64,000 nt of DNA, from the NCBI GenBank assembly GCA_946413485.1, contig CAMKKS010000001.1, positions 4,749-68,748 of the forward strand, read 5' to 3'. The DNA comes from an uncultured Rickettsiales bacterium (GTDB lineage: Bacteria > Pseudomonadota > Alphaproteobacteria > Rickettsiales > Deianiraeaceae). Under the pieces are notes generated by a model. That model ran no database searches. It saw only the letters and a list, made by a program, of their open reading frames with translations, and was not told the origin of the DNA. This document shows positions 1 to 64,000 of the stretch, in pieces. The translations under genes and the position numbers were made by a program. Numbering within the stretch: the stretch's first letter is position 1; every line of letters begins with the position of its first letter.

Positions 1-226
1 ATGTGCTTGGTTTATTATTAACATTATCCCAATCAACAGAGTTTGCGGTTATTGTTATATTTCCGGTACCAACTAAAGAATTATTATTGATTGTTTTTAA
101 ATTATTTGAATCAATAAAATCAGAATCATTAGTTAAATCTGATGTTTTTGTTGGTATAGCGGAAGATATATATATTTTCATCTTATTAAAAAAATAAGAT
201 AATCCAGAATTTGTTAAATATTTCAT
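1..226 (-). CDS. tail-fibre-like protein, N-terminal fragment (continues beyond left edge)
   Basis: Minus frame open from ATG 226-224 (AAGGGG SD upstream) to nt 1: MKYLTNSGLSYFFNKMKIYISSAIPTKTSDLTNDSDFI...; same N-terminal pattern as fibre 22891-24873 (FWKNVKEYIDSRI..PTKVSDLQNDAGYY). Absent from ORF track (no stop in window); supersedes antisense ORF 3-197. Confidence 0.55.
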   Translation of the reverse strand, partial: MKYLTNSGLSYFFNKMKIYISSAIPTKTSDLTNDSDFIDSNNLKTINNNSLVGTGNITITANSVDWDNVNNKPST

Positions 227-245
227 AAAAACCCCTTAAAATTTT

Positions 246-530
246 TTAAGAAGGTGCTCCAACATAAGCGTTAACAGCATTTAAATTAGTAAGTTCAACT
301 TTGTTTCTAGGTGCGGTAGGATCTTTGATGTAAATTCCTTTCTTTTCAAAAGTTACTGTTTCTTTTTCTGCTGGATTAACAATCCATGTGCCTTTCTGAT
401 ATGTTAATTTTTGACAGAAAAATTTATTATCCTTTTTAGATAAAATAACATAAGGAATTCCGTCATATTCGTCATACCATGAAACTAAACAATCAACAGC
501 TTCATTTAAAAAATAATTTGTAAAATTCAT
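246..530 (-). CDS. hypothetical protein with capsid-targeting-like (CTS-like) N-terminus
   Basis: 94-aa ORF; N-terminus MNFTNYFLNE/AVD fits leader M-x-F-x-x-[FY]-[FL]-x-E ending in L-x-E; TATAAATA box 33 nt upstream. Confidence 0.55.
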   Translation of the reverse strand: MNFTNYFLNEAVDCLVSWYDEYDGIPYVILSKKDNKFFCQKLTYQKGTWIVNPAEKETVTFEKKGIYIKDPTAPRNKVELTNLNAVNAYVGAPS

Positions 531-562
531 TTAAAAATCTCCATTTAAAATTCTTTTTTAAT

Positions 563-574
563 TATTTATAAATA
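563..574. promoter_or_regulatory. divergent T4-type late promoter pair (palindromic TATTTATAAATA)
   Basis: TATAAATA on + strand 567-574, 26 nt before ATG 600; its complement 563-570 lies 33 nt before ATG 530 on the minus strand. T4 late promoter consensus is TATAAATA. Confidence 0.5.
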
Positions 575-599
575 TCTTTAAATAAATAAGAGATTTAAA

Positions 600-1556
600 A
601 TGTTTTTACATAACACAATTAGAAAATATACTCTAGCACTTTTAGATTTTTTTAACGAGGTTGAAGTTCAACACAAAGACTCGGACGGCGCTTTAATAAC
701 TCAGAAAATTCCTATATCTTATAGGAACAAAGAAAAAGAGCAGCTGATGGATAAAACCTGGCTTCAGCAGATTAAAGGGGATATGAATATTTTACCTTTA
801 GGGTCGTTATGTTTAAATTCAATTTCAAAAGCTCAAGATAGAGCAACCTCAAAATATAATCGTTTTACTAAATTAAGAGAAGATAGAACGATTGAATATA
901 TGTATAATCCAGTTCCTTATGATTTTTCTTTTGAAGTTTCATATTTTTGTAGGGGAATGAACGAAGCCTGCCAGATTATTGAAGAGATCTGTCCAAAATT
1001 TAATCCGAATGTCGCGATTGATATCTATGACTCGGAAAATCAAGACGAACCGTCAAGAATTCCTGTTCAGCTTTCTGATGTTTCTTATGAATTTTTAGGA
1101 TTTGAAGAATATTCTTTAAACCTAATAAAAGTAACTTTTTCAATAAATCTTTCAGGCTGGATGTTTCCACCGATTAAAGAATATTCTAAAATTAAAGAAT
1201 TTAACATAAATCTTTTAACACCTCAAAGAGAATCTGAGCTTCTTCATTTTGACGTGATTGACGGTTATCCGAGAATTCCACCTGATATTTTGAGAGATCC
1301 AAATCTTGAAACAAGATTGTACGTAAAAGCTTATGCTTTAACTTTAGAGAATAATATTTTAAGAGTTTCGTACGAATCAAATTCAAAAGAAAAACCTGAA
1401 ATTTCGTTTGTTTCTGATGATTGTGAAATAATTCACAAATCAAAATTTGAAAGTTTTTGTGAGATAAAAAATCCTAAAGAGAATTTTACAGTTTGTGCGA
1501 TTGTAAAAATTCAGAATGAAAGGTCAAGTATTTTAAAAACTTTTAAAAATTCTTAA
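600..1556 (+). CDS. tail sheath stabiliser / tail completion protein (T4 gp15-like)
   Basis: RKYTLALLDFFNEVEVQ..ITQKIPISYRNKEKE, YNPVPYDFSFEVSYFCRGMNEACQIIEEICPKFNP and INLSGWMFPP match my recollection of T4 gp15 (RRYATLMGDLFSNIQI..IRVPITYASKEH; YNPSPIKMIYELSIFTR..QIVEQILPYFQP; FEVNGWMYPP). Confidence 0.8.
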   Translation: MFLHNTIRKYTLALLDFFNEVEVQHKDSDGALITQKIPISYRNKEKEQLMDKTWLQQIKGDMNILPLGSLCLNSISKAQDRATSKYNRFTKLREDRTIEYMYNPVPYDFSFEVSYFCRGMNEACQIIEEICPKFNPNVAIDIYDSENQDEPSRIPVQLSDVSYEFLGFEEYSLNLIKVTFSINLSGWMFPPIKEYSKIKEFNINLLTPQRESELLHFDVIDGYPRIPPDILRDPNLETRLYVKAYALTLENNILRVSYESNSKEKPEISFVSDDCEIIHKSKFESFCEIKNPKENFTVCAIVKIQNERSSILKTFKNS

Positions 1557-1576
1557 GTTCTTTATATAAAGAATAT

Positions 1577-1612
1577 AAAAAAACACTGTAAAATCCGTTT
1601 CACAGTGTTTTT
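1577..1612 (+). terminator. rho-independent terminator after gp15-like gene
   Basis: AAACACTGT (1581-1589) / ACAGTGTTT (1602-1610) stem, A-run before and T-run after (bidirectional shape). Confidence 0.55.
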
Positions 1613-1649
1613 AAGATAATTATAAAATCCATTTTATAATTTTTAATTT

Positions 1650-1841
1650 TCAATCCCGCCCAGAAGAAGCGGTTAATCTAACTCGATCTTCGTGTTCTTC
1701 TATCCAAAACACATCTTCTTCAGTAATTTCATATTTGTCGTAATAATCTTCACCCCAATATTGAAATCCGTCAATTGTGATTTTCTTATTTTTATCAATT
1801 TTCTTTAAAGCTTTTATCAATTCACCTACTGTATATTTCAT
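1650..1841 (-). CDS. hypothetical small protein
   Basis: 63-aa ORF abutting 1842-2102, same early-type transcription unit; TGA stop. Confidence 0.5.
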   Translation of the reverse strand: MKYTVGELIKALKKIDKNKKITIDGFQYWGEDYYDKYEITEEDVFWIEEHEDRVRLTASSGRD

Positions 1842-2102
1842 TTAAATATCCTCGATGTAGTAAAGCTTGTAACCGTTCTTGAGATAATCGTCCAAAGCTG
1901 AGTATAAACAGAATTTTTCGCAAGTTTCTTCGTGTTCTTTAGACCAGCAATATTGTTCGTCTGAAGCAAATTTATATGATATAATCAATTTTCCTTCTAA
2001 TGTTGTTTTGAGCACAACAAATTCAACTAAATTGTGTAACGAATTTCCCTTTAAAGGGGTTGTTTTGCTTAATTCAATTCTAACCATTTTTACGTTCCTC
2101 AA
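1842..2102 (-). CDS. hypothetical small protein
   Basis: 86-aa ORF; GAGGAACG SD and TTTACA-N16-TATAAT promoter directly upstream. Confidence 0.55.
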   Translation of the reverse strand: MRNVKMVRIELSKTTPLKGNSLHNLVEFVVLKTTLEGKLIISYKFASDEQYCWSKEHEETCEKFCLYSALDDYLKNGYKLYYIEDI

Positions 2103-2123
2103 TCATTGCTTGACTATGATTAT

Positions 2124-2151
2124 ATTATAACGTATTTTAAAGATTTGTAAA
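2124..2151 (-). promoter_or_regulatory. sigma70-type (early) promoter TTTACA-N16-TATAAT
   Basis: Minus strand reads TTTACA (2151-2146), 16-nt spacer, TATAAT (2129-2124); followed by conserved leader ATAATCATAGTCAAGCAATGATTGAGGAACG. Same cassette recurs at least 9 times in the window. Confidence 0.6.
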
Positions 2152-2230
2152 CAGTTATTTTAAGATTTTTTATCAAAAATCCTATTTAATTGTATTAAAA
2201 TTGATAAAATTCTCAAAAATAGTTTAAAAT

Positions 2231-2280
2231 ATACAGTATACAGTATTGTTTATCTGTATTTAGATACTGTATATAGTATC
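2231..2280. repeat. ACTGTATA-type palindromes (second copy of family at 26986-27040)
   Basis: ATACAGTATACAGTAT ... GATACTGTATATAGTATC followed by TTTTGAGATTTTT; related to GATACTGTATACAGTAC...TTTTGAGATTTTTG at 26983-27100. Confidence 0.5.
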
Positions 2281-2327
2281 TTTTGAGATTTTTAAAATTT
2301 TTTAAAGCTTTTTGAAGGTCAAAAATA

Positions 2328-2360
2328 ACGTATTGAGCTTCGCTCAAAAGTCTATTACGT
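2328..2360. repeat. ACGTAAT hairpin family member
   Basis: ACGTATTGAGC..loop..AAAAGTCTATTACGT flanked by A-run and T-run. Confidence 0.6.
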
Positions 2361-2416
2361 ATTATTTAAAAATTTTTGATTTTCTTATATAAAGATATCT
2401 TTAAAAACACTTTAAA

Positions 2417-2452
2417 TGAGTTCTAGTTTTCGGATTGAAAGTTCTAGTTTTG
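2417..2452. repeat. GTTCTAG box pair
   Basis: GAGTTCTAGTTTT and AAGTTCTAGTTTT 22 nt apart, followed by AAAAATTCGATATTAAGGTATTTTTATATAAAG as in other islands. Confidence 0.5.
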
Positions 2453-2510
2453 AGTAAAAATTCGATATTAAGGTATTTTTATATAAAGAAAAATAAATAA
2501 TTTAAAAACT

Positions 2511-2990
2511 ATGAAATATAAATCGTATAAAGGTTGGTATAAGATAATCAACACTCAAAAATTTATCAAACCGCTTGACGAATATATGGAATCAACTGTC
2601 TTTAAAGACGGGAATCTTTTTATTCAATACAAGTCAAAACTCGAATATATCGCTTTCAGATTTGCTGATTTAAATCCTAAAATTGTTAAATTCTCTGTTG
2701 AACCTTTTAATATAAAATATATAAAACCGCTTGATAACAAAGAGCACAGATATTATATTGATTTATTTTTAGAATTTCAAACAGGTGAAAAATTTTTAGT
2801 TGAAGTAAAATCTAAAGCTGAAACACATCCACCTAAAAAACCTAAATCATTTAACGCAAGAACAGCGAATAATTACAAAACCGCGTTAGAAACATATATT
2901 GTGAATACCGCAAAATGGAAAGCTGCGAAGAGTTTCGCTGAATTGAATAATATGAATTTTTTGATTTTAACTGAAGACGAATTGAAATGA
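2511..2990 (+). CDS. PD-(D/E)XK-type nuclease (TnsA-N / T4 gp4 head-completion-nuclease-like)
   Basis: 159 aa; ..HRYYIDLFLEF..GEKFLVEVKSKAE.. gives D-x(n)-E-V-K catalytic-type motif preceded by SKLEYIAFRFAD; family assignment by eye only. Confidence 0.45.
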   Translation: MKYKSYKGWYKIINTQKFIKPLDEYMESTVFKDGNLFIQYKSKLEYIAFRFADLNPKIVKFSVEPFNIKYIKPLDNKEHRYYIDLFLEFQTGEKFLVEVKSKAETHPPKKPKSFNARTANNYKTALETYIVNTAKWKAAKSFAELNNMNFLILTEDELK

Positions 2991-3061
2991 TATTAAAAGC
3001 TTTTATTTAAAATATTTTTAAAGTATTTTATATATAAGGAAATTGAAAAAATTTTTTTATT

Positions 3062-3150
3062 ACGTTATTCAAAATAACAAAAAGGTCATTACGTAATAAT
3101 TCATTTAATGAAAAATAACGTAATGACCTTTTCAAAAAAGCTTATAACGT
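3062..3150. repeat. two ACGTAAT-family hairpins
   Basis: ACGTTATTCAAAATAACAAAAAGGTCATTACGT (3062-3094) and ACGTAATGACCTTTTCAAAAAAGCTTATAACGT (3118-3150). Confidence 0.6.
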
Positions 3151-3151
3151 A

Positions 3152-3709
3152 TTATTTAATATTTTTTAAAATATCTTTAAGAGCTTTAAACAAATGTTTA
3201 AATTTAACAACTTCTGTTTCAAGATTGATGTTTGAAACTTCAGAACCGATTTTAATAAACTGATAAAATCTTTCAAAACATTTAATCAAAGAGAGTTTTC
3301 TATAAATCAACTCATTTAAACAGTTTTCGTTTGTTTTTTGAACTTCTTGAGCGTAAGCAAATGTTTTGTTAACGTCATACTCATCAAGATTTATATCCAT
3401 CTCAAAAAATTTATCGTCTCTTAAATCCCACTCGGGAACATTCAGCCCTAATCTTGAAGCTGCATCCTTAAAAAGATTTGAACAAGGTTCTAAAAGCTCG
3501 TAAAAATTATCAATTTTAGCTTTATTTCGTAAAAGCTGAAGATCGTACTCATGATTAAAGAAAATATCGTCTCTGAAAGCTTTAGCATATTTTAAAGTAT
3601 CAAGAGTTATCTTTTCGGCACCGCCAACAAAATCCTTAAATTTAACAATTTTAGGTAGCTTATGATTATCAGCTTCGTTTATATTTTTTAAATATTCTTT
3701 AAATAACAT
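3152..3709 (-). CDS. hypothetical protein with CTS-like N-terminus
   Basis: 185 aa; MLFKEYLKNINE/ADN (I-N-E site). Confidence 0.6.
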   Translation of the reverse strand: MLFKEYLKNINEADNHKLPKIVKFKDFVGGAEKITLDTLKYAKAFRDDIFFNHEYDLQLLRNKAKIDNFYELLEPCSNLFKDAASRLGLNVPEWDLRDDKFFEMDINLDEYDVNKTFAYAQEVQKTNENCLNELIYRKLSLIKCFERFYQFIKIGSEVSNINLETEVVKFKHLFKALKDILKNIK

Positions 3710-3736
3710 TTTAAAATTCCTTTGAAATATTTAAAA

Positions 3737-3744
3737 TATTTATA
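3737..3744 (-). promoter_or_regulatory. T4-type late promoter box TATAAATA
   Basis: Complement of tatttata, 28 nt upstream of ATG 3709. Confidence 0.45.
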
Positions 3745-3825
3745 TTATCAAAGCTCTTTTAACGTCTTTTTAAACTAACGTAATGAACTTTTATGATTGT
3801 CTTATTTTACGTTATAAAAATTTAA

Positions 3826-4200
3826 TTAAATAATTTTATTTTCAGAACAGATAACGATAAACAGACAGGCTGAATCTTCGTCTTTCTTTAAATCTTCAAT
3901 CATATCTTTTAAAAAGATCTTTAAATCTTCTTCAAAATTTTCTGAAGGTTCAGAGTCGGCAAATCTGAAGGAATTTCCATCTTTTTTAAGAATTAAACCA
4001 TATTTGTTTTCAGAACCGTATTGATTTAAAATTTTGGCTACAATCTGAATTCTCTTTGCTTTAATCAGTTGATTAAAAACATTTAAGATAATTCCTAATT
4101 CTTTTGTGAGCTCAGCTTTTGAAGGTGCATCAGAATTACCTGAAATAAACTCGGAAGCTTTTGAAATAATATCAGCTTCTACTAAAAAATCTTTAAACAT
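3826..4200 (-). CDS. hypothetical protein with CTS-like N-terminus
   Basis: 124 aa; MFKDFLVE/ADI (L-V-E site). Confidence 0.55.
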   Translation of the reverse strand: MFKDFLVEADIISKASEFISGNSDAPSKAELTKELGIILNVFNQLIKAKRIQIVAKILNQYGSENKYGLILKKDGNSFRFADSEPSENFEEDLKIFLKDMIEDLKKDEDSACLFIVICSENKII

Positions 4201-4290
4201 TTAAATTTCCTTTTAAAAAATTTTAATATTCTTATATTATAATATAATAAAAAACTTTTAAATGAGTTCTAGAACTCTCAAACAGGGAAA

Positions 4291-4316
4291 GGGTCTATTA
4301 GAATTCTAATAAACCC
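4291..4316. terminator. hairpin GGGTCTATTAGA-ATTC-TAATAAACCC
   Basis: 12-bp stem with one mismatch, T-rich on both sides; bounds the GC-rich element 4321-4470. Confidence 0.4.
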
Positions 4317-4320
4317 TTTT

Positions 4321-4470
4321 AAAAGGCCTTTAACTGGTCCGCTATCACGCAGAGGAAGCGCATAAAGGCTCTATTTTTAGAGGTGCATCTGTGGCACCAT
4401 CTGCTGGCTGGCACGTGGCCAGTCGTGGCAATCTAAGCCCGCTTACACAGATGCACAAAAGGCTCTATCT
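4321..4470. ncRNA. GC-rich structured element of unknown class (candidate ncRNA)
   Basis: About 52% G+C over 4331-4460 (my count) in a <30% background; no ORF; 11-bp closing stem GTGCATCTGTG (4383-4393) / CACAGATGCAC (4446-4456), inner stem CTGGC-ACGTG-GCCAG, flanking direct repeat AAAGGCTCTAT (4365, 4459). Strand not determined. Confidence 0.35.
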
Positions 4471-4472
4471 TT

Positions 4473-4724
4473 CTAGGAATCCATCGGTGGATTTAAAACA
4501 TAATCTAAATTTACACTCTCAATAACAGCACGTTCTTCGAGAATACTCAAATATGCTTTCATTGTATTATACTGTGCAGACAAAAGACTTCTACTACATT
4601 TAGGTACAAAATTCAAAGTTTCCCAATTATTTAACATGTTACCTAATTTAACTGTTTTTGACAACAGTTCTTTATATTCAATAACAAATCTTTGCTGCCA
4701 ATCTGGCAATTCTTCAAACTTCAT
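4473..4724 (-). CDS. hypothetical protein
   Basis: 83-aa ORF, TAG stop, immediately downstream of tRNA-Gln in the minus direction. Confidence 0.5.
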   Translation of the reverse strand: MKFEELPDWQQRFVIEYKELLSKTVKLGNMLNNWETLNFVPKCSRSLLSAQYNTMKAYLSILEERAVIESVNLDYVLNPPMDS

Positions 4725-4758
4725 TTTTTATCCTTCAAATTTCAAACAAAACAAATAG

Positions 4759-4833
4759 TGGCTGGGGTAGCAAGATTCAAACTTGCGAATGGCGGGATCA
4801 AAACCCGCTGCCTTATCACTTGGCTATACCCCA
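4759..4833 (-). tRNA. tRNA-Gln (anticodon UUG)
   Basis: TGGGGTA TA GCCAAGTGATAAGGC A GCGGG TTTTGAT CCCGC CATTC GCAAG TTTGAAT CTTGC TACCCCA G CCA; 75 nt cloverleaf, CCA encoded. Confidence 0.85.
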
Positions 4834-4838
4834 ATTTT

Positions 4839-4912
4839 TGGCAGGAACTAAAGGATTTGAACCCTTACAAAATGATTTGGAATCATTTGTGCTACCATTA
4901 CACCAAGTCCCT
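4839..4912 (-). tRNA. tRNA-Trp (anticodon CCA)
   Basis: AGGGACT TG GTGTAATGGTAGCAC A AATGA TTCCAAA TCATT TTGT AAGGG TTCAAAT CCTTT AGTTCCT G CCA; 74 nt. Confidence 0.85.
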
Positions 4913-5011
4913 AAAATTTTAACAATCATTATCCTTTTTAAAGGTCCTTCGATTGTTTTAAGGCTATTCACAAACTTAACCTTAAAGATATTTTAAAACA
5001 TCTTTAAAAAA

Positions 5012-5098
5012 TGGAGCGGGCCTCACGAGAATTGAACTCGGGCTTGATAAATCCTTTAACTAGTATATCTAAATACCAAGTAAACCATTCACCCGCAC
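5012..5098 (-). tRNA. long (type II-like) tRNA-like gene, non-canonical
   Basis: Ends ..CGAG TTCAATT CTCG TGA GGCCCGC T CCA with 5' GCGGGTG; about 85 nt. Only stem-loop in the anticodon region is GGTAT-TTAGAT-ATACT (6-nt loop, UAG centre). I could not fold a standard D arm or a 7-bp acceptor. Confidence 0.4.
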
Positions 5099-5106
5099 TT
5101 TAAAAG

Positions 5107-5124
5107 AGGTTCTTTCGAACCTCG
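5107..5124 (-). terminator. GAGGTTC-GAAA-GAACCTC hairpin upstream of tRNA-like gene
   Basis: 7-bp stem, GAAA tetraloop, TTTT after it on the minus strand; copies at 6012-6029 and 6135-6151. Confidence 0.5.
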
Positions 5125-5238
5125 AACAAAGGAAATAATTTACAATTCTATACTTTTCAGGGGGAAATCTTATGATATATCAAATTCAGTTAAATCTTTT
5201 TATTACTTTCTTTAAAATTCATTTTTCTTATCTTAAAG

Positions 5239-5317
5239 TGGCGGGAATGGCAAGACTCGAACTTGCGACACGCAGATTAACAATCTGCCGTTATCTAACC
5301 AACTGAACTACATTCCC
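5239..5317 (-). tRNA. tRNA-Asn (anticodon GUU)
   Basis: GGGAATG TA GTT..AAC G GCAGA TTGTTAA TCTGC GTGTC GCAAG TTCGAGT CTTGC CATTCCC G CCA; 79 nt with a large D loop. Confidence 0.8.
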
Positions 5318-5556
5318 GTTTCAAAATCGTAATAATACAAAGTTATTTTAAATATATTTATATAAAAACCTCGAGAATTTGATTTTCTAACTTTTAAAGT
5401 TTTATTTAAAATTGAATTTTTAAAAATTATTTCAACTTCAACTTCTTCGTTAGGTGTATCAAACCAACCGTATAAAAATAAATCTTCTACATCTTTAAAT
5501 TTTTCAGATTTATTTTTTATGTGTTTTAAAATATTTTTCTTTAATACAAACTTCAT
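5308..5556 (-). CDS. hypothetical protein (doubtful)
   Basis: 82-aa ORF whose 3' end overlaps the 5' end of tRNA-Asn by 10 nt; no homology recognised. Confidence 0.3.
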   Translation of the reverse strand: MKFVLKKNILKHIKNKSEKFKDVEDLFLYGWFDTPNEEVEVEIIFKNSILNKTLKVRKSNSRGFYINIFKITLYYYDFETGM

Positions 5557-5694
5557 AATACATAAATTATTTATCTGAATTTAAAACTCATTATAAAGGA
5601 TTTTAACCCTTAATCAATAATGACCGAAAAAAGAGAGACTTTAAAAATCCTTTTAAAAATTTAACAATCCATTGTTAAAAGTCTCTCAAAATTT

Positions 5695-5763
5695 TAAGAA
5701 CTTCGGGAATTAAACCCGATCCTTCCATCAACGATGACATGCTACCAATAACACCAAGTTCCT
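5695..5763 (-). pseudogene. tRNA-like gene with truncated anticodon arm
   Basis: AGGAACT TG GTGTTATTGGTAGCAT G TCATC-GTT-GATGG AAGGA TCGGG TTTAATT CCCGA AGTTCTT; good acceptor, D and T arms but a 3-nt loop (GTT); about 68 nt; no CCA. Confidence 0.35.
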
Positions 5764-5905
5764 AAAAATCGTGAAACATTTTAAAAATTCTCAAAATTGA
5801 TTGCCTGACCTAATTTAATAGGTAAACTTCAATCAGGCAGCGATGGTTAAACCCAAAAATTACACAGCAGCAAGAGCATTCCAACTAGACCGCTAGTTCT
5901 TAAAA

Positions 5906-5980
5906 TGGTGCTGGTGGAAGGAATTGAACCATCAACCTACTGATTACAAGGCAGTTGCTCTACCTTTGAGCTACACCAGC
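5906..5980 (-). tRNA. tRNA-Thr (anticodon UGU)
   Basis: GCTGGTG TA GCTCAAAGGTAGAGC A ACTGC CTTGTAA TCAGT AGGTT GATGG TTCAATT CCTTC CACCAGC A CCA; 75 nt, one mismatch each in the anticodon and T stems. Confidence 0.8.
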
Positions 5981-6011
5981 ATTTTTTAAATATTTATAAT
6001 CTTTCTCGAAA

Positions 6012-6029
6012 GAGGTTCTTTCGAACCTC
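6012..6029 (-). terminator. GAGGTTC-GAAA-GAACCTC hairpin upstream of tRNA-Thr
   Basis: Identical to the 5107-5124 copy. Confidence 0.5.
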
Positions 6030-6051
6030 AAAGGAGAACGTAATATGAAAC

Positions 6052-6130
6052 TGGTGGGCGGTAAGGGATTCGAACCCTTGACCTACGGATTAAAAGTCCG
6101 TTGCTACTAAACCGACTGAGCTAACCGCCC
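6052..6130 (-). tRNA. tRNA-Lys (anticodon UUU)
   Basis: GGGCGGT TA GCT..AGC A ACGGA CTTTTAA TCCGT AGGTC AAGGG TTCGAAT CCCTT ACCGCCC A CCA; 79 nt. Confidence 0.9.
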
Positions 6131-6134
6131 GAAA

Positions 6135-6151
6135 GAGGTCCAAAGGACCTC
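6135..6151 (-). terminator. GAGGTCC-TTT-GGACCTC hairpin upstream of tRNA-Lys
   Basis: 7-bp stem flanked by T-runs on the minus strand; variant of the 5107/6012 hairpin. Confidence 0.5.
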
Positions 6152-6218
6152 AAAAAAGATAAAATATCTATTAAGTTAATTCTAATTAATACTGTTTTTT
6201 AAGAGAACAATAAAACTC

Positions 6219-6512
6219 TTAAATTTTTCTAATTTCCTTTTCAAGGTTTTTTAAAACTTCACCAAAATTTATAAGCATTTCAGGTTTGAAGTTCATATTA
6301 TCCTCGAGAGAAACTTTTAAAATCTCAAAAATTCCACCCTTAAACATATAAGTAATGAACGAGGTCATTTGTGACCCTGGAACATAAAAATGCCTAGTAA
6401 CAGTGAAATCAGAATCTTTAGATTTTATTTCCGCAAACTTTAAAGGTGTTAATCCGTTTCTTTTACAGATTTTAATAAATTCTAAATCTTTCTCTTCAAA
6501 ATTCATTTTCAT
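6219..6512 (-). CDS. hypothetical protein
   Basis: 97-aa ORF inside the tRNA region. Confidence 0.5.
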   Translation of the reverse strand: MKMNFEEKDLEFIKICKRNGLTPLKFAEIKSKDSDFTVTRHFYVPGSQMTSFITYMFKGGIFEILKVSLEDNMNFKPEMLINFGEVLKNLEKEIRKI

Positions 6513-6924
6513 TCCTTAATTTAACGTTTTATAATCCAGTTTTAAAAACTGAATTTAATCGAATAAATAAGGTTTTTACAGAACCTTTTAACTGTTATCT
6601 ATTAAGACTCTTCTAGTCAAATTTGTATATGAACTGTTTTTTCGGAACAATAAAACCGTGTAATTTTTTACGGAAAACTACAAAACCGCTTTTTTGCAAC
6701 ATAAATCGTTGCGATTTTTACAGAACCGCAAAACTGTCATAGGTCTGTTATATCCCTTATGAATTTTGTTTTGAAATCGTTGTAGTTTTTAATGGAAAAC
6801 TACAAAACCTTCTCTTATGGTATGAATACTGTTTTTTTAACGGAACAATAAAACCGTTTTGTTTCTTTTAAAAGTTATACTTATCTTCACAATGCTATGT
6901 TAACTCTTAAAAAGAATTCGTTAA

Positions 6925-6995
6925 AGCCCCTTGACGGACTCGAACCGTCTTCTCCGGCTTGAACGCCGGTATCATAACCCATATACCAAAGGAAC
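6925..6995 (-). tRNA. non-canonical tRNA-like gene, anticodon region UUCAA (possible UCA)
   Basis: GTTCCTT TG GTAT ATGGGTTATG ATAC(C)GGC GTTCAA GCCGG AGAA GACGG TTCGAGT CCGTC AAGGGGC T; good acceptor (2 G-U) and T arm; anticodon stem CCGGC/GCCGG encloses only 6 nt; no CCA; 4 nt from tRNA-Glu. Confidence 0.45.
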
Positions 6996-6999
6996 ATAG

Positions 7000-7075
7000 T
7001 GGCGTTCCCAACGAGATTCGAACTCGTGTTACCGCCGTGAAAGGGCGATGTCCTAAACCACTAGACGATGGGAAC
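7000..7075 (-). tRNA. tRNA-Glu (anticodon UUC)
   Basis: GTTCCCA TC GTCTAGTGGTTTAGGAC A TCGCC CTTTCAC GGCGG TAAC ACGAG TTCGAAT CTCGT TGGGAAC G CCA; 76 nt. Confidence 0.9.
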
Positions 7076-7109
7076 AATCTTTTTAAATCAATTTTTAATT
7101 TATGTATTT

Positions 7110-7137
7110 ATTATATCATAATTTTATGATTTGTAAA
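7110..7137 (-). promoter_or_regulatory. sigma70-type promoter TTTACA-N16-TATAAT in front of tRNA-Glu
   Basis: Minus strand TTTACA (7137-7132), TATAAT (7115-7110); part of a roughly 60-bp repeat also at 7400-7440 and 7495-7540. Confidence 0.6.
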
Positions 7138-7169
7138 TACTTTTTTAATCAATCTTTCAAAAAGATTTT

Positions 7170-7350
7170 AAAAACACCCATAAAGACTCGAACTTTAATC
7201 TACTTCTTTTAATCTCCATCCTTGGAGGAACTTAAAGCACTTTTGCCTTGGCATTATTCTGAACAGACCCAACCATGGGGAAAATGGACTCGAACCAAAT
7301 CTACCCAAAAGCTTTAAGCATTTTCGACGTTAACCCAACTAGGTGTTTTT
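7170..7350 (-). other. two degenerate tRNA-like modules (interrupted or duplicated tRNA?)
   Basis: Two GTAGATT-x-GTTCGAGTC T-arm motifs (7185-7200, 7286-7300). 5' AACACCTA (about 7350-7343) pairs 8/8 (one G-U) with TATGGGTGTT after the distal T arm (about 7180-7171). Inner loop CTTAAAG (UAA). No single canonical cloverleaf found. Confidence 0.3.
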
Positions 7351-7408
7351 AAAATCTCTTTTAAGATTTTTTAATCAATTTTTAAAGAACTTTTTAATTT
7401 ATGTATTT

Positions 7409-7436
7409 ATTATATCATAATTTTATGATTTGTAAA
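7409..7436 (-). promoter_or_regulatory. sigma70-type promoter copy 2 upstream of tRNA array
   Basis: TTTACA (7436-7431)-N16-TATAAT (7414-7409) on the minus strand. Confidence 0.55.
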
Positions 7437-7505
7437 TACTTTTTTAAAAATTTTTTTTAATCAATTTTTAAAAGATTTTTAAATCAATTTTTAATTTATG
7501 TATTT

Positions 7506-7533
7506 ATTATATCATAATTTAATGATTTGTAAA
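7506..7533 (-). promoter_or_regulatory. sigma70-type promoter copy 3 upstream of tRNA array
   Basis: TTTACA (7533-7528)-N16-TATAAT (7511-7506) on the minus strand. Confidence 0.55.
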
Positions 7534-7633
7534 TACCTTTTTAAAAATTTTTTAAAGATTTTTAAAGAACCTAAAATAAAAAAATCTCTAAAATAATTTT
7601 AGAGATTTTTAAAAAATTTTAAAATTCTAAAAA

Positions 7634-8296
7634 TTATTTAAAATTTACAGGCTTCTTTGTTTTTGAACCTGTGAACATTCCTTTAGTGGATTTTGTCTTA
7701 AGATCAGGCGACTTAACCCATTTATCAAGATCTTGTTTAAAGTTTGCTGCATCCATAAACATTTCAGCCATATTCCAAGCGCCTGAAACATCCCAGCCTG
7801 AAATATCGGAATTAAATTTAACCGCTAGATTAAACATATTTGAGAAGCCTCTAGCTTTCTTTGTCACATTCCACTTTGATAAATCACCGCTAAAAACAGC
7901 ATTATTATAAAACATATAATCAAACAGCTGTACATTTGAAACGTTCCATTTTGAAATATCGCCGTTGAATTTTGACTCAGCAAACATCCACGACATATCT
8001 GTCACATTTTTAGTATTCCACTTTGAGATATCACCGTTGAATTTTGAAAGATGGAACATTCCTCTCATGCTTGTAACATTTGAAACATCCCACTTTGAGA
8101 TATCACCGTTGAAGTCTTTAAATTCTTGAAACAAATATGACATATCTTTAACATTTGAAACATCAATAAAGTTTAAGTCACAATTGTTTCCTTCCTTTTC
8201 GATTGTATCTCTTATAATGATTTCCAATTTAAAACGATTTTTTGGTTTTACAGTTTCAGCTTCATTTAATGAGCTTAAAAATTCTTTAAATAACAT
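7634..8296 (-). CDS. DUF285 / BspA-type leucine-rich repeat protein with CTS-like N-terminus
   Basis: Six roughly 24-aa repeats FNGDISKW(D/N)VSNVTxMxxMF; N-terminus MLFKEFLSSLNE/AET. Confidence 0.75.
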   Translation of the reverse strand: MLFKEFLSSLNEAETVKPKNRFKLEIIIRDTIEKEGNNCDLNFIDVSNVKDMSYLFQEFKDFNGDISKWDVSNVTSMRGMFHLSKFNGDISKWNTKNVTDMSWMFAESKFNGDISKWNVSNVQLFDYMFYNNAVFSGDLSKWNVTKKARGFSNMFNLAVKFNSDISGWDVSGAWNMAEMFMDAANFKQDLDKWVKSPDLKTKSTKGMFTGSKTKKPVNFK

Positions 8297-8469
8297 ATTT
8301 CACCTTTTTTGAAAATTTTAAATATAGCTATAGATTGAAGAAAATCTTGACCGATATAATCTATGAAAATTAAATCACTGTCTTTTAAATAAATGAAATT
8401 CGCAGCTTTAAAACCATCTTTAAACCCGCGACAAATATAATATTTTATACCGTCAATTTCAAAATCCAT
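8275..8469 (-). CDS. hypothetical small protein
   Basis: 64-aa ORF overlapping the start of 7634-8296 by 22 nt. Confidence 0.35.
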   Translation of the reverse strand: MDFEIDGIKYYICRGFKDGFKAANFIYLKDSDLIFIDYIGQDFLQSIAIFKIFKKGEICYLKNF

Positions 8470-8515
8470 GATTTTTTTAAATATTTATAAAAAATCACAG
8501 ATATTTTGAATATAT

Positions 8516-8719
8516 TTATTCTTCTGAATCAAGCTTATTTCCTAAACTTATGAAAATTAAGCTTGAGAATGATACGAAAGTTAAACAAAACATTCTACAG
8601 CAGATTGTGCTCGTAATTCCTAAAAGATTAAGATAGGAATCTGGAGCAACGATCAAAAATACTGAAAAAATTGAAGTAAAAACTAAAATTGCTAAAAAGC
8701 TTATTAAACAAATTTTCAT
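8516..8719 (-). CDS. small membrane protein
   Basis: 67 aa, two or three hydrophobic helices (ISFLAILVFTSIFSVFLIV; MFCLTFVSFSSLIFISL). Confidence 0.45.
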   Translation of the reverse strand: MKICLISFLAILVFTSIFSVFLIVAPDSYLNLLGITSTICCRMFCLTFVSFSSLIFISLGNKLDSEE

Positions 8720-8723
8720 TTTA

Positions 8724-9002
8724 TTAACCTACATACTCAAAAGGAACAAATCTTAAATACATATAGCCGTCACGATATTCAGCTTCAAATCCGCCTGTAG
8801 CAACTGATCCCATGTTTGGATAAATTTTAGCTCTTTCCATCACGAATCTCGCAGTATCTTTGATCATTTCAAGAGTAACTTCTTCACCTTGATAACGCCA
8901 GCCGACAGCTTTCATAATCTTAAGAGTACCGTCAAAATCAAACTTGTTCATTACAATGTTTATTCTTTCATTTATATTTTCCATTTTCGTTTCCTCAATC
9001 AT
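8724..9002 (-). CDS. hypothetical protein, paralogue of 20621-20911
   Basis: Shares FDF..LKI.K..GW.Y......I..LK....R......GGF..EY with 20621-20911; same early promoter and leader. Confidence 0.6.
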   Translation of the reverse strand: MIEETKMENINERINIVMNKFDFDGTLKIMKAVGWRYQGEEVTLEMIKDTARFVMERAKIYPNMGSVATGGFEAEYRDGYMYLRFVPFEYVG

Positions 9003-9019
9003 TGCTTGATTATGATTAT

Positions 9020-9047
9020 ATTATAACGTATTTTAAAGATTTGTAAA
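9020..9047 (-). promoter_or_regulatory. sigma70-type promoter TTTACA-N16-TATAAT
   Basis: TTTACA 9047-9042, TATAAT 9025-9020 on the minus strand; leader identical to the 2102 cassette. Confidence 0.6.
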
Positions 9048-9082
9048 TAGCTTTTTTAAAAAATTTTAAAATATTTTAAACT

Positions 9083-9210
9083 CTCATAGATACTTCTATT
9101 TTGATCATATCTCACGTTAAACGCTCTATTTCGCGTTTTAATCGATTTGGTATAGGGATAATAAGGTTTAGTTTAAAGCTCTTAAAACAAGCGTTTAACA
9201 CGAAATATGA
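9083..9210. repeat. about 130-bp inverted-repeat element, copy 1 (inverted copy at 54388-54521)
   Basis: Arms TCATATCTCACGTTAAACGCTCTATTTCGCG / AACAAGCGTTTAACACGAAATATGA around a roughly 55-nt centre; arms and flank CTCTCATAGATACTTCTATTTTG recur reverse-complemented at 54388-54521 with an unrelated centre. Confidence 0.6.
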
Positions 9211-9227
9211 AAGCTTTATTAAAAACA

Positions 9228-9260
9228 ACGTATTGAGCTTTTATAAAAAGTCTATTACGT
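9228..9260. repeat. ACGTAAT hairpin
   Basis: ACGTATTGAGCTTTTATAAAAAGTCTATTACGT. Confidence 0.6.
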
Positions 9261-9329
9261 TATAAAAAATTTTTTGATATTCTTTATATAAAGATATTTA
9301 AAAATATTTTAAATTAAAAGCTTTTAATA

Positions 9330-9385
9330 GAGTTCTAGAACTCAGTCAAAACTAGAACTCTCAATTTTAAAACTAGAACTCTCTC
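9330..9385. repeat. GTTCTAGAAC box array (3 boxes)
   Basis: GAGTTCTAGAACTC, AACTAGAACTCTC, AACTAGAACTCTC. Confidence 0.55.
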
Positions 9386-9438
9386 TAAAGTGTTTTTAAA
9401 GATATCTTTATATAAGGAAATTAAAAAAATAAAAAACA

Positions 9439-9514
9439 ACGTAATGACCTTTTCATAAAAGTGTATTACGTTGTTTTTATAACGTAATGAACAATCACAA
9501 AAAGCTCATTACGT
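9439..9514. repeat. two ACGTAAT hairpins preceded by TATATAAGGAAATTAAAAAAA box
   Basis: 9439-9471 and 9482-9514. Confidence 0.6.
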
Positions 9515-9578
9515 AATATTCGGAGAATGAAATTAAAAAATTTTTGATTTTCTATATATAGAATATTATAAAAATATT

Positions 9579-11432
9579 TTAATAATTATTATAATAATTA
9601 TCAAAACCATCTTCTAATTGTGAAAAATCTCCAAAATCGGAATCATCATATTCAGATATTTTATTTGAAAGCTCGTAAGAATCATCGTCAAAAGAATCAA
9701 AATTTCCGATAACAAAATGCTCATAAAATTTAGATGTATCTTTACAAGCTTTTTCAGGGTCATAAAGATATGAGATAACCCATTCGATATCATCAAAATT
9801 TTTAATATCACAGAAAGGCGCAAAAATTAAAGCTAAAGACATAACCAAATCATCGTGACATCCGTCATCCGCCTGGTATTTGTCATTTTTAAGGATAAAA
9901 GTTGAAAGCTCGGAAACAGTCTCAACATCGTGTAAAATCAAAATTTCGTCGTCTAAAAATGATTTTAAAATATCTAAAATCTGCGGTCTTGTTTTTTGTG
10001 TTGTTCTAAATCCTGGTTCTAAATCTGCCATTTTTCCTTTTTTCTTTTCGTAAAAAAGATTTGGATAATCATAGCTTAATTTAAGAACGCTCGAGATATA
10101 AGTTCCTGCACCTTCGTTATTCTCAACTATGATAAAAGCATTGTTGTAAATCTCACCCCATTCAACTATAAAAACAGGCATTTTTTGGAAATTACACTTA
10201 AAAAGCTGAGCTGTCGCTACCTGTTCAAACGGTTTTGAAGTCAAATCAACAATTTGAATGGCGAAAGCATCCTCACCGGATTTTGCTGGGTCAACAGCTA
10301 AAAAATAGATATGATCTTTTTGAGGTTCTTTGTAGATTTTTAATCTTGAATCTCTTAAGTATTCAGGCTCTTTTGTTGAATTAGAAAGTTTATCCAAAGT
10401 TTCTGCTGACGGCAAAGTCAAAGAAGAACCCAAAAACGAGCATTGGTAATTTTGTAAAAAAAATTTTTCACCGTGCTTCTTAATTGTTTTTTCTTTAAAC
10501 TGTTCAGGGGTTAAAAGATTTCCTTTAGAATCGTATCTCGGTACATCTCGCCAGTTCACAAAGTGATATTTAAAACCGTTTGTTTTATTCTTTGCACCGT
10601 CAACGATTTTCTTAAAATGATTAACTCCGTTTGGTGTACTTATAATTATATTCTTTTTCCAGCCTAAAGCAGATTGTGAAGGGAAAACGGAATCTTCCAT
10701 CTCTTTCCAAACGTTCGATCTGATAAAAGCACACTCATCAATAACGAGAATCGCACAAGTAAAACCTCTGAAAGCATTCTGTCCGGGAACATCAGTCAGA
10801 ATTCTCATTTTTGATTCTGATTCTATTGAGCCTTTATTCCAAACAGTTACACCGACTCTTAACCACATCGGAAGAGCTTCAAAGATATTTTTAACATTAT
10901 TTAAAAATTCTCTTGCTAAAGGTCCTTTGTTTGCGCAAATACCTATATTCATATCACTGCCGAAATTGAATTTGTGCGCAAGGTATATTGAAACAGTTAT
11001 CGATTTTCCCGATTGACGACCTTGGAGAGAGACAATATTCTCGTCGTCACCGTCCATATCTTTTAGGAATTCCACCTGATAAGGTCTTGTTTCAGGAAAA
11101 GTATAACCGGATTTTGTGAGAATTTTAACATAGTTATCTTTAAAATACATTAAATCATTTTTACATCTTTCAATCTCTTCAAGGTGGATTTTTGAAAGCT
11201 TCATTTGAGTAAATGCTTTCTTTTGATCTCTGTTTCCGTTGTTTGAAATTTTTTCACCGAAAGCATCGAGATAAAAGTTATCTTCTGATTTTTCTGTATC
11301 TAAAATCTCTAAAGCAATATCCTTTCCTTCATTTCCGTGAGATCTCAGCTCAGCTAAAAGCTCTGATGTAATTAAATTCTTGTTTGTTTTATAATGTTGA
11401 ATAACTTCAGGTGTAAAAATATCCTTTAACAT
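9579..11432 (-). CDS. terminase large subunit (T4 gp17-like)
   Basis: 617 aa; Walker A LQGRQSGKS (T4: SRQLGKT), Walker B AILVIDECAF, C-terminal nuclease acidic motifs FLAVDPA..GED and DGCHDDLVMS. Confidence 0.9.
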   Translation of the reverse strand: MLKDIFTPEVIQHYKTNKNLITSELLAELRSHGNEGKDIALEILDTEKSEDNFYLDAFGEKISNNGNRDQKKAFTQMKLSKIHLEEIERCKNDLMYFKDNYVKILTKSGYTFPETRPYQVEFLKDMDGDDENIVSLQGRQSGKSITVSIYLAHKFNFGSDMNIGICANKGPLAREFLNNVKNIFEALPMWLRVGVTVWNKGSIESESKMRILTDVPGQNAFRGFTCAILVIDECAFIRSNVWKEMEDSVFPSQSALGWKKNIIISTPNGVNHFKKIVDGAKNKTNGFKYHFVNWRDVPRYDSKGNLLTPEQFKEKTIKKHGEKFFLQNYQCSFLGSSLTLPSAETLDKLSNSTKEPEYLRDSRLKIYKEPQKDHIYFLAVDPAKSGEDAFAIQIVDLTSKPFEQVATAQLFKCNFQKMPVFIVEWGEIYNNAFIIVENNEGAGTYISSVLKLSYDYPNLFYEKKKGKMADLEPGFRTTQKTRPQILDILKSFLDDEILILHDVETVSELSTFILKNDKYQADDGCHDDLVMSLALIFAPFCDIKNFDDIEWVISYLYDPEKACKDTSKFYEHFVIGNFDSFDDDSYELSNKISEYDDSDFGDFSQLEDGFDNYYNNY

Positions 11433-11449
11433 TTTAATATCCTAAAAAT

Positions 11450-11720
11450 ACGTAATGAGCTTTTGAGAAAAGTCTATTACGTTGAAATTCTATATTTTAA
11501 AATTTTTTATTTTATTATATAATATACAGATATAAAAAATTTTTTGTTCTTTAAAAAATACGTTATGAGTTTTTATGAAAAGTCTATTACGTTATTTTTA
11601 AACTGATCATTTTTCGATCAATAAAAAATACGTTATGAGCTTTTATAAAAAGTCTATTACGTTATTTTTGAATGCTCTTAAAAAAATACGTAATGAGTTT
11701 TCGAGAAAAGTTCATTACGT
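11450..11720. repeat. four ACGTAAT hairpins between spike gene and terminase
   Basis: 11450-11482, 11560-11592, 11630-11662, 11688-11720; TATCTGTATATTATATAATAAAA element at about 11515-11545 (inverted copy at about 57125-57150). Confidence 0.65.
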
Positions 11721-11783
11721 TGTTTTTAAAAAATTTCAATTTCCTTATATAAAGATATTATAAAAATATTTAATAAAATACCT

Positions 11784-13763
11784 TTAAACAGTTTTTTCAA
11801 CTCCGTTTGGATTTGGTAGAACTTTTTCAGTTACATTATCATTATCACCAAAAAATTCTTTCGCTTTATCTTCTGTTTTGCTTACAAATTCATCCACTTT
11901 ATCCTGGCAGCACGAACATGAGCACTGATTAACATTACACCAGTTTGGAACGGCACCGCCATCAGGAAGTGACGGGAATTCAAACAACGGAACTTTAATC
12001 ATATTCGCAAAATCAAGATTTATTGTGATTTTTGGTGGAATCTGATTGATAATTCCTATGATACTGTTTATCATATCTAAAATCGGTCTTAAAAACTTCA
12101 TTATCATGCGTCTGAAAACACTCATCAGCTTGATAACCTTTTTAGCAACAATCTTTGCGATAACTCCAACAACAGCGCTTAAAGACACTTTAGGAACCAT
12201 CGGTAAAAGCTTCGTTAAATCTGGCCATGTGATGTTGAAAGTGAGCATATTCTCAAAATCTTCCCATTGCGGCCAGTGAATTTCGTCAATTTCAAACCAC
12301 GAATCAGGGCTTGTCCAGTCACACTTACACTTATGTTGAGATTTATTCTTTGCTTCGCCGTTCGGGTTTCGAGGTTCAACAGTTATTGGTCCGTTAATGC
12401 TTTCAGTTAAAAACTCAATTTCAGACTCATCAATATCACCAAACGAATCAATATGCTCTTTTACGAAATCATTTAAAAGTGATTTTTTAATTTCTTTAGT
12501 TTTATTATATAAAAAACCATTAAATTCGTTTACTTTTTTCTGAACTGCTTCGAACTCTGTTTTTCTCTCTTCTGTGTTTTCTATACTTTTTAATCTGCTA
12601 AAATCAGATTGAAGCTCAGAAACGAATTCTTTGCCTGTTTCGTTTAGAGACTCATTTAAGCTTGATGTTACAGAACCGGCAGAATAAGAATTGACAAAAT
12701 CTTTAGCCATCATAAAGTTCGAACACATAGTTAAACCGTTTAAAGCGGCAATTCCGTTAACATCTAACCTTGTGTTAACATTACACGAGTTTCCGTGAAT
12801 TGAAACATCGCCTGTTCTTGAAGCTAAAACAGCAGAATTTCCTAATTCCAACGAACCATTGTTACACTGAGCAACCAGCTTGTCTTTAGCTTCAATTAAA
12901 CCGCCGCCTGAAGCTAAAATATTAAGTTCTTTCTTACATTCAGCTTTAAAACAGCCTTTATTAGCATGAATAAGAAAATCACCGTCTTGAGACTGTAAGA
13001 CATTAGAATCTTTTGAAGACATTTCAATCTTTTTATCCGAAAGAACTCCGAAATTCCCTTGTGATTTAAAGGAAATATCTTTTTCAGAATTGACTGTTAT
13101 TTGATCTTTTGCGGATAAGTCGATATGACCTGTTCTTGCTCTGAATGTGATATTTTCAAACGCGTCAAAATTGATATTATCAGCTGCGATTGTTATTCCA
13201 CCGAACCGGTCAAATTTTATCGTTGAATGACCTGTGCTGTGAGTGATTGTTATCTCGTTAGAGCCTAAAGAATCATCAAACATTATCTTGTGACCAGAAG
13301 GGGTTTCAATCACAGAAGATGTAAGATATTTCCCTTCGTGAATCTCTTTATCAATTCCTTTAACTTTATGTTTTAAATGAGAGCCTGATGTTTGAAAAAC
13401 ATTCTCTTTAGGAATTGCTTCTGTTGAAACATCAGAAGATCCTTTACGTTTTTCAAACGGTGGTTTTGAATCGAAAAAATCTGTATGCTCTTCAGTTCCG
13501 CCGACCATTACGCCTAAAACTATCGGATGCCAGAAGTCAGAATCAAATTTAACCCATACCCCAGTTCCTTTCTGTAGAACAGCAAAGCTTCCGGTCCCAC
13601 CGAAAAGACCGAACATCGACGGATAAATCACTTCTGCCCATGGCAGAGTATCATCAGAAAAATTATCGTGAACACCGTCAACTCTGATTTTAACTCTACC
13701 ACGACGAAATTCGTCATTATTGTCAACGACGATGCCTGAATAAAACTTATCTTCAAACTGCAT
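11784..13763 (-). CDS. baseplate central spike (T4 gp5-like OB fold + beta-helix, no lysozyme domain) with long C-terminal extension
   Basis: SGIVVDNNDEFRRGRVKIRVDGVH..LPWAEVIYP..GVWVKF..IVLGV parallels T4 gp5 VGVVEDRMDPLKLGRVRVRVVGLH..LPWMSVIQP; then repetitive beta-strand segment; last 300 aa = coiled coil, KCKCDW, hydrophobic 60-aa stretch, CSCSCC. Confidence 0.75.
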   Translation of the reverse strand: MQFEDKFYSGIVVDNNDEFRRGRVKIRVDGVHDNFSDDTLPWAEVIYPSMFGLFGGTGSFAVLQKGTGVWVKFDSDFWHPIVLGVMVGGTEEHTDFFDSKPPFEKRKGSSDVSTEAIPKENVFQTSGSHLKHKVKGIDKEIHEGKYLTSSVIETPSGHKIMFDDSLGSNEITITHSTGHSTIKFDRFGGITIAADNINFDAFENITFRARTGHIDLSAKDQITVNSEKDISFKSQGNFGVLSDKKIEMSSKDSNVLQSQDGDFLIHANKGCFKAECKKELNILASGGGLIEAKDKLVAQCNNGSLELGNSAVLASRTGDVSIHGNSCNVNTRLDVNGIAALNGLTMCSNFMMAKDFVNSYSAGSVTSSLNESLNETGKEFVSELQSDFSRLKSIENTEERKTEFEAVQKKVNEFNGFLYNKTKEIKKSLLNDFVKEHIDSFGDIDESEIEFLTESINGPITVEPRNPNGEAKNKSQHKCKCDWTSPDSWFEIDEIHWPQWEDFENMLTFNITWPDLTKLLPMVPKVSLSAVVGVIAKIVAKKVIKLMSVFRRMIMKFLRPILDMINSIIGIINQIPPKITINLDFANMIKVPLFEFPSLPDGGAVPNWCNVNQCSCSCCQDKVDEFVSKTEDKAKEFFGDNDNVTEKVLPNPNGVEKTV

Positions 13764-13764
13764 T

Positions 13765-15645
13765 TTAGGAATTCCTTAAGTCTTCTCTGATTTTCTTTAA
13801 CTGTTCTTCTTTATAATGTTTTTTATTTTCTAAGTTTTCTATATTAGAAACAAAGATAGAATTAGAAGAAACAAACGAATAATCAGGTTTATTGAAATTT
13901 TTTATTGCGTTATTGATGTTTTCAATATCGATATTAATTTGAGTTATCTGATTTTTAATTCTTTGAACTTCTCTGTCTTTTTCTTCAGAATCAAAAAATG
14001 TTATTGTATCTTTTAAAGAATCTAAAAATTCATTAAAAGCATATTCATAAATCATTTTATCAAATTTTAAAATGTTTCTTAATTGAGTATAATTATTTTT
14101 AACAATTAAAATTGAATCTCTAACGTTTCTTAAAGCATTATGAACATTCGATAATGTTTCTCTGAAATTATTTAATCCCTGTGAAATAAAAGATACTAAA
14201 GAATTACATTCAAAAATACTGTTATTACAGAATTTTATAGAATTCTTAAGATTATTAAATGTAGTTTTAAATTCTTTTGAAATTGATTTAACAGGATTTG
14301 AAATATCAAAAGAATTGAAATTTTCAGGATTTGTATTTTTTGATGTAATAATATCAGGGTCCTTCTTAACTGAAACATCTTTAGGATTATCGAATCTTGT
14401 TAAAAATAATCTTGTAATAATATTTTGCGGCGCTCTGTAATTAAAAGTACAGTTCGAGACAAACCACAAACCAGATAAGTTTTTATCACCTTCTGTCTGT
14501 TTTTCAGCCGATGCTGTGTTGTAAGAAAAATCGGTTTTAACAATCATTCCAGGTTTAAATTCTAATCCGCCTGAAAGATAAACACAAATACTTTTAGAGT
14601 TTATTAAACCTATTCCTTTTCCGAAGATTTTTTCATAATATATTGAAGATAAAAGTCTGTTTGAAGTTCCTGAAATATTTTCGTATTTTTCAGAAAGAAA
14701 ATTTTTATAATCTTCAGGATTATTATTTAATAAAACACAAGAATATAAAGTATTTTCATTTAGTTTAACAACTTTTTTATTTTTACCTACAACATAACTG
14801 ATTTGATAGTTGTTTCTGTCTAAAAGATTAGAATTATCCTTGCCGATTATATAATCGGCAATATAGTATCTTGAAGAGTTAGGAATTCTGTCACTTAAAA
14901 GACTGTCGAATTTATCGAATCTCGATAAAACCGGATGCTGAATCACATGAAAACCTTCAAAATCCTGATAAATCTTAATGTTAAATTTTTTACAATATTC
15001 TTTTAACATAAAGATGGGTGTTTCGTTAATAAATTTAAAATTATTAAATTCATTTTGAACAGTTGAAATTTTAAGATCTTCTGAAATTTCAGATAAACCG
15101 TATTTTTCAGTGTCGTTTTCAACTTTGATATCATCAGGATATTTTGAACATTTTATAATATCTTTTAAAAATTCGCAGACATTTTCAACGGGTGAAAAAT
15201 CATAAACTTTGTTATAAATTTCAGCATAAGATTTTTTAGAAGCTTCTAAAAATTCAAAACCATGAATATCACAGCAGAAAACATTATAAAAAATACCGTC
15301 GTTACTTTGAACTTCAGATTTTTTTAATTCTGTTATAAAGAATTTTCTCGAAATTTTTTTATTTGTTATGTTTTCTATTAAAGATATTTCAAGAATTAAA
15401 TCTTTATAATTATTCTCAGGATTTTTATAACCTAATTTTTCAAATAATGAATTGTGAGCTTTAAAAGCACAAAGAATAAAAGGCTGAACATAACTTTGAG
15501 TAAAATCGATAGAAGGGATAATCTCACCGGTATTGATAAACTGATTATCAACTTGCAGTGGCTGTGTTTGTGATTTTGTTATTAAGGAAATACTTAAAGT
15601 TCCCTTTCTACCTGAATTTTTTAAAAGTTCGTTAAAACTACTCAT
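13765..15645 (-). CDS. virion structural protein, possibly baseplate hub (gp27-like by position)
   Basis: 626 aa, 1 nt from spike gene and overlapping upstream gene; assignment by synteny only. Confidence 0.35.
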   Translation of the reverse strand: MSSFNELLKNSGRKGTLSISLITKSQTQPLQVDNQFINTGEIIPSIDFTQSYVQPFILCAFKAHNSLFEKLGYKNPENNYKDLILEISLIENITNKKISRKFFITELKKSEVQSNDGIFYNVFCCDIHGFEFLEASKKSYAEIYNKVYDFSPVENVCEFLKDIIKCSKYPDDIKVENDTEKYGLSEISEDLKISTVQNEFNNFKFINETPIFMLKEYCKKFNIKIYQDFEGFHVIQHPVLSRFDKFDSLLSDRIPNSSRYYIADYIIGKDNSNLLDRNNYQISYVVGKNKKVVKLNENTLYSCVLLNNNPEDYKNFLSEKYENISGTSNRLLSSIYYEKIFGKGIGLINSKSICVYLSGGLEFKPGMIVKTDFSYNTASAEKQTEGDKNLSGLWFVSNCTFNYRAPQNIITRLFLTRFDNPKDVSVKKDPDIITSKNTNPENFNSFDISNPVKSISKEFKTTFNNLKNSIKFCNNSIFECNSLVSFISQGLNNFRETLSNVHNALRNVRDSILIVKNNYTQLRNILKFDKMIYEYAFNEFLDSLKDTITFFDSEEKDREVQRIKNQITQINIDIENINNAIKNFNKPDYSFVSSNSIFVSNIENLENKKHYKEEQLKKIREDLRNS

Positions 15646-16153
15646 CTAAAATCTCTATATTATTTTGATACTTTTCAACAATTTCATTTATATCGGAAAT
15701 TACTTCAGGTATTAAGTTAACATCAATTACTTTTAAATATTGAAATTTAAGGTTTTTTGAATTATAAAAAATATCTAATTTATTATAAAGATCTTTATAA
15801 GAACGATCTGATAATTTTTTATAAGGGTCATTAAAGACTTTCTGTTTATAATTTTCGATATCGGCATCAATTGCATCTAAAATGATATCGTTTTCATAAG
15901 GCATATCATAAATCATATCTCGATTATTTAAGATTAAAATAATATCGTAATAATTAGTGTTTTTATAATAATCAAAACATAATTTTTCAATTTTAGCGCC
16001 TTGCTCAACTTTGAGATATTTAAAATAATTTGACGGTAAAGAATTTAAATATACTTTTATTTTATTTTTACAAATAGAATTGTAGTCGAAAATTTTTAAA
16101 ATTTTCAACCCGTTGTAAATTTCAAAATTGAGGTAATTTAAAGTTTTGTCCAT
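15638..16153 (-). CDS. hypothetical (structural operon)
   Basis: 171-aa ORF overlapping the next gene by 8 nt. Confidence 0.45.
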   Translation of the reverse strand: MDKTLNYLNFEIYNGLKILKIFDYNSICKNKIKVYLNSLPSNYFKYLKVEQGAKIEKLCFDYYKNTNYYDIILILNNRDMIYDMPYENDIILDAIDADIENYKQKVFNDPYKKLSDRSYKDLYNKLDIFYNSKNLKFQYLKVIDVNLIPEVISDINEIVEKYQNNIEILDE

Positions 16154-16175
16154 TTTATCTATAATAACTTACATT

Positions 16176-17561
16176 TTATCTATGAAGATTTGGAATCCCT
16201 TGTGAGTTTGTTGTAGGAATGCTTGTTGTAGGAATCCCTTGTGAGTTTGTTGTAGGAATGCTTGTTGTTTTTCCATTACCCATGAGCGTTCCGGCAACAG
16301 CTCCAAAACCTTTAAAGAGAGCAGACTTGTTTTTTATCGATGCTTCAAGAGCTTGTTGAGCTTGCTTAGCTAGATCTTCCAGTCTCTTTCTGTTCTTTTC
16401 TGCTTGCTCCTTTTGTTTTTGTTTTTCTTCTGCTTCTTTTTGTTCTTTTTGTTTTTGAGCTTTAATGGCGTTGTCGTGATTTTCTACAATATTGTTATAC
16501 TCATCAGAATTTGCTTTATCGTTAGTAGTAAACGGTGTTTCAAAATCATTTTCATATTTTAATTTTATTTCCGCAAATGACAAAGACAATTCCATGATTT
16601 TAGGAATACCGTCAGAAAAAACTTCCATCTTTGAGGATCCGAAGGAAATACCAACTTTATTGCAGACAAGTTCTGTCATTTTCGTAAGATTATTTAAATG
16701 ATTATTTCCTAAAACAATTTTCCAATAATGCGGTTGTTTTATTGCACCTACGAATGATTGAGCTAATGAAAGACTTTGTAAAGTATTCTTTTGTTTATCT
16801 TCTAAAAAATCTTTTAATTTACCTCCAAAATTACCTATTTGTTCTGTAGCGTCTTTCCTACCTATAATTTCCTCACTTCCTGTAGATGTACTATTATTGT
16901 TCTTATCGTCACCGAAAATACTGTTAATTGAGCTTGAAAAAGAACCGGTTTCAGAAACATTTTCTAATCTAGGTGAAGAGAGCATTTTAAAAACTCTCAA
17001 AATATTTAAAACTTCAGTTGCTTCTTCTCTTGATCGTGGTTGAAAAACGTACTTAAATTCAAAGGTTCTCGGTTCTGACCCTGTGTAATTCTGCCAATAA
17101 TCAGGATTAACAAGTGTTTTTCTTGCTCCTGAGAACATCGACATCAAACCTACTGATGGAGACTTACCAGCATTTAAAAATCCGGTTACAACTTTTGACA
17201 AACTCAAAGTTCCGATTAACGGTGCAGCAATTCCTTGAATTGATTTAAAAATTGAGCTTAAAGCAGCAACACCAATCATTGCGTCAGTTGCAGACTGTGC
17301 GCCGGCATCTAAAGATTCTAAAGTATCTTTCTTTTCCCAAGTATGAACAAGATCATCACCGAATTGTTCAGGCATCGGTAATGTAATAATCGCTTTTAAA
17401 TTAGAGACGGTATCTGTCGTATTTAATAATCCAGCGTTTTTCTTTTCAGCTGTGCTTGCTTTCATACCACCGAAATCACGGTTTAATGTTTCGTAAGCAA
17501 GAAAATAGATTTTCTTAAATTCTTCAGATAAATCTCTAGGGAATTGATATTTACTAATCAT
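16176..17561 (-). CDS. virion structural protein (possibly gp48/gp54-like tube-baseplate junction)
   Basis: 461 aa; ..YTGSEPRTFEFKYVFQPRSREEATEVLNILRVFK.. reminiscent of T4 tail-tube cap family; lysine/glutamate coiled coil; C-terminal 13-aa tandem repeat TTSIPTTNSQGIP x2. Confidence 0.3.
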   Translation of the reverse strand: MISKYQFPRDLSEEFKKIYFLAYETLNRDFGGMKASTAEKKNAGLLNTTDTVSNLKAIITLPMPEQFGDDLVHTWEKKDTLESLDAGAQSATDAMIGVAALSSIFKSIQGIAAPLIGTLSLSKVVTGFLNAGKSPSVGLMSMFSGARKTLVNPDYWQNYTGSEPRTFEFKYVFQPRSREEATEVLNILRVFKMLSSPRLENVSETGSFSSSINSIFGDDKNNNSTSTGSEEIIGRKDATEQIGNFGGKLKDFLEDKQKNTLQSLSLAQSFVGAIKQPHYWKIVLGNNHLNNLTKMTELVCNKVGISFGSSKMEVFSDGIPKIMELSLSFAEIKLKYENDFETPFTTNDKANSDEYNNIVENHDNAIKAQKQKEQKEAEEKQKQKEQAEKNRKRLEDLAKQAQQALEASIKNKSALFKGFGAVAGTLMGNGKTTSIPTTNSQGIPTTSIPTTNSQGIPNLHR

Positions 17562-17923
17562 AAAAACATCTGATCAATTTCGGGTTCTGAAATAGGTTCA
17601 GAATCGAAAATTTCCACTCTTTCTATTAGCTCTTCAATAGCTGTTTTATTTTCATTAACTAAACTAAGAATTTCAGAAACATCATAACCGCCTTGACCAG
17701 GTTGAATATTATTTATTCTCGCTGTGAGCTGTTGAATTGTTTCTTTATTTTCATTAGCAATCTGTAAAATTTCGGATATCGCTTGTGATTTTTCAACTTT
17801 ATCAGCATCTTCACCATCGGAAAAATTTTGAAGCTGCTTTTTGATTAATTCCCAAGCTTTTTTCCTTCCGATGGAATTAAAGAACCCATCTAAAATTATA
17901 AGTTGAGCAGAATCAAGAGCCAT
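17558..17923 (-). CDS. hypothetical protein with internal duplication
   Basis: 121 aa; ISEILQIANENKETIQQLTARINNI / VSEILSLVNENKTAIEELIERVEIF; ATGA-type overlap with the downstream gene. Confidence 0.5.
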   Translation of the reverse strand: MALDSAQLIILDGFFNSIGRKKAWELIKKQLQNFSDGEDADKVEKSQAISEILQIANENKETIQQLTARINNIQPGQGGYDVSEILSLVNENKTAIEELIERVEIFDSEPISEPEIDQMFL

Positions 17924-17944
17924 TTTTAAAAATCCTTTTTATTA

Positions 17945-17952
17945 TATTTATA
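17945..17952 (-). promoter_or_regulatory. T4-type late promoter box TATAAATA
   Basis: 22 nt upstream of ATG 17923. Confidence 0.4.
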
Positions 17953-18868
17953 TATTATTTAAAAGATTTTTAAAATTTTCTTTTAAATAAGAAGGAATAT
18001 AAACTTTATTCGGACCGTAAGTTGAAACAGGTTTTGAACCTGCTGAAAAATCATTTTCGTTATATAATTCTAAACCTAAAATAATCCAAAATAAACCATA
18101 ATATTGAGTAAGATAAATCATCGCAGCAATTGACTCAATAGAATTTTCTTCTGAAATAAAATCATATTCATTGTCTGAATTTTGAACAGTTTCAACCCTG
18201 TCTCCGTTGATTGTTCTTACTAAAACTTTCTTAACTGGTTTAGGAACTTTCGTTATTAACGGGTCTGTTCCTATCACTTCACCGCGATTTTCAAAAATAT
18301 CTAACATATCATCAATTTCAGAATAGTTGTTTTCCATGTAATCAATAGCATCTTTAATATTCTGAAGTTCTTTCTCTCTTTTTAAATTTATTTGAGTAAT
18401 CCAAGCTTCAATTAAATGATTTTTTAAAACAGGGATTTGTTGAGCACCTGAATTTGTTGTTGAAGCTATATACCAGTTTCTTAAAAATGTTTCGTTTGAT
18501 GTGTTCATAATTGTAGCAAAATCAAAACACCCGTTTGTGGTTATTAAAGACCAGTTCTGCATCCAGTAAAGCTCGGGAACATCGGAAATATAAATCCCTA
18601 AATAATCATCATTCTCACATTTTTGATATCTTGCGTCTTTAAACCACATGTAAGTTTTTAAAAGCTCATGAATCTGTTTAGCGATTTTACCTTTATCTTT
18701 GTTTATATAATTATAAAAAGCTGTTTTAACAGATTGAACTTCATAATTCATTGTACTAGAAGTACTATATCCAAAAGTATTATAAGAAACAGGTAAAATA
18801 TAATTATTTTTAGAATATTCTAAAAGAGAATTTAATTTATTAAAAATTTGAGATCTTGAATAAAGCAT
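17948..18868 (-). CDS. hypothetical protein
   Basis: 306-aa ORF; cATAAATA box upstream. Confidence 0.55.
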   Translation of the reverse strand: MLYSRSQIFNKLNSLLEYSKNNYILPVSYNTFGYSTSSTMNYEVQSVKTAFYNYINKDKGKIAKQIHELLKTYMWFKDARYQKCENDDYLGIYISDVPELYWMQNWSLITTNGCFDFATIMNTSNETFLRNWYIASTTNSGAQQIPVLKNHLIEAWITQINLKREKELQNIKDAIDYMENNYSEIDDMLDIFENRGEVIGTDPLITKVPKPVKKVLVRTINGDRVETVQNSDNEYDFISEENSIESIAAMIYLTQYYGLFWIILGLELYNENDFSAGSKPVSTYGPNKVYIPSYLKENFKNLLNNI

Positions 18869-18925
18869 TTTAAAAATTCCATTTTTTAAACTATTTATGA
18901 TAAATAATTTTTAAGGGGAACAAAA

Positions 18926-19150
18926 ATGAAAACAATTAAAGATGCTTTAAAAGATACTGTAAAATCAGTTAAATTGATAAAGATAGATTTTCAAGGGAAT
19001 TTTAAAATAATCAAAACCTTTGAAAATCTAAATGATTATGAAATTTTTATTAAAACAACTAAAAAATATTTAGATAAAAAATTCATAATAGAAAAATATT
19101 TTTATGAAAACGATAATTTAGTTTGTCAAATATTTTTTAAAGATGTTTAA
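18926..19150 (+). CDS. hypothetical small protein
   Basis: 74 aa, AAGGGG SD 7 nt upstream. Confidence 0.5.
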   Translation: MKTIKDALKDTVKSVKLIKIDFQGNFKIIKTFENLNDYEIFIKTTKKYLDKKFIIEKYFYENDNLVCQIFFKDV

Positions 19151-19341
19151 GTTGCCCAGACATTTAAAATCGGTTGTATTCGTCCTTTTACTGCTTCTAA
19201 AGTCATTTGAATTTTAACAATATTTAAATATTCTAAAATATTTGAATTTTTTAATTGTTTAACTTCAGCATCACAACCAGGAACGAAAACTCTTACATTT
19301 TGATTTTCGTCAAGAGTTTCCTTTAAATCTTTAAAAATCAT
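19147..19341 (-). CDS. hypothetical small protein, translationally coupled to clamp loader
   Basis: Start moved to MIFKDLKETLDE..; ATGA overlap (19341-19338) with the stop of 19338-20243. Confidence 0.45.
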   Translation of the reverse strand: MIFKDLKETLDENQNVRVFVPGCDAEVKQLKNSNILEYLNIVKIQMTLEAVKGRIQPILNVWAT

Positions 19342-20243
19342 AAACACCCCATTAATTCGACAAGACAAGCTGATAGATTAAGATTTTTATCTCTCACAGT
19401 TTCCGCTTTAAACTGATAATCAGCCAACTTAATAATCGCATTTGGAATATTTTTAAAATCTTCTATATTATTATATAAAAACTCAAACATTCCATCAGGA
19501 TTATTTAAAGTATTTACTTTTTTAACAACATCAAGATACTTCTTTTGTTTTAAAGTTTCAAAAATATCTCCAAAATCCGAATATTCCTGTCTGAATTCAA
19601 AATTTCCGTTTGAAACACATTTTTGAAGATCTCGAACCATCGAACGAATACATGGAAAATAAAATTTAATCATATTCGCTAACGAGATTTTTGTTTCGTT
19701 TGTTACTTCAACTTTTTCAGACTCTAAAATATAAATAAGCCTGTCAAAGATAGGTTTAATCATTTCGGTTTTATCAAAATCACAAAAATCGTAATTTTCT
19801 AATCTATCTAAAAGAGGTTCGATAATTTTAGATTTATAATTTCCTGTGAAAATAAAAGAACAGTTACATGAGAATTCGTCCAAAAATCCACGTGCTGCTT
19901 GCTGAAAATCCTTCCCTAAATTATCACATTCATCAAGTACAACAATTTTTGTCCTATCATCAAAAGATTCTTGAGAAGCAAAATTAAAAATTTTCGTTCT
20001 TAAAACGTCAATTCCTTTTTCTAACGAAGCATTCAAAAACATTGCGTCTGCATCTAAAGATTTGATTAAAGCTCTTGCTGTCGAGGTTTTTCCTAACCCT
20101 GGTTTTGCTGACCAAAATCCAAAATTAGGAAGTTTTTGATTTTTAACACATTCTAAAAGTCGATTTTTAAATTTTGACGGCAAAATAACGTCTTCGACAA
20201 CTTTAGGGGCATATTTTTCAAACCAAATTGAATTCTCAATCAT
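19338..20243 (-). CDS. sliding-clamp loader large subunit (T4 gp44 / RFC-like AAA+)
   Basis: WFEKYAPKVVEDVILP, P-loop KPGLGKTSTARAL, Walker B VVLDECDNL, FIFTGNY..IIEPLLDR; parallels T4 gp44 (EQKYRPSTIDECILP; SPGTGKTTVAKAL; IVIDEFD). Confidence 0.85.
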   Translation of the reverse strand: MIENSIWFEKYAPKVVEDVILPSKFKNRLLECVKNQKLPNFGFWSAKPGLGKTSTARALIKSLDADAMFLNASLEKGIDVLRTKIFNFASQESFDDRTKIVVLDECDNLGKDFQQAARGFLDEFSCNCSFIFTGNYKSKIIEPLLDRLENYDFCDFDKTEMIKPIFDRLIYILESEKVEVTNETKISLANMIKFYFPCIRSMVRDLQKCVSNGNFEFRQEYSDFGDIFETLKQKKYLDVVKKVNTLNNPDGMFEFLYNNIEDFKNIPNAIIKLADYQFKAETVRDKNLNLSACLVELMGCL

Positions 20244-20262
20244 TTTTAATCCTTAAAAATTT

Positions 20263-20284
20263 AAAAAAGGCACCGAAGTGCCTT
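20263..20284 (-). terminator. rho-independent terminator
   Basis: GGCAC-TTCG-GTGCC followed by TTTTTT on the minus strand, after the stop of 20311-20520. Confidence 0.65.
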
Positions 20285-20310
20285 AAAAGGAGGAACAACA
20301 TGAATAAAAC

Positions 20311-20520
20311 TTAAATCTTTATAGTGAAATCTACAATATAACCGCAATCTTTAGCTTCTGTAAATTTTACATCTACAATCTCTTTCTTTCCGTAAATCTC
20401 TTTTAAGAGTTTTAAAGAATAATCTCTTGACATTAACGGATAACCGTATTCGTCTCTTACAATCCATTTAACAAAAGAATTATTGTCTTTGTTATCTTTA
20501 ATCCATTTATTGATATTCAT
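20311..20520 (-). CDS. hypothetical small protein
   Basis: 69-aa ORF behind an early promoter cassette. Confidence 0.55.
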   Translation of the reverse strand: MNINKWIKDNKDNNSFVKWIVRDEYGYPLMSRDYSLKLLKEIYGKKEIVDVKFTEAKDCGYIVDFTIKI

Positions 20521-20565
20521 AATCTTTTCCTTACATTTCGTTAAATCATTCTTGACTATGATTAT

Positions 20566-20593
20566 ATTATACCATAATTTAAAGATTTGTAAA
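20566..20593 (-). promoter_or_regulatory. sigma70-type promoter TTTACA-N16-TATAAT
   Basis: TTTACA 20593-20588, TATAAT 20571-20566; leader ATAATCATAGTCAAGAATGATT. Confidence 0.6.
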
Positions 20594-20620
20594 TAGTTTT
20601 TTTAAAATTTTTTAATTTTT

Positions 20621-20911
20621 TTAAAGATCGGATTTTCTAGTTCCTATCCAACCTTCAACAGCTACAAAGAGAATTCTTAAATCCTTCTCCTCTTTGTTAT
20701 ACTCAACTCTAAATCCGCCACTCTCAATAAATTCGTGTTTTTCTTCTAAAAGAGTTTTAATTAAAGACCTTACAAATTTTTTAAGATTATCAATAGTTAA
20801 AGAAAAATTAGCATATTTCCAACCTAAAAGTTTTTGAATTTTTAAAACTTTTTTAAAATCAAACTCTTCAAGAGCTTTATCTGTGATTTTTTCAATTTTT
20901 TCCTTTTTCAT
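20621..20911 (-). CDS. hypothetical protein, paralogue of 8724-9002
   Basis: See 8724-9002. Confidence 0.55.
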   Translation of the reverse strand: MKKEKIEKITDKALEEFDFKKVLKIQKLLGWKYANFSLTIDNLKKFVRSLIKTLLEEKHEFIESGGFRVEYNKEEKDLRILFVAVEGWIGTRKSDL

Positions 20912-20975
20912 TTTAAAATCCTTTAAATTTTAAAAATTATTAAAAGTAACAAAAGAAGTTCTAAAATAAATAACA

Positions 20976-21134
20976 TCATTTTTTAATAAAATAACATTCT
21001 GTTGTAGTTAAAACTTTACACTCAACTTTATAATCTTCAATAACTGAGATTTTACCTTCGGAAAATCCGAATTTAAAGAAAATTATAAAGAGTATTACTA
21101 TAATAACATATAAAATATAATCGTTAATTTTCAT
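20976..21134 (-). CDS. small single-pass membrane protein (not in ORF track)
   Basis: ATG 21134; MKINDYILYVIIVILFIIFFKFGFSEGKISVIEDYKVECKVLTTTECYFIKK (52 aa); overlaps the stop of 21124-21426 by 11 nt. Confidence 0.4.
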   Translation of the reverse strand: MKINDYILYVIIVILFIIFFKFGFSEGKISVIEDYKVECKVLTTTECYFIKK

Positions 21135-21426
21135 AAGTTAATGAACCCATCTCTTCTTCGAGATATTTTAAAATCTCTTCAACTTTTGAATTTTTATTTA
21201 TTTTATCATTTGAAGTGATTTTCATATCACCAATTCCAGCAAAAATCTCTTCACATCTAGCAATTCTATTAAAATCGCTAAAAGTCTTTTTCTTCTTTGA
21301 AATGAGATTTTGATGTTTCTCTCTCAAAACCCCTAAAACATCATCAAGCTTATAATCTTTAAGCCCAAAAAGATAGTTATATGTTTCGTACCATCTTTGA
21401 AATAAGTGTCTATCTACGTTATTCAT
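21124..21426 (-). CDS. hypothetical protein
   Basis: 100-aa ORF abutting 21427-21729. Confidence 0.55.
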   Translation of the reverse strand: MNNVDRHLFQRWYETYNYLFGLKDYKLDDVLGVLREKHQNLISKKKKTFSDFNRIARCEEIFAGIGDMKITSNDKINKNSKVEEILKYLEEEMGSLTYEN

Positions 21427-21729
21427 TTAATCATCCTTTAAAGTATCAAGTTCTTCTAAAGCTTTTTGAGGACGAACTGAAATGAATTTCCAATACCAAC
21501 CATATTCGTCTTCATATCTCATCAAAACATCATGATCTTTAAAGATTATTTCAAAATCCAAACATCCTGAGCAAAAATCAGATATTTCACCAAAATCTTT
21601 AACACACTTTAAGAAAGATTCTGCAGTAACACATCTTCCATCAACTCTCACAAAATCGATATCAGATTCTTTTTTATCGTAAGTTTTTAAAACATTTAAT
21701 AACTGGCTGTAAAAGCTAACTTTTTTCAT
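21427..21729 (-). CDS. hypothetical protein
   Basis: 100-aa ORF, AGAGGAACG SD. Confidence 0.55.
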   Translation of the reverse strand: MKKVSFYSQLLNVLKTYDKKESDIDFVRVDGRCVTAESFLKCVKDFGEISDFCSGCLDFEIIFKDHDVLMRYEDEYGWYWKFISVRPQKALEELDTLKDD

Positions 21730-21767
21730 TTTTCGTTCCTCTTTTGTTTCTCAACGTTTATGATTAT

Positions 21768-21795
21768 ATTATAACGTATTTTTTAAGTTTGTAAA
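21768..21795 (-). promoter_or_regulatory. sigma70-type promoter TTTACA-N16-TATAAT
   Basis: TTTACA 21795-21790, TATAAT 21773-21768. Confidence 0.6.
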
Positions 21796-21878
21796 CGATT
21801 TTTTTAAATTTTTTAAGAATTTTTAAATTCAGTTTCAAATCAAACTCTTTGTTTACGTCATTCTTAACTTATGATTAT

Positions 21879-21907
21879 ATTATAACGTATTTTTTTAAGT
21901 TTGTAAA
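21879..21907 (-). promoter_or_regulatory. orphan copy of the early promoter cassette
   Basis: TTTACA 21907-21902, N17, TATAAT 21884-21879; followed only by a remnant (AATTCAGTTTCAAATCAAACTCTTTGT) resembling the 3' end of 21927-22142, no ORF. Confidence 0.5.
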
Positions 21908-21926
21908 CGATTTTTTTTAAAAATTT

Positions 21927-22142
21927 TTAAAAATTAAATTCAGTTTCAAACCAAGACTCTTCGTCTACTTCTTTAGCTTCGTGAAGTTCGTCTTTCATTT
22001 CCTCTTTTAAAGAATTTAAATAATTTTTTAAATCATCTAATTTTAAAAGAGCAAATTCAATATCCGCGAGAGAATAGTCATCTCTATTTACTTTGTCTAA
22101 AACTCTCAAAATGAGTTTTATATCTTTTTCAGATTTTTTCAT
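21927..22142 (-). CDS. hypothetical small acidic protein
   Basis: 71-aa ORF. Confidence 0.55.
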   Translation of the reverse strand: MKKSEKDIKLILRVLDKVNRDDYSLADIEFALLKLDDLKNYLNSLKEEMKDELHEAKEVDEESWFETEFNF

Positions 22143-22174
22143 TATTTAAACTCCGTTTCAAATTTATGATTATA

Positions 22175-22202
22175 TTATAACGTATTTTTAAAAGTTGTAA
22201 AT
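22175..22202 (-). promoter_or_regulatory. sigma70-type promoter TTTACA-N16-TATAAT
   Basis: TTTACA 22202-22197, TATAAT 22180-22175; back-to-back with the + strand promoter 22235-22262. Confidence 0.6.
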
Positions 22203-22234
22203 ATCTTTTTAATAAATATTTTTAAAAATTTTTA

Positions 22235-22262
22235 TTTACTTTCTTTAAAAATACGTTATAAT
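22235..22262 (+). promoter_or_regulatory. sigma70-type promoter TTTACT-N16-TATAAT
   Basis: TTTACT 22235-22240, TATAAT 22257-22262; AAGAGGA SD then ATG 22294. Confidence 0.6.
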
Positions 22263-22293
22263 AAGAATATAAAATAATTAAGAGGATCGAAAA

Positions 22294-22449
22294 ATGACTG
22301 AAGAAGAGAAAATTGAAGTTTTAAAAGCTATTGATTATTATTCTAATAATAAAGGTTCGAATAAGATTTTAATTAAAATTAAGAATGATATTTTTGAATC
22401 TCTTAAAGATAAAGAAAGATATTATAAGATAGTTCACAAAGGAGAATAA
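22294..22449 (+). CDS. hypothetical small protein (51 aa, not in ORF track)
   Basis: MTEEEKIEVLKAIDYYSNNKGSNKILIKIKNDIFESLKDKERYYKIVHKGE; strong SD. Confidence 0.55.
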   Translation: MTEEEKIEVLKAIDYYSNNKGSNKILIKIKNDIFESLKDKERYYKIVHKGE

Positions 22450-22451
22450 AA

Positions 22452-22625
22452 ATGAGTTTAGATAAAGCTATTCTACACGGAAAAGAACATAGAAAGGCTT
22501 ATAAAGGTGCTAAAGCTTGTGATAAATCTTGTAGGAATCATGGCGATTGTCCTTGGTGTTTAGAAAATCGTCTTTATAAAAATAAAAAGAAAATGTTTGA
22601 TTTTTTAAAAGATTTAGATTATTAA
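22452..22625 (+). CDS. small Cys-rich (zinc-finger-like) protein (57 aa, not in ORF track)
   Basis: MSLDKAILHGKEHRKAYKGAKACDKSCRNHGDCPWCLENRLYKNKKKMFDFLKDLDY; C-x3-C-x5-C-x2-C; starts 2 nt after the previous stop. Confidence 0.55.
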   Translation: MSLDKAILHGKEHRKAYKGAKACDKSCRNHGDCPWCLENRLYKNKKKMFDFLKDLDY

Positions 22626-22629
22626 AAAT

Positions 22630-22821
22630 ACGTTATAAGAAAATCGTAAAAGTTCATTACGTTATTTTTAGTTGAGATTAAAAAATACGTAATGAGCTTT
22701 TATTAAATCTTCAATACGTTGTTTTTAGTTTGAATTAAAAAATACGTTATAAGAAAATCGCAAAAGTTCATTACGTTGTTTTAAAAATACGTAATGAACT
22801 TTTAATAATTTTGAATAACGT
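22630..22821. repeat. four ACGTAAT-family hairpins in tandem
   Basis: 22630-22662, 22687-22719, 22744-22776, 22789-22821; followed by AAAAAATTTCAATTCTCTATATATAAAATATT box. Confidence 0.65.
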
Positions 22822-22890
22822 ATTATTTAAAAAATTTCAATTCTCTATATATAAAATATTATAAAAATATTTTAAATAAAAAACTTTAAA

Positions 22891-24873
22891 TTATTCTATC
22901 GTTACTGTCCAACCATTTATAGTAATATTTGTAAATGACGGTGTATTTGAAACATTTAATGTTGTACCACTTAAGGATAAGTTAGATCCAGCATGTATAT
23001 TACATGAAGTCATATAGGATTTTTCATCAAAATATACAAACGATTTTCCAGTATTTTCATTATATATTCTTGAATAATCCGCAACCTCGTCAGATACTTT
23101 TCTGTTTGTTAAATACCATGAATTATTATTTGAATCATAAGCATAAATAACATTATTTAATGTATCATATATATCATTTGAATCAAATAAACCATCAAAA
23201 CGCTCAAGATACATAAAACCGTTTTGTGATAATAGCGATACACCCACACTACTTTTATTTAAGAGCATTTTTCTTATATTGTTATAGGTATCTATATCTA
23301 AATTATCAGGCACGTCTGATGCGGTATACGTAAACGATATGCTAAAATTTTCTTCATTTATCTGTGAACCACGAATATTTAAAGTAGAGCCTTCTCTTTG
23401 AACTTCCATGTGAGCGTATTTCATATACCAACCATCATCGGTATCATTTGATTCACCATCGGTATCATTTGATTCACCATCGGTACCACTTGACTCATCA
23501 TCGGTATCATTTGATTCACCATCGGTATCATTTGATTCACCATCTTCTTTATGAATAACTGTTACTTGTGAAAGGGCATTATATAACATAACAGAAGTGG
23601 ATTTTCCATAATCGTAGTATAAACCGCAAATGGTTGCCACGGCATCTCTAATAAAAGATAAAGTATGTTCATTGCCTTGATCGTCTTTCATATAACCGCA
23701 GACAATACCAAACATACCATCATCTTTTAAATACCCGGCAGTACCAAATAATTGCTCAAATTCTTCGTCTGGTCCACAGACTTTAATACCTAATGTATAT
23801 TTTTTATACTTTCTGTTTGAAATAAAACCTGTGTAAGTAGCTGTGTTTATATTATTTGCAATACGCATTTTGTTTTCATCAAACTGCCATCCTTGAAGAT
23901 CTGTAAGTACCTGCCCCGTGGCATTTGATAAATTATATTGTGTATTGCCTGTATGTGAAAATCTATACCATGTTTCAAAAACATCTTTTAATGTAGGCGG
24001 TTTGGTATTTAAAGCATTTTCCAAATCCTCGGCAGTATCTACCATATTTAAAAAATATTGATCTCCAGTTGGAATTGTCGCTGTGACATTCCTATCAACA
24101 ATATTAGTTATTCTTCCTTTTGAATCAACCGTTATTTCAGGTATTTTAATATCTAAAGATTTAGTATCTAAAACATCTGTTAATTGTCCATAAACACCTT
24201 CAGAAACACCTGAAGGAGCTAACGCTGTTGTAAGTGCCCAATCTCCTTTTGAATAAGCTGAACCTGTTACATCTCCCGAAAGAACAATATATTTTTCTGA
24301 TTTAAATTCAGTTGCTGTTTCCGCGTTTCCTGTTACTGAACCTTTAATCGGTAAAACAAACTCTTTTTCACCTGGAATTGTTTCGGTACCTGATTTATGA
24401 ACTACAGCGGAATCATCAGCTTTTGAAGCTATTTGAGTAGCTATAGTTGAAGCAAAATCAGGGTCGTTTCCGAGAGCATCGGCAAGCTCTTTTAAAGTAT
24501 CTAAAGTTGTCGGAGCAGAATCAATCAGATTTGAAATATCCTGTTTCGTCGCAAAATCGGATAAATCCTGATGCTCGGTTAAAAATCCAGAATCGTTTTG
24601 AAGCTCAGAAACTTTAGTAGGAACTTGAATATTTGCGGTTGCGTTTGAACTTTGATTTGCGGAAAATGTTGAAACATTTTGACCATTCTTTTGAATTGTT
24701 AAAATACCGTTATTTATCGGCGGTAAAGTGCTCTGATTGTAATATCCAGCATCATTTTGAAGATCAGATACTTTTGTTGGAAAAGTATTCTGTGAAGCTA
24801 AAATCCGTGAATCAATATATTCTTTAACATTTTTCCAAAATCGTTTAACGCCTGGTAAAGTCAAAACTGCCAT
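22891..24873 (-). CDS. tail fibre protein
   Basis: 660 aa; repeated PTKVS(D/E)LQND(A/S)G(Y/F) phage-fibre motifs near the N-terminus, SGxxTGNAETAT.., Asn/Ser/Thr-rich C-terminal domain; TATAAATA box upstream. Confidence 0.8.
   Translation of the reverse strand: MAVLTLPGVKRFWKNVKEYIDSRILASQNTFPTKVSDLQNDAGYYNQSTLPPINNGILTIQKNGQNVSTFSANQSSNATANIQVPTKVSELQNDSGFLTEHQDLSDFATKQDISNLIDSAPTTLDTLKELADALGNDPDFASTIATQIASKADDSAVVHKSGTETIPGEKEFVLPIKGSVTGNAETATEFKSEKYIVLSGDVTGSAYSKGDWALTTALAPSGVSEGVYGQLTDVLDTKSLDIKIPEITVDSKGRITNIVDRNVTATIPTGDQYFLNMVDTAEDLENALNTKPPTLKDVFETWYRFSHTGNTQYNLSNATGQVLTDLQGWQFDENKMRIANNINTATYTGFISNRKYKKYTLGIKVCGPDEEFEQLFGTAGYLKDDGMFGIVCGYMKDDQGNEHTLSFIRDAVATICGLYYDYGKSTSVMLYNALSQVTVIHKEDGESNDTDGESNDTDDESSGTDGESNDTDGESNDTDDGWYMKYAHMEVQREGSTLNIRGSQINEENFSISFTYTASDVPDNLDIDTYNNIRKMLLNKSSVGVSLLSQNGFMYLERFDGLFDSNDIYDTLNNVIYAYDSNNNSWYLTNRKVSDEVADYSRIYNENTGKSFVYFDEKSYMTSCNIHAGSNLSLSGTTLNVSNTPSFTNITINGWTVTIE
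23437..23541. repeat. 5 x 21-nt in-frame tandem repeat inside the fibre gene
   Basis: ATCGGTATCATTTGATTCACC x5 (third copy diverged) encoding (DGESNDT)n. Confidence 0.9.
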
Positions 24874-24895
24874 TTTAAAAATCCTTTTTTAATTT

Positions 24896-24903
24896 TATTT
24901 ATA
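24896..24903 (-). promoter_or_regulatory. T4-type late promoter box TATAAATA
   Basis: 23 nt upstream of fibre ATG 24873. Confidence 0.5.
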
Positions 24904-24962
24904 GATTTTTTAAATATTTTTAATAATATCTTTATATAGAAAACTGAAATTTTTTAAAAATA

Positions 24963-25202
24963 ACGTAATGAACTTTTATGAAAAGTCTATTACGTTATAA
25001 TTTTTTAAAGAGAGTTCTAGAACTCGTTCAAAACCAGAACTCTCGAATTCAGTTCCAGAACTAGAAAAACTAGAACCTTCAAAATGAAAACTAGAACTCT
25101 ATTAAAAGTTTTTATTTAAAATATTTTTAAATATCATTATATAAGGAAATTGAAAAAATAAAAAAAAATACGTAATAAGCTTTTACGAAAAGTCCATTAC
25201 GT
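24963..25202. repeat. complete composite non-coding module
   Basis: Hairpin 24963-24995; five GTTCTAG/CTAGAAC boxes 25003-25093; TATATAAGGAAATTGAAAAAATAAAAAAAAA; hairpin 25170-25202. Confidence 0.65.
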
Positions 25203-25238
25203 ATAAAAAGTGTGTTGGATAGTAACTTATAGAATTCT

Positions 25239-25997
25239 TTATAAAAAGTCTTTAAATGATTTTATCTCTTCTTTTGATTTTTCTAATTTATCTTTGATCT
25301 TTTCAAATCTGTCTTCAATTTTCTTTTCTACTGTATCTAGGTTCTTTAATTTAATTTTTTCAGTTGTTTCAGATCGTTTCTGCTCAATCTGATTTATTGC
25401 GTTTTGATAATTATCTTCTACTTCTTTATCTTTTTCTGCATAGTCTTTAATCAGTTCTTTAATTCTTTCTCTTAATTGATCAACATATTTTTTGACAAAT
25501 TCTTCGTCTTCAAGATTTTTTAAAAAATCATCAACTGCGAACTGCTGTTGTGGATTTTCTTTGTTAACCAGCTGTGCTAAAATCTTTAAAGTTGTTTTAA
25601 AGTTTTTATCTGAATAAACGTTTCGTTTTAAACCTGCTTTCTTTAGATTTGCTATGATTTTGTCTTTATTTTCGATATCGTCAAGCTTGTGAGCAAATTC
25701 GATAGTGCTCTGTTCAGTTGCTTTTAAACCGACATCAATTCCCATGATTTTATTATAAAGAGCAATAGCAGAAGGAATCGCTTTTCCCGTTGTTACATCG
25801 GCTTTACTTCTTAAAAATCCTAAGAGTTTGTTATAATTGAAAAGAGTCGGCTGAAGTCTGGACGCATCAAAAACCTGATTGTGCGATTTAGCAAAAGAAA
25901 CACGATACCTTAAAAGAACAGGGAATTGTTTCAGCTGCTCATCAGAGAGTTCGTCTGAAAGCTCTTCAATTAAAAGTTTAAAATTTTTTATTGACAT
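25239..25997 (-). CDS. hypothetical protein (charged, coiled-coil C-terminus)
   Basis: 252-aa ORF; MSIKNFKLLIEE.. is a weak variant of the leader motif. Confidence 0.5.
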   Translation of the reverse strand: MSIKNFKLLIEELSDELSDEQLKQFPVLLRYRVSFAKSHNQVFDASRLQPTLFNYNKLLGFLRSKADVTTGKAIPSAIALYNKIMGIDVGLKATEQSTIEFAHKLDDIENKDKIIANLKKAGLKRNVYSDKNFKTTLKILAQLVNKENPQQQFAVDDFLKNLEDEEFVKKYVDQLRERIKELIKDYAEKDKEVEDNYQNAINQIEQKRSETTEKIKLKNLDTVEKKIEDRFEKIKDKLEKSKEEIKSFKDFL

Positions 25998-26228
25998 TTA
26001 CTTTTTTCTTTTTACTGTCTTTTCGATTTCAGCAATTTCCTGAGATATCTTTGAGATTGACTCTTGAAAAATGGTCATTTGATTTTGAATATCATTTATC
26101 CTGTTATCACAAAGATAGATATTTGATTTTGCTGTTTCAATTTCAGAAACAATCTTTTTAAATTTGATTTTGTAAAAAATCAAAACTATTAAAATCAAAG
26201 CTAAAAAGCTTAAAATAACCCAGTACAT
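25998..26228 (-). CDS. N-terminal TM + coiled-coil protein (lysis-associated?)
   Basis: MYWVILSFLALILIVLIFY then heptad-like helix; adjacent to the spanin pair. Confidence 0.45.
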   Translation of the reverse strand: MYWVILSFLALILIVLIFYKIKFKKIVSEIETAKSNIYLCDNRINDIQNQMTIFQESISKISQEIAEIEKTVKRKK

Positions 26229-26251
26229 AATTTTTTAACCTCTTTTATCTA

Positions 26252-26548
26252 TTATTTATAATTTTCGTAATATTCTTTATAAGCGTTTATGATTTCGTTC
26301 TGTTGAACAATAAAACGCTTTAATTCCTGAAAATTTTTTGAAAGGTTTGAATATCCTTTAGGGTTTAAACATATTTTAGCTTCATCAGTTATGTTATAAA
26401 CTTCAAAATTATACGGAAGGAGCTCTAAAGGTTCAGGATTTTGAATATTTAACCTAGGTTTTGTTATTGATGTTGAACATCCGATTAAAAAGAGAAAACT
26501 CAGAAAGCTTAATCGCACGGTAAATTCTTTGAAATATTTTCTAAACAT
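26252..26548 (-). CDS. outer-membrane spanin (o-spanin lipoprotein)
   Basis: Signal peptide with lipobox LSFLFLIG/C; 98 aa; 5' end overlaps the i-spanin candidate by 40 nt. Confidence 0.6.
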   Translation of the reverse strand: MFRKYFKEFTVRLSFLSFLFLIGCSTSITKPRLNIQNPEPLELLPYNFEVYNITDEAKICLNPKGYSNLSKNFQELKRFIVQQNEIINAYKEYYENYK

Positions 26549-26862
26549 TTATTGACCTCGTTTGAAGCATTGTTAATTCGTTTTTCAAGCATTTTAGGGT
26601 GCTTAGAAGATATCTTGTTTGCTTGAATTTCGAATTTTGAAAGTTTATTTAAAAGAGTTTTCTGTTCTTTTTGAAGCTTTGAATTTGTCTTTTGAATCTT
26701 TATATTTATATCCGCAATTTGTTTATTCGATAATTCTAACATTTCAATCTGTTCTTTTTGAAGAGTATTCTCTTCCGCTAATCTCTGACATTTTGAATAC
26801 AGATATTGAATTGCTATTAAAAGAACCAGGAATACGATTATGATATAATATTTAATGCTCAT
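26509..26862 (-). CDS. inner-membrane spanin (i-spanin)
   Basis: N-terminal TM YYIIIVFLVLLIAIQYL followed by a coiled-coil periplasmic domain; overlapped architecture with 26252-26548. Confidence 0.55.
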   Translation of the reverse strand: MSIKYYIIIVFLVLLIAIQYLYSKCQRLAEENTLQKEQIEMLELSNKQIADINIKIQKTNSKLQKEQKTLLNKLSKFEIQANKISSKHPKMLEKRINNASNEVNKCLENISKNLPCD

Positions 26863-26889
26863 TTTTTGACCTCTTTAATTATTTATTTT

Positions 26890-26988
26890 TTGTGAAATAT
26901 CGACACTTTTGGCTTAAAAAAATTGTGAAATATTGATACTTTTAGCTTAAAAAAATTGTGAAATTTCGATATTTCGTCGAAAAGATAC
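26890..26988. repeat. three 33-bp direct repeats (iteron-like)
   Basis: TTGTGAAATATCGACACTTTTGGCTTAAAAAAA at 26890, 26923 and 26956 (third diverged). Confidence 0.75.
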
Positions 26989-26999
26989 TGTATACAGTA
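26986..26999. repeat. perfect 14-bp palindrome TACTGTATACAGTA
   Basis: Read directly; related palindromes at 2231-2280. Confidence 0.8.
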
Positions 27000-27119
27000 C
27001 TATATATCGGTATTTAGGTACTGCATATTGTATATTTTTGATATTTGAATTTTGTCTAATATAGCTGTATTAGGCAGAATGCCAATTTTTGAGATTTTTG
27101 ATATTTTGGCTTAAAAACA

Positions 27120-27407
27120 ACGTATTGAACTTTTATGAAAAGTCTATTACGTAATAAAATTTTTTTCAATTTCCTATATAATAATATTATTAAAAATATT
27201 TTAAATAAAAGCTTTAATAGAATTTGAGAGTGCTCTCAAATTCGATACTAAAAGTATTTTTATTATATTCTTTATATAAAGAACCTTGAAAATTGTTTTT
27301 GAAGTGAAAGAGAGTTCTGGAACTAGAGAAAAACTAGAACATTTAAATGTTTTATGAAAATTGAAAAAAAAAATACGTAATGACCTTTTCGCAAAAGTCT
27401 ATTACGT
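27120..27407. repeat. composite non-coding module
   Basis: Hairpin 27120-27152; TTTCAATTTCCTATATAATAATATT box; GAGAGTGCTCTC palindrome; TTCTTTATATAAAGAA; boxes 27311-27341; hairpin 27375-27407. Confidence 0.6.
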
Positions 27408-27428
27408 ATTATTGAGATGTTTTATTTT

Positions 27429-27896
27429 TTAACCAGCTGTGATATAATCTGAAGGTTTGCTCTTTGCGATGTAATTATTAACATTTTCGAGAGTTTGAGC
27501 AAAAGCTGAAAGACAATTTGCTACTTTAATAAAGTGATTGCCGGTTGCTTCACCATTACAGTTAAAACCGAGCTCAAAATAATCTTTCTTTGTTTTTCCT
27601 ACTTCGTAAATCTCGTTTCTGTCCATGATTGTTACAAAGTAAGGTCTTGTTGAGCCTTTATAATTAAAATCAAGGTCAACCCATAAATGATTATTTAAAA
27701 TATAAACATTTAACTTTTTAATTGTAGCAAAACCGTTTAAACCGTCTAAAAGAATTTTCAAAAGACTTTTATAACCTTTAGAATCTTCCATCTCTTTAAG
27801 ATCAACTTTTGTTTCATAATCTTTTGATAAATCTACTTCGTTGATCTGTTCTTCAGTTTTTTCTTCAGGTTTAAAATAATATTCTTTAAAATTCAT
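27429..27896 (-). CDS. CTS-leader protein (internal-protein candidate)
   Basis: 155 aa; MNFKEYYFKPEEKTEEQINE/VDL. Confidence 0.6.
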   Translation of the reverse strand: MNFKEYYFKPEEKTEEQINEVDLSKDYETKVDLKEMEDSKGYKSLLKILLDGLNGFATIKKLNVYILNNHLWVDLDFNYKGSTRPYFVTIMDRNEIYEVGKTKKDYFELGFNCNGEATGNHFIKVANCLSAFAQTLENVNNYIAKSKPSDYITAG

Positions 27897-27907
27897 TTTA
27901 AAAATCC

Positions 27908-28405
27908 TTAAATATATTTTTCAAAATCTTTTACAGAAGCAATGTTAAATTTATCTGAAGGATTTTTAACGATTGTTAAACCCATATTTTTCTTTGGATC
28001 GAATACTTTCTTGAGCTGTCTAAGAGCTTCTTCAAGGCATTCTTCAGCGTTTACCTTGTCCATTACGTGACCTTTAGCTGAAGTATCAATTTTGTTGATA
28101 TAATCAATAGCTTCTTTAAGGGTTAAATGAACATTTGCGTTGTTATTTTCTCTATCCCAAGTAGTAACACTGAATGAAACGGCAGCTGAATGGTCCTTTG
28201 AATTATAATCAATTCTGATTTTTGGAGCTACGTGCTCATAATAGGAATCTTCTTCCTCGTAGTGGACAACCAGTGTCTGAGGGGTTAACATTGTACCATA
28301 CTTGTTACAAAATCTTGAACGGGTCAAGGTCTTTTTAAGCAATTCAAGAACTGGTTCTGAAGCTTCTTTAATAATTTGTTCGTTTAAAAATTCTTTAAAA
28401 CTCAT
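27908..28405 (-). CDS. CTS-leader protein (internal-protein candidate)
   Basis: Start moved to MSFKEFLNE/QIIKE/A (AAGGAT SD); the track start 28459 would overlap the upstream gene. Confidence 0.6.
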   Translation of the reverse strand: MSFKEFLNEQIIKEASEPVLELLKKTLTRSRFCNKYGTMLTPQTLVVHYEEEDSYYEHVAPKIRIDYNSKDHSAAVSFSVTTWDRENNNANVHLTLKEAIDYINKIDTSAKGHVMDKVNAEECLEEALRQLKKVFDPKKNMGLTIVKNPSDKFNIASVKDFEKYI

Positions 28406-28415
28406 TTTAAAATCC

Positions 28416-28751
28416 TTACATATCGAAAGCGATATATGCTTTAACACCAAATTTAGCAAACGGATAACCGTGGGCTAAAATATTGTTTAATTCCATTTCC
28501 CTTGTTATCCACTCAGAAAATTCAGGAATCCAAATTTTTCTTACAAAGCCTTCGAAAAAGCTTGCTGCCGGCGCTTTACCACCGTTTTCTTTATAAGACA
28601 GTTTCTTTTTATTTTTTTCAATAAATGCTTTTGATTTAGGTAAATCGTTGTTATCAACAGTTACCGCGTAAATTTCCCAGAAAAACTGCTCAAAATCAAC
28701 TTTTACTTTTTCATTTAATGGGCATTCATTTAAATACTCTTTAAAATTCAT
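28416..28751 (-). CDS. CTS-leader protein (internal-protein candidate)
   Basis: 111 aa; MNFKEYLNE/CPLNE/K. Confidence 0.6.
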   Translation of the reverse strand: MNFKEYLNECPLNEKVKVDFEQFFWEIYAVTVDNNDLPKSKAFIEKNKKKLSYKENGGKAPAASFFEGFVRKIWIPEFSEWITREMELNNILAHGYPFAKFGVKAYIAFDM

Positions 28752-28762
28752 TTTAATATCCT

Positions 28763-29095
28763 TTAAAGTTTATAATATAAATCTTTTAACCAGGAATCAA
28801 CATATTTTATATTCATAGAATTTTTAAATTTTTCTAATTTTCCTAAAGATTTTTTAACATCTTTAGAACTTTCAAATTCATTTAAAAATTCTTTACAAAG
28901 TAAACATATTGAAACTGCTTTTAAAAGGTTCTCAGAAACATTTAAAAGAGGATAATCATTTTCGGAAATATCTTTAATAGAATTAAATTTTTTAGATTGT
29001 TTCTTAACTTCTGAATTATAAAAATCATAATCAGATTTAATCTTTGAAATTAAATTTTCTTCATTTTCTATTATAAAGATATCTTTAAAATTCAT
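28763..29095 (-). CDS. CTS-leader protein (internal-protein candidate)
   Basis: 110 aa; MNFKDIFIIE/NEE. Confidence 0.6.
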   Translation of the reverse strand: MNFKDIFIIENEENLISKIKSDYDFYNSEVKKQSKKFNSIKDISENDYPLLNVSENLLKAVSICLLCKEFLNEFESSKDVKKSLGKLEKFKNSMNIKYVDSWLKDLYYKL

Positions 29096-29104
29096 TATAA
29101 ATCC

Positions 29105-29410
29105 TTACTTAAAAATAATTTTCTTTAAATCTTCTTCATGTTTTGTTGTAAATTCTAAAAACTTTTCGAGAACCTTTAAATTGTTAACGAGGTCATAAGA
29201 AGGATAGCCATATTCTTCAGAAAACGAATAAAAAACAGGATTTTGAAAATTTATTGTAATACCAAACATAGCAGCAGAGTTGCCAGCTTCAAGACTTAAA
29301 ATATTTTTATTTAAATTTAAAACTTTTACTTTAAATTTATTTTCTTTAAAATAATTTTCAATCTCTTTTATAGCTTCGTTTCCTTCAGTTAAATAATCTT
29401 TAAAATTCAT
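29105..29410 (-). CDS. CTS-leader protein (internal-protein candidate)
   Basis: 101 aa; MNFKDYLTE/GNE. Confidence 0.6.
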   Translation of the reverse strand: MNFKDYLTEGNEAIKEIENYFKENKFKVKVLNLNKNILSLEAGNSAAMFGITINFQNPVFYSFSEEYGYPSYDLVNNLKVLEKFLEFTTKHEEDLKKIIFK

Positions 29411-29691
29411 TATAAATCCTCGTAGTATGCTATAAATTCGTTTTCCTCGTCATAAACCTTTAAATATTCTCGGTTTTTCTCAATTTTAATGTTTATGACC
29501 AATTCTTGACCTTTGTTAAAATATTTATGAAAAGGGTTTAAAACAGTGACATATAAACCGATGTCGTCTTCTCCAATTTTTCCTTGAAAAGCCGGCGAAC
29601 CGTCTAATCTTTTAAATCTTAAGATTTTTCCTACATACTTTTCTTTATACTCTCGGTTAACACTTTCTAAAATATAGTCTTTAAAATTCAT
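29410..29691 (-). CDS. CTS-leader protein (internal-protein candidate)
   Basis: 93 aa; MNFKDYILE/SVN. Confidence 0.6.
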   Translation of the reverse strand: MNFKDYILESVNREYKEKYVGKILRFKRLDGSPAFQGKIGEDDIGLYVTVLNPFHKYFNKGQELVINIKIEKNREYLKVYDEENEFIAYYEDL

Positions 29692-29704
29692 TTTATAAAT
29701 CCTT

Positions 29705-29729
29705 AAAAGGCACTTTTAAAGTGCCTTTA
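29705..29729 (-). terminator. rho-independent terminator after sheath gene
   Basis: AAAGGCAC-TTTAAAA-GTGCCTTTT on the minus strand. Confidence 0.6.
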
Positions 29730-29734
29730 AAAAA

Positions 29735-32203
29735 TTATTCAGTTACAACAACATTAAAGTTATTAACACCTACGTTGATAAATGTTAAATGAATAAATTC
29801 AGCAACATAAGTAGGCTTGATGTAAATATCCACATTCAGTTTATTTTCAGCAATAATCTGAGGAGTATTATTCGAAGTATCGCAAACAACTTTGAATTCT
29901 GTTATACCTCGTCCTGCCTGAACCTGTGCTAAATATGGTTTAATTGTTGAAATAACTTTGTTTCTTGTGAAAGCGTCATTAAATTCAAATACTGAATATC
30001 TGGACATTCTCGCTAAAGTTCTTTCGATTGTATTAAACAAGCATCTGATATTCACACGGTTAAACGATGAGTTGCGGTTCAACATTGTTTTCTGACCCCA
30101 AAGAACAGTGCCCTCACCTGGGAATGTGATAACAGGGTTAATTCCGTTAGTGTACAAAGTTCCACGTTGAGTCTGATTTGGAGCGTAAGCTAATTTTGTA
30201 ACATTCTTTAACTGACCACGATCTAAACCGGCAGCTGCCCACCACGAATCGTTTTCAGTTGAACATTTTGCTCTTAAACCTGCACAGTCACCGGCAATAT
30301 TCAACCATCTATAAACATCGTTATAACGGTCATACTGATATTTATAATTAGCACAAAGATTTATCCACATCGAATTGTAGTTTATAGAGTTTCTGAATTT
30401 TACAATGTTTGATGTTGCTGTGGACGCTTTTTGACCAACACAGATATTTGAACCGGCATACTCTAAAGGAATTCCACAATAAGCGATACAATCTTGACGC
30501 GTTTCAGCCAGATTTAACGCGCTTCGACCGTTGTCAAGTTCGTTTGCGATAATAATATCAACATCAATATCTTCTTTGTTATCGAAAACTTCGAAAGCTT
30601 CCATCAAATCGTCTTCTTGAATTTCAGAATCAGAAGCACATTCTAATGTTAAAGAACGTCCATAATATTGATTATTGATTGAATCATAGATAAAACAATA
30701 TGACGAAATGTTAGGAACTGTCATAGTTTGAGTTCTGTAAACAGGATTTCCTAAATAATCCAAAACTTGAACTAAATTGCCGTTTGGATCTTTAGCGGTT
30801 TTAACAATTTTATTACCGTAAACATCGAGAATATACTGCTCAACCTGAACGGAATAATCTTTTGCAACATTATCTTTAACATAAACAAGGTTTGACTGAC
30901 GGTTAATAATATCTTCTATATACATAGAATTATTATAGGCATCAACTTCTTTAGGGTCTAAAGAACATAACCATGTTTCTTTGATTTCAAGTTCAATCGG
31001 GTCGTAAATTACAACTGCGATCTGAGCAGAACCTAATTTAGGAGCATATTCGAACAATCCATCAATTGTTATTCCTTCGCAGACATATTTTGTACAATGA
31101 TTTCCTACAAATCTTGTGTCGTTAACAGCAAAATCCTGAGGAGTACAGATACAAATTCTGTATTTCGCGTCTTCAGTTCCTGGAGTTTTTGAGAAGAATT
31201 TTAATTTAGCAGAAACATTTGAAAATGCTAAAGAATCTTTTATTAAAGAAAAATGATCATCATTTTTAATCTGACGATTGAGCTTGAATAAAAATCCTGC
31301 ATCTTCTACAGTCGGGGTATTTTTCTCGTAAACTTCATAATTTTCGGTATACCACTCACCTGTGTTAATATCTTCTTTATCAACAGTCTTTGTTTTCTTT
31401 TGAGGATTATAATAAGCTGTTCTGTCAAGATATTCAGGAATTCTGAAAGGAATTGAGTATGTTGCCTTCTTTGTTTTCTTCCAATCAATCTGAAGCTCTT
31501 GAGCGGACTCATAATCTAAAGCTTCTGTTGAACCATTAACGGCAATATCAATTTTGAATAAAGGGGTGTTCGGAACAGCTGTAACTTCGCGATTATCAAC
31601 AATCATTGTCGGCGCTCTGTCTAATTTGATAGCATAAATTTTTTCCCGAACTTGAACTTGTGTTACAATTCCGTTTGCGTCAACCTGATCAATAATTCTT
31701 GTGATAGTGTCTTCAAGATAAGCTAAAACTTTGAATTTAGGATATGAGGCGTCTACAACATCAACTTCAGAATTTCCGAATGAAACAATATCACCGGTTT
31801 GAACATCAACATGTTTATCAACAAACGCCCATGAAACATCTGAAGTAATACCGTAAGTTGAAGTTCCGAATTCCTGAATACCCCAACCTTCTAAAGAGTT
31901 AAACTCTAAGAAAGCAGTATCTAAATTTTCAGCAGCGCCGTTAACATTACAGGCTCTTGAAATAAGAAGATTGTCAGCATACTGTAAAAAATTGTAACAC
32001 TGGAACCAGTCATTATAATTTGAGTTATTTGGTTTTCCGTAAAAACTGATTAACTCATCAACATTTGTAATTTGAGTGTATTTTTCCAACGGACCTTTCG
32101 TGAATTTGCCGGCAAAAACAGTTGTGCACTGTGAGTTATTTGTGGCAACAGTTGAAAGGTCTTTCTCGGTTAAATAAACACCTGGACTAACCATTTCAGT
32201 CAT
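29735..32203 (-). CDS. tail sheath protein (T4 gp18-like)
   Basis: 822 aa; MTEMVSPGVYLTEKDLSTVATNN..VFAGKFTKGP..ITNVDELISFYGKP..CYNFLQYADNLLISRA parallels T4 gp18 MTLLSPGIELKETTVQSTVVNN..ALAGKFQWGP..NFLQYGNDLRVVRA. Confidence 0.9.
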   Translation of the reverse strand: MTEMVSPGVYLTEKDLSTVATNNSQCTTVFAGKFTKGPLEKYTQITNVDELISFYGKPNNSNYNDWFQCYNFLQYADNLLISRACNVNGAAENLDTAFLEFNSLEGWGIQEFGTSTYGITSDVSWAFVDKHVDVQTGDIVSFGNSEVDVVDASYPKFKVLAYLEDTITRIIDQVDANGIVTQVQVREKIYAIKLDRAPTMIVDNREVTAVPNTPLFKIDIAVNGSTEALDYESAQELQIDWKKTKKATYSIPFRIPEYLDRTAYYNPQKKTKTVDKEDINTGEWYTENYEVYEKNTPTVEDAGFLFKLNRQIKNDDHFSLIKDSLAFSNVSAKLKFFSKTPGTEDAKYRICICTPQDFAVNDTRFVGNHCTKYVCEGITIDGLFEYAPKLGSAQIAVVIYDPIELEIKETWLCSLDPKEVDAYNNSMYIEDIINRQSNLVYVKDNVAKDYSVQVEQYILDVYGNKIVKTAKDPNGNLVQVLDYLGNPVYRTQTMTVPNISSYCFIYDSINNQYYGRSLTLECASDSEIQEDDLMEAFEVFDNKEDIDVDIIIANELDNGRSALNLAETRQDCIAYCGIPLEYAGSNICVGQKASTATSNIVKFRNSINYNSMWINLCANYKYQYDRYNDVYRWLNIAGDCAGLRAKCSTENDSWWAAAGLDRGQLKNVTKLAYAPNQTQRGTLYTNGINPVITFPGEGTVLWGQKTMLNRNSSFNRVNIRCLFNTIERTLARMSRYSVFEFNDAFTRNKVISTIKPYLAQVQAGRGITEFKVVCDTSNNTPQIIAENKLNVDIYIKPTYVAEFIHLTFINVGVNNFNVVVTE

Positions 32204-32237
32204 TTTAATCTCCGATTTTTAAAAGCATTTTTAATTA

Positions 32238-32245
32238 TATTTATA
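32238..32245 (-). promoter_or_regulatory. T4-type late promoter box TATAAATA
   Basis: 35 nt upstream of sheath ATG 32203. Confidence 0.5.
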
Positions 32246-32250
32246 ATATA

Positions 32251-32280
32251 AACACTGAAAACTTCAAGATTTTCAGTGTT
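32251..32280. terminator. hairpin terminator between portal and sheath genes
   Basis: AACACTGAAAA / TTTTCAGTGTT 11-bp stem, T-rich on both sides. Confidence 0.55.
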
Positions 32281-32304
32281 TTTTAAAATTTTATAAATAT
32301 GCTT

Positions 32305-33927
32305 TTAAACATTTTTCAAAAGATCGGCGTATTCTGAATCTTCTAAATCTTCCTCAGAATCTTCTTCTTTATCTTTTGTTATTTTGTTTAAATCATCAGC
32401 TTGAGTTGTGTACTCTTCAATTTCGTCACCGATAATAAATCCTGCATCTTCATAGAGTTTTCTGAAAGCTGGATCTTTGATTTCATGTTTGATATCAATC
32501 AGGTTCTGTTGAATTTCCTGCTCGGTGAATCCAAAAGTCTGTCTCATTAAGTTTGAAAATGACATCACGGTTCCACCGATATCTTTAGCCGAGGACCAGG
32601 AATCAATTTTTCCCTGTAAAACAACAGATTTCATTTTTTCTATAAATAAATTTTCATTAGAAAAAACAATTTCGATATCTGAATCTCTTCTGTTCCATTC
32701 AGACTCTTTTAAAACACCTGTTGAAATTACTTCACGTTTTAAAAGATCTTTAAAGAATTCACAATAAACTTTTCGAACTCTCGAGATAAAGTTCATAAAT
32801 TTAACATCTTCTGTTGTTGTATCGGTAGGGTCAGAAGAGAATGTGTGGTCAGCATCAGGGTCAATATCAAGATGTGAAGATGGAATGTGTAAAGAACGAT
32901 AAAGTTTTTTACAAAAATAGATAATATCTGTCAACTCACCTAAATTTCCGGACTCATCAATAGTTGTAACTTCAGTTCCTCTTGAGCCTGAACGGTTCGC
33001 AAACCAGTAATCTTCCACCATCGATGTGATGTGCTGCTGATTTGTTACTTCACCTGTTTCATTATTATAAAACTTTTTATATCTGAACTGCTTTTGAATA
33101 TCCTTCATGTACTCTTCTGCTCGTTTTGTAGGCAGATCTCCGACGTCAACGTTAAAAACTCGTCTTGACATCGACCGTGAAAATCTTAAAGGAATTAAAA
33201 GATCTTCTAAAGTTTTTAACATATTTGCGGATTTGATAGCATACTCAAGATATGAAAGACACAAATGGTCATGCCAGATACCGAAATCCGTTCTCACAAT
33301 CTCTTCAATCTGATATTCTTCGTCTTCTTTCTTGTTGAAATAAAGATTGCTCAAACCGACATTGTTATCTGCGTATTTCCATGTTTGAGTTTCAGCATCA
33401 AAATAAAACCCTACAGGGTCAATCATTCTGATAGCTTGAATTCCTTTTTTAATTCGTTTAGGGTCATACTCGCAGTGAACAATCATTTGACCATCAATAT
33501 ATGAACGTCTGATAAAATCAAAAAGGTTCTTATTAAAATTACCTAATTTAATAATCTTTTTCCATGCTTTTTCAAAACCTTTTTGAAGCTTTTGATTTTT
33601 ATCATTAAGATTGAACTTTAAAGGAAAACCATCATAGCTGAAAATAATTTCGTCAACAATGATATCAATAGCGTTTGTCACTTCTGCCTGCATCGCTACT
33701 TGACGATATGACATTATTTTTTCCATCTGTTTTAAGATTAAATCTGTTCTGTCAACCGATGTAAAATACGATGCTGCTTTAGCGTCATAATCGAAAAAGT
33801 CATTAAATCTCCCTGGACCTGTATCATCAGAAAGGTTGTTTATAACCTTCTCAGGATTTACAGTTGAAGATGCTTTAGTTTTTTTATGAGGGGTGAAAAA
33901 ATTTTTAAATTGTTCAAGTAATAACAT
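32305..33927 (-). CDS. portal protein (T4 gp20-like)
   Basis: 540 aa; DPKRIKKGIQAIRMIDP, LEDLLIPLRFSRS..RRVFNVDVGDLP..AEEYMKDIQ, NQQHITSMVEDYWFANRSG..TEVTTI parallel T4 gp20 ([72 protein letters not shown]). Confidence 0.9.
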   Translation of the reverse strand: MLLLEQFKNFFTPHKKTKASSTVNPEKVINNLSDDTGPGRFNDFFDYDAKAASYFTSVDRTDLILKQMEKIMSYRQVAMQAEVTNAIDIIVDEIIFSYDGFPLKFNLNDKNQKLQKGFEKAWKKIIKLGNFNKNLFDFIRRSYIDGQMIVHCEYDPKRIKKGIQAIRMIDPVGFYFDAETQTWKYADNNVGLSNLYFNKKEDEEYQIEEIVRTDFGIWHDHLCLSYLEYAIKSANMLKTLEDLLIPLRFSRSMSRRVFNVDVGDLPTKRAEEYMKDIQKQFRYKKFYNNETGEVTNQQHITSMVEDYWFANRSGSRGTEVTTIDESGNLGELTDIIYFCKKLYRSLHIPSSHLDIDPDADHTFSSDPTDTTTEDVKFMNFISRVRKVYCEFFKDLLKREVISTGVLKESEWNRRDSDIEIVFSNENLFIEKMKSVVLQGKIDSWSSAKDIGGTVMSFSNLMRQTFGFTEQEIQQNLIDIKHEIKDPAFRKLYEDAGFIIGDEIEEYTTQADDLNKITKDKEEDSEEDLEDSEYADLLKNV

Positions 33928-33955
33928 ATTTTAAATCTCTTAAAATGTTTTAAAT

Positions 33956-33963
33956 TATTTATA
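33956..33963 (-). promoter_or_regulatory. T4-type late promoter box TATAAATA
   Basis: 29 nt upstream of portal ATG 33927; the motif is palindromic here (TTATTTATAAATAA). Confidence 0.5.
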
Positions 33964-33996
33964 AATAATTTCAGAACTTAAATGAATTTAAAAAAT

Positions 33997-34029
33997 ACGT
34001 AATAGACTTTTCATAAAAGCTCATTACGT
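33997..34029. repeat. ACGTAAT hairpin (reverse orientation)
   Basis: ACGTAATAGACTTTTCATAAAAGCTCATTACGT; followed by TTGATA..TTCTTTATATAAAGAA..TATAAA in front of + strand gene 34099. Confidence 0.6.
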
Positions 34030-34098
34030 TATAAAAAAATTTTTTTTTGATATTCTTTATATAAAGAATATATAAAAATATTTTAAAGGAATCTTAAA

Positions 34099-34839
34099 AT
34101 GAATTTTAATTTCACTCACTCAAATGAGTATTCTTTAAATAACTCACTTATTTGTGAGTGTATTAAACTTTACGGAATAGAAGCAAAACTGTTAAAAACA
34201 GAAAAAATCAACCTTGATAAAGAAGTTTTTGGAGACTGGTCTTCGATAAAGACAAATTCTTCTGATGTTTTCACAATTCATTTGCTGCCTGATAATGCTG
34301 AAAATTTTGATTTTTCTAACTATCAGTTTGGAGATTTTGGATTTTTAAACACTGAACAAACATCAGTTTACTGCTCTGCTCAAGAATGTTTAAAACTCGG
34401 ATTTGATACGAATTCGTTAATGAGTTCTTTAGTTGTTTTACCGTCAAACAAAGTGATGGAAATAACAAATATTGAGATTTTAAATCCTGGGGTTAATAAT
34501 CTCTGGGCATATTCCGACGCCAAGTGTGTTTTTAAACTTTCGTTGAATACTTACAATTTTAAGCTTCATGATGAGATTAAAAATTCTGATATCACAGCAA
34601 CTTTAGACATTCCTGAAAGCAACGAATGTATCAAAGATAAAATAGAAGATGAGATTGACTCTATTGATGCTTTAGATAATTACTTTGAAAAATTGATTAA
34701 AACAAAGAAAGAACAGGATTTTGAAGCTGAAGTTAATGACACTGTTTCAACTGTCGAACCTTTAAAACCGTCTTTAGATAAACGAGTAATGAAACCGGTT
34801 GTTAATAAGGACGAAATTGACCCGTTCGGATGGAATTAA
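34099..34839 (+). CDS. hypothetical protein, possibly neck/head-completion (position only)
   Basis: 246-aa ORF divergent from the portal gene; no motif I can name with confidence. Confidence 0.4.
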   Translation: MNFNFTHSNEYSLNNSLICECIKLYGIEAKLLKTEKINLDKEVFGDWSSIKTNSSDVFTIHLLPDNAENFDFSNYQFGDFGFLNTEQTSVYCSAQECLKLGFDTNSLMSSLVVLPSNKVMEITNIEILNPGVNNLWAYSDAKCVFKLSLNTYNFKLHDEIKNSDITATLDIPESNECIKDKIEDEIDSIDALDNYFEKLIKTKKEQDFEAEVNDTVSTVEPLKPSLDKRVMKPVVNKDEIDPFGWN

Positions 34840-34921
34840 ATCTTTTTCTGCTTAAATGTGATAAAATAAGAATAACAAAAAGTGGAAACGATAAAATAAA
34901 GAATAAAATAATAAATTCCAT
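34802..34921 (-). CDS. small hydrophobic peptide (39 aa, not in ORF track)
   Basis: AAGAGG SD, ATG 34921; MEFIILFFILSFPLFVILILSHLSRKRFNSIRTGQFRPY; overlaps the 3' end of 34099-34839. Confidence 0.35.
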   Translation of the reverse strand: MEFIILFFILSFPLFVILILSHLSRKRFNSIRTGQFRPY

Positions 34922-35000
34922 TTTGACCTCTTTTAAGAGTATTTATTTGAAATATTTTTAAATATTCTTTATATAAGGAAATTGAATTTTTTTAAAAATA

Positions 35001-35033
35001 ACGTAATGAGCTTTTATGAAAAGTCTATTACGT
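35001..35033. repeat. ACGTAAT hairpin preceded by TATATAAGGAAATTGAATTTTTTT box
   Basis: ACGTAATGAGCTTTTATGAAAAGTCTATTACGT. Confidence 0.6.
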
Positions 35034-35046
35034 TGTATTTTAAGTG

Positions 35047-35074
35047 TTTACAAAAAATTATTTTGTAGTATAAT
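35047..35074 (+). promoter_or_regulatory. sigma70-type promoter TTTACA-N16-TATAAT
   Basis: TTTACA 35047-35052, TATAAT 35069-35074, GGAAGGAG SD, ATG 35100. Confidence 0.65.
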
Positions 35075-35099
35075 AAAATTTTACTGGAAGGAGTTTATT

Positions 35100-35267
35100 A
35101 TGAAAATTAAGATTAAAGTTCCTAAGGAACGAAATTTTGTCGCCAAGTATGATTGTTTAATCAATAAAGCAAAAACTTTTAAGGACAGAAAGAAAGCTCT
35201 AAAGAAAGGCTATGCTAAACATAAAAAAGCCATTTTTGATGGCTTTTCAAAATTTTTTAAAAAGTAA
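35100..35267 (+). CDS. small lysine-rich basic protein (55 aa)
   Basis: MKIKIKVPKERNFVAKYDCLINKAKTFKDRKKALKKGYAKHKKAIFDGFSKFFKK; the track start 35016 would lie upstream of the promoter and inside the hairpin. Confidence 0.55.
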   Translation: MKIKIKVPKERNFVAKYDCLINKAKTFKDRKKALKKGYAKHKKAIFDGFSKFFKK

Positions 35268-35321
35268 ATTTTTTTTTGAGTTTATTTTTTAAAGTGTTTT
35301 GAAGTTCATTCTACAATAATA

Positions 35322-35354
35322 ACGTAATGAAGATTTTATAAAAGCTCATTACGT
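35322..35354. repeat. ACGTAAT hairpin
   Basis: ACGTAATGAAGATTTTATAAAAGCTCATTACGT. Confidence 0.55.
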
Positions 35355-35398
35355 TATTTTTGAAGGTTCTTAAAAATGTTTTTATATATTATTATATA

Positions 35399-35968
35399 TT
35401 AAATAACTAAAATTTTTTTAATTCGTTGAAGGTTTGCTAAACGGTCTTCATAACCATTTAAACCACCGTTTATTTTCTTTGTTAATGTTTTAAAATCTGA
35501 GATTTCATAAAGTTTGTTTGTTTCCCAGAACCAAATAGCGGATTCGACAGCGCCTTTTAATGTTTCCAAATATTCAGGGTCGTTTTCGTGGCCGAATTTA
35601 GCATAATTCGTTTTTCCTGTGATTTGAATTAAACCGCGTCCTTTGTATCGTGAGCCGTCGTGGGAAATAACAGAACCGTTTCCTAATCTGTTAGCGTAAA
35701 CAATATCAGCAATCTCATCAGGTTTTCTTGCGTATTTCAAGGCAGATTCTTTGTTAAAATATTTAGGAAAAACTTTTAACAATCCATCTGCGGAATAATT
35801 AAGATTTTCTTTTAAAACAGCAAATCCAGCGGATTCGTGAGCACACTGAGCTAAAAACTGATATTTAGATTCTGTCGACCAGTCTTTAAAATTCAATTCT
35901 CTTTCGAGAACATCAAAAATTCCTTCTTTAGCTTTAGGAAAAACTGTTTTTAATTTAGATAAATTCAT
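35399..35968 (-). CDS. endolysin, glycoside hydrolase family 19 (chitinase-like)
   Basis: QFLAQCAHESAGF, YKGRGLIQITGKTNY, SAIWFWETNKL, INGGLNGYEDR; start placed at MNLSKLK (AAGGTG SD); the track start 36025 is an alternative. Confidence 0.85.
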   Translation of the reverse strand: MNLSKLKTVFPKAKEGIFDVLERELNFKDWSTESKYQFLAQCAHESAGFAVLKENLNYSADGLLKVFPKYFNKESALKYARKPDEIADIVYANRLGNGSVISHDGSRYKGRGLIQITGKTNYAKFGHENDPEYLETLKGAVESAIWFWETNKLYEISDFKTLTKKINGGLNGYEDRLANLQRIKKILVI

Positions 35969-36014
35969 TTTAGCACCTTTTGAAAGAACTCTTTTGAGCC
36001 TTTTTAAAACATCA

Positions 36015-37115
36015 TTAAAAATCATAACTTAAGAACTTATAATCACCCATTAAATGAGTAGGGAAAACAGTACCATCTTTAGAGCGGATATTTAATTTTA
36101 TTTCAAGAATTCCATCAAGATTTAAAAGAACATCAACTCGCTTCGCTGCACCTTCTTTAGGATAAAGAACTTGAGCTTTTGAGATGTTTGAAGATAATTT
36201 TTTAGCTTTTTCTGGAGTCATTTCAAGAACATGAACTTTGCTTCCCATATCATGTAAAAGAACGTAATTATATCCGATTAAATTATATAAAAAGTTTTTA
36301 AAATCTTTATTATTTAAATTAACATCTACATATTGTTTTTCTTTTACTTTTGAAGATCCCTGATCAAGCCCTTTATATTCAGTGAAAATCTTACAAAATC
36401 TTACTGGTTCAATTCCTAAAAAGTTCAGAAGCTGTAAAGCACCATTAGAAAGTTCTTTAGGATTTCCTGTTTCAGCACATTTTGTCATTTCGGATATTTT
36501 AAGAATTTTCTTTAAACCTAAATTTACGAATGTTACTGAAGGCCCAGCTTTGATAGATAAATACAATTCTCTTTCTCTTCCGCCTGCATCAGTAAAAACT
36601 AAAGTACAGTCAGTGAGAATAGAGCCATCTCCTTCAATTGTTAAAATACCGTTTTGAACATTTGTTTTTCTTGATTTATTTAAAGAACCTTCCTCTCTTA
36701 CGGCAACTAAAGTGCATTCAGGCCATTTTTCTTCGGCAATATCTAAAACTTTTCTCATATAATCTCTTGAGATAAAACCGGTTTTTTGATATTCTTTCCA
36801 TTCAGCTCCGATTTGAGATTCAACTTTAAATCCGCGGTTTTGATAGTTTGAATAAACACCTTTAAAAATCTTATTCCATTTAAGACCGTTAGAGAAAACA
36901 AAATCTGAAATTGCTTCAGGATTGTTATTGTAAATATCCTCAAGCTTGTCGGCATCTTCCTGGGGCAGAATATAACGGTTTTTATCTAAAACTTCTTTTT
37001 CACCAAATCCAATTTCCTTTCCATCTCGGATATCTTTAATAACAAGCTTTCCGTATTTCAAAAAGCGGTTATTCTGCATGTAAGCTTCCGCTAATTCTTT
37101 AAAATTCTTAAACAT
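36015..37115 (-). CDS. nuclease-like protein (possible PD-(D/E)XK), paralogue of 55907-57004, CTS-like N-terminus
   Basis: 366 aa; MFKNFKELAE/A; ILTDCTLVF..RELYLSIKAG; C-terminal blocks LQLLNFLGIEPVRFCKIF, IGYNYVLLHDMGSKVHVLEMT, KLNIRSKDGTVFP shared with 55907-57004. Confidence 0.4.
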   Translation of the reverse strand: MFKNFKELAEAYMQNNRFLKYGKLVIKDIRDGKEIGFGEKEVLDKNRYILPQEDADKLEDIYNNNPEAISDFVFSNGLKWNKIFKGVYSNYQNRGFKVESQIGAEWKEYQKTGFISRDYMRKVLDIAEEKWPECTLVAVREEGSLNKSRKTNVQNGILTIEGDGSILTDCTLVFTDAGGRERELYLSIKAGPSVTFVNLGLKKILKISEMTKCAETGNPKELSNGALQLLNFLGIEPVRFCKIFTEYKGLDQGSSKVKEKQYVDVNLNNKDFKNFLYNLIGYNYVLLHDMGSKVHVLEMTPEKAKKLSSNISKAQVLYPKEGAAKRVDVLLNLDGILEIKLNIRSKDGTVFPTHLMGDYKFLSYDF

Positions 37116-37136
37116 AAAAAATTCCTTTTTTATCTT

Positions 37137-37144
37137 TATTTATA
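37137..37144 (-). promoter_or_regulatory. T4-type late promoter box TATAAATA
   Basis: 22 nt upstream of ATG 37115. Confidence 0.45.
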
Positions 37145-37149
37145 ATAAA

Positions 37150-37180
37150 AGACACTTTAAAATTCTTTAAAGTGCCTTTA
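37150..37180 (-). terminator. terminator after Hsp20 gene
   Basis: GGCACTTTAAA / TTTAAAGTGTC stem then TTTT on the minus strand. Confidence 0.55.
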
Positions 37181-37196
37181 AAATTATTTTAAAATA

Positions 37197-37796
37197 TTAT
37201 GGTTGATATTCTGGTTCTTCTTCTGGTTCTTGAACTGGAGTTTCTGGTTCTGAATTTTCCTGTTCTGGTTCTTCAGAATTACATTTACATTTGCAGTCAC
37301 ATTTTTCTAAAAGATCTGTGTCTTCAGTTGAAATTTCAATCTGTGAAGGATCTTCCTCTTTTGGAGTAACCACAATTGTCAGCAAACCGTTCACATATTT
37401 TGAAGATATGTCACAATCCATATAAGTATCAGGAAGTCTGAAAATTCTCTCTGCATCTTTAAAGGATATATTCTGTTGAACCCATGTAATATTCGGATTG
37501 CAGCATGAGCATTTACAGTTTCGGCTGTCTAAACTCTTATGCGAATCTTCGATGGTTGCGACAACTTTTATCACATTTCCAACATAGGTTAATTTGATAT
37601 TTTCCGGCTTAAATCCAGCTAAAGCAATGGTAAATACAAGCTTTTTACCGGCATAACCGATGTTTGTTAACGGATATCTCTGAACTTCAGATTTTTCATT
37701 AAAAGGATCCTTGAGAAGTTTCTCTGCTTCAGAAAGGATAGTGTGAAGTGGGAATTTAGTTAAATTGTTGTCATTATAGTTTCTTACGTAGTACAT
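37197..37796 (-). CDS. small heat-shock protein (Hsp20 / alpha-crystallin domain) with Cys-cluster inserts
   Basis: ..YPLTNIGYAGKKLVFTIALAGFKPENIKLTYVGNVIKVVATIE..FRLPDTY..SSKYVNGLLTIVVTPKE; CKCSCCNP insert and CDCKCKC plus an acidic/Pro tail. Confidence 0.75.
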   Translation of the reverse strand: MYYVRNYNDNNLTKFPLHTILSEAEKLLKDPFNEKSEVQRYPLTNIGYAGKKLVFTIALAGFKPENIKLTYVGNVIKVVATIEDSHKSLDSRNCKCSCCNPNITWVQQNISFKDAERIFRLPDTYMDCDISSKYVNGLLTIVVTPKEEDPSQIEISTEDTDLLEKCDCKCKCNSEEPEQENSEPETPVQEPEEEPEYQP

Positions 37797-37934
37797 ATTT
37801 TGCCTCTTTCGACGACGGTTAAAAAATTAAGCAACTTGCTTTAAAAAATTGTATTTAAAAGCTTTTTAAATACTTAATATTTATATATTATAAATAAAAA
37901 TTGTAAATATTATTATAATAAAAAGAAACACATA

Positions 37935-38318
37935 ATGTTAGATTTAAACGAAATTTTAGCTAATGACTCAATTTCCATGGGCGGAGTAATAACATTACTT
38001 CTGTCTGCTTGTCTATATCTTTGGAAAAAGTACGAAAAACATCTTTTAGATACGATTAAAAAATCAAATGAACAGTCTGAACTTGTGAGCAACGTCAACG
38101 ATTTAATAAACCAAACAAATAATATTTTTGTTTTATTAAATAAAACCACTGAAGATCTTCAATCGCAGATTGATAATCTTGAAAATCGTTTAAAAGATCT
38201 TTCTAACCTTGATATCAGAACACAAAATAATTTAGCATTATTATTAAAAGACATTGAAAATATTAAAGCTTATATTCAAGCTTATAATTCAGTGTTAATT
38301 TCAAAAAATAAAGGGTAA
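37935..38318 (+). CDS. N-terminal TM + coiled-coil protein
   Basis: 127 aa; GGVITLLLSACLYLW helix; TATAAATA at 37889-37896. Confidence 0.45.
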   Translation: MLDLNEILANDSISMGGVITLLLSACLYLWKKYEKHLLDTIKKSNEQSELVSNVNDLINQTNNIFVLLNKTTEDLQSQIDNLENRLKDLSNLDIRTQNNLALLLKDIENIKAYIQAYNSVLISKNKG

Positions 38319-38319
38319 A

Positions 38320-38553
38320 ATGGAATTTTTAGAATATTTAGAGCTTAAAACATATAATAAGCCAATGTGTTTAAATACCTATAAAGGCATTAAAAAGAAA
38401 AAATATCCTAAATGGCAAGGCTGGAAAGTTTTAAAAAGATTAAAGGCAGAGAAAAAACCGTTTGAATCAGATTATTTAGATCTTCTGGTTTACAATTTTT
38501 ATCTCTGCCAGTTTATTAAAGAAAACTTTCTGAGTACAGACTCAGAAAGTTGA
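38320..38553 (+). CDS. hypothetical small protein
   Basis: 77-aa ORF starting 2 nt after the previous stop. Confidence 0.45.
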   Translation: MEFLEYLELKTYNKPMCLNTYKGIKKKKYPKWQGWKVLKRLKAEKKPFESDYLDLLVYNFYLCQFIKENFLSTDSES

Positions 38554-38556
38554 TTT

Positions 38557-39594
38557 TTAAATATCCTGCTTAACAATCGGAGCGGTTGCTACCGGTTCTT
38601 CGTCATTCTGAAGTCTTGTAATGAATGAAAAAGCTGTTTTTGAAGCTTTTTCAGCTGGAGATTTTTCTTCAGCTTCAGGATCAATTGACGGAACAAAATC
38701 TTGAATCTGTTCTCTGTGTTCAGGTTCCTGAATATCACCCTCATAAATATCATCATTTGTTATAACAACATTTTTAGGTTTAATTCTTCTTGTAAAATAC
38801 TTTGAAAAAATTCTATCTTCAACTGGAGCAATATCACGAGTTTCGGTTCCTAAAGAACTACCAGGTGGAACTGGGGCAGGAGTGTCAGCTGAGGTTGAAC
38901 CGTCAGGAATATTTTCAGCACCGGTCACATATTCAGTATCAGCTAATCCGTTAACCATTGCGTCAGTAGCAATTACGGAATCATCTTCACAGCATTCTTT
39001 GTCTTCAAAATCTTCAATATCAGTGTATTCACAATCAACACCGGCAAATTCAACATCTTCGATCTCGTCGTCAACTTCATTTTCATTTACCATGTAGAAC
39101 TGCTTAAGATTTTCATAATAAGGCCAAATCTCTTTTGGAGTGTTTGCTCTAAAGTAAGCTTCGTCGTTGATGTTAGCGATAACTTTTGAAGCGGATAAAT
39201 CTTCTTCAGTTCTCGTTGTTTCAATTACTTCAATTCCTAAATCATACTTTTGAACCATCTTTGTGTAACCAAAAGATCTGTCTGAACCGCAGAAAAGAGC
39301 AACTGGTTTAAAATTACAAAGTGGTTTGATTGCTACTAAATCAGCATTTTTAAATTCGATAACTTCAACTTTATCTCTAAATCTCTGATTTAAAAGAGCG
39401 TTTAACATCATTCTTCTAAGTTCTTTTGATTGAAGAGTATTCTTGCCGGTTACAAGAACTACAGAAGCATGACCAAATTTATTGATAGCGTGCTGAATCA
39501 GCTTAACATGAGAATTCGTCAAAATTCTGAATTTACCGATAACTAAGCCAGACTCGTTAGCTTCGTTTATAATTCTTTCTGTTAAAAATTTCAT
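38557..39594 (-). CDS. HIGH-motif nucleotidyltransferase (NMN/cytidylyl-transferase-like) with acidic C-terminal tail and CTS-like N-terminus
   Basis: MKFLTERIINE/AN; VIGKFRILTNSHVKLIQHA (G-x-F-x-x-x-T-x-x-H) and LSASKV resemble the (H/T)xGH and ISSTxxR motifs; C-terminal half is low-complexity acidic. Confidence 0.5.
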   Translation of the reverse strand: MKFLTERIINEANESGLVIGKFRILTNSHVKLIQHAINKFGHASVVLVTGKNTLQSKELRRMMLNALLNQRFRDKVEVIEFKNADLVAIKPLCNFKPVALFCGSDRSFGYTKMVQKYDLGIEVIETTRTEEDLSASKVIANINDEAYFRANTPKEIWPYYENLKQFYMVNENEVDDEIEDVEFAGVDCEYTDIEDFEDKECCEDDSVIATDAMVNGLADTEYVTGAENIPDGSTSADTPAPVPPGSSLGTETRDIAPVEDRIFSKYFTRRIKPKNVVITNDDIYEGDIQEPEHREQIQDFVPSIDPEAEEKSPAEKASKTAFSFITRLQNDEEPVATAPIVKQDI

Positions 39595-39614
39595 TTTTAA
39601 TCCTTTTTTAAATG

Positions 39615-39622
39615 TATTTATA
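39615..39622 (-). promoter_or_regulatory. T4-type late promoter box TATAAATA
   Basis: 21 nt upstream of ATG 39594. Confidence 0.45.
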
Positions 39623-39625
39623 ATT

Positions 39626-41023
39626 TTAAAAATCTTTTAAAATATCTTCAGGTATTTTTTCTGAAAATTCTTTTGTTTCTATCCCTGGGATTTTATCTGT
39701 TACTTTTTTAAAATCATTATAATTATCTTTAGAACATAAAACACAATTTATATTCAAATCTAAAGATATTTTATTTAACATTGTTATTAAAGAAGCTGAA
39801 GTAAATTTAAAAATCTTTATATCTTTAAATATATCTTTGATATTTTTTTCTTTTAAAGAAAAATCATCACCTTTAGGATTTAAAACACCCAAAACAACAA
39901 AATCATAATTTTTTAAAGCTTCTTTAATAATACTTTTATGATAATCTGTAATATTTAAAAATCTTCCTGGAATTAAACAACCGTTATTTCCTTCTAAGCT
40001 TTTAATTATTAACTTTTTAGCAACTTCCTGAATATCATCACAGATTTGAACAACATTCTTTTTAGCATTTTTAAAATCAGGATTGAATTTTTTAATTGCT
40101 TTTGAGAGCTCTTTTAATCTTTCATTTAAAGAACCTGAATTTATGTTTTTAATGATTTTTAAAGCTGCATTTTTAACATTCTTTTTATATTCAATTTCGT
40201 CGTCAAAATCTAAAGTAAATTTTTCTTTGATTTTAGCTCGAGCTTCCTGATCAAGCTGGTAAACCTGTTGAACTTTTAAGATTTTATCATTATATTTAAT
40301 TACAACGCCCTCTTCTTTTCCACCATACTTTGACTCAACGTTTAAAAATAATTCCTGTAATTGTTTCCACAAAACTTCAGGATCAGTCCAATCAAGGTTC
40401 ATTTTTAAATATTCTTTTTTAATATTATTATTTAAAATTCCAGCTTCAAAATCCTTTTTAGTTCCTAAAATTCCTTTGAATAATTTATTAGGAATATCGA
40501 TTTTTAAAATTTCCGCATATTTTTCACGGTCTTTAAATTCCATTTCACCAGGTGAAGTTTTTAATAATCCGAATTTTTCAGTATAAGATGTTTTTGAATA
40601 ACCAACTAAAACCATCTTATGCGGATTTTTATAATTAGAGCTTAAAGTCGGTTTACGCTGTAAAAACTCAATAGCAAATTCATAATTTAACGGTAAATCA
40701 CATTTCCCTAGATTTTTAAAGTGATCAATAACAATCTTATATTGTGAAATACCGATAGAAGATTTTTTAATAGCTAAAGTTGACTGAGACGAAAATTCGT
40801 CTTCAAAAAAGACAGAACCTTTATAAGCAATAATCCAATCATTAAAATCACCGTTATTTGCTTTATGAATAACGGTCAGTTTGGTTCCATCTGTTTTGTG
40901 TTCAATCTCAACTTCTGATTTTAAAAATTCTTCTATTTTAGATTTAGAATTTAAAAATTTTTCAGCAGATAAAATTGAAATATCAAGCTGTTTTGCTTCT
41001 TTTAAATATTTTATAAAATCCAT
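39626..41023 (-). CDS. ATP-dependent ligase (RNA/DNA ligase nucleotidyltransferase) fused to a second HIGH-motif nucleotidyltransferase domain
   Basis: Motif I HKTDGTKL (KxDG), motif IV EGVVIK, motif V KILKVQ; C-terminal CLIPGRFLNITDYHKSIIKEAL; N-terminus MDFIKYLKE/A. Confidence 0.6.
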   Translation of the reverse strand: MDFIKYLKEAKQLDISILSAEKFLNSKSKIEEFLKSEVEIEHKTDGTKLTVIHKANNGDFNDWIIAYKGSVFFEDEFSSQSTLAIKKSSIGISQYKIVIDHFKNLGKCDLPLNYEFAIEFLQRKPTLSSNYKNPHKMVLVGYSKTSYTEKFGLLKTSPGEMEFKDREKYAEILKIDIPNKLFKGILGTKKDFEAGILNNNIKKEYLKMNLDWTDPEVLWKQLQELFLNVESKYGGKEEGVVIKYNDKILKVQQVYQLDQEARAKIKEKFTLDFDDEIEYKKNVKNAALKIIKNINSGSLNERLKELSKAIKKFNPDFKNAKKNVVQICDDIQEVAKKLIIKSLEGNNGCLIPGRFLNITDYHKSIIKEALKNYDFVVLGVLNPKGDDFSLKEKNIKDIFKDIKIFKFTSASLITMLNKISLDLNINCVLCSKDNYNDFKKVTDKIPGIETKEFSEKIPEDILKDF

Positions 41024-42256
41024 TTAATAATATTCCTGAACATAATTTTTTAAATTAACAAAATTTAAAAAACTTTCTTTCATAGAAGCTTTAGGAGTTC
41101 TACCGAAATTTTTATAATATTTTTCAGTGTATTCTTTAGATAAATCTTTAAGATTAAAAAATTCAATAAATTTTTTATATCCAGCGTATTTTACATCATA
41201 ATCTAAAACTTTATCACCAGGTTCAATTTCCTGTGATTTAGGCGATGATTTCCACAAATAATCTAAATATCTTTTATGAACAATATCGATCGTTTTTTGA
41301 TCAGCATATTTTTTGATCAATTCTAGCAATCCTAAAAATGACCACAATTTTCTGTCATCACCTGATTTTTCAGCTTTTAAAAGATCTTCAGGTTTTAAAA
41401 CAATTTTAAAGATTTCCTTTAAAGACTGTTCAAATTTTGAATTTGAAGTAGGAATTTCCTTATAAACATACTTTCCTTCAAACTGAACAACGGAACCGTC
41501 AGGATTTAAAATCGGTTCATAAGCTGTTCTTAATCCGCGGATAACTGAGAATTTTAAAAGATGTGGAAAATCCGGCTGTTCTTTAGGGAATCTTAACTTA
41601 TTGTAAGTTGATGCTTGAGTAGCGATAATGATATCGTCTCTCACTGAAACAGAACTAACTAACGCCTGTAAAAGTAATTTGTGGTGAACAGCTTTAATTC
41701 CTTCTTTACAATCTTCAAACGAACTTGAATGAGAGAATTTTGACCATTCCGTCGGAGTGTCTTCCTCAAATTTTAAAAATTCAAAATCAATCTGAACAGC
41801 AACTCTTCCAACATTCTCAAATTTAATAATAAAAATAGAATTTATCTGATCACCGATTGAGTTAACTGAAGGTTTGTTTGAGCCCATGTAAGTACAGTTC
41901 TTTGAGATTTCAAGCTCTTCATATCTGCTTAAAAAATTCCATAATGTTTCTTTATCTTCTTCAGGAACCTGAATATCTAAATCGCCGGCAAATTCTTTGT
42001 ACTGTAAAATATCTTCGTCTGAAATAGCAGGGTTCATAATAAAAGACGAAGATCCGTTAAACATAAAACCGTTTAAAATTAAATCTTCTTTAATCCAAAG
42101 TGAATGACCTGAGTATTTTTTAAATTTTATATTAATATCTTTTAATAATTGACGAATAACCTTCAAAAAGGCCGGTCTTCCTATCTGCTTCAAAGGAATT
42201 TTCTGTGCTTTAGTCTGAATTCCTGTTTTTGTTAGCGCTATAATATTTCCGCCCAT
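41024..42256 (-). CDS. Pol-beta-superfamily nucleotidyltransferase-like protein
   Basis: FNGSSSF..(20)..AGDLDIQV..(about 60)..VQIDFEF gives a GS / DxD / third-acidic pattern; start placed at MGGNIIA (AAGGAT SD); track start 42277 overlaps the upstream gene. Confidence 0.4.
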   Translation of the reverse strand: MGGNIIALTKTGIQTKAQKIPLKQIGRPAFLKVIRQLLKDINIKFKKYSGHSLWIKEDLILNGFMFNGSSSFIMNPAISDEDILQYKEFAGDLDIQVPEEDKETLWNFLSRYEELEISKNCTYMGSNKPSVNSIGDQINSIFIIKFENVGRVAVQIDFEFLKFEEDTPTEWSKFSHSSSFEDCKEGIKAVHHKLLLQALVSSVSVRDDIIIATQASTYNKLRFPKEQPDFPHLLKFSVIRGLRTAYEPILNPDGSVVQFEGKYVYKEIPTSNSKFEQSLKEIFKIVLKPEDLLKAEKSGDDRKLWSFLGLLELIKKYADQKTIDIVHKRYLDYLWKSSPKSQEIEPGDKVLDYDVKYAGYKKFIEFFNLKDLSKEYTEKYYKNFGRTPKASMKESFLNFVNLKNYVQEYY

Positions 42257-42257
42257 T

Positions 42258-42863
42258 TTAAAATCCTTTTTTAACAATATTTATACTATTCAAATATTTT
42301 TCAGTGTACTTTTTAAAATCTTTATCTGAAATTTCAACAGGATAAAAATCATTTTCGGGGTTGTCAACGCAAACGTTTATTCTTGGAACTTCATTATCCG
42401 TAGGGGATTTTTCATGTGTATGGCCGTGGAAAATCATCAAACAATTTGACTCATCAAAAATCTGTCTTAATCCTTTCATTTTAGGATCCATTATCTGATT
42501 TTCATTTAACGGATAATGGCAAAGAAAATAATCCCCTAAAATGATATAATCTTCAACAGCTAAAAATCCGCACTCTAAATAAAAAGAGTCAGGAAATTTA
42601 TCGTGATTTCCTCGGATTAAAATCTTTTTCCCTTTAAGATTTTTAAGAATTGTTTTAAACATATCTTTATTTGTTTTATTTAAAAAAGCAATATCCCCTA
42701 GGTGAAAAACAATATCGTCGTCAGATACTTTTTCGTTATATCTTTCAAAGATTGTTTTAATACAGTCAATAACGCCTTCTGAAGAAAAATCAAACGGACG
42801 GTTACAGTATTTAATAATATTTTGATGGCCAAAATGCTGGTCGGAAGTTAAAAATATTTTCAT
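42258..42863 (-). CDS. calcineurin-like metallophosphoesterase
   Basis: SDQHFGH, LGDIAF, RGNHDK, CHYP, FHGHTH: the full MPP motif set. Confidence 0.8.
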   Translation of the reverse strand: MKIFLTSDQHFGHQNIIKYCNRPFDFSSEGVIDCIKTIFERYNEKVSDDDIVFHLGDIAFLNKTNKDMFKTILKNLKGKKILIRGNHDKFPDSFYLECGFLAVEDYIILGDYFLCHYPLNENQIMDPKMKGLRQIFDESNCLMIFHGHTHEKSPTDNEVPRINVCVDNPENDFYPVEISDKDFKKYTEKYLNSINIVKKGF

Positions 42864-42929
42864 TTAAAATCCTTTTTTAATTTTAATAATTATATATCAA
42901 AATTTTAAAAATGTGAATTTTTAAAAAAT

Positions 42930-43450
42930 ACGTAATGAACTTTTAGTAAAAGTCTATTACGTTATAAAAAAATTTTTTCAATTTCCTTATATAAAGATAT
43001 TTAAAAATATTTTAAATAAAAAGCTTTTAATAAAGTTCTAGTTTTTCTAGTTCTAGAACTTTTGAGAGAGTTCTGGTTTTGATTTGAAAGTTCTAGTTTT
43101 GAGTAAAAATTCGATATTAAAAGTATTTTTATATATTCTTTATATAAAGAATATCAAAAAATTTTTTATAACGTTATTCAAAATCACGAAAAGCTCATTA
43201 CGTTGTTTTTATAACGTAATAGACTTTTACGAAAAGGTCAATACGTTGTATTAAAAAAATTTCAATTTCCTATATAATAATATCTTTAAAATAAAAACCT
43301 TTAAATTAAGTTCTAGAACTCGAATTTAACTCGAACTCTCAAATTGAAAACTAGAACTTATTCAAAAATGTTTTAAAAGATATCTTTATATAAGGAAATT
43401 GAAAAAATAAAATTATTACGTAATGACCTTTTGCGAAAAGTCTAATACGT
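42930..43450. repeat. double composite non-coding module (archetype)
   Basis: Hairpins 42930-42962, 43171-43203, 43214-43246, 43418-43450; box arrays 43034-43101 and 43308-43357; CAATTTCC(T)TATATAA boxes; TTCTTTATATAAAGAA palindrome at about 43137-43152. Confidence 0.7.
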
Positions 43451-43465
43451 TGTTTTTAGGTAATA

Positions 43466-43492
43466 AAAAAGGACCTTTTAAAGGTCCTTTAA
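43466..43492 (-). terminator. strong rho-independent terminator after MCP gene
   Basis: GGACC-TTTAAAA-GGTCC then TTTTTT on the minus strand. Confidence 0.75.
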
Positions 43493-43517
43493 AATTATTT
43501 TAAAATTTTTTTAAAAA

Positions 43518-45020
43518 TTAGTACTTTCTTGATGGTTTAGCAAGTACACTTGGTGCCTGCCTTGCGAGAACAGTATTCGCAAAGCTTACGCCAAATGAAC
43601 GAGCGTAGGTCTTTGCACGGTCATTGCTCTTAGGATCAGAAACACCTGGAGTTGTAGCCAAAGCGTAACGAGTTTTAGCAATGATAACAGGCTGACCGGT
43701 AACGTAATCTGTAACCTTTGTGAAGGACAGAGGAACATACGGACAGAAGAAGCCCATAGCATCACGGCTGTTAGCGCCCTTGTAAAGAACGGTGCAGAAG
43801 TCGTCCTTAGCATACTGATCGATAACAACCTTGTAGCGGTTATCGAATACACCAGCAACACCACCGGAAACAGGAGCGATAATATCGGAATTAGTAGGAG
43901 CCAGCTGGAATGAACCAACCTGTTCTAACATGGTAGCAACCATTGGAGAAACCAGAAGGATATTACCTTGTCCACGCTTTGTATCTAAACCGATAATTGC
44001 GGATTCTTTAGCAATACGAATTGCTTGAGCACGATATCTTTCAATTTCCCAACGACCATCAGGAACCTGAACATTAGTCTGAGCACCGAATACAGTATCA
44101 GGTAACCAGGTAGAATTATCCTTAACAAAATCAACGATTTCACGGTCAATTTCAGCCTGAATTTCGTACTGCATCAAGCTCATCAGTTCTTCATCAGCGG
44201 TTAAACCGTGCTGAGCTTTTAAGTCCTGATAAAGTTCAACAGTGTACTTACCTTTCAGAGCACGAGAATCAGCGGCAATTGGTTTTCTTGAAATACTGAA
44301 ACCAACTTCACGCATTTCGTCGCCAAGGTGTTCAGCTTCAACTGTCTTATAAGGACCAGTGAAGTTCTTCAGAATGTGACCGAAAGAAGATTCGTTAGTG
44401 TACACTGCGGTTACTGTCAGATTAGTAACAGCTGTGCCGATATCAAATTTATCGCCAACATTCAGATTTTGATTTACATGATTTGTAGTATTGTCTACAT
44501 CAACAGTAGCAAGGATCTTGTCGTCTTCGATGTACAGAACATAACCTTTATCAGCACCGGCAGAATTCTTGATCTTTGAAGTAGAAGTTTGAACGGTACC
44601 AGCCTGAACAGCAGCCTTAATTAAATCTGCATCAGTCAAAGAAACCTGATAGATAACACCAGCTGGTTTTGGACGATCGTCAACTTTCTTAAGACCATCA
44701 CCAAGATACTGATTAACGAGAGCATAGATAAAGCCGGTAGGCATGCTCATTGGCTGAACACCAAGTAATTCGTTAGCAATCAGATTTGGATAGATACGTC
44801 TAATCATAGGGATTATGATTGGGGTGAATTGAGCAACGTCACCGGTTAAAGTACCTTCACTCAAAGTTTTCTGAATATCAATCTGAGTGTTTTCAATAAG
44901 TTGAATAATTGTTTCTTTTTGAGAATCTGTCATCGGACCGAATTTTTCAGATTCCAAAACACTTTTTGCAAATTCATTAGAGGTTGCCTTCTGAACTGCT
45001 TCGCTTAATAACATATCCAT
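43518..45020 (-). CDS. major capsid protein (T4 gp23-like)
   Basis: 500 aa; IIPMIRRIYPNLIANELLGVQPMSMPTGFIYAL parallels T4 gp23 MGMVRRAIPNLIAFDICGVQPMNSPTGQVFAL; several L-x-E sites in the first 60 residues; visibly higher G+C than neighbours. Confidence 0.9.
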   Translation of the reverse strand: MDMLLSEAVQKATSNEFAKSVLESEKFGPMTDSQKETIIQLIENTQIDIQKTLSEGTLTGDVAQFTPIIIPMIRRIYPNLIANELLGVQPMSMPTGFIYALVNQYLGDGLKKVDDRPKPAGVIYQVSLTDADLIKAAVQAGTVQTSTSKIKNSAGADKGYVLYIEDDKILATVDVDNTTNHVNQNLNVGDKFDIGTAVTNLTVTAVYTNESSFGHILKNFTGPYKTVEAEHLGDEMREVGFSISRKPIAADSRALKGKYTVELYQDLKAQHGLTADEELMSLMQYEIQAEIDREIVDFVKDNSTWLPDTVFGAQTNVQVPDGRWEIERYRAQAIRIAKESAIIGLDTKRGQGNILLVSPMVATMLEQVGSFQLAPTNSDIIAPVSGGVAGVFDNRYKVVIDQYAKDDFCTVLYKGANSRDAMGFFCPYVPLSFTKVTDYVTGQPVIIAKTRYALATTPGVSDPKSNDRAKTYARSFGVSFANTVLARQAPSVLAKPSRKY

Positions 45021-45057
45021 TAATGGATTCTCCTTAAAAATATATTTTTAAATTTTA

Positions 45058-45906
45058 TTAATATAATCTACTTAAACGTTTTTCTAAATCGCTTTGTTCT
45101 CTTGACTCGTTTAAAGTCTCAGGACGTGAAACTTTTACGTAATCATTCTTAACAGGGGATTTAGTTGGAACTCTTACATATTCTTCTGAAACTGCTTCTT
45201 CTTCAGGCTCTTCTGGTTCTTCGTGGCATTTTTCAGCAAGCTTTGCTTCGTCAATAATTGCTTGTTTCAGATTTTCTAATTTATTTATGTATCTTGAAGA
45301 TTTTTCAAAAACAACATTGTTAGCGCAACGTTCGAATTTAACAGCAGCTTCGCCTTCTAAACCTTCCTTAAGTTCTGCGATAATACCCATCTTAATGAGC
45401 TTCTGATTTTCCTTAAGAAGATTTGATTTTTCTTCTTCAAGCTTCTGCATAGCGGCTAAAGTCTTTAACATCTTATTATTTTCTGAAATTGTCTTTTCAG
45501 GATTTTGATTTTCAACAGACTCAGCAATCTTCTGAGCAGAAACACCAGCCATGGTACAGGCATTAGCTAAAGAGTCAAGAATGAAGTTATTTTTATAATC
45601 AGCTTCAGTTACTGCAAAAATATCTTCGTGTTCGGAAATAAAACTGTTAACAGTTTTATCAATATATTTTTCAATAATTGAATTCAGGCTTTCCAATCTA
45701 CCGTCAACGAATTTGATTGCGTCTTCTTTGATTTCATTTTTATATGATTCGCAAAGGTCATTTAAACGCAAAGTTTCTTCTTCAATTTTCTGGTCGGCTA
45801 AAATTGAAGCTTTTGATTCGATTAAGCTTTCAATTTTGCTTTCCAACTCTTCTTGAAGATCGTCGGTAAATGCTTCACCTAAAACTTCCTTAAATTGTTC
45901 AAGCAT
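45058..45906 (-). CDS. prohead scaffolding core protein (gp22-like by position and composition)
   Basis: Acidic coiled-coil protein between protease and MCP; start placed at ATG 45906 (GGAG SD). Track start 45921 is a TTG inside that SD. Confidence 0.6.
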   Translation of the reverse strand: MLEQFKEVLGEAFTDDLQEELESKIESLIESKASILADQKIEEETLRLNDLCESYKNEIKEDAIKFVDGRLESLNSIIEKYIDKTVNSFISEHEDIFAVTEADYKNNFILDSLANACTMAGVSAQKIAESVENQNPEKTISENNKMLKTLAAMQKLEEEKSNLLKENQKLIKMGIIAELKEGLEGEAAVKFERCANNVVFEKSSRYINKLENLKQAIIDEAKLAEKCHEEPEEPEEEAVSEEYVRVPTKSPVKNDYVKVSRPETLNESREQSDLEKRLSRLY

Positions 45907-45932
45907 TTTAAAATTCTCCAAATGTTTTTAAT

Positions 45933-45940
45933 TATTTATA
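45933..45940 (-). promoter_or_regulatory. T4-type late promoter box TATAAATA
   Basis: 27 nt upstream of ATG 45906. Confidence 0.5.
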
Positions 45941-45978
45941 TTTTAAAAAAGTAATTTTTTTACACAATTCACAATATT

Positions 45979-46953
45979 TTAAATTTTTTGAAGGAAATTT
46001 TCAAATAATTCTCTAATTGCGTCTTGTTTTTGTGCTAATGTGATTGATTCTTTAATCTCTTCAGGTTCTTGAACAGGTTCTGGTTCTTGAACTTGTTCTT
46101 GAACAGGTTCTGGTTCTTCAGGTTGAACTTCTGGAACTGGTTCTGGTTTTAAAGACTCTTTGATTTCGTTTAAAGAATTTTTTAAATCTTCTTTTAAAGA
46201 ATCTTTAAAAGATTTTAAAGAATTTTCGATTTGTTCTTGAATATTTACATCGGAAATTTCGGGTTCAGTTTTAATTTCCGCTTCAACATTATTTACATTT
46301 CCTTCGTCAATATTTTCGACAGAATTTTCAGGTTCTTTTAATTTTTCGATAATATTTCCGAATTTATCAATTTCATAAGTTTTATCTTGAACAATTCCCT
46401 CACAAAGTCTGTGAGCTTCACACATACCGTTCATTGTTGCGTTATAATCTGAAGGATTAGGAACAACATCATAAGTGATTAACTTAAAGCTTTCAACAAT
46501 ACCGTTTTTAACAGAACCTACACCTCTTGAAGATACTGAAATTTTAACATCATTATCAACTAAAGATTTTAACTGATTAGCTTGAGGATTATCTAAAAGA
46601 ACAGCTTCACCCATAACGTATTGGCCTTCAATCCATAATTTTGTTATTTTTGAAACTGCTTTCATAGGGTCGACTTCAGTTCTTGCCGGGTGTTCGTATT
46701 CCATCAAAGTGTTGATAGAACCTGACTTAATTTCATTCTGATATTCGGCGACATTACGTTCCCACAAAGGTCTTGGATAAGTTCTACCATTACGGTTTTT
46801 CTCACCTATAGTAGAGAAAACACCTCTGATTTTATATTTTTTCTCAGATTTACCAGTTGCTTCGTTGATTTCCTCTTCTTTAACAACTGACAAACCTTGA
46901 GTATCTGAATCAAATATTAAAGAGCTCATGTACATCTCCTTAAATTCCGTCAA
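45979..46953 (-). CDS. prohead core protease (T4 gp21-like)
   Basis: RNGRTYPRPLWERNV, MEYEHPARTEVDPMKAV, VSSRGVGSV parallel T4 gp21 NKRLYPKRILEKAV, ELNHPPRANVDPMQAA, VSSRGLGSL; C-terminal acidic/Pro repeat EPEPVQE. Confidence 0.85.
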   Translation of the reverse strand: MTEFKEMYMSSLIFDSDTQGLSVVKEEEINEATGKSEKKYKIRGVFSTIGEKNRNGRTYPRPLWERNVAEYQNEIKSGSINTLMEYEHPARTEVDPMKAVSKITKLWIEGQYVMGEAVLLDNPQANQLKSLVDNDVKISVSSRGVGSVKNGIVESFKLITYDVVPNPSDYNATMNGMCEAHRLCEGIVQDKTYEIDKFGNIIEKLKEPENSVENIDEGNVNNVEAEIKTEPEISDVNIQEQIENSLKSFKDSLKEDLKNSLNEIKESLKPEPVPEVQPEEPEPVQEQVQEPEPVQEPEEIKESITLAQKQDAIRELFENFLQKI

Positions 46954-47488
46954 AAACTTTTACCTGCTCAACATTATCATTTGTTGAATCTGTACCGATC
47001 TCTTTTTCTAAACGAACTTCGTGAGGATCTGTTTCGCCTAAACCGTTTGTTTCGTCTTTGAGTTCGGCATCGTCAGTGATGTTTGTTTCGTCTTCTTCAG
47101 GATTATATTCTTCTTTAAAAATATCATTCCATTCGGACTCAGGAATAGGGGTAACATCAGGAACTGCGTTAGGATCATCAACACCTAAAAGATTTGTCAT
47201 AGAATCTACTTCGGTATATTCTACATTATCGTTTTCTGGGTCAATTCCAATAGAATCTGAATCATCGTCAAACGCATCTGACCCTTCAGCTTCAACTAAT
47301 TTTGCTTCTCTTAAAAGATCTTTAATTTCAGCGTTTAAAGAGTTAATCTTTTCATAAATTTTTGAAAGCTTTGCGGCTTTTAAAATTTTAGGGTGGTTTT
47401 CTAAAGCTTCTTTAAGCTCTGAAGCAAATTGTTTTTGAAATTCGCTGGTTCTATTATTTAAAACCTGCTTTAAAAGTTCTTTTTCCAT
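46940..47488 (-). CDS. acidic prohead-core-like protein (gp67/68 position)
   Basis: 182 aa, strongly acidic; overlaps the protease start by 14 nt. Confidence 0.4.
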   Translation of the reverse strand: MEKELLKQVLNNRTSEFQKQFASELKEALENHPKILKAAKLSKIYEKINSLNAEIKDLLREAKLVEAEGSDAFDDDSDSIGIDPENDNVEYTEVDSMTNLLGVDDPNAVPDVTPIPESEWNDIFKEEYNPEEDETNITDDAELKDETNGLGETDPHEVRLEKEIGTDSTNDNVEQVKVFDGI

Positions 47489-47491
47489 TTT

Positions 47492-47980
47492 TTATCCTTT
47501 TGAAAATACTGCTAAATCTAATTTTGCTGCTTCTAATAAATAACTTGATTTTAAAGAAACACCATAACCCATTCGATTTCGAATATACACATGAACACAT
47601 CTGTTAAATTCGGGAGCGCTTAAAAACGGTTTTAACTGTGTGTACGTAAAAGTTAACGGTGTTTTTAATTTTTCATTTTGAATATTTAGTTTTAAAATAA
47701 ATTTAATTAACTCTACTCTTTTCTGTGTTCTTATCCAGTGGAAATTTAAACCCAAAACATAATTTTTTGACTGGTCCAAAACTAGAATTAACGGTTTTCT
47801 ATCCCATAAATGTTTTTTATCTTTTGGAGCATAATCAAAGAAACAAATTTTTCCAACATCTGTTTCCTTTTTGATATTATGTTTTTGCTTAATTAAATCT
47901 TTTAAAACTAATTTCAATTCGGATCTTGTAAAGGGGTTTATTTTATTTAAAAACTTATCTAAACTGTTTAGTAAACCCAT
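47492..47980 (-). CDS. hypothetical protein (head-gene cluster)
   Basis: 162-aa ORF between the tube paralogues and the core genes. Confidence 0.45.
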   Translation of the reverse strand: MGLLNSLDKFLNKINPFTRSELKLVLKDLIKQKHNIKKETDVGKICFFDYAPKDKKHLWDRKPLILVLDQSKNYVLGLNFHWIRTQKRVELIKFILKLNIQNEKLKTPLTFTYTQLKPFLSAPEFNRCVHVYIRNRMGYGVSLKSSYLLEAAKLDLAVFSKG

Positions 47981-47998
47981 TTTATATCCTTATTTATC

Positions 47999-48595
47999 TT
48001 AATTATTTAAAGAAACAGTATTTAATGTTGCGCCGTTAAATTTACCTGGCTGGTCATTATCTTCGTCGTCGCCAACTACCCAATCAGTGTAGGTAAATGT
48101 TACGGAATAATCTTCTAACGCGTTTGTTCCTGACTGTTCCATAGAAAGTTCAGAAACATCTGACGGCCAAACATTGTGAAGTTCATAAGTAACTGTCTCA
48201 TTTTCAGCGGAGTCAAGCTGTGCTATTCTCATTGTTACTTGAAGAGCTGACGGATTGCCGGTATGTGTTCCGGTTTGAGCATGGTCAATAGCTTTCTGCC
48301 AAGCCAAAAACGCTCTTCTTAAATTATGCTCTTCAGTGTTGTAGAATGAGCAAGACCAGGTTCCACCAAATTCTGTATCGCCAGGCAAAATATATTTTCG
48401 TCCCTGGTTCCAAACTTCAATTGAGCCAACCGCTCTACCAGGAATTGCAGAAGCATGACACAAAATAGCAGCATCATTTTCTAACCCTGTTGAAGACACA
48501 TCTAAACCTTGAGGAAATGAAAAATATACCATGAATTTATTCGATCTTGCGCCAGCGCCAATCTTTGCTTTAATCTCGGAAATTCGATTTGTCAT
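47999..48595 (-). CDS. tail tube protein (T4 gp19-like), paralogue 1
   Basis: ARSNKFMVYFSFP..ILCHASAIPGRAVGSIEV..GRKYILPGD..GTWSCSFYNTEEHNLRRAFLAWQ..HNVWPSDVSELSMEQ..EDYSVTFTYTDW parallels T4 gp19 ARPNLFQVEISY..FQCKATALPAG..NRKINVAGD..DDWTVTVMNDEAHDARQKFVDWQ..KGLWPTNVGELQLDW..QTFEVTLALDYW. Confidence 0.8.
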   Translation of the reverse strand: MTNRISEIKAKIGAGARSNKFMVYFSFPQGLDVSSTGLENDAAILCHASAIPGRAVGSIEVWNQGRKYILPGDTEFGGTWSCSFYNTEEHNLRRAFLAWQKAIDHAQTGTHTGNPSALQVTMRIAQLDSAENETVTYELHNVWPSDVSELSMEQSGTNALEDYSVTFTYTDWVVGDDEDNDQPGKFNGATLNTVSLNN

Positions 48596-48615
48596 TTTAA
48601 ATCCTTTTTTAAATG

Positions 48616-48623
48616 TATTTATA
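48616..48623 (-). promoter_or_regulatory. T4-type late promoter box TATAAATA
   Basis: 21 nt upstream of ATG 48595. Confidence 0.5.
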
Positions 48624-48676
48624 CTTTTTTAAAAATATTTTTATATATTCTTTATAATAGAAAATCTAAAATTTTT

Positions 48677-49213
48677 TTAATCTATTAATTCAGATTGAGG
48701 AATAATTGAACATTTTGAATATGAAAATGTTATTGTTAATTTAACAGCATCCGCTTTTTCGTCGGAAAAATCAACACCTGAAATGTTTGAAACAAACGCG
48801 TTTGACAAAAGATATCCAAAAACAGGAAAACCTTCAGGGCTTAACTGAATAACTTTCATATCTGTTTGATAATTCGTCCAGATTGTCTGTCTTTCCTGTG
48901 AGTCGGTTCCTGTCAGCCAGTTTTCAAATAATCTTCGGATATTTGAATTATAATCATCAACAAAAGTACATGACCATGTTTCGTCAAACTCTTCTAAAGA
49001 TCTTAAAACAACTTTTCTACCCCTGAAGAAAACAGAATTAGTTGAGATTTTTCTAACAGGAAAAGAAGTACTTTGACATAAAATATTTAAAATTGTGTTT
49101 GAAGAGCCGTTTATTTGAGATTTGTCTTCTGTCGGAACATTTAAAATAATTCTGTAATTATTGGTTTTTAAGCCACCTTGAAGAGCGTCTTTAATTTCAG
49201 TATATTTATTCAT
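48677..49213 (-). CDS. tail-tube-fold protein, paralogue 2
   Basis: Aligns with paralogue 1: ..ILCQSTSFPVRKIST..FRGRKVVL..ETWSCTFVDDYNSNIRRLFENW.. Confidence 0.65.
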   Translation of the reverse strand: MNKYTEIKDALQGGLKTNNYRIILNVPTEDKSQINGSSNTILNILCQSTSFPVRKISTNSVFFRGRKVVLRSLEEFDETWSCTFVDDYNSNIRRLFENWLTGTDSQERQTIWTNYQTDMKVIQLSPEGFPVFGYLLSNAFVSNISGVDFSDEKADAVKLTITFSYSKCSIIPQSELID

Positions 49214-49803
49214 GATATTTCGAAATATGTATAATTAAAAGTCACTTGAAATGTTTCTATTGAATCAGACTCGGATGTCGCTTCGACCTGAGCAATATTG
49301 GTAGGGAAAACACCGTACAAAGTGTAAGTGACATCAGGGTCAACTGGATTAGCACCAATCTGAGCTTCAAAAGGAAACTGAAATATTTTTACATCGTCTA
49401 AAATAAAATTTTCAGGGATTAAATCTTCTACTAAATTAGAATTATTTTGAAGATTTAAAAAATCTGCGCCTTTCTTTGAAGCATTTACAGCATTTGACCA
49501 ATTTTCAAACAGTTTTCTTAAACCGTGTGTTTCGTCAGAATAAAATTCACAGGTCCAGTCACCGGAAAAATTAGACTGCATCGGAATTCGAATTGTCTGA
49601 CCTCTGAAAACAATATCTTGAGTAGAGACGGTTTTTCCAGGAAAAGAAGAAGATTTACAAAGAATAGACAACGCGGTTGTATAATCTTTATCTTTTAAAT
49701 TTGAAAATTTTTTTAAAAATCCAGGGAGTTCCATAGTAAGGTCGAATTTTGAAGACCTTGCGCCATCTCCCAAATAAGCTTGAACTAATGCTTGATAATT
49801 CAT
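49210..49803 (-). CDS. tail-tube-fold protein, paralogue 3
   Basis: GARSSKFDLTMELP..ILCKSSSFPGKTVST..FRGQTIRIP..GDWTCEFYSDETHGLRKLFENW.. Confidence 0.65.
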   Translation of the reverse strand: MNYQALVQAYLGDGARSSKFDLTMELPGFLKKFSNLKDKDYTTALSILCKSSSFPGKTVSTQDIVFRGQTIRIPMQSNFSGDWTCEFYSDETHGLRKLFENWSNAVNASKKGADFLNLQNNSNLVEDLIPENFILDDVKIFQFPFEAQIGANPVDPDVTYTLYGVFPTNIAQVEATSESDSIETFQVTFNYTYFEIS

Positions 49804-49823
49804 TTAAAATCCTATTTTTATCT

Positions 49824-49835
49824 TATTTATAAATA
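49824..49835. promoter_or_regulatory. divergent palindromic late promoter pair
   Basis: TATTTATAAATA: minus-strand TATAAATA 21 nt before ATG 49803, plus-strand TATAAATA 24 nt before ATG 49859. Confidence 0.55.
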
Positions 49836-49858
49836 AATAAAAAATTTGAGTATTAAAA

Positions 49859-50443
49859 ATGAGTATTGAAACTTTACAAGACGCTTATAATAAAATTAAA
49901 ACCACCAAATGGTCATTTGTTAATAATTTTAGAGCAATGATTTCATTTGATAACGGGAACATTTGTTCTGAACTCGGTTTAGACAAAGACGAGAAGGTAA
50001 GAATTGAAAGCGGCGATGAGGAGGTTTATCTTCAAGATATAAATATTCCTGCGCTGTCTCAAACACCGATTTCAAATTTTATAAACTTTCAGAATTTTAT
50101 TACGCCATCGGCTGCTTTTGATGCTTATGAGTTAAAAGCTCATTTTTTAGACCATGACCAAATGAGAATATGGAAATTCTGGTCAGCTCTCTTTTTTGCT
50201 CAAAAGAATTCTTACCCTGATCAGTGTAAATTCACTGTTTCAATTTTTAAACTGCCGGATTATCCAGGTGAAGAAGAGCACGTTGTCGCAAAATTCTATG
50301 ACTGTGTGCTCAAAGGCGTTTCCCAGGTGGATTTTAAAAATTCAACAAAAGACACACAGGTTATTCTTGAAGTTGATATAGATATAATATCACCAAAATG
50401 TGAAATTTTTTGTAATAACCTTGATTTTTCAAATTTTCAATAA
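49859..50443 (+). CDS. distant tail-tube-fold protein (gp19/gp54/gp48-like), paralogue 4
   Basis: ..LQDINIPALS..YELKAHFLDHDQMRIWKFW..VLKGVSQVDFKN..VILEVDIDI follows the block order of paralogues 1-3; weak. Confidence 0.4.
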   Translation: MSIETLQDAYNKIKTTKWSFVNNFRAMISFDNGNICSELGLDKDEKVRIESGDEEVYLQDINIPALSQTPISNFINFQNFITPSAAFDAYELKAHFLDHDQMRIWKFWSALFFAQKNSYPDQCKFTVSIFKLPDYPGEEEHVVAKFYDCVLKGVSQVDFKNSTKDTQVILEVDIDIISPKCEIFCNNLDFSNFQ

Positions 50444-50456
50444 AGGATTTTAAAAA

Positions 50457-51341
50457 ATGATTGTAGAAGAATTAGATAAAGATATTGAAGTTGTCGATTT
50501 AGAAAAGGATAATTTACTTGACGGCCTTCCTGAGGATTTAAAGAAAAAGCTTCAGGAAGCAGATTTGAGCAAAAAGGAAGAAAATCTTTCTGAAATTTTA
50601 GAAGATAAAATTGAAACCGTTGTTAAAGAAGAATATAAAATTGACAGAACTTTGATATCTCAATCTGAAGACGAAACAGAAGTTAGACTGCCAGATAATC
50701 GTATTGTTCATATAAGAAAGTGGAAAATTAAGGATAAAAAGAATTTTGATAATTCAAAAAACTGGCTTGAAGCTAAAACAGCGCTTGTTTATAACTGTGT
50801 TGCTGAGGATATTGCTTTAGATCAGGAGGAATTTAATTTTCTTTTATTCAAAATAAGAGAATTGTCTGTACATGATAAAATGAAATTTACTTTTATCTGT
50901 CCTGAGTGTAATTCTGAAGAAAAACTAGAGCTTGACCTTTCAAAACTTGTAACAACTAAAGGTGGCGAATACTCTGATATTGTTTCTGGTGAAAACACTT
51001 TTAAGATGGGAGCAATCACAAACAAAGATCTTTACGAAGCGTTTAATAATTCAGATGTTTCTGAATTTAATCTCTTTATAAATGATTTTATATTTCATAT
51101 TAAAGAATTAAACGGTAGAAAAATTGAATCTGATAAAGATTATGCCGAAGTTGCCGATTTTATCGCGAATTTAGACGCCGACTTTGCTAATGATATTTTT
51201 AGTCAGTGGTTAAAAATGAGATTTACTTTAGTTTTCGATAATGTTATTGAATGTAAAAAGTGCGGGGCTAAAAATGTTGAAAACTTTTCAACTTTGCCTG
51301 AATTTTTCCCTGAATCATGGCGTGTAGTTGAAAATATTTAA
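50457..51341 (+). CDS. hypothetical protein with two CxxC pairs (zinc-ribbon-like)
   Basis: 294 aa; FICPECNS .. ECKKCGAKN. Confidence 0.45.
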   Translation: MIVEELDKDIEVVDLEKDNLLDGLPEDLKKKLQEADLSKKEENLSEILEDKIETVVKEEYKIDRTLISQSEDETEVRLPDNRIVHIRKWKIKDKKNFDNSKNWLEAKTALVYNCVAEDIALDQEEFNFLLFKIRELSVHDKMKFTFICPECNSEEKLELDLSKLVTTKGGEYSDIVSGENTFKMGAITNKDLYEAFNNSDVSEFNLFINDFIFHIKELNGRKIESDKDYAEVADFIANLDADFANDIFSQWLKMRFTLVFDNVIECKKCGAKNVENFSTLPEFFPESWRVVENI

Positions 51342-51368
51342 AGATATTTTTATATAAAATCGAATAAT

Positions 51369-51678
51369 ACGTAATGAGAAAATCATAAAAACTCATTACG
51401 TATTTTTTTTATTTAAAAATAACGTAATAGACTTTTCATAAAAGGTCATTACGTTATAAAAAATTTTTTTTTGATATTCTTTATATAAAGAATTATAAAA
51501 ATACTTTTAATATCGAATTTTTAACAGTTCTGGAACTCTCTCAAAAAGTTCTAGAACTAGAAAAAACTAGAACTTAATTAAAAGCTTTTTATTTAAAATA
51601 TTTTTAAATATCTTTATATAAGGAAATTGAAAAATAAAAAAAAATACGTAACAAGCTTTTCATAAAAGCTCATTACGT
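51369..51678. repeat. composite non-coding module
   Basis: Hairpins 51369-51401, 51422-51454, 51646-51678; TTCTTTATATAAAGAA; boxes 51527-51575; TATATAAGGAAATTGAAAAATAAAAAAAAA. Confidence 0.65.
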
Positions 51679-51701
51679 ATTATTTTAATAAGATTTAAAA
51701 A

Positions 51702-53210
51702 TTACATGTATGCAGAAAGTTCTTCCCAGTCTGGGAATCCGCCGGCATCAATCATTTTTAAAGCAAGAACAGCAGATCTTACGGTCAACTGTTTGTTACG
51801 TTTTTGTGCGCTTACAACAATTTCCTTTCCTTCGATAATATCGTTAAAATCAACACCTAAAGATTGAGCATAAGATTTTAACGCATTTTCAGAAAATGCA
51901 CCTTTCTTAAGCTGAGCTTTCAGAATATCAAAAATTCTGTTATAAACCTGTCTTTCTGTCAGCCAAACATCAACGAATGCGGATCTTGAAATAATGGCTT
52001 GGTCAATCTTTGAAGCCGGTTTATTTGTGATAAAAATCATAGAACCTTCAAAGAAGAACTTGTTAGGACACCAAACTTGCTCTTCATTCTTAGGTGGAAC
52101 TCGAGAGAACCAGGTTACGCCACCAGCTTTAAACTGAGCATCACACTGAGCTGAGTATTCTTTAATTTCATTATCTGACATTTCACGAGTAGGCATGAAA
52201 CCGTTCAGATATTCCATTGTGTTCTTGCCGGTTGTATCAAGAATAGGTTTTAACATAACAACGATATCGTCATTTGATAAAATATCATCAGCTTCATCAA
52301 AAACATTAACAGCTTCACGGCCTCTGAAGCATTCAACATAGAATGACTGAGGTGAAACTTTCATACCTGCATGGTAGTCATATTTAATTCCGCTTTTCTT
52401 TACTTCCTCTTCCATAACCTTCGTTACATGATAGGTTTTTCCAACACCACCCATACCGCAGCAGATAAAGGATTTTGTAATTCCTTTACAAACAGCATAG
52501 GTTAATCTTTCAATTACATTAAAAATTCTTTTAGGGTCACAGGTTGGGTGGTTTTCAAATTCTTTTTCAGCCTGCTTTAAAGTCTGCTCTGTTTCATTTT
52601 CTTCAGGACGACCGTTTTCAACTTCAACAAGGAACTTGTTCCAATCTTCTTCAGCATTGTTCATTTTAACATACTGCTCAAAAGCTTCTTTTGAAACTCT
52701 TGATTTTGTCGGCCAACCTTTAGCTCTGGTGAATTCATGACGCTGTTTTAAATTACCAACATTAAAAGGCGCTTCGTCAAGCTCTTCAACAGATTCTTTA
52801 ATTCCTAAAAGATCGTTAATTGTATACTTTCCTGATTTTCCAGCTCTGATGAGATTTGAAAGGGTTTTCCAAATTTTTACAACATTTATTGACTCTTCAA
52901 AATAGCAAGAAGTAGTAGGGCATGTGAAATTAGTGTTACCTGGAGCCCAGTAATCGATTGAACTTAAAGTAACGAAATCTTTAGGAGCATCAGCAAAATT
53001 GCTCATTCTGTTTGAAAAATTCAAACGCATCATAGCACCTGATGAGTTCAGCATTCTCACACCTGAACCTGTTTCTTTAGCTTTCTTAAACCACTCAACA
53101 CAAAGTGGTCTGAAAGTTCCGCCAAATTCCTTTCCAAAAAGAGAGCCATAAGCTTTAGCAACTTTTAAAGCATCTTTTGGATTAAAATTTGCTTCAAATA
53201 ATTTTTCCAT
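51702..53210 (-). CDS. AAA+ / P-loop ATPase with unknown 230-aa N-terminal domain
   Basis: Walker A CCGMGGVGKTYHV, Walker B VNVFDEADD, FITNKP sensor-like, AIISRSAF. Confidence 0.6.
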   Translation of the reverse strand: MEKLFEANFNPKDALKVAKAYGSLFGKEFGGTFRPLCVEWFKKAKETGSGVRMLNSSGAMMRLNFSNRMSNFADAPKDFVTLSSIDYWAPGNTNFTCPTTSCYFEESINVVKIWKTLSNLIRAGKSGKYTINDLLGIKESVEELDEAPFNVGNLKQRHEFTRAKGWPTKSRVSKEAFEQYVKMNNAEEDWNKFLVEVENGRPEENETEQTLKQAEKEFENHPTCDPKRIFNVIERLTYAVCKGITKSFICCGMGGVGKTYHVTKVMEEEVKKSGIKYDYHAGMKVSPQSFYVECFRGREAVNVFDEADDILSNDDIVVMLKPILDTTGKNTMEYLNGFMPTREMSDNEIKEYSAQCDAQFKAGGVTWFSRVPPKNEEQVWCPNKFFFEGSMIFITNKPASKIDQAIISRSAFVDVWLTERQVYNRIFDILKAQLKKGAFSENALKSYAQSLGVDFNDIIEGKEIVVSAQKRNKQLTVRSAVLALKMIDAGGFPDWEELSAYM

Positions 53211-53242
53211 TTAAAATAATCTCCAATAACAAGTATTTTATT

Positions 53243-53250
53243 TATTTATA
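53243..53250 (-). promoter_or_regulatory. T4-type late promoter box TATAAATA
   Basis: 33 nt upstream of ATG 53210. Confidence 0.45.
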
Positions 53251-53280
53251 AAATCATAAATATTTATAAAAGAGGTTTAT

Positions 53281-53676
53281 ATGAATTTTAAAGATTTTTT
53301 CAACTTAAACGAGAGTTATGACAATAAGATAATGAAGAACTCAGAGGCTTATAAAAATATTTTAAAAATTTTTAGCAAACACAAAATTAAAGTTAAAAAT
53401 TTAATGACGATTGCTCTTAAGAGCCAAAATTATATTTCCGTCGTTCCTGATTTGGATTTAGACAATTTTTCATTTGAATGTAGAATAAATAAAATCTCTT
53501 CTTTAAAGAAAGAAGATTTTTTCAATCTTTCTGTTGATTTTGGAAAGGTTTTTTCAGTTGAGTCAGCTTTGATTTTATCTGAAAAATTAAAATCTGTAGC
53601 TCTTTGCCTTAAAGAGCTTAACGATTATTTAAAAAATGTTGATATTTTAGAATTTTACGATCCCGACGATCTATAA
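53281..53676 (+). CDS. hypothetical protein with CTS-like N-terminus
   Basis: 131 aa; MNFKDFFNLNE/SYD. Confidence 0.55.
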   Translation: MNFKDFFNLNESYDNKIMKNSEAYKNILKIFSKHKIKVKNLMTIALKSQNYISVVPDLDLDNFSFECRINKISSLKKEDFFNLSVDFGKVFSVESALILSEKLKSVALCLKELNDYLKNVDILEFYDPDDL

Positions 53677-53871
53677 AACTTCTTCATCCTCGTCTCTAAA
53701 TCTTGGTATTAACGCAATAGATTTAATCTCAAGATTTTCAAAATCAATTTCAGGTTCTTGATAAAAATCATAAGAATTTATCTTTGGTTCTAAAAAAGAA
53801 TCTTTAAGAAAAAATTCTTTTAATCCTAGTTTTTCATATAAAGAATCTTCTAAATTTTCTTCATATTTCAT
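53671..53871 (-). CDS. hypothetical small acidic protein
   Basis: 66-aa ORF. Confidence 0.45.
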   Translation of the reverse strand: MKYEENLEDSLYEKLGLKEFFLKDSFLEPKINSYDFYQEPEIDFENLEIKSIALIPRFRDEDEEVL

Positions 53872-53910
53872 AATCCCTCCAAAATCACTCTTTATAAAAG
53901 AGATTTATGA

Positions 53911-54126
53911 TTATTCCTCAATTTTATAAAAAATAAATTCAGCACAAGTTTTTCCTTTAAAACCATTATCAACCCACTTTGAACATTTAGCAACGTATTC
54001 AGCTTTTCCTAAAGGAATTTGTGGAACTGTGTTTTCTACAGGATTTGAAGATCCCATAATAATAAAACCAAACCATGCTATTGTTAAAGTAAATAAAACA
54101 GCAATCATTATTATAAATTCTTTCAT
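53911..54126 (-). CDS. small single-pass membrane protein
   Basis: MKEFIIMIAVLFTLTIAWFGFIIMG then a Cys-containing soluble tail. Confidence 0.5.
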   Translation of the reverse strand: MKEFIIMIAVLFTLTIAWFGFIIMGSSNPVENTVPQIPLGKAEYVAKCSKWVDNGFKGKTCAEFIFYKIEE

Positions 54127-54127
54127 T

Positions 54128-54325
54128 TCAATTACCTTCTAAAATATTTTTAACTAACTTTGAAACATAATCTTTATAAGAACCTTCAAACTCTTTAAAA
54201 TCACAACTCTCAGAAGATTGATAAAGAACATTGTAACCTGTTAATGTTTTTGTGATTATCATTTTCTTATCTTTGAGATTTATCTCAGTTCGTCCAAGGT
54301 CAAGATTTATTTCGACTTTCTTCAT
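54128..54325 (-). CDS. hypothetical small protein
   Basis: Start moved to MKKVEINL (AAAGGAT SD); track start 54358 lies inside the -10 box of its own promoter. Confidence 0.5.
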   Translation of the reverse strand: MKKVEINLDLGRTEINLKDKKMIITKTLTGYNVLYQSSESCDFKEFEGSYKDYVSKLVKNILEGN

Positions 54326-54346
54326 TTCAAAATCCTTTTTGTTGTT

Positions 54347-54375
54347 ATTATAACACATTTTAAATCATTTGTAAA
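54347..54375 (-). promoter_or_regulatory. sigma70-type promoter TTTACA-N17-TATAAT
   Basis: TTTACA 54375-54370, TATAAT 54352-54347. Confidence 0.55.
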
Positions 54376-54387
54376 CGATTTTTTAAC

Positions 54388-54521
54388 GCTCATATCTCTC
54401 ATTAAACGCTTGTTTTTCGCTTTCCATAGCTATTCTAATAGGAACGTATAGCTATAGCTTAAAATATGTGAAATAGAGCGTTTAACACGAGATATGAGCA
54501 AAATAGAAGCATCTGTGAGAG
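54388..54521. repeat. about 130-bp inverted-repeat element, copy 2
   Basis: GCTCATATCTCTCATTAAACGCTTGTTT .. AAATAGAGCGTTTAACACGAGATATGAGC + CAAAATAGAAGCATCTGTGAGAG; reverse-complement counterpart of 9083-9210. Confidence 0.6.
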
Positions 54522-54777
54522 TTCTAGTTCTAGTTTGGGTTCTGGTTTTTCTAGTTCTAGAACTCGGTTTAAAAGTTCTAGTTTTTCTGGTAAAGTTCTG
54601 GTTTTGAAAAAAAAATTCGATATTAAAAGTTTTTATATATTCTTTATATAAAGAACTTTGAATTTTTGTTTTTGAACTGATTTTAAGATAGTTCTAGCTT
54701 TTCTGGTAAAAGTTCTAGTTTTTAAGAGTTCTAGAACTGAATTCGAGAGTTCTAGTTTTAGAGAGTTCTAGAACTGT
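54519..54777. repeat. largest GTTCTAG box field (about 12 boxes in two blocks)
   Basis: Blocks 54519-54606 and 54690-54777 separated by AAAAATTCGATATTAAAAG..TTCTTTATATAAAGAA; boxes read (A/G)AGTTCTAG(A/T)(A/T)(C/T)T, several as the palindrome AGTTCTAGAACT. Confidence 0.7.
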
Positions 54778-54865
54778 TAAAAATTTGATATTAAAGTTTT
54801 TATTTAAAATATTTTTATAATATTATTATATAAGGAAATTGAAAAAAATTTTTTAAGAGAAAATA

Positions 54866-54894
54866 AAAAAGGTACTTTTAAAAGTACCTTTTAT
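54866..54894 (-). terminator. rho-independent terminator after flagellin gene
   Basis: AAAAGGTAC-TTTTAAAA-GTACCTTTTTT on the minus strand. Confidence 0.7.
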
Positions 54895-54912
54895 CAGTTT
54901 GATTGATTTAAA

Positions 54913-55728
54913 TTAGCCTAAAAGGCTCAAAGCGATTGAATTTTTCTGATTAGCTTGAGCTAAAATTGATGTGCTCATTTGCTGTAAAATCTGTTGAGCT
55001 GTGTAGTTTGCCGTTTCCTCGGCATAATCTACATCTCTAATTCTGGATCTCGCATCTGTGATGTTTGAAATTACATTTTCTTGATTTTCGATTGTTGATT
55101 CTAAACGATTTTGAACAGCACCTAAAGATCCTCGATAAGAGTCGACGTTTGCTATCATTTCGTCAAGCCTTGTAATTGCACCTTGAGAAGCATCAGCTGA
55201 AGTTAAATCCAAAGCTGTTGAAAAATCTGCGATTGATGACATACTTTTCAATCCAAAGTCGATTGTTTGATTAGCGTCAGCACCAACCTGGAATTTGACG
55301 GTTTTATCTTCAGTGAAAAGTTTTTGACCGCCGAATGATGTATCGGTCCCTATTCGAGTAATTTCAGAAGAAAGAGCGTTTATCTCTTCTTGTATAGCCG
55401 TTCTTTGAGAAGTTGAATTTGTTCCGTTTGAAGATTGTAAAGCTAAAACACGCATTCGTTGAAGCATCTCAGTAACTTGATCAAGAGCTCCTTCAGTAGC
55501 TTGTGTCATAGATATTGCATCATTCGCGTTTCTGTTTCCTTGTTTCAAACCGTCAATCTGTGAGGTCATTTTATTTGAAATTTGAAGGCCTGCTGCATCA
55601 TCTTTAGCCGAGTTAATTCTAAAGCCTGAAGACAATTTGTCATAAGATTTGTTCAGAGACTTTGTAGATTTGTTTAATCTGATTTGAGCAGTTAAAGAGG
55701 AAACATTTGTGTTAACATATAAAGCCAT
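54913..55728 (-). CDS. flagellin (short D0-D1 type, 271 aa)
   Basis: N-terminal NTNVSSLTAQ..LSSGFRINSAKDDAAGLQISNKM..GLKQGNRNANDAISMTQATEGAL..MLQRMRVLALQS and C-terminal LGAVQNRLESTIENQ..ARSRIRDVDYAEETANYTAQQILQQ..SILAQANQ..LSLLG are the canonical flagellin termini; AGGAG SD. Confidence 0.9.
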   Translation of the reverse strand: MALYVNTNVSSLTAQIRLNKSTKSLNKSYDKLSSGFRINSAKDDAAGLQISNKMTSQIDGLKQGNRNANDAISMTQATEGALDQVTEMLQRMRVLALQSSNGTNSTSQRTAIQEEINALSSEITRIGTDTSFGGQKLFTEDKTVKFQVGADANQTIDFGLKSMSSIADFSTALDLTSADASQGAITRLDEMIANVDSYRGSLGAVQNRLESTIENQENVISNITDARSRIRDVDYAEETANYTAQQILQQMSTSILAQANQKNSIALSLLG

Positions 55729-55769
55729 TTTGATTCTCCTATCAAGTTATTTTAGAAGTTCTATTTTTA

Positions 55770-64000: not shown

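Follow-up and report, generated by a model that had tools for sequence, protein, structure and literature searches.

The closest described systems to the locus reported here are the hypervariable internal protein (Ip) loci of T-even phages (Repoila et al. 1994, as cited in PMC12373910), together with the capsid targeting sequence (CTS) studied by Mullaney and Black (as reviewed in PMC9026906). Within the T4 CTS, targeting depends on the aromatic residues 4 and 7, and processing on Ile 8 and Glu 10 (PMC9026906). The targets of T4 Ip1, Ip2 and Ip3 are GmrSD type IV restriction enzymes, each Ip blocking a particular one (PMC12373910). A precedent for larger cargo is T4 Alt, a packaged ADP-ribosyltransferase that is trimmed by the prohead protease and injected; it has a different, shorter propeptide, and its C terminus is also processed (PMC9026906). 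In phiKZ, 201phi2-1 and SPN3US, a prohead protease related to that of T4 processes many head-internal proteins, cutting after Glu at propeptide sites that are redundant (PMC9026906, PMC5694885). These jumbo phages, which represent another capsid lineage context, use the cleavage motif S/A/G-x-E, whereas L/I-x-E is found here. We know of no 10-residue leader shared by their inner-body proteins. A literature search found no paper on a CTS in KVP40, cyanophages, Campylobacter or Aeromonas phages, or RB49; internal proteins are not mentioned in two T4-superfamily genome reviews, and catalogues of injected proteins in the searchable literature cover T-even coliphages only.

We describe six small genes in a window of 64,000 nucleotides (the whole stretch of DNA that was analysed) from a diverged T4-like myovirus that has not been cultured. 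The six probably encode internal proteins of the T4 type and make up a hypervariable locus. The locus is a new instance of the already known type of T-even Ip loci. As in T-even Ips, a short N-terminal leader is the sole sequence common to small, unrelated proteins; it has aromatics at the two targeting positions and I/L-x-E at the predicted cleavage site, and the genome that encodes it also codes for a gp21-family protease and a gp22 scaffold. Also as at T-even Ip loci, expression appears to be late (judged here from promoters), and cassette content varies between close relatives. Differences from T4 are a leader one residue shorter (MNFKEYLxE versus MKTYQEFIAE), a location immediately downstream of the tail sheath gene instead of near e/tRNA or 57B, and a total of six to eight cassettes per array plus at least seven leader genes elsewhere in the 64 kb, where T4 has three. 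The phage itself, known here from sequence alone, falls far outside Tevenvirinae, and the bodies of its leader proteins have no similarity to any Ip.

Results

The array occupies positions 27429-29691 of the minus strand and comprises six back-to-back genes with products of 93-165 aa. All six ORFs proposed in the first-pass annotation, with starts at 29691, 29410, 29095, 28751, 28405 and 27896, were present on that strand. Cassette 1 (29410..29691, 93 aa) opens with the leader MNFKDYILE/S, where the slash marks the predicted cut, and is followed by cassette 2 (29105..29410, 101 aa; MNFKDYLTE/GNE/A), cassette 3 (28763..29095, 110 aa; MNFKDIFIIE/N), cassette 4 (28416..28751, 111 aa; MNFKEYLNE/CPLNE/K), cassette 5 (27908..28405, 165 aa; MSFKEFLNE/Q) and cassette 6 (27429..27896, 155 aa), which has the long leader MNFKEYYFKPEEKTEEQINE/V. 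For cassette 5, ATG 28405 is the likely start rather than the upstream TTG 28459, because it has an AAGGA ribosome-binding site and because genes called independently on metagenome contigs encode the same 165-aa product. Every leader begins M-[NS]-F-K-[DE]-[YFI] and reaches an (L/I)-x-E site by residues 9-20. The fit is poorer in cassette 3, which has Ile at position 6, and in cassette 6, which lacks an early L-x-E; genes 58039 and 38320, elsewhere in the window, have only Y/F-L-E.

Beyond the leader the six proteins had been described as not alignable by eye, and blastp between the mature parts (8-sequence database) likewise found no pairwise similarity (E > 0.07). Compared with the relative L064, the array genes gave pN/pS values of 0.05-0.30 (pooled 0.12, at pS 0.17); such low values indicate that the cassettes are real genes. 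Cassette 1 gave 0.06 and cassette 2 gave 0.30, the latter being the fastest-evolving cassette, with 87% amino acid identity to L064 versus about 97% for the flanking genes. Scanned against Pfam and PHROG, the six cassettes gave sub-threshold noise only, leaving cassette 1, for example, without a match in either. A homologue search for the cassette 5 product among 5.8 billion proteins recovered only its own 98% cluster, and its single-sequence AlphaFold model (pLDDT 36) was too low in confidence to use. An exact look-up of the 155-aa cassette 6 product found no record, and an exhaustive HMMER search returned one fragment, one spurious repeat match and one 42% homologue, P0037, which likewise opens MTFRDYL. 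Resemblance of the six mature parts to T4 Ip1-3 or to known anti-defence proteins was not found.

A secretory or lipoprotein signal peptide was considered, for which a hydrophobic core of at least 10 residues and, after it, a signal-peptidase or lipobox site were taken as the criterion. This reading was ruled out, the leaders being 9-20 residues long, charged (Lys, Asp/Glu) and without a hydrophobic core. A true lipobox was seen only in the neighbouring spanin gene (26252-26548).

The rarity of the leader was assessed across the window. The pattern M[NSL]FK[DE][FYI] matched 10 times in the full six-frame translation, 9-10 of these at ORF starts, where about 0.002 matches were expected from amino acid composition. 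By a stricter leader rule, 13 of 77 N-termini qualified, whereas none of the 241 internal Met residues did (Fisher p = 4e-9); among internal positions, 2 of 15,889 qualified. The 13 carriers among the 77 predicted genes are the six array genes and seven dispersed genes, and about five further window genes have degenerate versions. The earlier picture of a six-gene set therefore stood in that all six are tagged, but it understated the extent by at least seven strict-leader genes and the degenerate ones. At about 17% of the window's predicted genes, the tag is far commoner than in T4, which has three such genes. This counts against the internal-protein reading, in that it raises doubt as to whether a head could hold so much cargo and whether the motif has a broader function.

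The leader was then compared with the T4 CTS as read from the T4 genome (NC_000866), in which IPII and IPIII carry MKTYQEFIAE/A and IPI carries MKTFKEF...ITE/A; the T4 leader had thus been given correctly in the first-pass annotation. Window residues F3, Y/F6, L/I7 and E9 match the functional positions of the T4 CTS, shifted by one residue, and the core FKEF is common to the window leader and T4 IPI. The proposed T4-like (L/I)-x-E ending of the consensus holds when these functional positions are aligned with the T4 sequences, and relatives have 10-residue versions such as MITFDEFINE/A. At all predicted junctions, Leu or Ile (Met once) stands three residues before the cut and Glu just before it, and the residue after the cut is mostly Ala, Ser or Gly. 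A phiKZ-like inner-body reading is ruled out by these junctions together with the T4-family head genes of the window.

The protease, scaffold and capsid genes are all on the minus strand. The product of 45979..46953, which had been taken for a gp21-type protease, proved to be one by profile searches (PHROG 207, head maturation protease, E 5e-51; Pfam Peptidase_S77, E 2e-22). The gene at 45058..45906, with a late promoter at 45940, encodes a gp22-type scaffold (Pfam T4_CASP), and that at 43518..45020 encodes a gp23-family major capsid protein that is 34% identical to T4 gp23. The Peptidase_S77, T4_CASP and Gp23 matches are above the curated Pfam cut-offs, and Portal_T4 is also found in the window. 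The capsid protein has a propeptide of about 55 aa ending QKTLSE/GTLTG; its L-S-E/G at residue 55 aligns with the N-terminal ELLRE-STTT stretch of T4 gp24, and the Pfam Gp23 domain begins at residue 62. The scaffold begins MLEQFKEVLGE/A, in which the FKE-hydrophobic-L-x-E motif stands at another distance from the start codon than in the leader genes, and on sequence it has 17 (L/I)-x-E sites. Candidate cleavage sites of the L-x-E type are thus present in both N-terminal regions, as first proposed, and from the alignment the protease would be specific for (L/I)-x-E.

A motif on the scaffold itself is also what would be expected if the leader proteins were accessory prohead-core or scaffold components like T4 gp67 and gp68, which would be cut and then degraded or expelled before DNA packaging rather than injected. 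A relative (L047) encodes a leader protein, MNFKDFLLE/S, between its protease and capsid genes, inside the protease-scaffold-capsid module, and T4 core proteins are likewise cut at multiple (L/I)-x-E sites (PMC9026906). We nevertheless consider this explanation unlikely: the bodies here are unrelated, folded-looking and under purifying selection, enzyme-like proteins occur among the cargos, and the gain, loss and replacement of cassettes between close relatives (below) fit dispensable cargo, not assembly parts.

For transcription, T4-type late promoters were mapped. The octamer TATAAATA occurs at 32238..32245 (minus strand), 42 nt upstream of the gp18-like tail sheath gene (29735..32203, minus strand) that anchors the locus on its upstream side. 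This is the only such promoter at a gene start upstream of the array, and no copy was found within the array (27429-29691). A second match lies inside the sheath gene at 30346. In the window the octamer precedes the sheath, portal, scaffold and tube genes by 28-42 nt, and likewise the leader genes at 530, 3709, 37115, 39594 and 59786, which suggests late expression of the array and the head genes. A generic sigma-70 and terminator scan gave AT-rich noise and missed both hairpins of the locus, which were instead folded directly. An attenuator-like stem-loop (29706..29728, minus strand; -15.6 kcal/mol, z -4.5) follows the stop codon of the sheath gene and precedes the ribosome-binding site of cassette 1. 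A terminator hairpin with a U-run (27365..27407, minus strand; -16.7 kcal/mol, z -6.7), which belongs to a 33-nt palindrome family with 14 copies, closes the six-gene unit. The array would accordingly be bounded by these two structures and be transcribed late, mainly by read-through from the sheath promoter.

Relatives were sought next in public collections. A megablast search of positions 27000-33000 against 50,697 phage records gave no match, and hence there is no annotated close relative among those records. Scanning viral_contigs with the leader pattern produced many single matches; about half of these were out of frame or unrelated, so only T4-like loci confirmed by tblastn were used. The relative L001 is about 96% identical to the window except for one 598-bp indel, the ends of which fall inside a 42-nt leader. 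The slot concerned, filled in the window by cassette 4, is hypervariable: among 13 metagenomic contigs at 95-99% identity it occurs in six configurations, containing cassettes of 111 aa; 87, 91 and 111 aa; 91 aa; 87 aa; 111 and 87 aa; or 87 and 111 aa, and the 87-, 91- and 111-aa cassettes all have the same 14-aa leader. In L002, at 88% sheath identity, the whole array is replaced by a single unrelated leader gene. At 40-49% identity (L065) a leader gene is still found directly after the sheath gene, and the same leader occurs in phages with only 28-50% core-protein identity. In Campylobacter phage CP220, gp042/043 has a start of this kind, MKFSDFLEE/Q. Samples in which the locus occurs, from rumen or gut viromes, include SRR32996464, DRR507830 and ERZ27256722, and a flagellin gene hints at Succinivibrionaceae of the rumen as host.

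These comparisons bear on whether the conserved 5' end is a nucleic acid element only, serving translation initiation, recombination or both, with no targeting role for the peptide. The ribosome-binding site and first five codons are near-identical in DNA across the array, the indel ends identify the leader as a recombination site, and codon bias at 29% GC narrows synonymous choice; given this strong AT bias, the six array leaders are near-identical in both DNA and protein, and the two levels are inseparable within the array alone. Several observations nevertheless point to the protein level. The three 42-nt leader copies in L001, which encode LNECPLNE, keep their coding: their upstream ribosome-binding regions differ, whereas the three sites at which the copies themselves differ are all synonymous. 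Position 5 is always acidic across GAA, GAG, GAT and GAC codons, and the varied leaders of distant phages retain the aromatic spacing and a terminal Glu at the conserved mature N terminus. The L047 leader MNFKDFLLE/S also belongs to this evidence. Neither the scaffold motif, at its other start-codon offset, nor the (L/I)-x-E junction is accounted for by a translation element. Constraint thus appears to act on the protein and not the DNA; the nucleotide-level reading is disfavoured, and we regard it as very unlikely.

Leader genes outside the array were also catalogued. On the minus strand these include 246..530 (94 aa; MNFTNYFLNE/A) and 3152..3709 (185 aa; MLFKEYLKNINE/A), each with its own late promoter; 3826..4200 (124 aa), with the degenerate leader MFKDFLVE/A; 7634..8296 (220 aa; MLFKEFLSSLNE/A), with a DUF285 (BspA-type repeat) body; and 59124..59786 (220 aa; MNFIDYVSQLSE/A), again with its own late promoter. 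The plus-strand gene 53281..53676 (131 aa) opens MNFKDFFNLNE/SYD, and its L002 orthologue reads MSFKEFLKNKYMLE/SYD. Three larger products are also encoded on the minus strand: the 365-aa phrog_8438 protein (55907..57004; MNFKEFMMLE/K), with a restriction-endonuclease-like fold, its 366-aa paralogue (36015..37115; MFKNFKELAE/AY), preceded by a late promoter, and a 465-aa phrog_27149 protein (39626..41023; MDFIKYLKE/AKQLDIS). ATG 57055 was rejected as the start of the 365-aa gene, as it lies inside a repeated non-coding element of which a neighbouring copy ends in a stop codon. Assignment of the 465-aa protein as a ligase was likewise rejected, K-T-D-G alone being visible in its sequence, with no supporting family match. 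PDB sequence searches with this protein and with the phrog_8438 profile gave no match.

The two larger families occur in leader-bearing and leaderless forms; in every leader-bearing form, Glu is the last leader residue and the conserved mature N terminus follows directly. Homologues of phrog_8438 either start MAY.F.PK or have an E-ending extension just before (A/G/S)Y.F.PK, for example MITFDEFINE/AYSFIPKS. For phrog_27149, the orthologue in Campylobacter phage CP220 is leaderless (MQKDQIDIS), as opposed to the leader-bearing window protein and that of L024 (MLGMTKGFKKYLLE/GKNQLDIS). The existence of orthologues with and without the leader marks it as an add-on module. This is difficult to reconcile with an ordinary tandem paralogue family in which the bodies have diverged while gene conversion homogenises functionless 5' ends. 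The tandem layout, similar sizes and 42-nt leader repeats would suit such a family, yet the bodies retain no residual similarity, the same leader is found on dispersed genes of the unrelated families DUF285, phrog_8438 and phrog_27149, and it recurs in the distantly related phages described above. We consider a paralogue family the least probable of the explanations weighed here.

Discussion

The reading of the array as T4-type internal proteins, as first suggested, gains support from every feature of the T4 model that can be checked on sequence: the match to the T4 CTS, the gp21, gp22 and gp23 homologues, the (L/I)-x-E sequences in the capsid protein and scaffold, the late promoters, and the cassette turnover with its breakpoints in the leader. 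The two families with leader-bearing and leaderless members add to this support. In the mechanism we propose, each product would carry an N-terminal CTS of 9-20 residues, M-x-F-K-(D/E)-(Y/F)-(L/I)-x-E, whose two aromatic residues would dock the protein onto the gp22-type scaffolding core during prohead assembly. The gp21-family (Peptidase_S77) protease would cut after the Glu of (L/I)-x-E, leaving the mature protein free in the head, from which it would exit together with the DNA when a cell is infected. That these proteins are packaged, cleaved and injected is deduced from sequence, and docking on the scaffold is similarly putative. The shared leader DNA would double as a recombination handle through which unrelated cargo cassettes are gained, lost and reordered in the phage population. 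By analogy with T4 Ip1-3, the cargos may be early-acting counter-defence or host-takeover factors.

The leader proteins of 220-465 aa find a parallel in T4 Alt. Unlike Alt, the large candidate cargos of the window, which comprise proteins with a restriction-endonuclease-like fold, phrog_27149 and DUF285, share the leader of the small ones.

More tentatively, and with somewhat less than even confidence, the T4 CTS may be an ancient and portable address label in use throughout a broad T4-like clade, and in this lineage it may have been expanded into a large cargo set. The tag, with its FKEF core, is present at 34% capsid identity and in other metagenomic T4-like contigs, and so the N-terminal motif combined with the (L/I)-x-E rule could nominate injected proteins. 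If the reading is correct, an N-terminal motif scan would provide a sequence-based catalogue of injected proteins in uncultured T4-like phages and a focused list of orphan genes for anti-defence screening. The leader might also serve as a portable tag with which foreign proteins are brought into the heads of T4-like phages other than coliphages, and the cassette polymorphism in metagenomes offers a clean natural example of module exchange via a short coding repeat.

For the phage itself, about 15-20% of the genes in the window would on this tentative reading be head cargo, including two proteins with a restriction-endonuclease fold, the 465-aa phrog_27149 protein (K-T-D-G) and the DUF285 repeat protein. 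Injected phage proteins act ahead of any phage gene expression, making such cargos prime candidates for first-strike counter-defence. A whole enzymatic toolkit, not a few small inhibitors, would then be injected, and its contents would be reshuffled within populations by recombination at the leader.

A six-gene array with a common leader

After the tail sheath gene, six small minus-strand genes lie head to tail from 29691 to 27429 with intergenic gaps of 0–12 nt, encoding, in order, proteins of 93, 101, 110, 111, 165, and 155 amino acids. All six begin M-[NS]-F-K-[DE]-[YFI], with an (L/I)-x-E site further on, at residue 9–10 in the first five genes and at residue 20 in the last. Six-frame translation of the window gave ten matches to M[NSL]FK[DE][FYI], nine or ten of which open an ORF, with ~0.002 expected from composition. 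Under a stricter N-terminal rule, the leader was present at 13 of 77 predicted N-termini versus 0 of 241 internal methionines (Fisher p = 4e-9) and at 2 of 15,889 internal positions. No similarity among the mature parts of the six proteins could be detected, no Pfam or PHROG family could be assigned to them, and a search among billions of proteins returned almost no homologues. The first-pass annotation, which described six tandem small genes sharing an N-terminal leader with dissimilar bodies beyond it, was thus borne out by the ORFs, their sizes, and the motif statistics. Compared with a 97%-identical metagenomic relative, pN/pS across the array was 0.05–0.30 (pooled 0.12) at a synonymous divergence of 0.17, with similar values for the sheath gene; the cassettes are real genes, and their cargos are under purifying selection.

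The phage and its virion genes

The window is AT-rich (GC ~29%), and no nucleotide-level match to the locus region (27000–33000) was found among 50,697 phage records. The virion module is of T4 type and includes the tail sheath (29735–32203, minus strand; best identity 45%, to Vibrio and Campylobacter myoviruses), Portal_T4 (32305–33927), a Gp23-family capsid protein (43518–45020, minus strand; 34% identity to T4 gp23), a T4_CASP scaffold (45058–45906, minus strand), and a gp21-family prohead protease (Peptidase_S77; 45979–46953, minus strand), as well as a gp2-like DNA end protector, tail tube genes, and Rz-type spanins. These genes mark the phage as an uncultured T4-like myovirus that has diverged deeply. 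Three tail-tube (gp19-like) paralogues stand in tandem (47999–48595, 48677–49213, and 49210–49803, minus strand; pairwise identity 25–28%); the distant relative L065 also has three. The window also encodes a complete 271-amino acid flagellin (54913–55728, minus strand; Pfam Flagellin_N E 2e-43, Flagellin_C E 1e-23), an unusual phage cargo that is conserved (83%) in the relative L002. Its closest cellular matches (50–60%), in rumen and gut Aeromonadales (Succinimonas, Ruminobacter, and Succinivibrionaceae MAGs), hint at the host.

Comparison with the T4 capsid targeting sequence

In T4 (NC_000866), IPII and IPIII begin MKTYQEFIAE/A (slash, predicted cut), in agreement with the first-pass annotation, and IPI begins MKTFKEFTSTTTPVSTITE/A. 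The first 10 residues of IPIII are enough for head incorporation; within this capsid targeting sequence (CTS), residues 4 and 7 contribute to targeting and residues 8 and 10 to processing (review of T4 work, PMC9026906). The window consensus, M-N-F-K-E-Y-L-x-E, has its two aromatic residues, its L/I, and its E in the exact T4 spacing, but one position nearer the Met, and the tetrapeptide FKEF is common to the window leader and T4 IPI. At the predicted junctions of all leader genes, the third residue before the cut is L or I, with M in one case; E directly precedes the cut, and mostly A, S, or G follows it. The same rule appears to be visible in the phage's own head proteins. The capsid protein propeptide would end QKTLSE/GTLTG, a stretch that aligned with the N-terminal ELLRE-STTT of T4 gp24, and the Pfam Gp23 domain begins at residue 62; the scaffold, which begins MLEQFKEVLGE/A, contains 17 (L/I)-x-E sites. 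Of the features proposed at the outset, the T4-like (L/I)-x-E signature and the gp21-type protease were confirmed, and putative L-x-E sites are present in the capsid and scaffold N-termini.

Leader genes elsewhere in the window

Seven further window genes carry the strict leader. Those starting at 530 (94 amino acids, MNFTNYFLNE/A), 3709 (185 amino acids, MLFKEYLKNINE/A), and 59786 (220 amino acids, MNFIDYVSQLSE/A) each have their own late promoter; the others start at 8296 (220 amino acids, MLFKEFLSSLNE/A), 41023 (465 amino acids, MDFIKYLKE/A, phrog_27149), 53281 (131 amino acids, plus strand, MNFKDFFNLNE/S), and 57004 (365 amino acids, MNFKEFMMLE/K, phrog_8438). Degenerate leaders start at 4200, 37115, 39594, 19341, 58039, and 38320. 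That the array is a plain paralogue family, its leaders homogenized by gene conversion, can be given very little credence, since unrelated families, in distant phages as well as in this one, bear the leader.

An AlphaFold model of the 365-amino acid protein (29 homologues; pLDDT 84) best matched the restriction endonuclease HinP1I in the PDB (E 1e-4, target TM-score 0.46), with weaker viral matches to YqaJ and UL24 nuclease folds. The invariant residues of phrog_8438, D183-X18-S202-x-K204, resemble the HinP1I motif, which we take to be SD-X18-Q-x-K. It is thus plausible, though unproven, that this cargo is nuclease-like. PHROG 8438, of unknown function and also present in T4-like cyanophages, has a paralogue pair in the window (55907–57004 and 36015–37115, both minus strand), both with a restriction-endonuclease-like fold in models and a capsid-targeting-like leader. 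Directly upstream of the 365-amino acid gene, a short element, AATACGTTATGA...AAGTTCATTACGTT, is repeated (57060–57215, minus strand); a longer ORF from 57055 was rejected as spurious, its ATG belonging to this element.

The leader protein at 7634–8296 (minus strand) is built from DUF285 units, a BspA-type leucine-rich repeat (Pfam E 3e-50); such a body is surprising in a putative head-internal protein. A late operon at 38557–42863 (minus strand), with leader-like N-termini on two members, encodes a calcineurin-like phosphoesterase (42258–42863), a phrog_19290 protein, the 465-amino acid phrog_27149 protein (containing K-T-D-G), and a 345-amino acid protein whose cytidylyl/NMN-adenylyltransferase-like match is weak; together they may repair or modify nucleic acids. 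In Campylobacter phage CP220, a single 503-amino acid gene, gp026, is the counterpart of the 465- and 345-amino acid proteins and adjoins a 'virion structural protein'.

The leader as a removable protein module

That the leader acts purely at the nucleotide level is disfavoured by three comparisons, and we consider this reading quite improbable. For phrog_8438 (MNFKEFMMLE/K at 57004, MFKNFKELAE/AY at 37115), some of the 34 homologues lack an extension and start MAY(N/S/D)(I/F)(I/V/F)PK, and others have an extension ending in Glu directly before the same (A/G/S)Y.F.PK motif (MITFDEFINE/AYSFIPKS, MLNFSQFMSE/AYSFIPKS, MLSFTDYLEE/SYSFLPK, MKTFLKFADQLHE/GYTFIPKS, MLKFKSFLELAE/GYTFVPKS, and MKDLVDYYLEKTVSE/AYNIIPNS). 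Cutting after this Glu would produce the same N-terminus as Met removal from the leaderless homologues. Likewise, the phrog_27149 protein begins MDFIKYLKE/AKQLDISIL in the window, MQKDQIDISIL in CP220, and MLGMTKGFKKYLLE/GKNQLDIS in a metagenomic orthologue. Finally, leader length differs between the 53281 gene (MNFKDFFNLNE/SYD) and its L002 orthologue (MSFKEFLKNKYMLE/SYD); FK(D/E)F and the x-E/SYD junction are kept in both.

The leader also occurs in other T4-like contigs with core-protein identity of only 28–50%. One (L047) has an MNFKDFLLE/S gene between its protease and scaffold/capsid genes, and the tandem CP220 paralogues gp042/043 begin MKFSDFLEE/Q. In a 183-kb contig (IMGVR_UViG_3300033146_005641; 3884–10195), the products of ~nine genes within 11 kb start MF[KR]x[LI]F[TI]E, a sister form of the window leader, and these genes are clustered even more densely than in the window.

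Cassette turnover in relatives

Over the locus, the IMG/VR contig L001 (sheath identity 97%) is ~96% identical to the window, apart from a single clean insertion of 598 bp that comprises two extra cassettes (87 and 91 amino acids). The ends of this indel fall within a 42-nt leader, ATGAATTTTAAAGARTATTTAAATGAATGCCCNTTAAATGAA, common to the 87-, 91-, and 111-amino acid genes; its three copies in L001 differ at three positions, all synonymous, and the upstream ribosome-binding regions differ. This one slot has six configurations (111 alone; 87, 91, 111; 91 alone; 87 alone; 111, 87; and 87, 111) in 13 contigs from different samples, whose shared genes are 95–99% identical. This presence/absence polymorphism counts against the main alternative, that leader proteins serve core assembly without injection, which we regard as unlikely. 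In L002 (88% sheath identity), one unrelated 142-amino acid leader gene follows the sheath gene, and in L065 (40–49% identity) a 79-amino acid MNFKDFITE/G gene still does so. T-even Ip loci are described as a hotspot of diverse proteins with the leader alone in common (PMC3012670; PMC12373910), and the turnover seen here matches that description.

Expression signals

The T4 late promoter TATAAATA precedes structural genes, including those for sheath, portal, scaffold, and tube, by 28–42 nt, and precedes the leader genes at 530, 3709, 37115, 39594, and 59786 by an equal distance. None was found inside the array; one further match lies within the sheath gene (30346). Thus, judging from promoter positions, the array is a late transcription unit, probably reached by read-through from the promoter of the sheath gene. 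A stable stem-loop (−15.6 kcal/mol) separates the sheath gene from the array, and a hairpin with a U-run (−16.7 kcal/mol) marks the array's 3′ end.

A 33-nt palindrome, ACGTAATrrrCTTTTnnnAAAAGyyyATTACGT, has fourteen intergenic copies (each ~33 nt, at 9439, 9482, 11450, 11688, 24963, 25170, 27375, 33997, 35001, 35322, 42930, 51369, 51422, and 57183), one of which closes the array. T-runs follow most copies on both strands, which gives this conserved family the look of bidirectional terminators; it might also be active in module shuffling.

Proposed role

As far as sequence can go, the proposal that the array encodes T4-type capsid-packaged, co-injected proteins is supported, as is its assignment to the T-even Ip/CTS kind of system. 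The leader would dock on the gp22-type core while the prohead assembles, the S77 protease would cut it after Glu, and the mature proteins would remain in the head and exit with the DNA. Each of T4 Ip1–3 inhibits one specific GmrSD type IV restriction enzyme (PMC12373910); by analogy, the cargos could, speculatively, be early counter-defence or host-takeover factors. Relative to the T-even system, the window version is in a distant, uncultured lineage, at a new genomic position, and with a much larger leader-tagged gene set. The mechanism itself is familiar to specialists; less expected are an FKEF core kept at such distance, so large a repertoire, and shuffling that can be seen at the population level. 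The leader offers a practical means to nominate injected proteins in uncultured phages.

Follow-up and report, generated by a model that had tools for sequence, protein, structure and literature searches.

We tentatively read a four-gene block of a T4-like phage as a virion-delivered RNA repair kit for healing and sealing broken ends, built around an Rnl2-like RNA ligase. Behind this reading stand observed domain identities, linkage, fusions, leader statistics, promoter motifs, and matches to mass spectrometry data from the virions of a relative. All four ORFs of the block were confirmed on the minus strand of the window (the whole 64-kb stretch of DNA analyzed) at 38557-42863; the genes are real and their domains are as first described, with corrections for genes 2 and 3. 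The genes and their parts are as follows.

42258..42863, minus strand: gene 1, calcineurin-type metallophosphoesterase, 201 aa, no leader (Pfam Metallophos 5e-11; phrog_547 1e-38)
41024..42256, minus strand: gene 2, Pol-beta-fold nucleotidyltransferase, 410 aa from ATG (phrog_19290 3e-75; AF2 fold)
39626..41023, minus strand: gene 3, ligase-HIGH fusion, 465 aa (motifs, fold match)
40997..41023, minus strand: gene 3 residues 1-9, MDFIKYLKE, T4-CTS-like propeptide ending in an L-x-E prohead-protease site (strict leader regex)
39989..40996, minus strand: gene 3 residues 10-345, Rnl2-like ATP-dependent RNA ligase, no OB fold (Foldseek T4 Rnl2 2HVR, E 1e-5)
39626..39988, minus strand: gene 3 residues 346-465 plus stop, degenerate, C-terminally truncated HIGH (PPAT/cytidylyltransferase-like) domain (family HIGH profile)
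38557..39594, minus strand: gene 4, stand-alone HIGH protein, 345 aa (motifs, family HIGH profile)
39085..39594, minus strand: gene 4 residues 1-170, intact stand-alone HIGH nucleotidyltransferase domain (family HIGH profile E 2e-50, positions 2-190)
38557..39084, minus strand: gene 4 residues 171-345 plus stop, acidic tail of about 180 aa, net charge -32

By its predicted fold, the ligase part of gene 3 is of the RNA ligase type. Foldseek returned T4 Rnl2 (2HVR) as the best match, with low TM scores (0.24-0.36), and no DNA ligase among the top 50 matches, while Pfam RNA_ligase matched 5 of 40 gene 3 homologues; the ligase is therefore not placed with replicative DNA ligases, a placement that would have counted against the original prediction. 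At the sequence level, similarity to T4 Rnl2 was undetectable by hhalign (probability 0.15). The predicted structure continues from the adenylyltransferase domain into a helical C-domain (helices at 259-342). Alignment identified K43, D45, G46, E238, G239, and K250 as invariant. The nucleophile motif KxDG (K43-T-D45-G46) and motif IV (EGVVIK, with E238-G239) hold as first claimed, but the claimed KxK does not: motif V reads K250-V-Q252, with both K250 and Q252 invariant, and has Gln in place of the second lysine when aligned by eye with AIKCK of T4 Rnl2.

The fusion singled out as a novel element is real and family-wide: 120 of 120 ligase-family representatives carry a HIGH domain on the same protein. 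The copy in gene 3 retains the signature described for it (G353-x-F-x3-T-x2-H362) but is not intact: it matches only positions 1-113 of the family HIGH profile, has lost the GH glycine, GSDR, and ISASK, and belongs to the sole ligase-HIGH member without a PF01467 match (39/40 have one). Gene 4 was correctly recognized as a second, stand-alone copy with an acidic tail. It keeps the HIGH motifs GKFRILTNSH, CGSDR, and LSASKVI (RTEEDLSASKVI), is presumed to be the active copy, and matches the C-terminal part of phrog_27149 (4e-23). The whole protein is 71% identical in the nearest relative; its tail has only G-T-x3-[DN]-I-A-P-V in common with the tails of 620- to 680-aa ligase-HIGH variants. Where a stand-alone copy is present (the window and locus L006), the fused copy has decayed.

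The description of gene 1 as a calcineurin-type phosphoesterase with all five motifs was borne out. D8-x-H10, G56-D57, G84-N-H-D87, H116, and G147-H-x-H150 are readable, the Pfam Metallophos match spans model positions 1-190 of 191, and the closest solved structure is Aquifex aq_1665 (1XM7; E 4e-13). Gene 2 has the Pol-beta pattern GS / DxD / D originally noted (G75-S76, D99-x-D101, and D164, invariant in a 40-sequence alignment), and its AlphaFold (AF2) model has a Pol-beta fold (pLDDT 90). Its start, however, was misplaced at the TTG at 42277. Because the late-promoter motif TATAAATA overlaps this TTG, relatives start M-GGN, and public gene calls give 410 aa, we assign the start to the ATG at 42256, which predicts Gly-Gly-Asn as the mature N terminus after Met removal. 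None of 40 family members had a Pfam match, and none matched RlaP PF10127 even at an E value of ≤1. Gene 2 is a founder-type member of a Pol-beta-fold family without annotation, comprising about 700 clusters (697 in an exhaustive search).

Partners were counted within 6 kb of the ligase at 40 phage loci with a ligase-HIGH fusion. A gene 2-type Pol-beta gene was present at 32/40 loci and an upstream phosphoesterase at 15/40; a small AAA_33-type P-loop kinase was adjacent at no fewer than 11 and fused N-terminally at L038, giving 12 or more of 40. Relatives also carry Pol-beta–ligase–HIGH (P0241, P0266), kinase–Pol-beta (P0280), Pol-beta–kinase (P0297), and kinase–ligase–HIGH fusions, and at L048 the same four genes form one unit in a different upstream context. 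Much of the linkage may stem from vertical inheritance in one T4-like phage clade, although the fusions speak against this as a full explanation. The linkage and the fusions favor end healing and sealing over NAD salvage, the two readings first offered, and the RNA-ligase-type fold points the same way. The reported lack of a P-loop kinase is correct for the window, where no polynucleotide or P-loop kinase was found; in many related phages the kinase is adjacent to, or fused with, the ligase or Pol-beta protein. If none is encoded elsewhere in the roughly 178-kb genome, 5'-OH breaks could not be sealed.

From these data we infer how each step is catalyzed, that RNA is the substrate, that this particular phage packages the enzymes, and what purpose they serve. 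By family chemistry, gene 1 is proposed as a 3'-end healing enzyme that would take off 2',3'-cyclic or 3'-phosphates, and gene 2 as a 3'-end nucleotide adder or gap filler that would restore missing nucleotides; the gene 3 ligase would then join the 3'-OH to a 5'-phosphate. The HIGH-type nucleotidyltransferase appears to be an obligatory partner of the ligase, with gene 4 supplying the activity here. Its acceptor is probably a phosphate, and the guess we favor is that it either builds A(5')pp(5')N at a 5'-phosphate RNA end or reverses that reaction. In many relatives, a 5'-kinase would complete the system.

The same enzymes might instead act on DNA, as a packaged kit that repairs single-strand breaks or gaps in the phage genome, mending nicks, ribonucleotide-containing junctions, or nuclease damage in incoming DNA; we consider this unlikely. 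With a Pol-X-like filler, kinase, 3'-phosphoesterase, and nick-sealing ligase, such a kit would be the counterpart of eukaryotic PNKP/Pol beta/Lig3 or bacterial LigD. The nearest structures to gene 2 are family-X DNA polymerases and not RNA-specific enzymes, which counts against an RNA substrate (best Foldseek match, Pol lambda/beta palm-thumb; E 7e-4, ~280 aligned columns), and its BFVD neighbors include "DNA polymerase-like protein"; nevertheless, its resemblance to Pol-X is weak (TM 0.28/0.43), with none of the HhH DNA-binding domains of family X seen. Proteins inside the head accompany the DNA, a gene for a gp2-type DNA end protector lies near the block, and Rnl2-type ligases seal duplex nicks, requiring only a 3' ribonucleotide. 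Against a DNA substrate, the ligase lacks an OB domain and has the fold matches given above, and relatives carry a separate canonical OB-fold DNA ligase (CP220 gp033).

Clues to how the proposed RNA repair kit would be delivered come from the location of genes 2-3 and gene 4 within the head-morphogenesis module and from their status as late genes. The signals at the block and the nearby protease gene are listed below.

42889..42917, minus strand: putative sigma-70-like promoter TTCACA-17-TATAAT upstream of gene 1, 11/12 consensus match
42278..42285, minus strand: T4-type late-promoter motif TATAAATA, 22 nt upstream of the gene 2 ATG
39615..39622, minus strand: T4-type late-promoter motif TATAAATA, 21 nt upstream of the gene 4 ATG
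38524..38551, both strands: bidirectional intrinsic-terminator-like hairpin closing the block, 12-bp stem, then a T-run on both strands
45979..46953, minus strand: prohead maturation protease (T4 gp21 / Peptidase_S77 family; phrog_207 5e-51)

The motif TATAAATA occurs 30 times in the window versus 11.9 expected, and 20 of the 30 copies lie 13-51 nt upstream of a same-strand ORF start, portal, sheath, and scaffold genes included. The gene 1 promoter is just downstream of one copy (42930-42962) of a dispersed 33-nt palindrome, and the terminator-like hairpin is common to the block and convergent plus-strand ORFs. The protease gene is three genes upstream of the block (order: protease, scaffold, major capsid protein, block). 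It is identical in L047, whose copy matches Pfam Peptidase_S77, and this gp21-type enzyme is presumed to cut the leaders.

The CTS-like leader is the most informative feature of all. T4 gp21 cleaves at L/I-x-E, and T4 internal proteins have a CTS of 10-19 residues (PMC9026906, PMC3012670). The gene 3 leader, with its predicted cut between MDFIKYLKE and A, fits a strict regex matched by 11/78 ORF N termini versus 0/228 internal Met positions; AF2 pLDDT is <50 at residues 1-14, and the window holds an internal-protein-like array with the same leader. Of the two members said to carry such leaders, gene 3 thus fits the strict pattern, but gene 4 does not, its looser version being homologous to the internal linker helix of fused proteins, with which it aligns. 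No leader was found on gene 1 or gene 2 in this phage or on the Campylobacter and Vibrio ligase homologues. In the ligase family, the core motif could be located in 117 representatives, of which 114 have an N-terminal extension passing the leader test; P3 of the predicted cleavage site is L (59), I (51), or A (5), that is, L or I in 110/115 scored sites. In the Pol-beta family, 154 representatives start M-GGN, and in 70 others a leader ends exactly before GGN in [L/I/M]-x-E (L 49, I 20, M 1).

Homologues were also matched in virions. The virion proteome of Campylobacter phage vB_CcoM-IBB_35 includes the products of genes 1-56 (17.0% coverage), 2-25 (2.9%), and 2-24 (23.7%) (PMC3322345), which we matched, in that order, to the gene 2 homologue (39% identity) and to the ligase part (41%, seen at only 2.9% coverage) and HIGH part of the gene 3 homologue. 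Since a QueC homologue is also listed (PMC3322345), this proteome may include contaminants. Given late genes in the head module and a ligase CTS propeptide with a protease site, the enzymes probably enter the prohead, undergo trimming, and are injected along with the DNA. If packaged, ready-made repair enzymes would be in the cell at time zero, and tRNA or other RNA cut by host ribonuclease defenses could be mended without prior translation.

Ordinary cytoplasmic RNA repair, with the same chemistry but unpackaged proteins and with leaders and virion matches that are incidental, seems to us quite unlikely. The sigma-70-like promoter of gene 1 could drive early read-through of the whole block, T4 Pnkp/Rnl1 act in the cytoplasm from early transcripts, and leaders are missing from the proteins named above. 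However, an exact L/I-x-E junction before a conserved mature N terminus in 70 Pol-beta and ~110 ligase representatives is difficult to account for unless the proteins mature by proteolysis, late-promoter motifs stand at genes 2 and 4, and the IBB_35 homologues come from purified virions.

Distinctly improbable, in our judgment, is an offensive set, in which injected enzymes would alter host RNA so as to commandeer or disable host translation. They might, for instance, add nucleotides to the 3' ends of tRNA, ligate or circularize RNAs, or cap them at the 5' end with a nucleotide-diphosphate group. The packaged T4 Alt protein, which modifies host RNA polymerase, is a model for such action. Packaging signals and late expression would be the same as for a repair kit, it is not obvious what the HIGH domain would do in canonical repair, and T4 internal proteins are typically host-directed effectors (PMC3012670). 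Nevertheless, the recurrent kinase and phosphoesterase are end-healing activities, which suit broken ends better than intact RNA.

Regeneration of NAD+ or a nucleotide cofactor against NAD-depleting defenses, with the HIGH domains as NMN adenylyltransferases, gained no specific support and is very improbable indeed: gene 4 weakly matches phrog_3462 "nicotinamide-nucleotide adenylyltransferase" (E 1e-4, residues 14-78 only) and matches NadR/NMNAT models far below cutoffs, but in profile comparisons the domain stands at about the same distance from PPAT, NMNAT, and cytidylyltransferases, with PPAT favored over NMNAT (7e-7 versus 5e-4), its RT-x3-[IL]SASK motif is presumably nearer the cytidylyltransferase RTEGISTS signature, it is always fused to the RNA ligase, and no Nampt, Adps, Namat-like, or other NAD-pathway partner was found in 40 neighborhoods or the annotated part of the window.

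Read as an RNA repair kit, the block resembles several known systems in part. The best fold match of gene 3 is the T4 RNA ligase 2 family (Rnl2, gene 24.1 / rnlB), kinetoplastid RNA-editing ligases included. Like Rnl2, gene 3 combines a covalent nucleotidyltransferase domain, bearing a KxDG nucleophile and an EGxxxK motif IV, with an all-helical C-domain in place of an OB fold, and rnlB likewise lies beside head genes (21-22-23-24); the ligase has a Pol-beta-fold nucleotide adder as its partner, as in the kinetoplastid editing complex. Unlike T4 Rnl2, gene 3 has no detectable sequence similarity to it, an invariant Gln for the second lysine of motif V, a C-terminal HIGH domain throughout its family, and an N-terminal capsid-targeting-type propeptide. 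The logic of kinase, phosphoesterase, and ligase, with kinase-ligase fusions in relatives, recalls T4 Pnkp/Rnl1 and bacterial Pnkp/Hen1 (Pnkp1-Rnl-Hen1), and the phosphoesterase of Clostridium thermocellum Pnkp is calcineurin-type, as is gene 1. In contrast to these systems, relatives encode a different kinase (small, AAA_33-type, Walker A motif GKN) that this window lacks, the block has two extra nucleotidyltransferases (Pol-beta fold and HIGH) and no Hen1 methyltransferase, and late expression and packaging signals replace early cytoplasmic expression.

The HIGH domain shares a Rossmann-like fold, GxFxxxTxGH, and [IL]SASK with HIGH-signature nucleotidyltransferases (PPAT/CoaD, NMNAT, and glycerol-3-phosphate and choline-phosphate cytidylyltransferases), with PF01467 in 39/40 relatives and matches to PPAT structures (E 7e-7), but it is roughly equidistant from all characterized subfamilies and always attached to an RNA ligase. 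RlaP (PF10127) extends damaged RNA at its 3'-OH by one or two NMPs ahead of ligation (PMC12776372). Gene 2 is similarly a Pol-beta-fold enzyme genomically tied to RNA ligases, and we propose the same role for it, although its family has no PF10127 match, has family-X polymerases as nearest structures, and has a processed Gly-Gly-Asn N terminus. Finally, the block resembles the T4 internal proteins (IPI, IPII, IPIII) and Alt in its short propeptide with aromatic/hydrophobic spacing and an L/I-x-E site (PMC9026906), its encoded gp21-family protease, its late promoters, and its position in or near the head module; whereas their cargo consists of small basic proteins, a restriction inhibitor, or an ADP-ribosyltransferase, the cargo here would be a multienzyme nucleic acid repair set.

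The block studied here lies in the morphogenesis region of a T4-superfamily myovirus (G+C of the window, ~29%). Recognizable genes in the window include terminase, baseplate hub, sheath, tube, neck, portal, and a gp2-type end protector, together with the head genes for a gp21-type prohead protease, the scaffold, and a gp23-type major capsid protein. By capsid protein, the closest cultured relatives are Vibrio phages Va1/phiKT1024 (~60% identity), together with the Campylobacter Firehammervirus, e.g., CP220 (~43% identity). Metagenomic contigs, the longest of about 178-184 kb, encode proteins identical to those of the window. At the nucleotide level, megablast against 50,697 phage records returned 0 relatives of the block, and its relatives were found at the protein level only. 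The block follows the head genes as listed here.

45979-46953, minus strand: prohead protease (phrog_207 and Peptidase_S77), upstream of the block
45058-45921: scaffold, between the protease and capsid genes
43518-45020: capsid protein, with the block coming right after
38557-42863, minus strand: the block, comprising gene 1 (metallophosphoesterase), gene 2 (Pol-beta-fold protein), gene 3 (ligase with a fused HIGH domain), and gene 4 (stand-alone HIGH domain)

Several neighboring features were also noted. Inside the head module (37197-37796, minus strand), an Hsp20-family small heat-shock protein is encoded whose C terminus is Cys-rich and acidic; its gene is conserved close to the block in 7 of the 40 loci. 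Seven clustered tRNA genes (Gln, Trp, Asn, Thr, Lys, and Glu) occupy 4759-7075 on the minus strand; the anticodon loop is abnormal in one ARAGORN call (6925-6995). Anticodon nucleases classically target Lys, Glu, and Gln tRNAs. In T4 itself (positions 108636-109640 of the phage), rnlB, encoding RNA ligase 2, is directly beside head genes 21-22-23-24, a place comparable to that of the block, suggesting that Rnl2-type ligases have long been associated in position with the head module.

Gene linkage was quantified by clustering the ORFs of 40 loci encoding the ligase-HIGH fusion. The Pol-beta gene was located ≤6 kb from the ligase in 32 of these loci, mostly directly upstream, and the phosphoesterase was present in 15. 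A P-loop kinase of ~175 aa (Pfam AAA_33 at 1.5e-8; Walker A GGSASGKN) adjoined the ligase in at least 11 loci and was fused to the ligase N terminus in a further one (L038). We consider this a new, distinct small kinase; at 7382-7918 of locus L004 and in 10 other loci, its Walker A motif has the unusual ending GKN versus GK[ST]. Database representatives included a three-part Pol-beta–ligase–HIGH fusion as well as fusions of kinase and Pol-beta in either order (kinase–Pol-beta; Pol-beta–kinase), and another locus (L048) carried the same four genes as a unit behind different upstream genes. These genes very probably form a functional unit. Taken together, a kinase, a phosphoesterase, a predicted 3'-nucleotide adder, and a ligase follow the scheme of end healing and sealing. 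No polynucleotide 5'-kinase was detected within the 64-kb window (genome, ~178 kb) by tblastn, by a scan for Walker A motifs, or with a family HMM, in agreement with the original observation; the missing kinase is a real gap in the window's repair set. The calcineurin-type phosphoesterase with five motifs proposed for gene 1 (42258-42863) was confirmed by Pfam (5e-11) and phrog_547 (1e-38), with all five motifs readable. It is a candidate for the 2',3'-cyclic or 3'-phosphoesterase of a Pnkp-type system; however, its phage family is widespread outside the repair system (619 phage records). The ligase-HIGH fusion was essentially restricted to phages: a scan of 185,579 species genomes yielded two metagenome-assembled contigs and no cellular context from which a function could be borrowed.

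Proteins often encoded after the ligase in other phages (clusters c6, c24, c39, and c15/phrog_8438) resemble PD-(D/E)xK proteins by eye; as they gave no usable Pfam match, they were left out of the model. The window encodes two phrog_8438 paralogues (36015-37115 and 55907-57055, both minus strand), each with a leader-like N terminus. The first is near the block, and in two other phages (L013 and L014) its family directly follows the ligase; by eye, it shows a PD-(D/E)xK-like pattern, D...S-[IL]-K, that had no database support.

In the ligase part of gene 3 (465 aa in all), motif I (KxDG; K43, with the lysine nucleophile, D45, and G46) was invariant in 40 aligned sequences, as were E238 and G239 of motif IV (EGVVIK). 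Motif V had been described as KxK; it is actually K250-V-Q252, the first lysine being invariant and the second replaced by an invariant glutamine (alignment by eye). The AF2 model (pLDDT 87.6; residues 1-14 disordered) comprises, to ~345, a covalent-nucleotidyltransferase domain and a four-helix C-domain (helices at 259-342) without an OB fold, followed by a PPAT-like Rossmann domain. Top Foldseek matches of the ligase were 2HVR, 2HVQ, and 1S68 (E 1e-5 to 6e-4), the best being T4 RNA ligase 2 (2HVR, E 1e-5). The reading as a replicative DNA ligase was rejected on the basis of fold and domain architecture. Other searches were less informative: PF09414 was matched by 5 of the 40 homologues (best E 1.4e-5) and not by the window ligase, hhalign related the ligase family to T4 Rnl2 with a probability of only 0.15, and single-sequence PDB searches with genes 2 and 3 returned noise. 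We conclude that gene 3 likely encodes a ligase of the RNA-ligase type, predicted to form ligase-AMP and to seal RNA nicks that have 3'-OH and 5'-phosphate ends.

Gene 2 begins at the ATG at 42256, not at the mechanically listed TTG. Its G75, S76, D99, D101, and D164 were invariant in a 40-sequence alignment, and the predicted model (pLDDT 90) was closest among solved structures to the Pol lambda/beta palm-thumb (Foldseek probability 1.0; E 7e-4; TM 0.28/0.43). The expected G[SG], DxD, and third carboxylate are therefore found on a Pol-beta palm fold, as originally claimed. Neither gene 2 nor 39 relatives matched a Pfam/NCBIfam family, a profile search against the PDB gave noise, and the fold neighbors in BFVD were nearly all unnamed; the protein falls within phrog_19290 (labeled "unknown function"), and an exhaustive profile search recovered 697 clusters at 50% identity. 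As read from the sequences, the mature N terminus of this family would always be Gly-Gly-Asn, produced either when Met is removed or when a gp21-type site is cut: 154 members start M-GGN, another 70 carry a leader of 4-42 residues ending exactly before GGN with L (49), I (20), or M (1) in the pattern L/I/M-x-E, and only 6 have neither GGN start type. We therefore propose a new Pol-beta-fold family with a putatively processed GGN terminus, and its conservation by either route hints at a functional role for the free N-terminal glycine. Enzymes packaged in the virion could instead repair nicks and gaps in the DNA of the incoming genome. That Pol lambda/beta is nearest to gene 2 agrees with this alternative, but no DNA ligase is among the top 50 Foldseek matches of gene 3, and we regard it as unlikely.

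T4 internal proteins carry N-terminal capsid-targeting sequences of 10-19 residues, which the gp21 protease cuts off after L/I-x-E (PMC9026906, PMC3012670). Gene 3 begins MDFIKYLKE/A, and a gp21-family protease (phrog_207, Peptidase_S77) is encoded in the window. The strict leader pattern was present at 11 of 78 ORF starts versus 0 of 228 internal methionines in the window. Across the ligase family, an N-terminal extension was found in 114 of the 117 representatives with a locatable core motif, and among 115 scored sites, P3, the L/I position, was occupied by L 59 times, by I 51 times, and by A 5 times. Small kinases carry similar leaders. In phages CP220 and IBB_35, the leader is on the Pol-beta protein (MKLSELMFILE/GGN) and absent from the ligase; in the window, it is on the ligase and absent from the Pol-beta protein, so that its distribution between the two looks complementary. 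Less weight was placed on the apparent leader of gene 4 because in the alignment it corresponds to the helix of an internal linker. We regard capsid-targeting signals on predicted repair enzymes as new. Leaders were also found on otherwise unrelated proteins of the window.

246-530: same leader
3152-3709: same leader
7634-8296: same leader, on a DUF285-repeat protein (Pfam 3e-50)
53281-53676: same leader
59124-59786: same leader
55907-57055: same leader, from an alternative start
36015-37115: near match
57221-58039: near match
3826-4200: near match

In addition, six small tandem ORFs (93-165 aa; 27429-29691, minus strand) just downstream of the tail sheath gene start MNFK[DE]Y/F...E or MSFKEFLNE. 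The strict pattern fits five of them, and the sixth (27429-27896) is a near match; the group resembles an array of internal proteins bearing capsid-targeting leaders. Taken at the level of sequence, these leaders suggest that the head-packaged cargo proteins are unusually numerous.

The virion proteome of Campylobacter phage vB_CcoM-IBB_35 lists genes 1-56 (44,446 Da; 17.0% coverage), 2-25 (39,734 Da; 2.9% coverage), and 2-24 (10,994 Da; 23.7% coverage), all labeled "hypothetical" by the authors (PMC3322345, supplementary tables). By coordinates and BLASTP, gene 1-56 is a gene 2 homologue (39% identity), and 2-25 and 2-24 are each one half of a gene 3 homologue that is frame-split, with a ligase part 41% identical to gene 3 and a HIGH part 99% identical to residues 407-503 of CP220 gp026. 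Thus, a published virion proteome already held these proteins, their nature unrecognized. The list also holds a QueC homologue, and some contamination is possible. On balance, we think it probable that the enzymes of the block are packaged in the virion. RNA repair by the same enzymes in the cytoplasm, unpackaged, we consider distinctly unlikely, given the leaders on the ligase family and the homologues in a virion proteome.

The transcriptional signals of the block were also examined. The window has 30 copies of the T4 late-promoter motif, TATAAATA, versus 11.9 expected, and 20 of these copies are 13-51 nt upstream of a same-strand ORF start, including portal, sheath, scaffold, and tube. Copies precede gene 2 by 22 nt and gene 4 by 21 nt, each followed by AAAGGA and ATG; gene 3 begins directly after the gene 2 stop codon. 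Upstream of gene 1 is a sigma-70-like promoter (11/12 match). Downstream of the capsid gene is a strong hairpin, and the block itself ends with a bidirectional one. The window also contains a dispersed 33-nt palindrome, ACGTAAT-GAnCTTTT-nnn-AAAAGnnC-ATTACGT, in 26 copies (≤3 mismatches) versus 0 expected, for example at the following positions.

9439-9471: palindrome
11450-11482: palindrome
24963-24995: palindrome
35001-35033: palindrome
42930-42962: palindrome
43214-43246: palindrome
43418-43450: palindrome
57183-57215: palindrome

The copies placed on the ORF map, part of the 26, are all between ORFs. Three to four, along with other repeats, lie in the 654-nt gap from the capsid gene to gene 1, one of them just upstream of the sigma-70-like promoter. 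We take the palindrome to resemble the promoter-early stem-loop cassettes of T4-type phages.

The HIGH domain was carried by 120 of 120 ligase representatives. In relatives, the fused domain matched PF01467 in 39 of 40 cases and retained GKFRVLTKGH, GSDR, and RT-x3-ISASK; gene 3 of the window was the sole member of the 40 without a match. Its fused domain reads TDYH (the GH glycine is lost), has SKDN in place of GSDR, ends before ISASK, and aligns with positions 1-113 only of the family HIGH profile. The predicted ligase-nucleotidyltransferase fusion is thus real, with a fused HIGH domain that is degenerate in the window. The description of gene 4 as a stand-alone HIGH domain with an acidic tail (180 residues) was upheld by its motifs, all of which are retained and which include TNSH (Gly to Ser) and LSASKVI, and by the family profile (E 2e-50; PF01467 score of 18.9 bits versus a cut-off of 21). 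The tail (38557-39084) contains Cys, has a net charge of -32, and shares only the short motif G-T-x3-[DN]-I-A-P-V with the tails of 620-680-aa ligase-HIGH variants. A gene 4 is likewise encoded by the next relative (L006/P0002; 74% identical), in which the fused copy is half decayed. Because fused copies decay where a gene 4 is present, the HIGH activity appears to be needed but not necessarily in cis.

HIGH-class enzymes move an NMP to a phosphate acceptor. The 5'-phosphate end of RNA is chemically an NMN-like acceptor; therefore, making or reversing AppRNA is our best guess for the HIGH domain, a tentative assignment and the weakest step of the interpretation. The set of enzymes might instead serve an offensive role in which RNA is modified, which we find very doubtful beside the occurrence of these genes with healing and sealing partners. 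NAD regeneration, also raised originally, is extremely improbable: no NARP1/NARP2 partners (Adps and Namat; Nampt and Nmnat) were encoded in the 40 neighborhoods or among the annotated window genes. Full-text literature searches for a ligase-cytidylyltransferase fusion or a virion-packaged RNA ligase retrieved nothing relevant, and we found no characterized precedent for an RNA ligase invariably accompanied by a HIGH nucleotidyltransferase. The obligatory ligase-HIGH fusion thus seems new, no describing paper having been found in the literature covered, which lay outside a 2016 review (Burroughs and Aravind, NAR 44:8525). The same literature yielded no description of the Pol-beta-fold family with its GGN terminus, the small kinase, or the capsid-targeting signals.

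Taken as a whole, the block may be a virion-delivered RNA end-repair kit, a reading that we favor with reservation. Since ribonuclease defenses stop translation, ready-made repair enzymes would be independent of it, and we infer that this is the rationale for packaging. More speculatively, and with considerable doubt, phages of a large T4-like clade might fill the capsid with all the parts of an RNA repair machine, to be injected along with the genome. The machine would consist of a ligase and its obligatory partner, a HIGH adenylyltransferase, plus a new 3'-end restorer of Pol-beta fold and, in many cases, a kinase. These pre-made enzymes would undo cleavage of tRNA or rRNA by abortive-infection ribonucleases before phage translation. 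In this scheme, 5'-adenylylation of broken RNA would be carried out or undone by the HIGH domain, which would thereby replace or proofread steps 1-2 of the ligase; such a role would fit the altered ligase motif V; if true, this would be a new division of labor in nucleic-acid ligation. The proposal assigns testable functions to two "unknown function" families, phrog_27149 and phrog_19290 (the latter with ~700 clusters at 50% identity), and the ligase, the 3'-end adder, and perhaps a 5'-adenylylating enzyme are possible reagents.

Healing and sealing as a kind is already known. Before ligation, RlaP extends the 3' ends of damaged RNA by one or two NMPs (PMC12776372). Like RlaP, gene 2 is genomically tied to RNA ligases, by its neighborhoods and by fusions; unlike it, neither gene 2 nor any of 40 relatives matched PF10127 (RlaP) at E ≤ 1. 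By analogy, RlaP would be the closest functional counterpart of gene 2, which stands outside the RlaP family. The textbook answer of phages to anticodon-nuclease defense is RNA repair by T4 Pnkp/Rnl1, but that repair needs early translation, which such defenses shut down. If the enzymes of the block are packaged, virion delivery would remove that weakness and add a functional class to the proteins that phages eject.

Follow-up and report, generated by a model that had tools for sequence, protein, structure and literature searches.

Comparison with related phages shows that repeat-built intergenic islands in this genome evolve much more rapidly than the adjacent genes, and that sites of gene replacement, insertion and loss coincide with them; a role for the islands in recombination is evident from the same sequence comparisons. 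We go further, with about even confidence, in proposing that the islands are lineage-specific, dispersed composite repeats that serve as portable regulatory brackets and are the main recombination-active sites of this T4-like phage. In the 64,000-nucleotide stretch of DNA analysed here (the window), our own count gives 18 element-bearing islands of ~0.1-0.75 kb, built from three types of module (H, A and box) and totalling 6,033 bp, which is 9.4% of the window, at 21% GC; the original prediction had put the islands at 16, with 5.3 kb and ~8% of the window. The repeats are genuine and far above chance: GTTCTAG occurs 35 times against 5.4 expected, never within a gene, ACGTAAT occurs 59 times against 7.8 expected, and the 24-mer TTCAATTTCCTTATATAAAGATAT occurs nine times (with up to three mismatches) against zero expected. 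As predicted, islands follow the MCP terminator (43468-43490) and stand upstream of the terminase gene (9579-11432). A megablast search of positions 42000-46000 against 50,697 phage records returned no match. In Rfam searches, only tRNAs reached the gathering score across the whole window, and 42700-43700 gave only sub-threshold chance matches, with no family for the island at 42864-43517.

The H element has a fixed length of 33 nt and the form ACGT-N25-ACGT; it is present in 33 copies, preceded by an A-run and followed by a T-run. What had been described as a hairpin is indeed a repeated element, but its interior is often not self-complementary: fold energies span -2 to -20 kcal/mol, and many copies are weak (-2 to -8 kcal/mol). 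An HMM search recovered no copy mismatched in either ACGT, with interiors down to ~60% identity, and the G-C pairs at the base of the stem are conserved together with the A-run and T-run flanks. Covariation was sought in an alignment of 44 copies, where 72.6% of cells were paired compared with 72.4% in shuffled alignments, and none rose above the shuffles. We infer that H is a putative weak, bidirectional, terminator-like stem-loop. The suggestion that the islands act as attenuator or antiterminator switches found no evidence, given the lack of covariation in the H alignment. The H pattern has no match in the genomes of 185,579 species, which argues that there is no host reservoir and rules out a host-derived repeat. 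We also rejected an origin of H from IS200/IS605 ends, because the TnpB element of strain L088 ends differently from H or A, and an interpretation as CRISPR-like or solitary-repeat arrays, because copies alternate in orientation and the "spacers" also occur in duplicate (22626-22821). H subtypes are unlike between the two lineages compared, a pattern that would fit concerted evolution.

The A element is ~50 bp long and consists of an A/T tract, TTGATA or TTCAAT, a palindrome C-TT(T)ATATAA-AG and then TAAAAATATTTT. It has two variants, TTCAATTTCC and TTGATATTC, the second of which contains the perfect palindrome TTCTTTATATAAAGAA. Eighteen of the 23 copies have an H 3-19 bp away on one fixed side, with the A/T tract between. 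Within A, TTGATA or TTCAAT is followed, after 16-18 nt, by TATAAA or TTTAAA; A fails the strict sigma70 consensus, and a consensus scan calls no site, because the -10-like hexamer TATAAA has no T at its last position. Reading of the A alignment revealed no TGCTT Mot box. Both the early promoter class of this phage, TTTACA-N16/17-TATAAT, and the late class, TATAAATA, are separate from A. The late motif is present in 30 copies (11.9 expected), most of them ~20 nt ahead of structural genes. Because this exact T4 late motif is found separately before structural genes, we rejected A as the late promoter. A is a putative promoter-like site, probably bound by a dimeric factor, and we infer a candidate third promoter class beside the sigma70-type early and T4-type late classes. 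Only three or four of the 23 copies precede a gene (34099, 24873, 48595 and, via boxes, 2511). One lies immediately 5' of a Shine-Dalgarno sequence and ATG at 34099(+), and those at 24873(-) and 48595(-) lie upstream with a late promoter intervening before the Shine-Dalgarno sequence and ATG. Most copies point instead into a box array or, in about five cases, into a convergent gene from its 3' end (terminase, spike, fibre, neck and TnsA-like genes). The proposed role of the islands as promoters plus operator arrays is plausible, with the orientation of most A copies and the missing final T of the -10 speaking against it.

Boxes have the form AGTTCTAG(AACT) and are spaced 15-17 or 20-21 bp apart, in an iteron-like manner; some are 12-bp palindromes. 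There are at least nine box arrays in 64 kb. Literature searches with the box and palindrome sequences returned only eukaryotic heat-shock elements. Apart from the box arrays, the window has a more conventional iteron-like region at 26890-26985.

A complete unit has the order H, A, GTTCTAG boxes, inverted A, H. The original prediction listed, after the boxes, a separate fourth part with a perfect 16-bp palindrome. The palindrome is there (TTCTTTATATAAAGAA, six occurrences), but the part is in fact the ~50-bp second part, A, reversed. Each complete unit is thus one quasi-palindrome, of 255-290 bp, and complete units fold as single long hairpins with z-scores of -8 to -12, values of -10 and -12 among them. 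More generally, H-A pairs are inverted and face inward, and what they enclose is a box array in some cases and a gene in others; the bracketed genes are tail-fibre-like, neck-like and TnsA-like nuclease genes. The claim that the islands share one set of parts in a constant order is true of only about seven of the 18 (2103-2510, 9003-9578, 24874-25238, 26863-27428, 42864-43517, 51342-51701 and 54326-54912). The remainder have H alone or H with A, as in the box-free islands at 11433-11783, 22626-22890 and 57005-57220.

The island at 42864-43517 has no credible ORF, as had been stated: it holds only a 56-aa TTG ORF spanning repeats and two further ORFs, 23 and 26 aa long. Of its 654 bases, 467 belong to H, A or box elements. 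Outside the repeat families, at 42889..42917 on the minus strand, is a sigma70-like promoter (TTCACA-17-TATAAT; 11 of 12 consensus matches) that would serve the metallophosphoesterase gene (42258-42863) as proximal promoter. The first unit begins with an H at 42930..42962, an imperfect palindrome with A-run and T/A-run flanks at which short-read contigs break. It is followed by a promoter-like A of the TTCAATTTCC variant with a palindromic core (42968..43018, plus strand), which points right into a first box array (43035..43096, plus strand) of five (A)GTTCTAG boxes, one of them a 12-bp palindrome, AGTTCTAGAACT, at a spacing of 15-20 bp. An A of the TTGATATTC variant, carrying TTCTTTATATAAAGAA and corresponding to the former fourth part (43116..43168, minus strand), points left into the same array, and an H with a degenerate left arm (43171..43203) closes the unit. 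The second unit consists of an H of the ACGT-N25-ACGT family (43214..43246), a weaker copy of A (43252..43291, plus strand) pointing right into a second box array (43310..43357, minus strand; one full palindrome, one degenerate box and one half box), an A pointing left into that array (43365..43405, minus strand), and an H (43418..43450) at which the contigs of other strains end. Two units are therefore present back to back, as predicted, but they are not tandem copies, since the polarities of their boxes are opposite. Beyond them lies the ordinary intrinsic terminator of the MCP gene (43468..43490, minus strand), with the form AAAGGACC-loop-GGTCCTTT followed by a T run.

The same modules recur in other combinations across the window. 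A cargo bracket at 2321..3157 has H (2328), A(+) (2367) and boxes (2420-2447) on one side and A(-) (3004-3054) and two H copies (3062 and 3118) on the other, and encloses a TnsA-like nuclease gene (2511-2990, plus strand; PF08722, E = 2.4e-17). At 9221..9582, a complete unit with four boxes (H, A+, boxes, A-, H; z = -10.3) is followed by an extra H and an A(+) that touches the terminase stop codon. Upstream of the terminase gene, at 11440..11783, four H copies and an A(+) form a box-free island whose A abuts the stop codon of a baseplate-spike-like gene. A tail-fibre-like gene (22891-24873, minus strand) is enclosed by a bracket at 22620..24995, with four H copies and A(+) (22830) on one side and A(-) (24908-24955) and H (24963) on the other; at 24956..25210 is a unit of H, seven boxes, A(-) and H. 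The composite unit at 27113..27413 has H, A(+), a 24-bp palindrome (GAATTTGAGAGTGCTCTCAAATTC), A(-), boxes and H, and is 89.6% identical to part of the relative L050. A third gene bracket, at 33990..35040, has H (33997) and A(+) (34038) facing A(-) (34944-34986) and H (35001), and contains a neck-protein-like gene (34099-34839, plus strand) with a weak Pfam match to T4 neck protein. Two H copies, A(+), five boxes, A(-) and H lie between two convergent genes at 51363..51685, and two box arrays with A (seven plus seven box matches) follow the ordinary terminator of a flagellin-like gene at 54500..54900. Simpler islands are found at 55802..55904 (two H copies, neither A nor boxes) and 57021..57222 (three H copies and a degenerate A-like stretch).

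One explanation for this arrangement is that the islands are ordinary terminators and promoters that appear repetitive because of AT-richness and reused consensus signals. Indeed, H has A-run and T-run flanks, the elements sit at gene ends and starts, and the early and late promoters of this phage are likewise highly stereotyped. However, full units also occur where converging genes leave no need for a promoter (51342-51701), and others follow the MCP and flagellin-like genes, which already end in normal terminators. Moreover, normal spacers are conserved like genes and islands are not, such repeat families are absent from the short spacers of Va1 and of relatives at 55-60% MCP identity, and ordinary signals include nothing comparable to the box arrays. 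We disfavour this explanation and consider it very improbable.

The architecture could also reflect small non-coding RNAs. Convergent A promoters would give complementary transcripts of ~150-200 nt with repeated GUUCUAG, which might act as antisense RNA, as double-stranded RNA or as a sponge for an RNA-binding protein, while A copies aimed at gene 3' ends would yield RNAs antisense to late genes. The distances from A to H would give short transcripts that stop at the far-side H, such 3' ends are faced by five A copies (at the terminase, spike, fibre, neck and TnsA-like genes), and the predicted structure is strong. Set against this, island sequence and box number are hypervariable among strains with near-identical genes, the H alignment has no covariation, no Rfam family matches the island at 42864-43517, and the promoter activity of A is putative. 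We judge an RNA-based function to be decidedly improbable.

Comparisons between strains show how the islands differ from their surroundings. Coding regions are 96-98% identical and island-free spacers 97.3% identical, compared with 80-82% for island-bearing spacers. The island at 42864-43517 is only 73.9% identical in strain L078, where H copies, including the one at 42930..42962, are inverted or replaced, the two A variants have changed places (the counterpart of the A at 42968..43018 is of the TTGATATTC variant), the first array has fewer boxes in another arrangement, and the H at 43171..43203 is of another variant. Unlike H, the MCP terminator in L078 shows a compensatory stem change, from GGACC/GGTCC to GGCAC/GTGCC. 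Strain L040 lacks the core of the unit between the convergent genes (51465-51635), which is present in L041; the deletion junction lies in a short microhomology, TTTATA, and not in long repeats, indicating that not every event is a simple homologous exchange. In L070, the bracket at 22620..24995 holds a fibre gene of 372 rather than 660 aa, and the box unit at 25010-25238 is missing. In L081, a 1.37-kb cassette of three genes lies between the H (35322-35354) and the A-like element of the island at 35315..35422. A relative with ~80% identity has indels of a 32-bp element (the A core) and a 66-bp element between orthologous genes, and its gene order is rearranged with junctions at islands, the same modules occupying other positions. 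The proposal that the islands are recombination hot spots for cassette shuffling is borne out by direct comparison: island identity is 74-82%, against 96-98% for the flanking genes, with module swaps, indels, cassette insertions and gene-order breakpoints. Whether the islands are conserved in related phages has a divided answer, since positions vary but the module families and the bracket layout are kept. They are not a clade-wide feature, as Va1, the closest annotated relative, and relatives at 55-60% MCP identity lack the motifs and any comparable dispersed repeats; spacers in these phages are short.

Units that are present or absent between near-identical strains, and at other positions in the ~80%-identity relative, are also what would be expected of non-autonomous transposable elements of the MITE type, similar to Correia elements. 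H-A would then be the terminal inverted repeat around a short core, a phage or host nuclease or transposase would move the units in trans, and any promoter or terminator activity would be incidental. The units are 255-290 bp long, AT-rich, intergenic and bounded by inverted repeats, and they fold into long hairpins; one bracket contains the TnsA-like nuclease gene, and the phage population has many mobile genes, encoding TnpB and HNH, GIY-YIG and DUF559 endonucleases. MITEs have reportedly been found in viral genomes. Nonetheless, we found no clean empty site or target-site duplication, and the L040 and L070 variants keep partial elements. Piecemeal change (the 32-bp A core, a single H, the exchange of A variants) suits recombination or gene conversion better than cut-and-paste transposition. 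The absence of the H pattern from 185,579 species genomes leaves no host reservoir, the ends of the TnpB/IS605-type insertion in L088 do not resemble H or A, and the TnsA-like gene occupies the same locus in all eight strain contexts examined. We regard transposition as unlikely.

We favour instead the reading of the islands as recombination-active regulatory brackets. Two H-A composites would face each other around a cargo, [H A-> cargo <-A H], where the cargo is a box array or a gene; because the composites face each other, an empty bracket is a quasi-palindrome of 255-290 bp. The ~90-bp H-A arms recur about 20 times, in both orientations, and homologous recombination is very active in this phage family. 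The arms may be homogenised by gene conversion and may provide the homology for cargo replacement, insertion, deletion and inversion, and for larger rearrangements. Within a bracket, H would end transcription and A would start it, and the boxes would be bound by a putative dimeric DNA-binding protein through which the two facing A copies are regulated or silenced. If true, the brackets would explain how tail-fibre and accessory genes are exchanged and gene order reshuffled while core genes stay near-identical. Short-read assemblies break exactly at H, so genomes of this lineage are expected to be fragmented or mis-joined in metagenomes.

A more elaborate version, which we consider quite unlikely, is that the H-A brackets, facing inward, constitute a cassette system that needs no integrase. 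A gene inserted in either orientation would meet an inward promoter, the outward bidirectional stem-loops would insulate it, and a box-recruited protein would silence the promoters or trigger cleavage. Hairpin or cruciform cleavage at empty palindromes would start recombination-dependent replication and cargo exchange. Such a system, if real, would provide dedicated, self-renewing recombination sockets for host-range and accessory genes. Another reading is that the islands are replication origins, or programmed start sites of recombination-dependent replication, with initiator boxes on a promoter-flanked, AT-rich palindrome; in one variant, cruciform or hairpin cleavage yields recombinogenic ends. 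The box spacing (15-17 or 20-21 bp, with 12-bp palindromes) is iteron-like, the islands have 21% GC, convergent promoter-like A elements surround the boxes in long quasi-palindromes, and local recombination signals are strong. Single units are dispensable between strains, which is compatible with redundancy like that of T4. By contrast, with nine or more arrays in 64 kb, the density far exceeds that of known sets of phage origins, we identified no initiator candidate, cumulative GC skew at 1-kb resolution has no local inflection at the islands, and the more conventional iteron-like region lies elsewhere (26890-26985). We therefore consider an origin function improbable.

T4 itself has redundant replication origins, which are promoter-linked but are not repeated sequence families. 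Like T4 oriF and oriG and palindromic viral origins, which have inverted initiator boxes, the islands place promoter-like elements next to AT-rich DNA and have dyad-symmetric repeats of which single copies are dispensable; the density of copies is far higher here. The Correia elements of Neisseria are short, AT-rich, intergenic MITEs with inverted-repeat ends that form long hairpins, and MITEs of this type can supply promoters or terminators and are polymorphic between strains. The islands differ in their piecemeal change, with no target-site duplications or defined termini seen, and in that H-pattern copies number zero in sequenced cellular genomes (185,579 species) and no cognate transposase was found.

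Campylobacter group II (CP220-like/Firehammervirus) phages, which are distant relatives with 43% MCP identity, have repeat regions RR1-RR4 that separate rearranged modules (Hammerl et al., 2015; PMC4546147). Both sets of phages are AT-rich, with non-coding bipartite repeats whose direct or inverted arms sometimes enclose genes and lie between modules that are rearranged or inverted among phages, and assemblies break there. However, RR1-RR4 are four long regions with up to 18 units of 72-86 bp per arm, compared with ~18 short islands here. We rejected the possibility that the repeats are the same, since the CP21 core AAACTTAAAGCAA is absent from both strands and the types and sizes of unit differ.

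In our best reading, the brackets would be a variant of the PeSL/PmSL cassettes (promoter-early/promoter-middle stem-loops) of T4-type phages (Arbiol et al., 2010, PMC2839356; Comeau et al., 2014, PMC4122927), inverted rather than direct. In both, a stem-loop of conserved sequence is followed directly by an AT-rich tract and a promoter-like element in a T4-like myovirus, and many dispersed copies adjoin insertions, deletions and replacements between close relatives. PeSL cassettes are direct repeats that flank small ORFs, whereas the composites described here are mostly inverted, inward-facing pairs, such that the mini-circle excision model for PeSLs is not directly applicable. Here, most copies are followed by no Shine-Dalgarno sequence and start codon, copies also lie among structural genes, and box arrays fill brackets. 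The core of the promoter-like part is palindromic and a canonical -10 is missing, and the stem-loop is fixed at 33 nt with invariant ACGT ends. If our reading is correct, the brackets of this uncultured T4-like lineage would widen the PeSL concept beyond direct early-gene cassettes: it would then cover inverted brackets that work in either orientation, regions of structural genes, and arrays of an undescribed 12-bp palindromic box for which a cognate binding protein is expected.

The phage DNA, with about 29% GC and most of its genes on the minus strand, encodes T4-type virion and replication proteins: the major capsid protein (43518-45020), prohead protease, portal, tail sheath, large terminase (9579-11432), gp15-like and gp48-like proteins, a gp5-like spike and a clamp loader. 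No DNA-level match to any phage record was found; the capsid protein shares 60% identity with its counterparts in Vibrio phages Va1, phiKT1024 and pv27 and 43% with those of Campylobacter CP220/CP21-like phages, and a 178,656-bp ENA metagenome contig, which matches the window at 99.93% identity across 21.5 kb, probably represents its genome of origin. Seven tRNA genes cluster at 4759-7075 (minus strand), for Gln, Trp, Asn, Thr, Lys and Glu plus an atypical one (6925-6995) that has an odd anticodon loop according to ARAGORN and barely passes the Rfam threshold. Small paralogous genes in tandem (27429-29691, minus strand) share the N-terminus MNFKEYLNECPLNE / MNFKDY..., with one additional copy in strain L049 (a 550-bp insertion, L049 10925-11477).

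The original prediction was of 16 gene-free islands, covering 8% of the window and assembled from the same ordered parts. The repeats and their strong enrichment are confirmed, and the predicted extent is near our count of 18 element-bearing islands (6,033 bp, 9.4% of the window; 21% GC), half of whose sequence lies directly inside three module types, which we call H, A and boxes. Relative to shuffled sequence, GTTCTAG occurs 35 times (5.4 expected), ACGTAAT 59 times (7.8 expected) and the 24-mer proposed as the second part nine times with up to three mismatches (0 expected); all exact GTTCTAG copies are intergenic. The predicted families are real, as are the islands themselves, but the description was generalised too far, and its fourth part is A on the opposite strand rather than a separate part. 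In the focal island (42864-43517), between the capsid gene and a metallophosphoesterase gene (42258-42863), neither a credible ORF nor an Rfam match was found.

H, an imperfect palindrome of 33 nt (ACGT-N25-ACGT), has 33 copies and the consensus TAAAAAnA-ACGTAATGAGCTTTT-nTG-AAAAGTnTATTACGT-TnTTTTTA. A mismatch-tolerant HMM search found no copy with an altered ACGT, despite interiors down to ~60% identity. Individual copies fold at -2 to -20 kcal/mol, with pairing not above that of column shuffles (72.6% vs 72.4%, 44 copies); H may terminate transcription. The pattern has zero matches in 185,579 species genomes; its occurrences are all in metagenome contigs that belong to this phage group. Because a relative, IMGVR_UViG_3300037249_002393, has mostly another subtype (ACGTTATCA...TGATAACGT), the sequences suggest that H copies are homogenised separately in each lineage. 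A spans ~50 bp: an A/T tract, TTGATA or TTCAAT, a palindromic core, C-TT(T)ATATAA-AG, and lastly TAAAAATATTTTAAA. There are six copies of the perfect palindrome TTCTTTATATAAAGAA. In 18 of 23 A copies, H lies 3-19 bp away on the same side. Boxes have the consensus (G)A-GTTCTAG followed by AACT, which gives a 12-bp palindrome (AGTTCTAGAACT), or by TTTT, which gives a half site; they are spaced by 15-17 or 20-21 bp, every array is polar, and they may bind a protein.

Full units have the order H, A, boxes, inverted A, H, and each folds as a single long hairpin. The focal island holds two, with opposed box polarities (42921-43211, -73 kcal/mol, z = -10; 43205-43460, -85 kcal/mol, z = -12); a conventional terminator of the capsid gene (43468-43490) and, for the downstream gene, a sigma70-like promoter of ordinary type (42917-42889) also lie there. 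For units at 9221-9478, 24956-25210 and 51415-51685, z runs from -8 to -10. The iteron-like box spacing, the AT-rich sequence and the dyad symmetry would fit replication origins or programmed break sites, but the copy density is very high, and we consider this quite unlikely. Two ~105-bp elements (9106-9209 and 54391-54496), each with a box array on one side and an early promoter on the other, have 20-bp terminal inverted repeats (CATATCTCGTGTTAAACGCT ... AGCGTTTAACnnGAGATATG; 4 matches, 0 expected) and unrelated interiors, and the surrounding stretches fold (9075-9220, z = -3.5; 54380-54515, z = -6.5). At 26890-26985 and 26985-27080, three ~37-bp direct repeats (AAATTGTGAAATATYGAYACTTTTRGCTTAAAA) precede palindromes of the TACTGTATACAGTA type and a TTGTCTAATATAGCTGTATTAGRCA palindrome, two palindromic modules seen again at 2233-2280 and in the relative L073 (1730-1830); by sequence, 26890-27080 looks like an iteron-type origin or a further repeat-module family. 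The largest box arrays follow the terminator of a 271-aa gene (54913-55728, minus strand) with both flagellin domains of Pfam, N-terminal and C-terminal (hits precomputed for the identical gene of contig L039); the gene has a homologue with 83% amino-acid identity in the relative of ~80% nucleotide identity.

A stereotyped early promoter, TTTACA-N16/17-TATAAT, has 11 copies, ahead of small genes and the tRNA region, and the exact T4 late motif TATAAATA has 30 (11.9 expected), preceding many structural genes, among them the sheath, portal and tube-like genes, by ~20 nt. Since early and late classes are already present separately, A is a third, promoter-like signal class. A strict sigma70 scan did not call A, at which transcription may initiate; it lies immediately upstream of a Shine-Dalgarno sequence and ATG at 34099 (plus strand), and upstream of 24873 and 48595 (both minus strand) with a late promoter intervening. 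The majority of copies point at a box array or towards a convergent gene's 3' end. The predicted role as promoters and operators is plausible; that as attenuators is unsupported. Early genes (2088-2172, 8984-9068, 20530-20614, 21732-21816, 22138-22222) share a sigma70-like promoter and a conserved leader (...TATAATATAATCATAGTCAAGCAATGATTGAGGAA...) extending into the start codon; these sets form a second, more canonical family resembling the PeSL cassettes discussed below, and 7080-7570 has three early promoters in tandem and no ORF of at least 45 aa.

Inward-facing inverted H-A pairs, or brackets, surround genes as well as box arrays: boxes and a TnsA-like nuclease gene (2511-2990) in 2328-3150, a neck-like gene (34099-34839) in 33997-35033, and a tail-fibre-like gene (22891-24873) in 22789-24995. 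In the last gene, a 21-nt tandem repeat that codes in frame for GESNDTD-like units is present six to seven times (23412-23565). The terminase gene is flanked on one side by a complete bracket arm and on the other by H alone. That the islands are ordinary signals only is highly improbable, given that units occur between convergent genes, as at 51342-51701, where a promoter is unnecessary, and behind genes with normal terminators of their own, and that islands contrast with ordinary spacers. Indeed, across eight strain comparisons coding identity is 96.2-98.7%, and in the clearest three island-bearing non-coding identity is 80-82%; a stretch with ordinary spacers only is 97.3% identical.

The islands are hypervariable through module exchange. 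In strain L078, the focal island is 73.9% identical (capsid gene, 97.2%): H copies are swapped for a reverse-oriented or other variant, A forms TTCAATTTCC and TTGATATTC are exchanged, and boxes are fewer and differently arranged. The stem of the L078 capsid terminator has instead undergone a double compensatory change (GGACC/GGTCC to GGCAC/GTGCC), which offers an internal positive control for structure-constrained evolution in this phage. Hypervariability and absent covariation are hard to square with the units being small RNA genes, which we regard as very unlikely. Short-read contigs of near-identical strains end within H (42951, 43417-43478, 51397-51441). Conserved brackets hold differing cargo, and both gene-order breakpoints and cassette indels fall at islands, supporting the prediction of recombination hot spots for cassette shuffling. 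Strain L070 lacks 25010-25238 and, within the same bracket, has a 372-aa fibre gene in place of the 660-aa gene; L081 has a 1.37-kb three-gene cassette between H (35322-35354) and a neighbouring A-like element; and L040 lacks the A-boxes-A core 51465-51635, which L041 carries, with flanking H retained and a junction at TTTATA microhomology. IMGVR_UViG_3300037249_002393 (~80% nucleotide identity) shares the module families at different positions; element indels of 32 bp and 66 bp fall between orthologous genes, and islands lie at the junctions of its strongly rearranged gene order. Inverted repeats and presence/absence polymorphism would also fit MITE-like transposable elements, an unlikely explanation given the lack of target duplications and clean empty sites, and that neither a matching transposase nor a host reservoir was found. 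Va1 and relatives of 55-60% capsid identity lack the motifs and comparable dispersed repeats. Mobile-nuclease insertions also set strains apart: the 502-aa gene at 51702-53210 is split by a GIY-YIG gene in L040 (1096-3478), an IS605-type TnpB element follows TATATTAT in L088 (3710-3825 here), and, near the tRNA region (4.7-5.9 kb), comparison with L086-L092 shows alternating endonuclease genes of the HNH, SegE-like GIY-YIG or DUF559 type.

Of main interest are the inverted arrangement of the brackets, the palindromic nature of whole units and the box arrays. PeSL cassettes are genome-dispersed, indel-associated stem-loops just upstream of an AT-rich tract and promoter (PMC4122927), and the H-A composite has this defining layout, dispersal and indel association. 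Unlike PeSL pairs, which are direct, H-A pairs are inverted; a gene start is absent after most A copies, and the -10 of A is non-canonical. In Campylobacter group II phages, repeat regions separate rearranged and inverted modules (PMC4546147); their CP21 core is absent here, and the islands differ from them in sequence and unit structure, but are alike in larger-scale behaviour. Given the PeSL-type layout and Campylobacter-like rearrangement, we read the islands, with about an even chance of being right, as regulatory brackets that are active in recombination and represent a variation on the PeSL idea.
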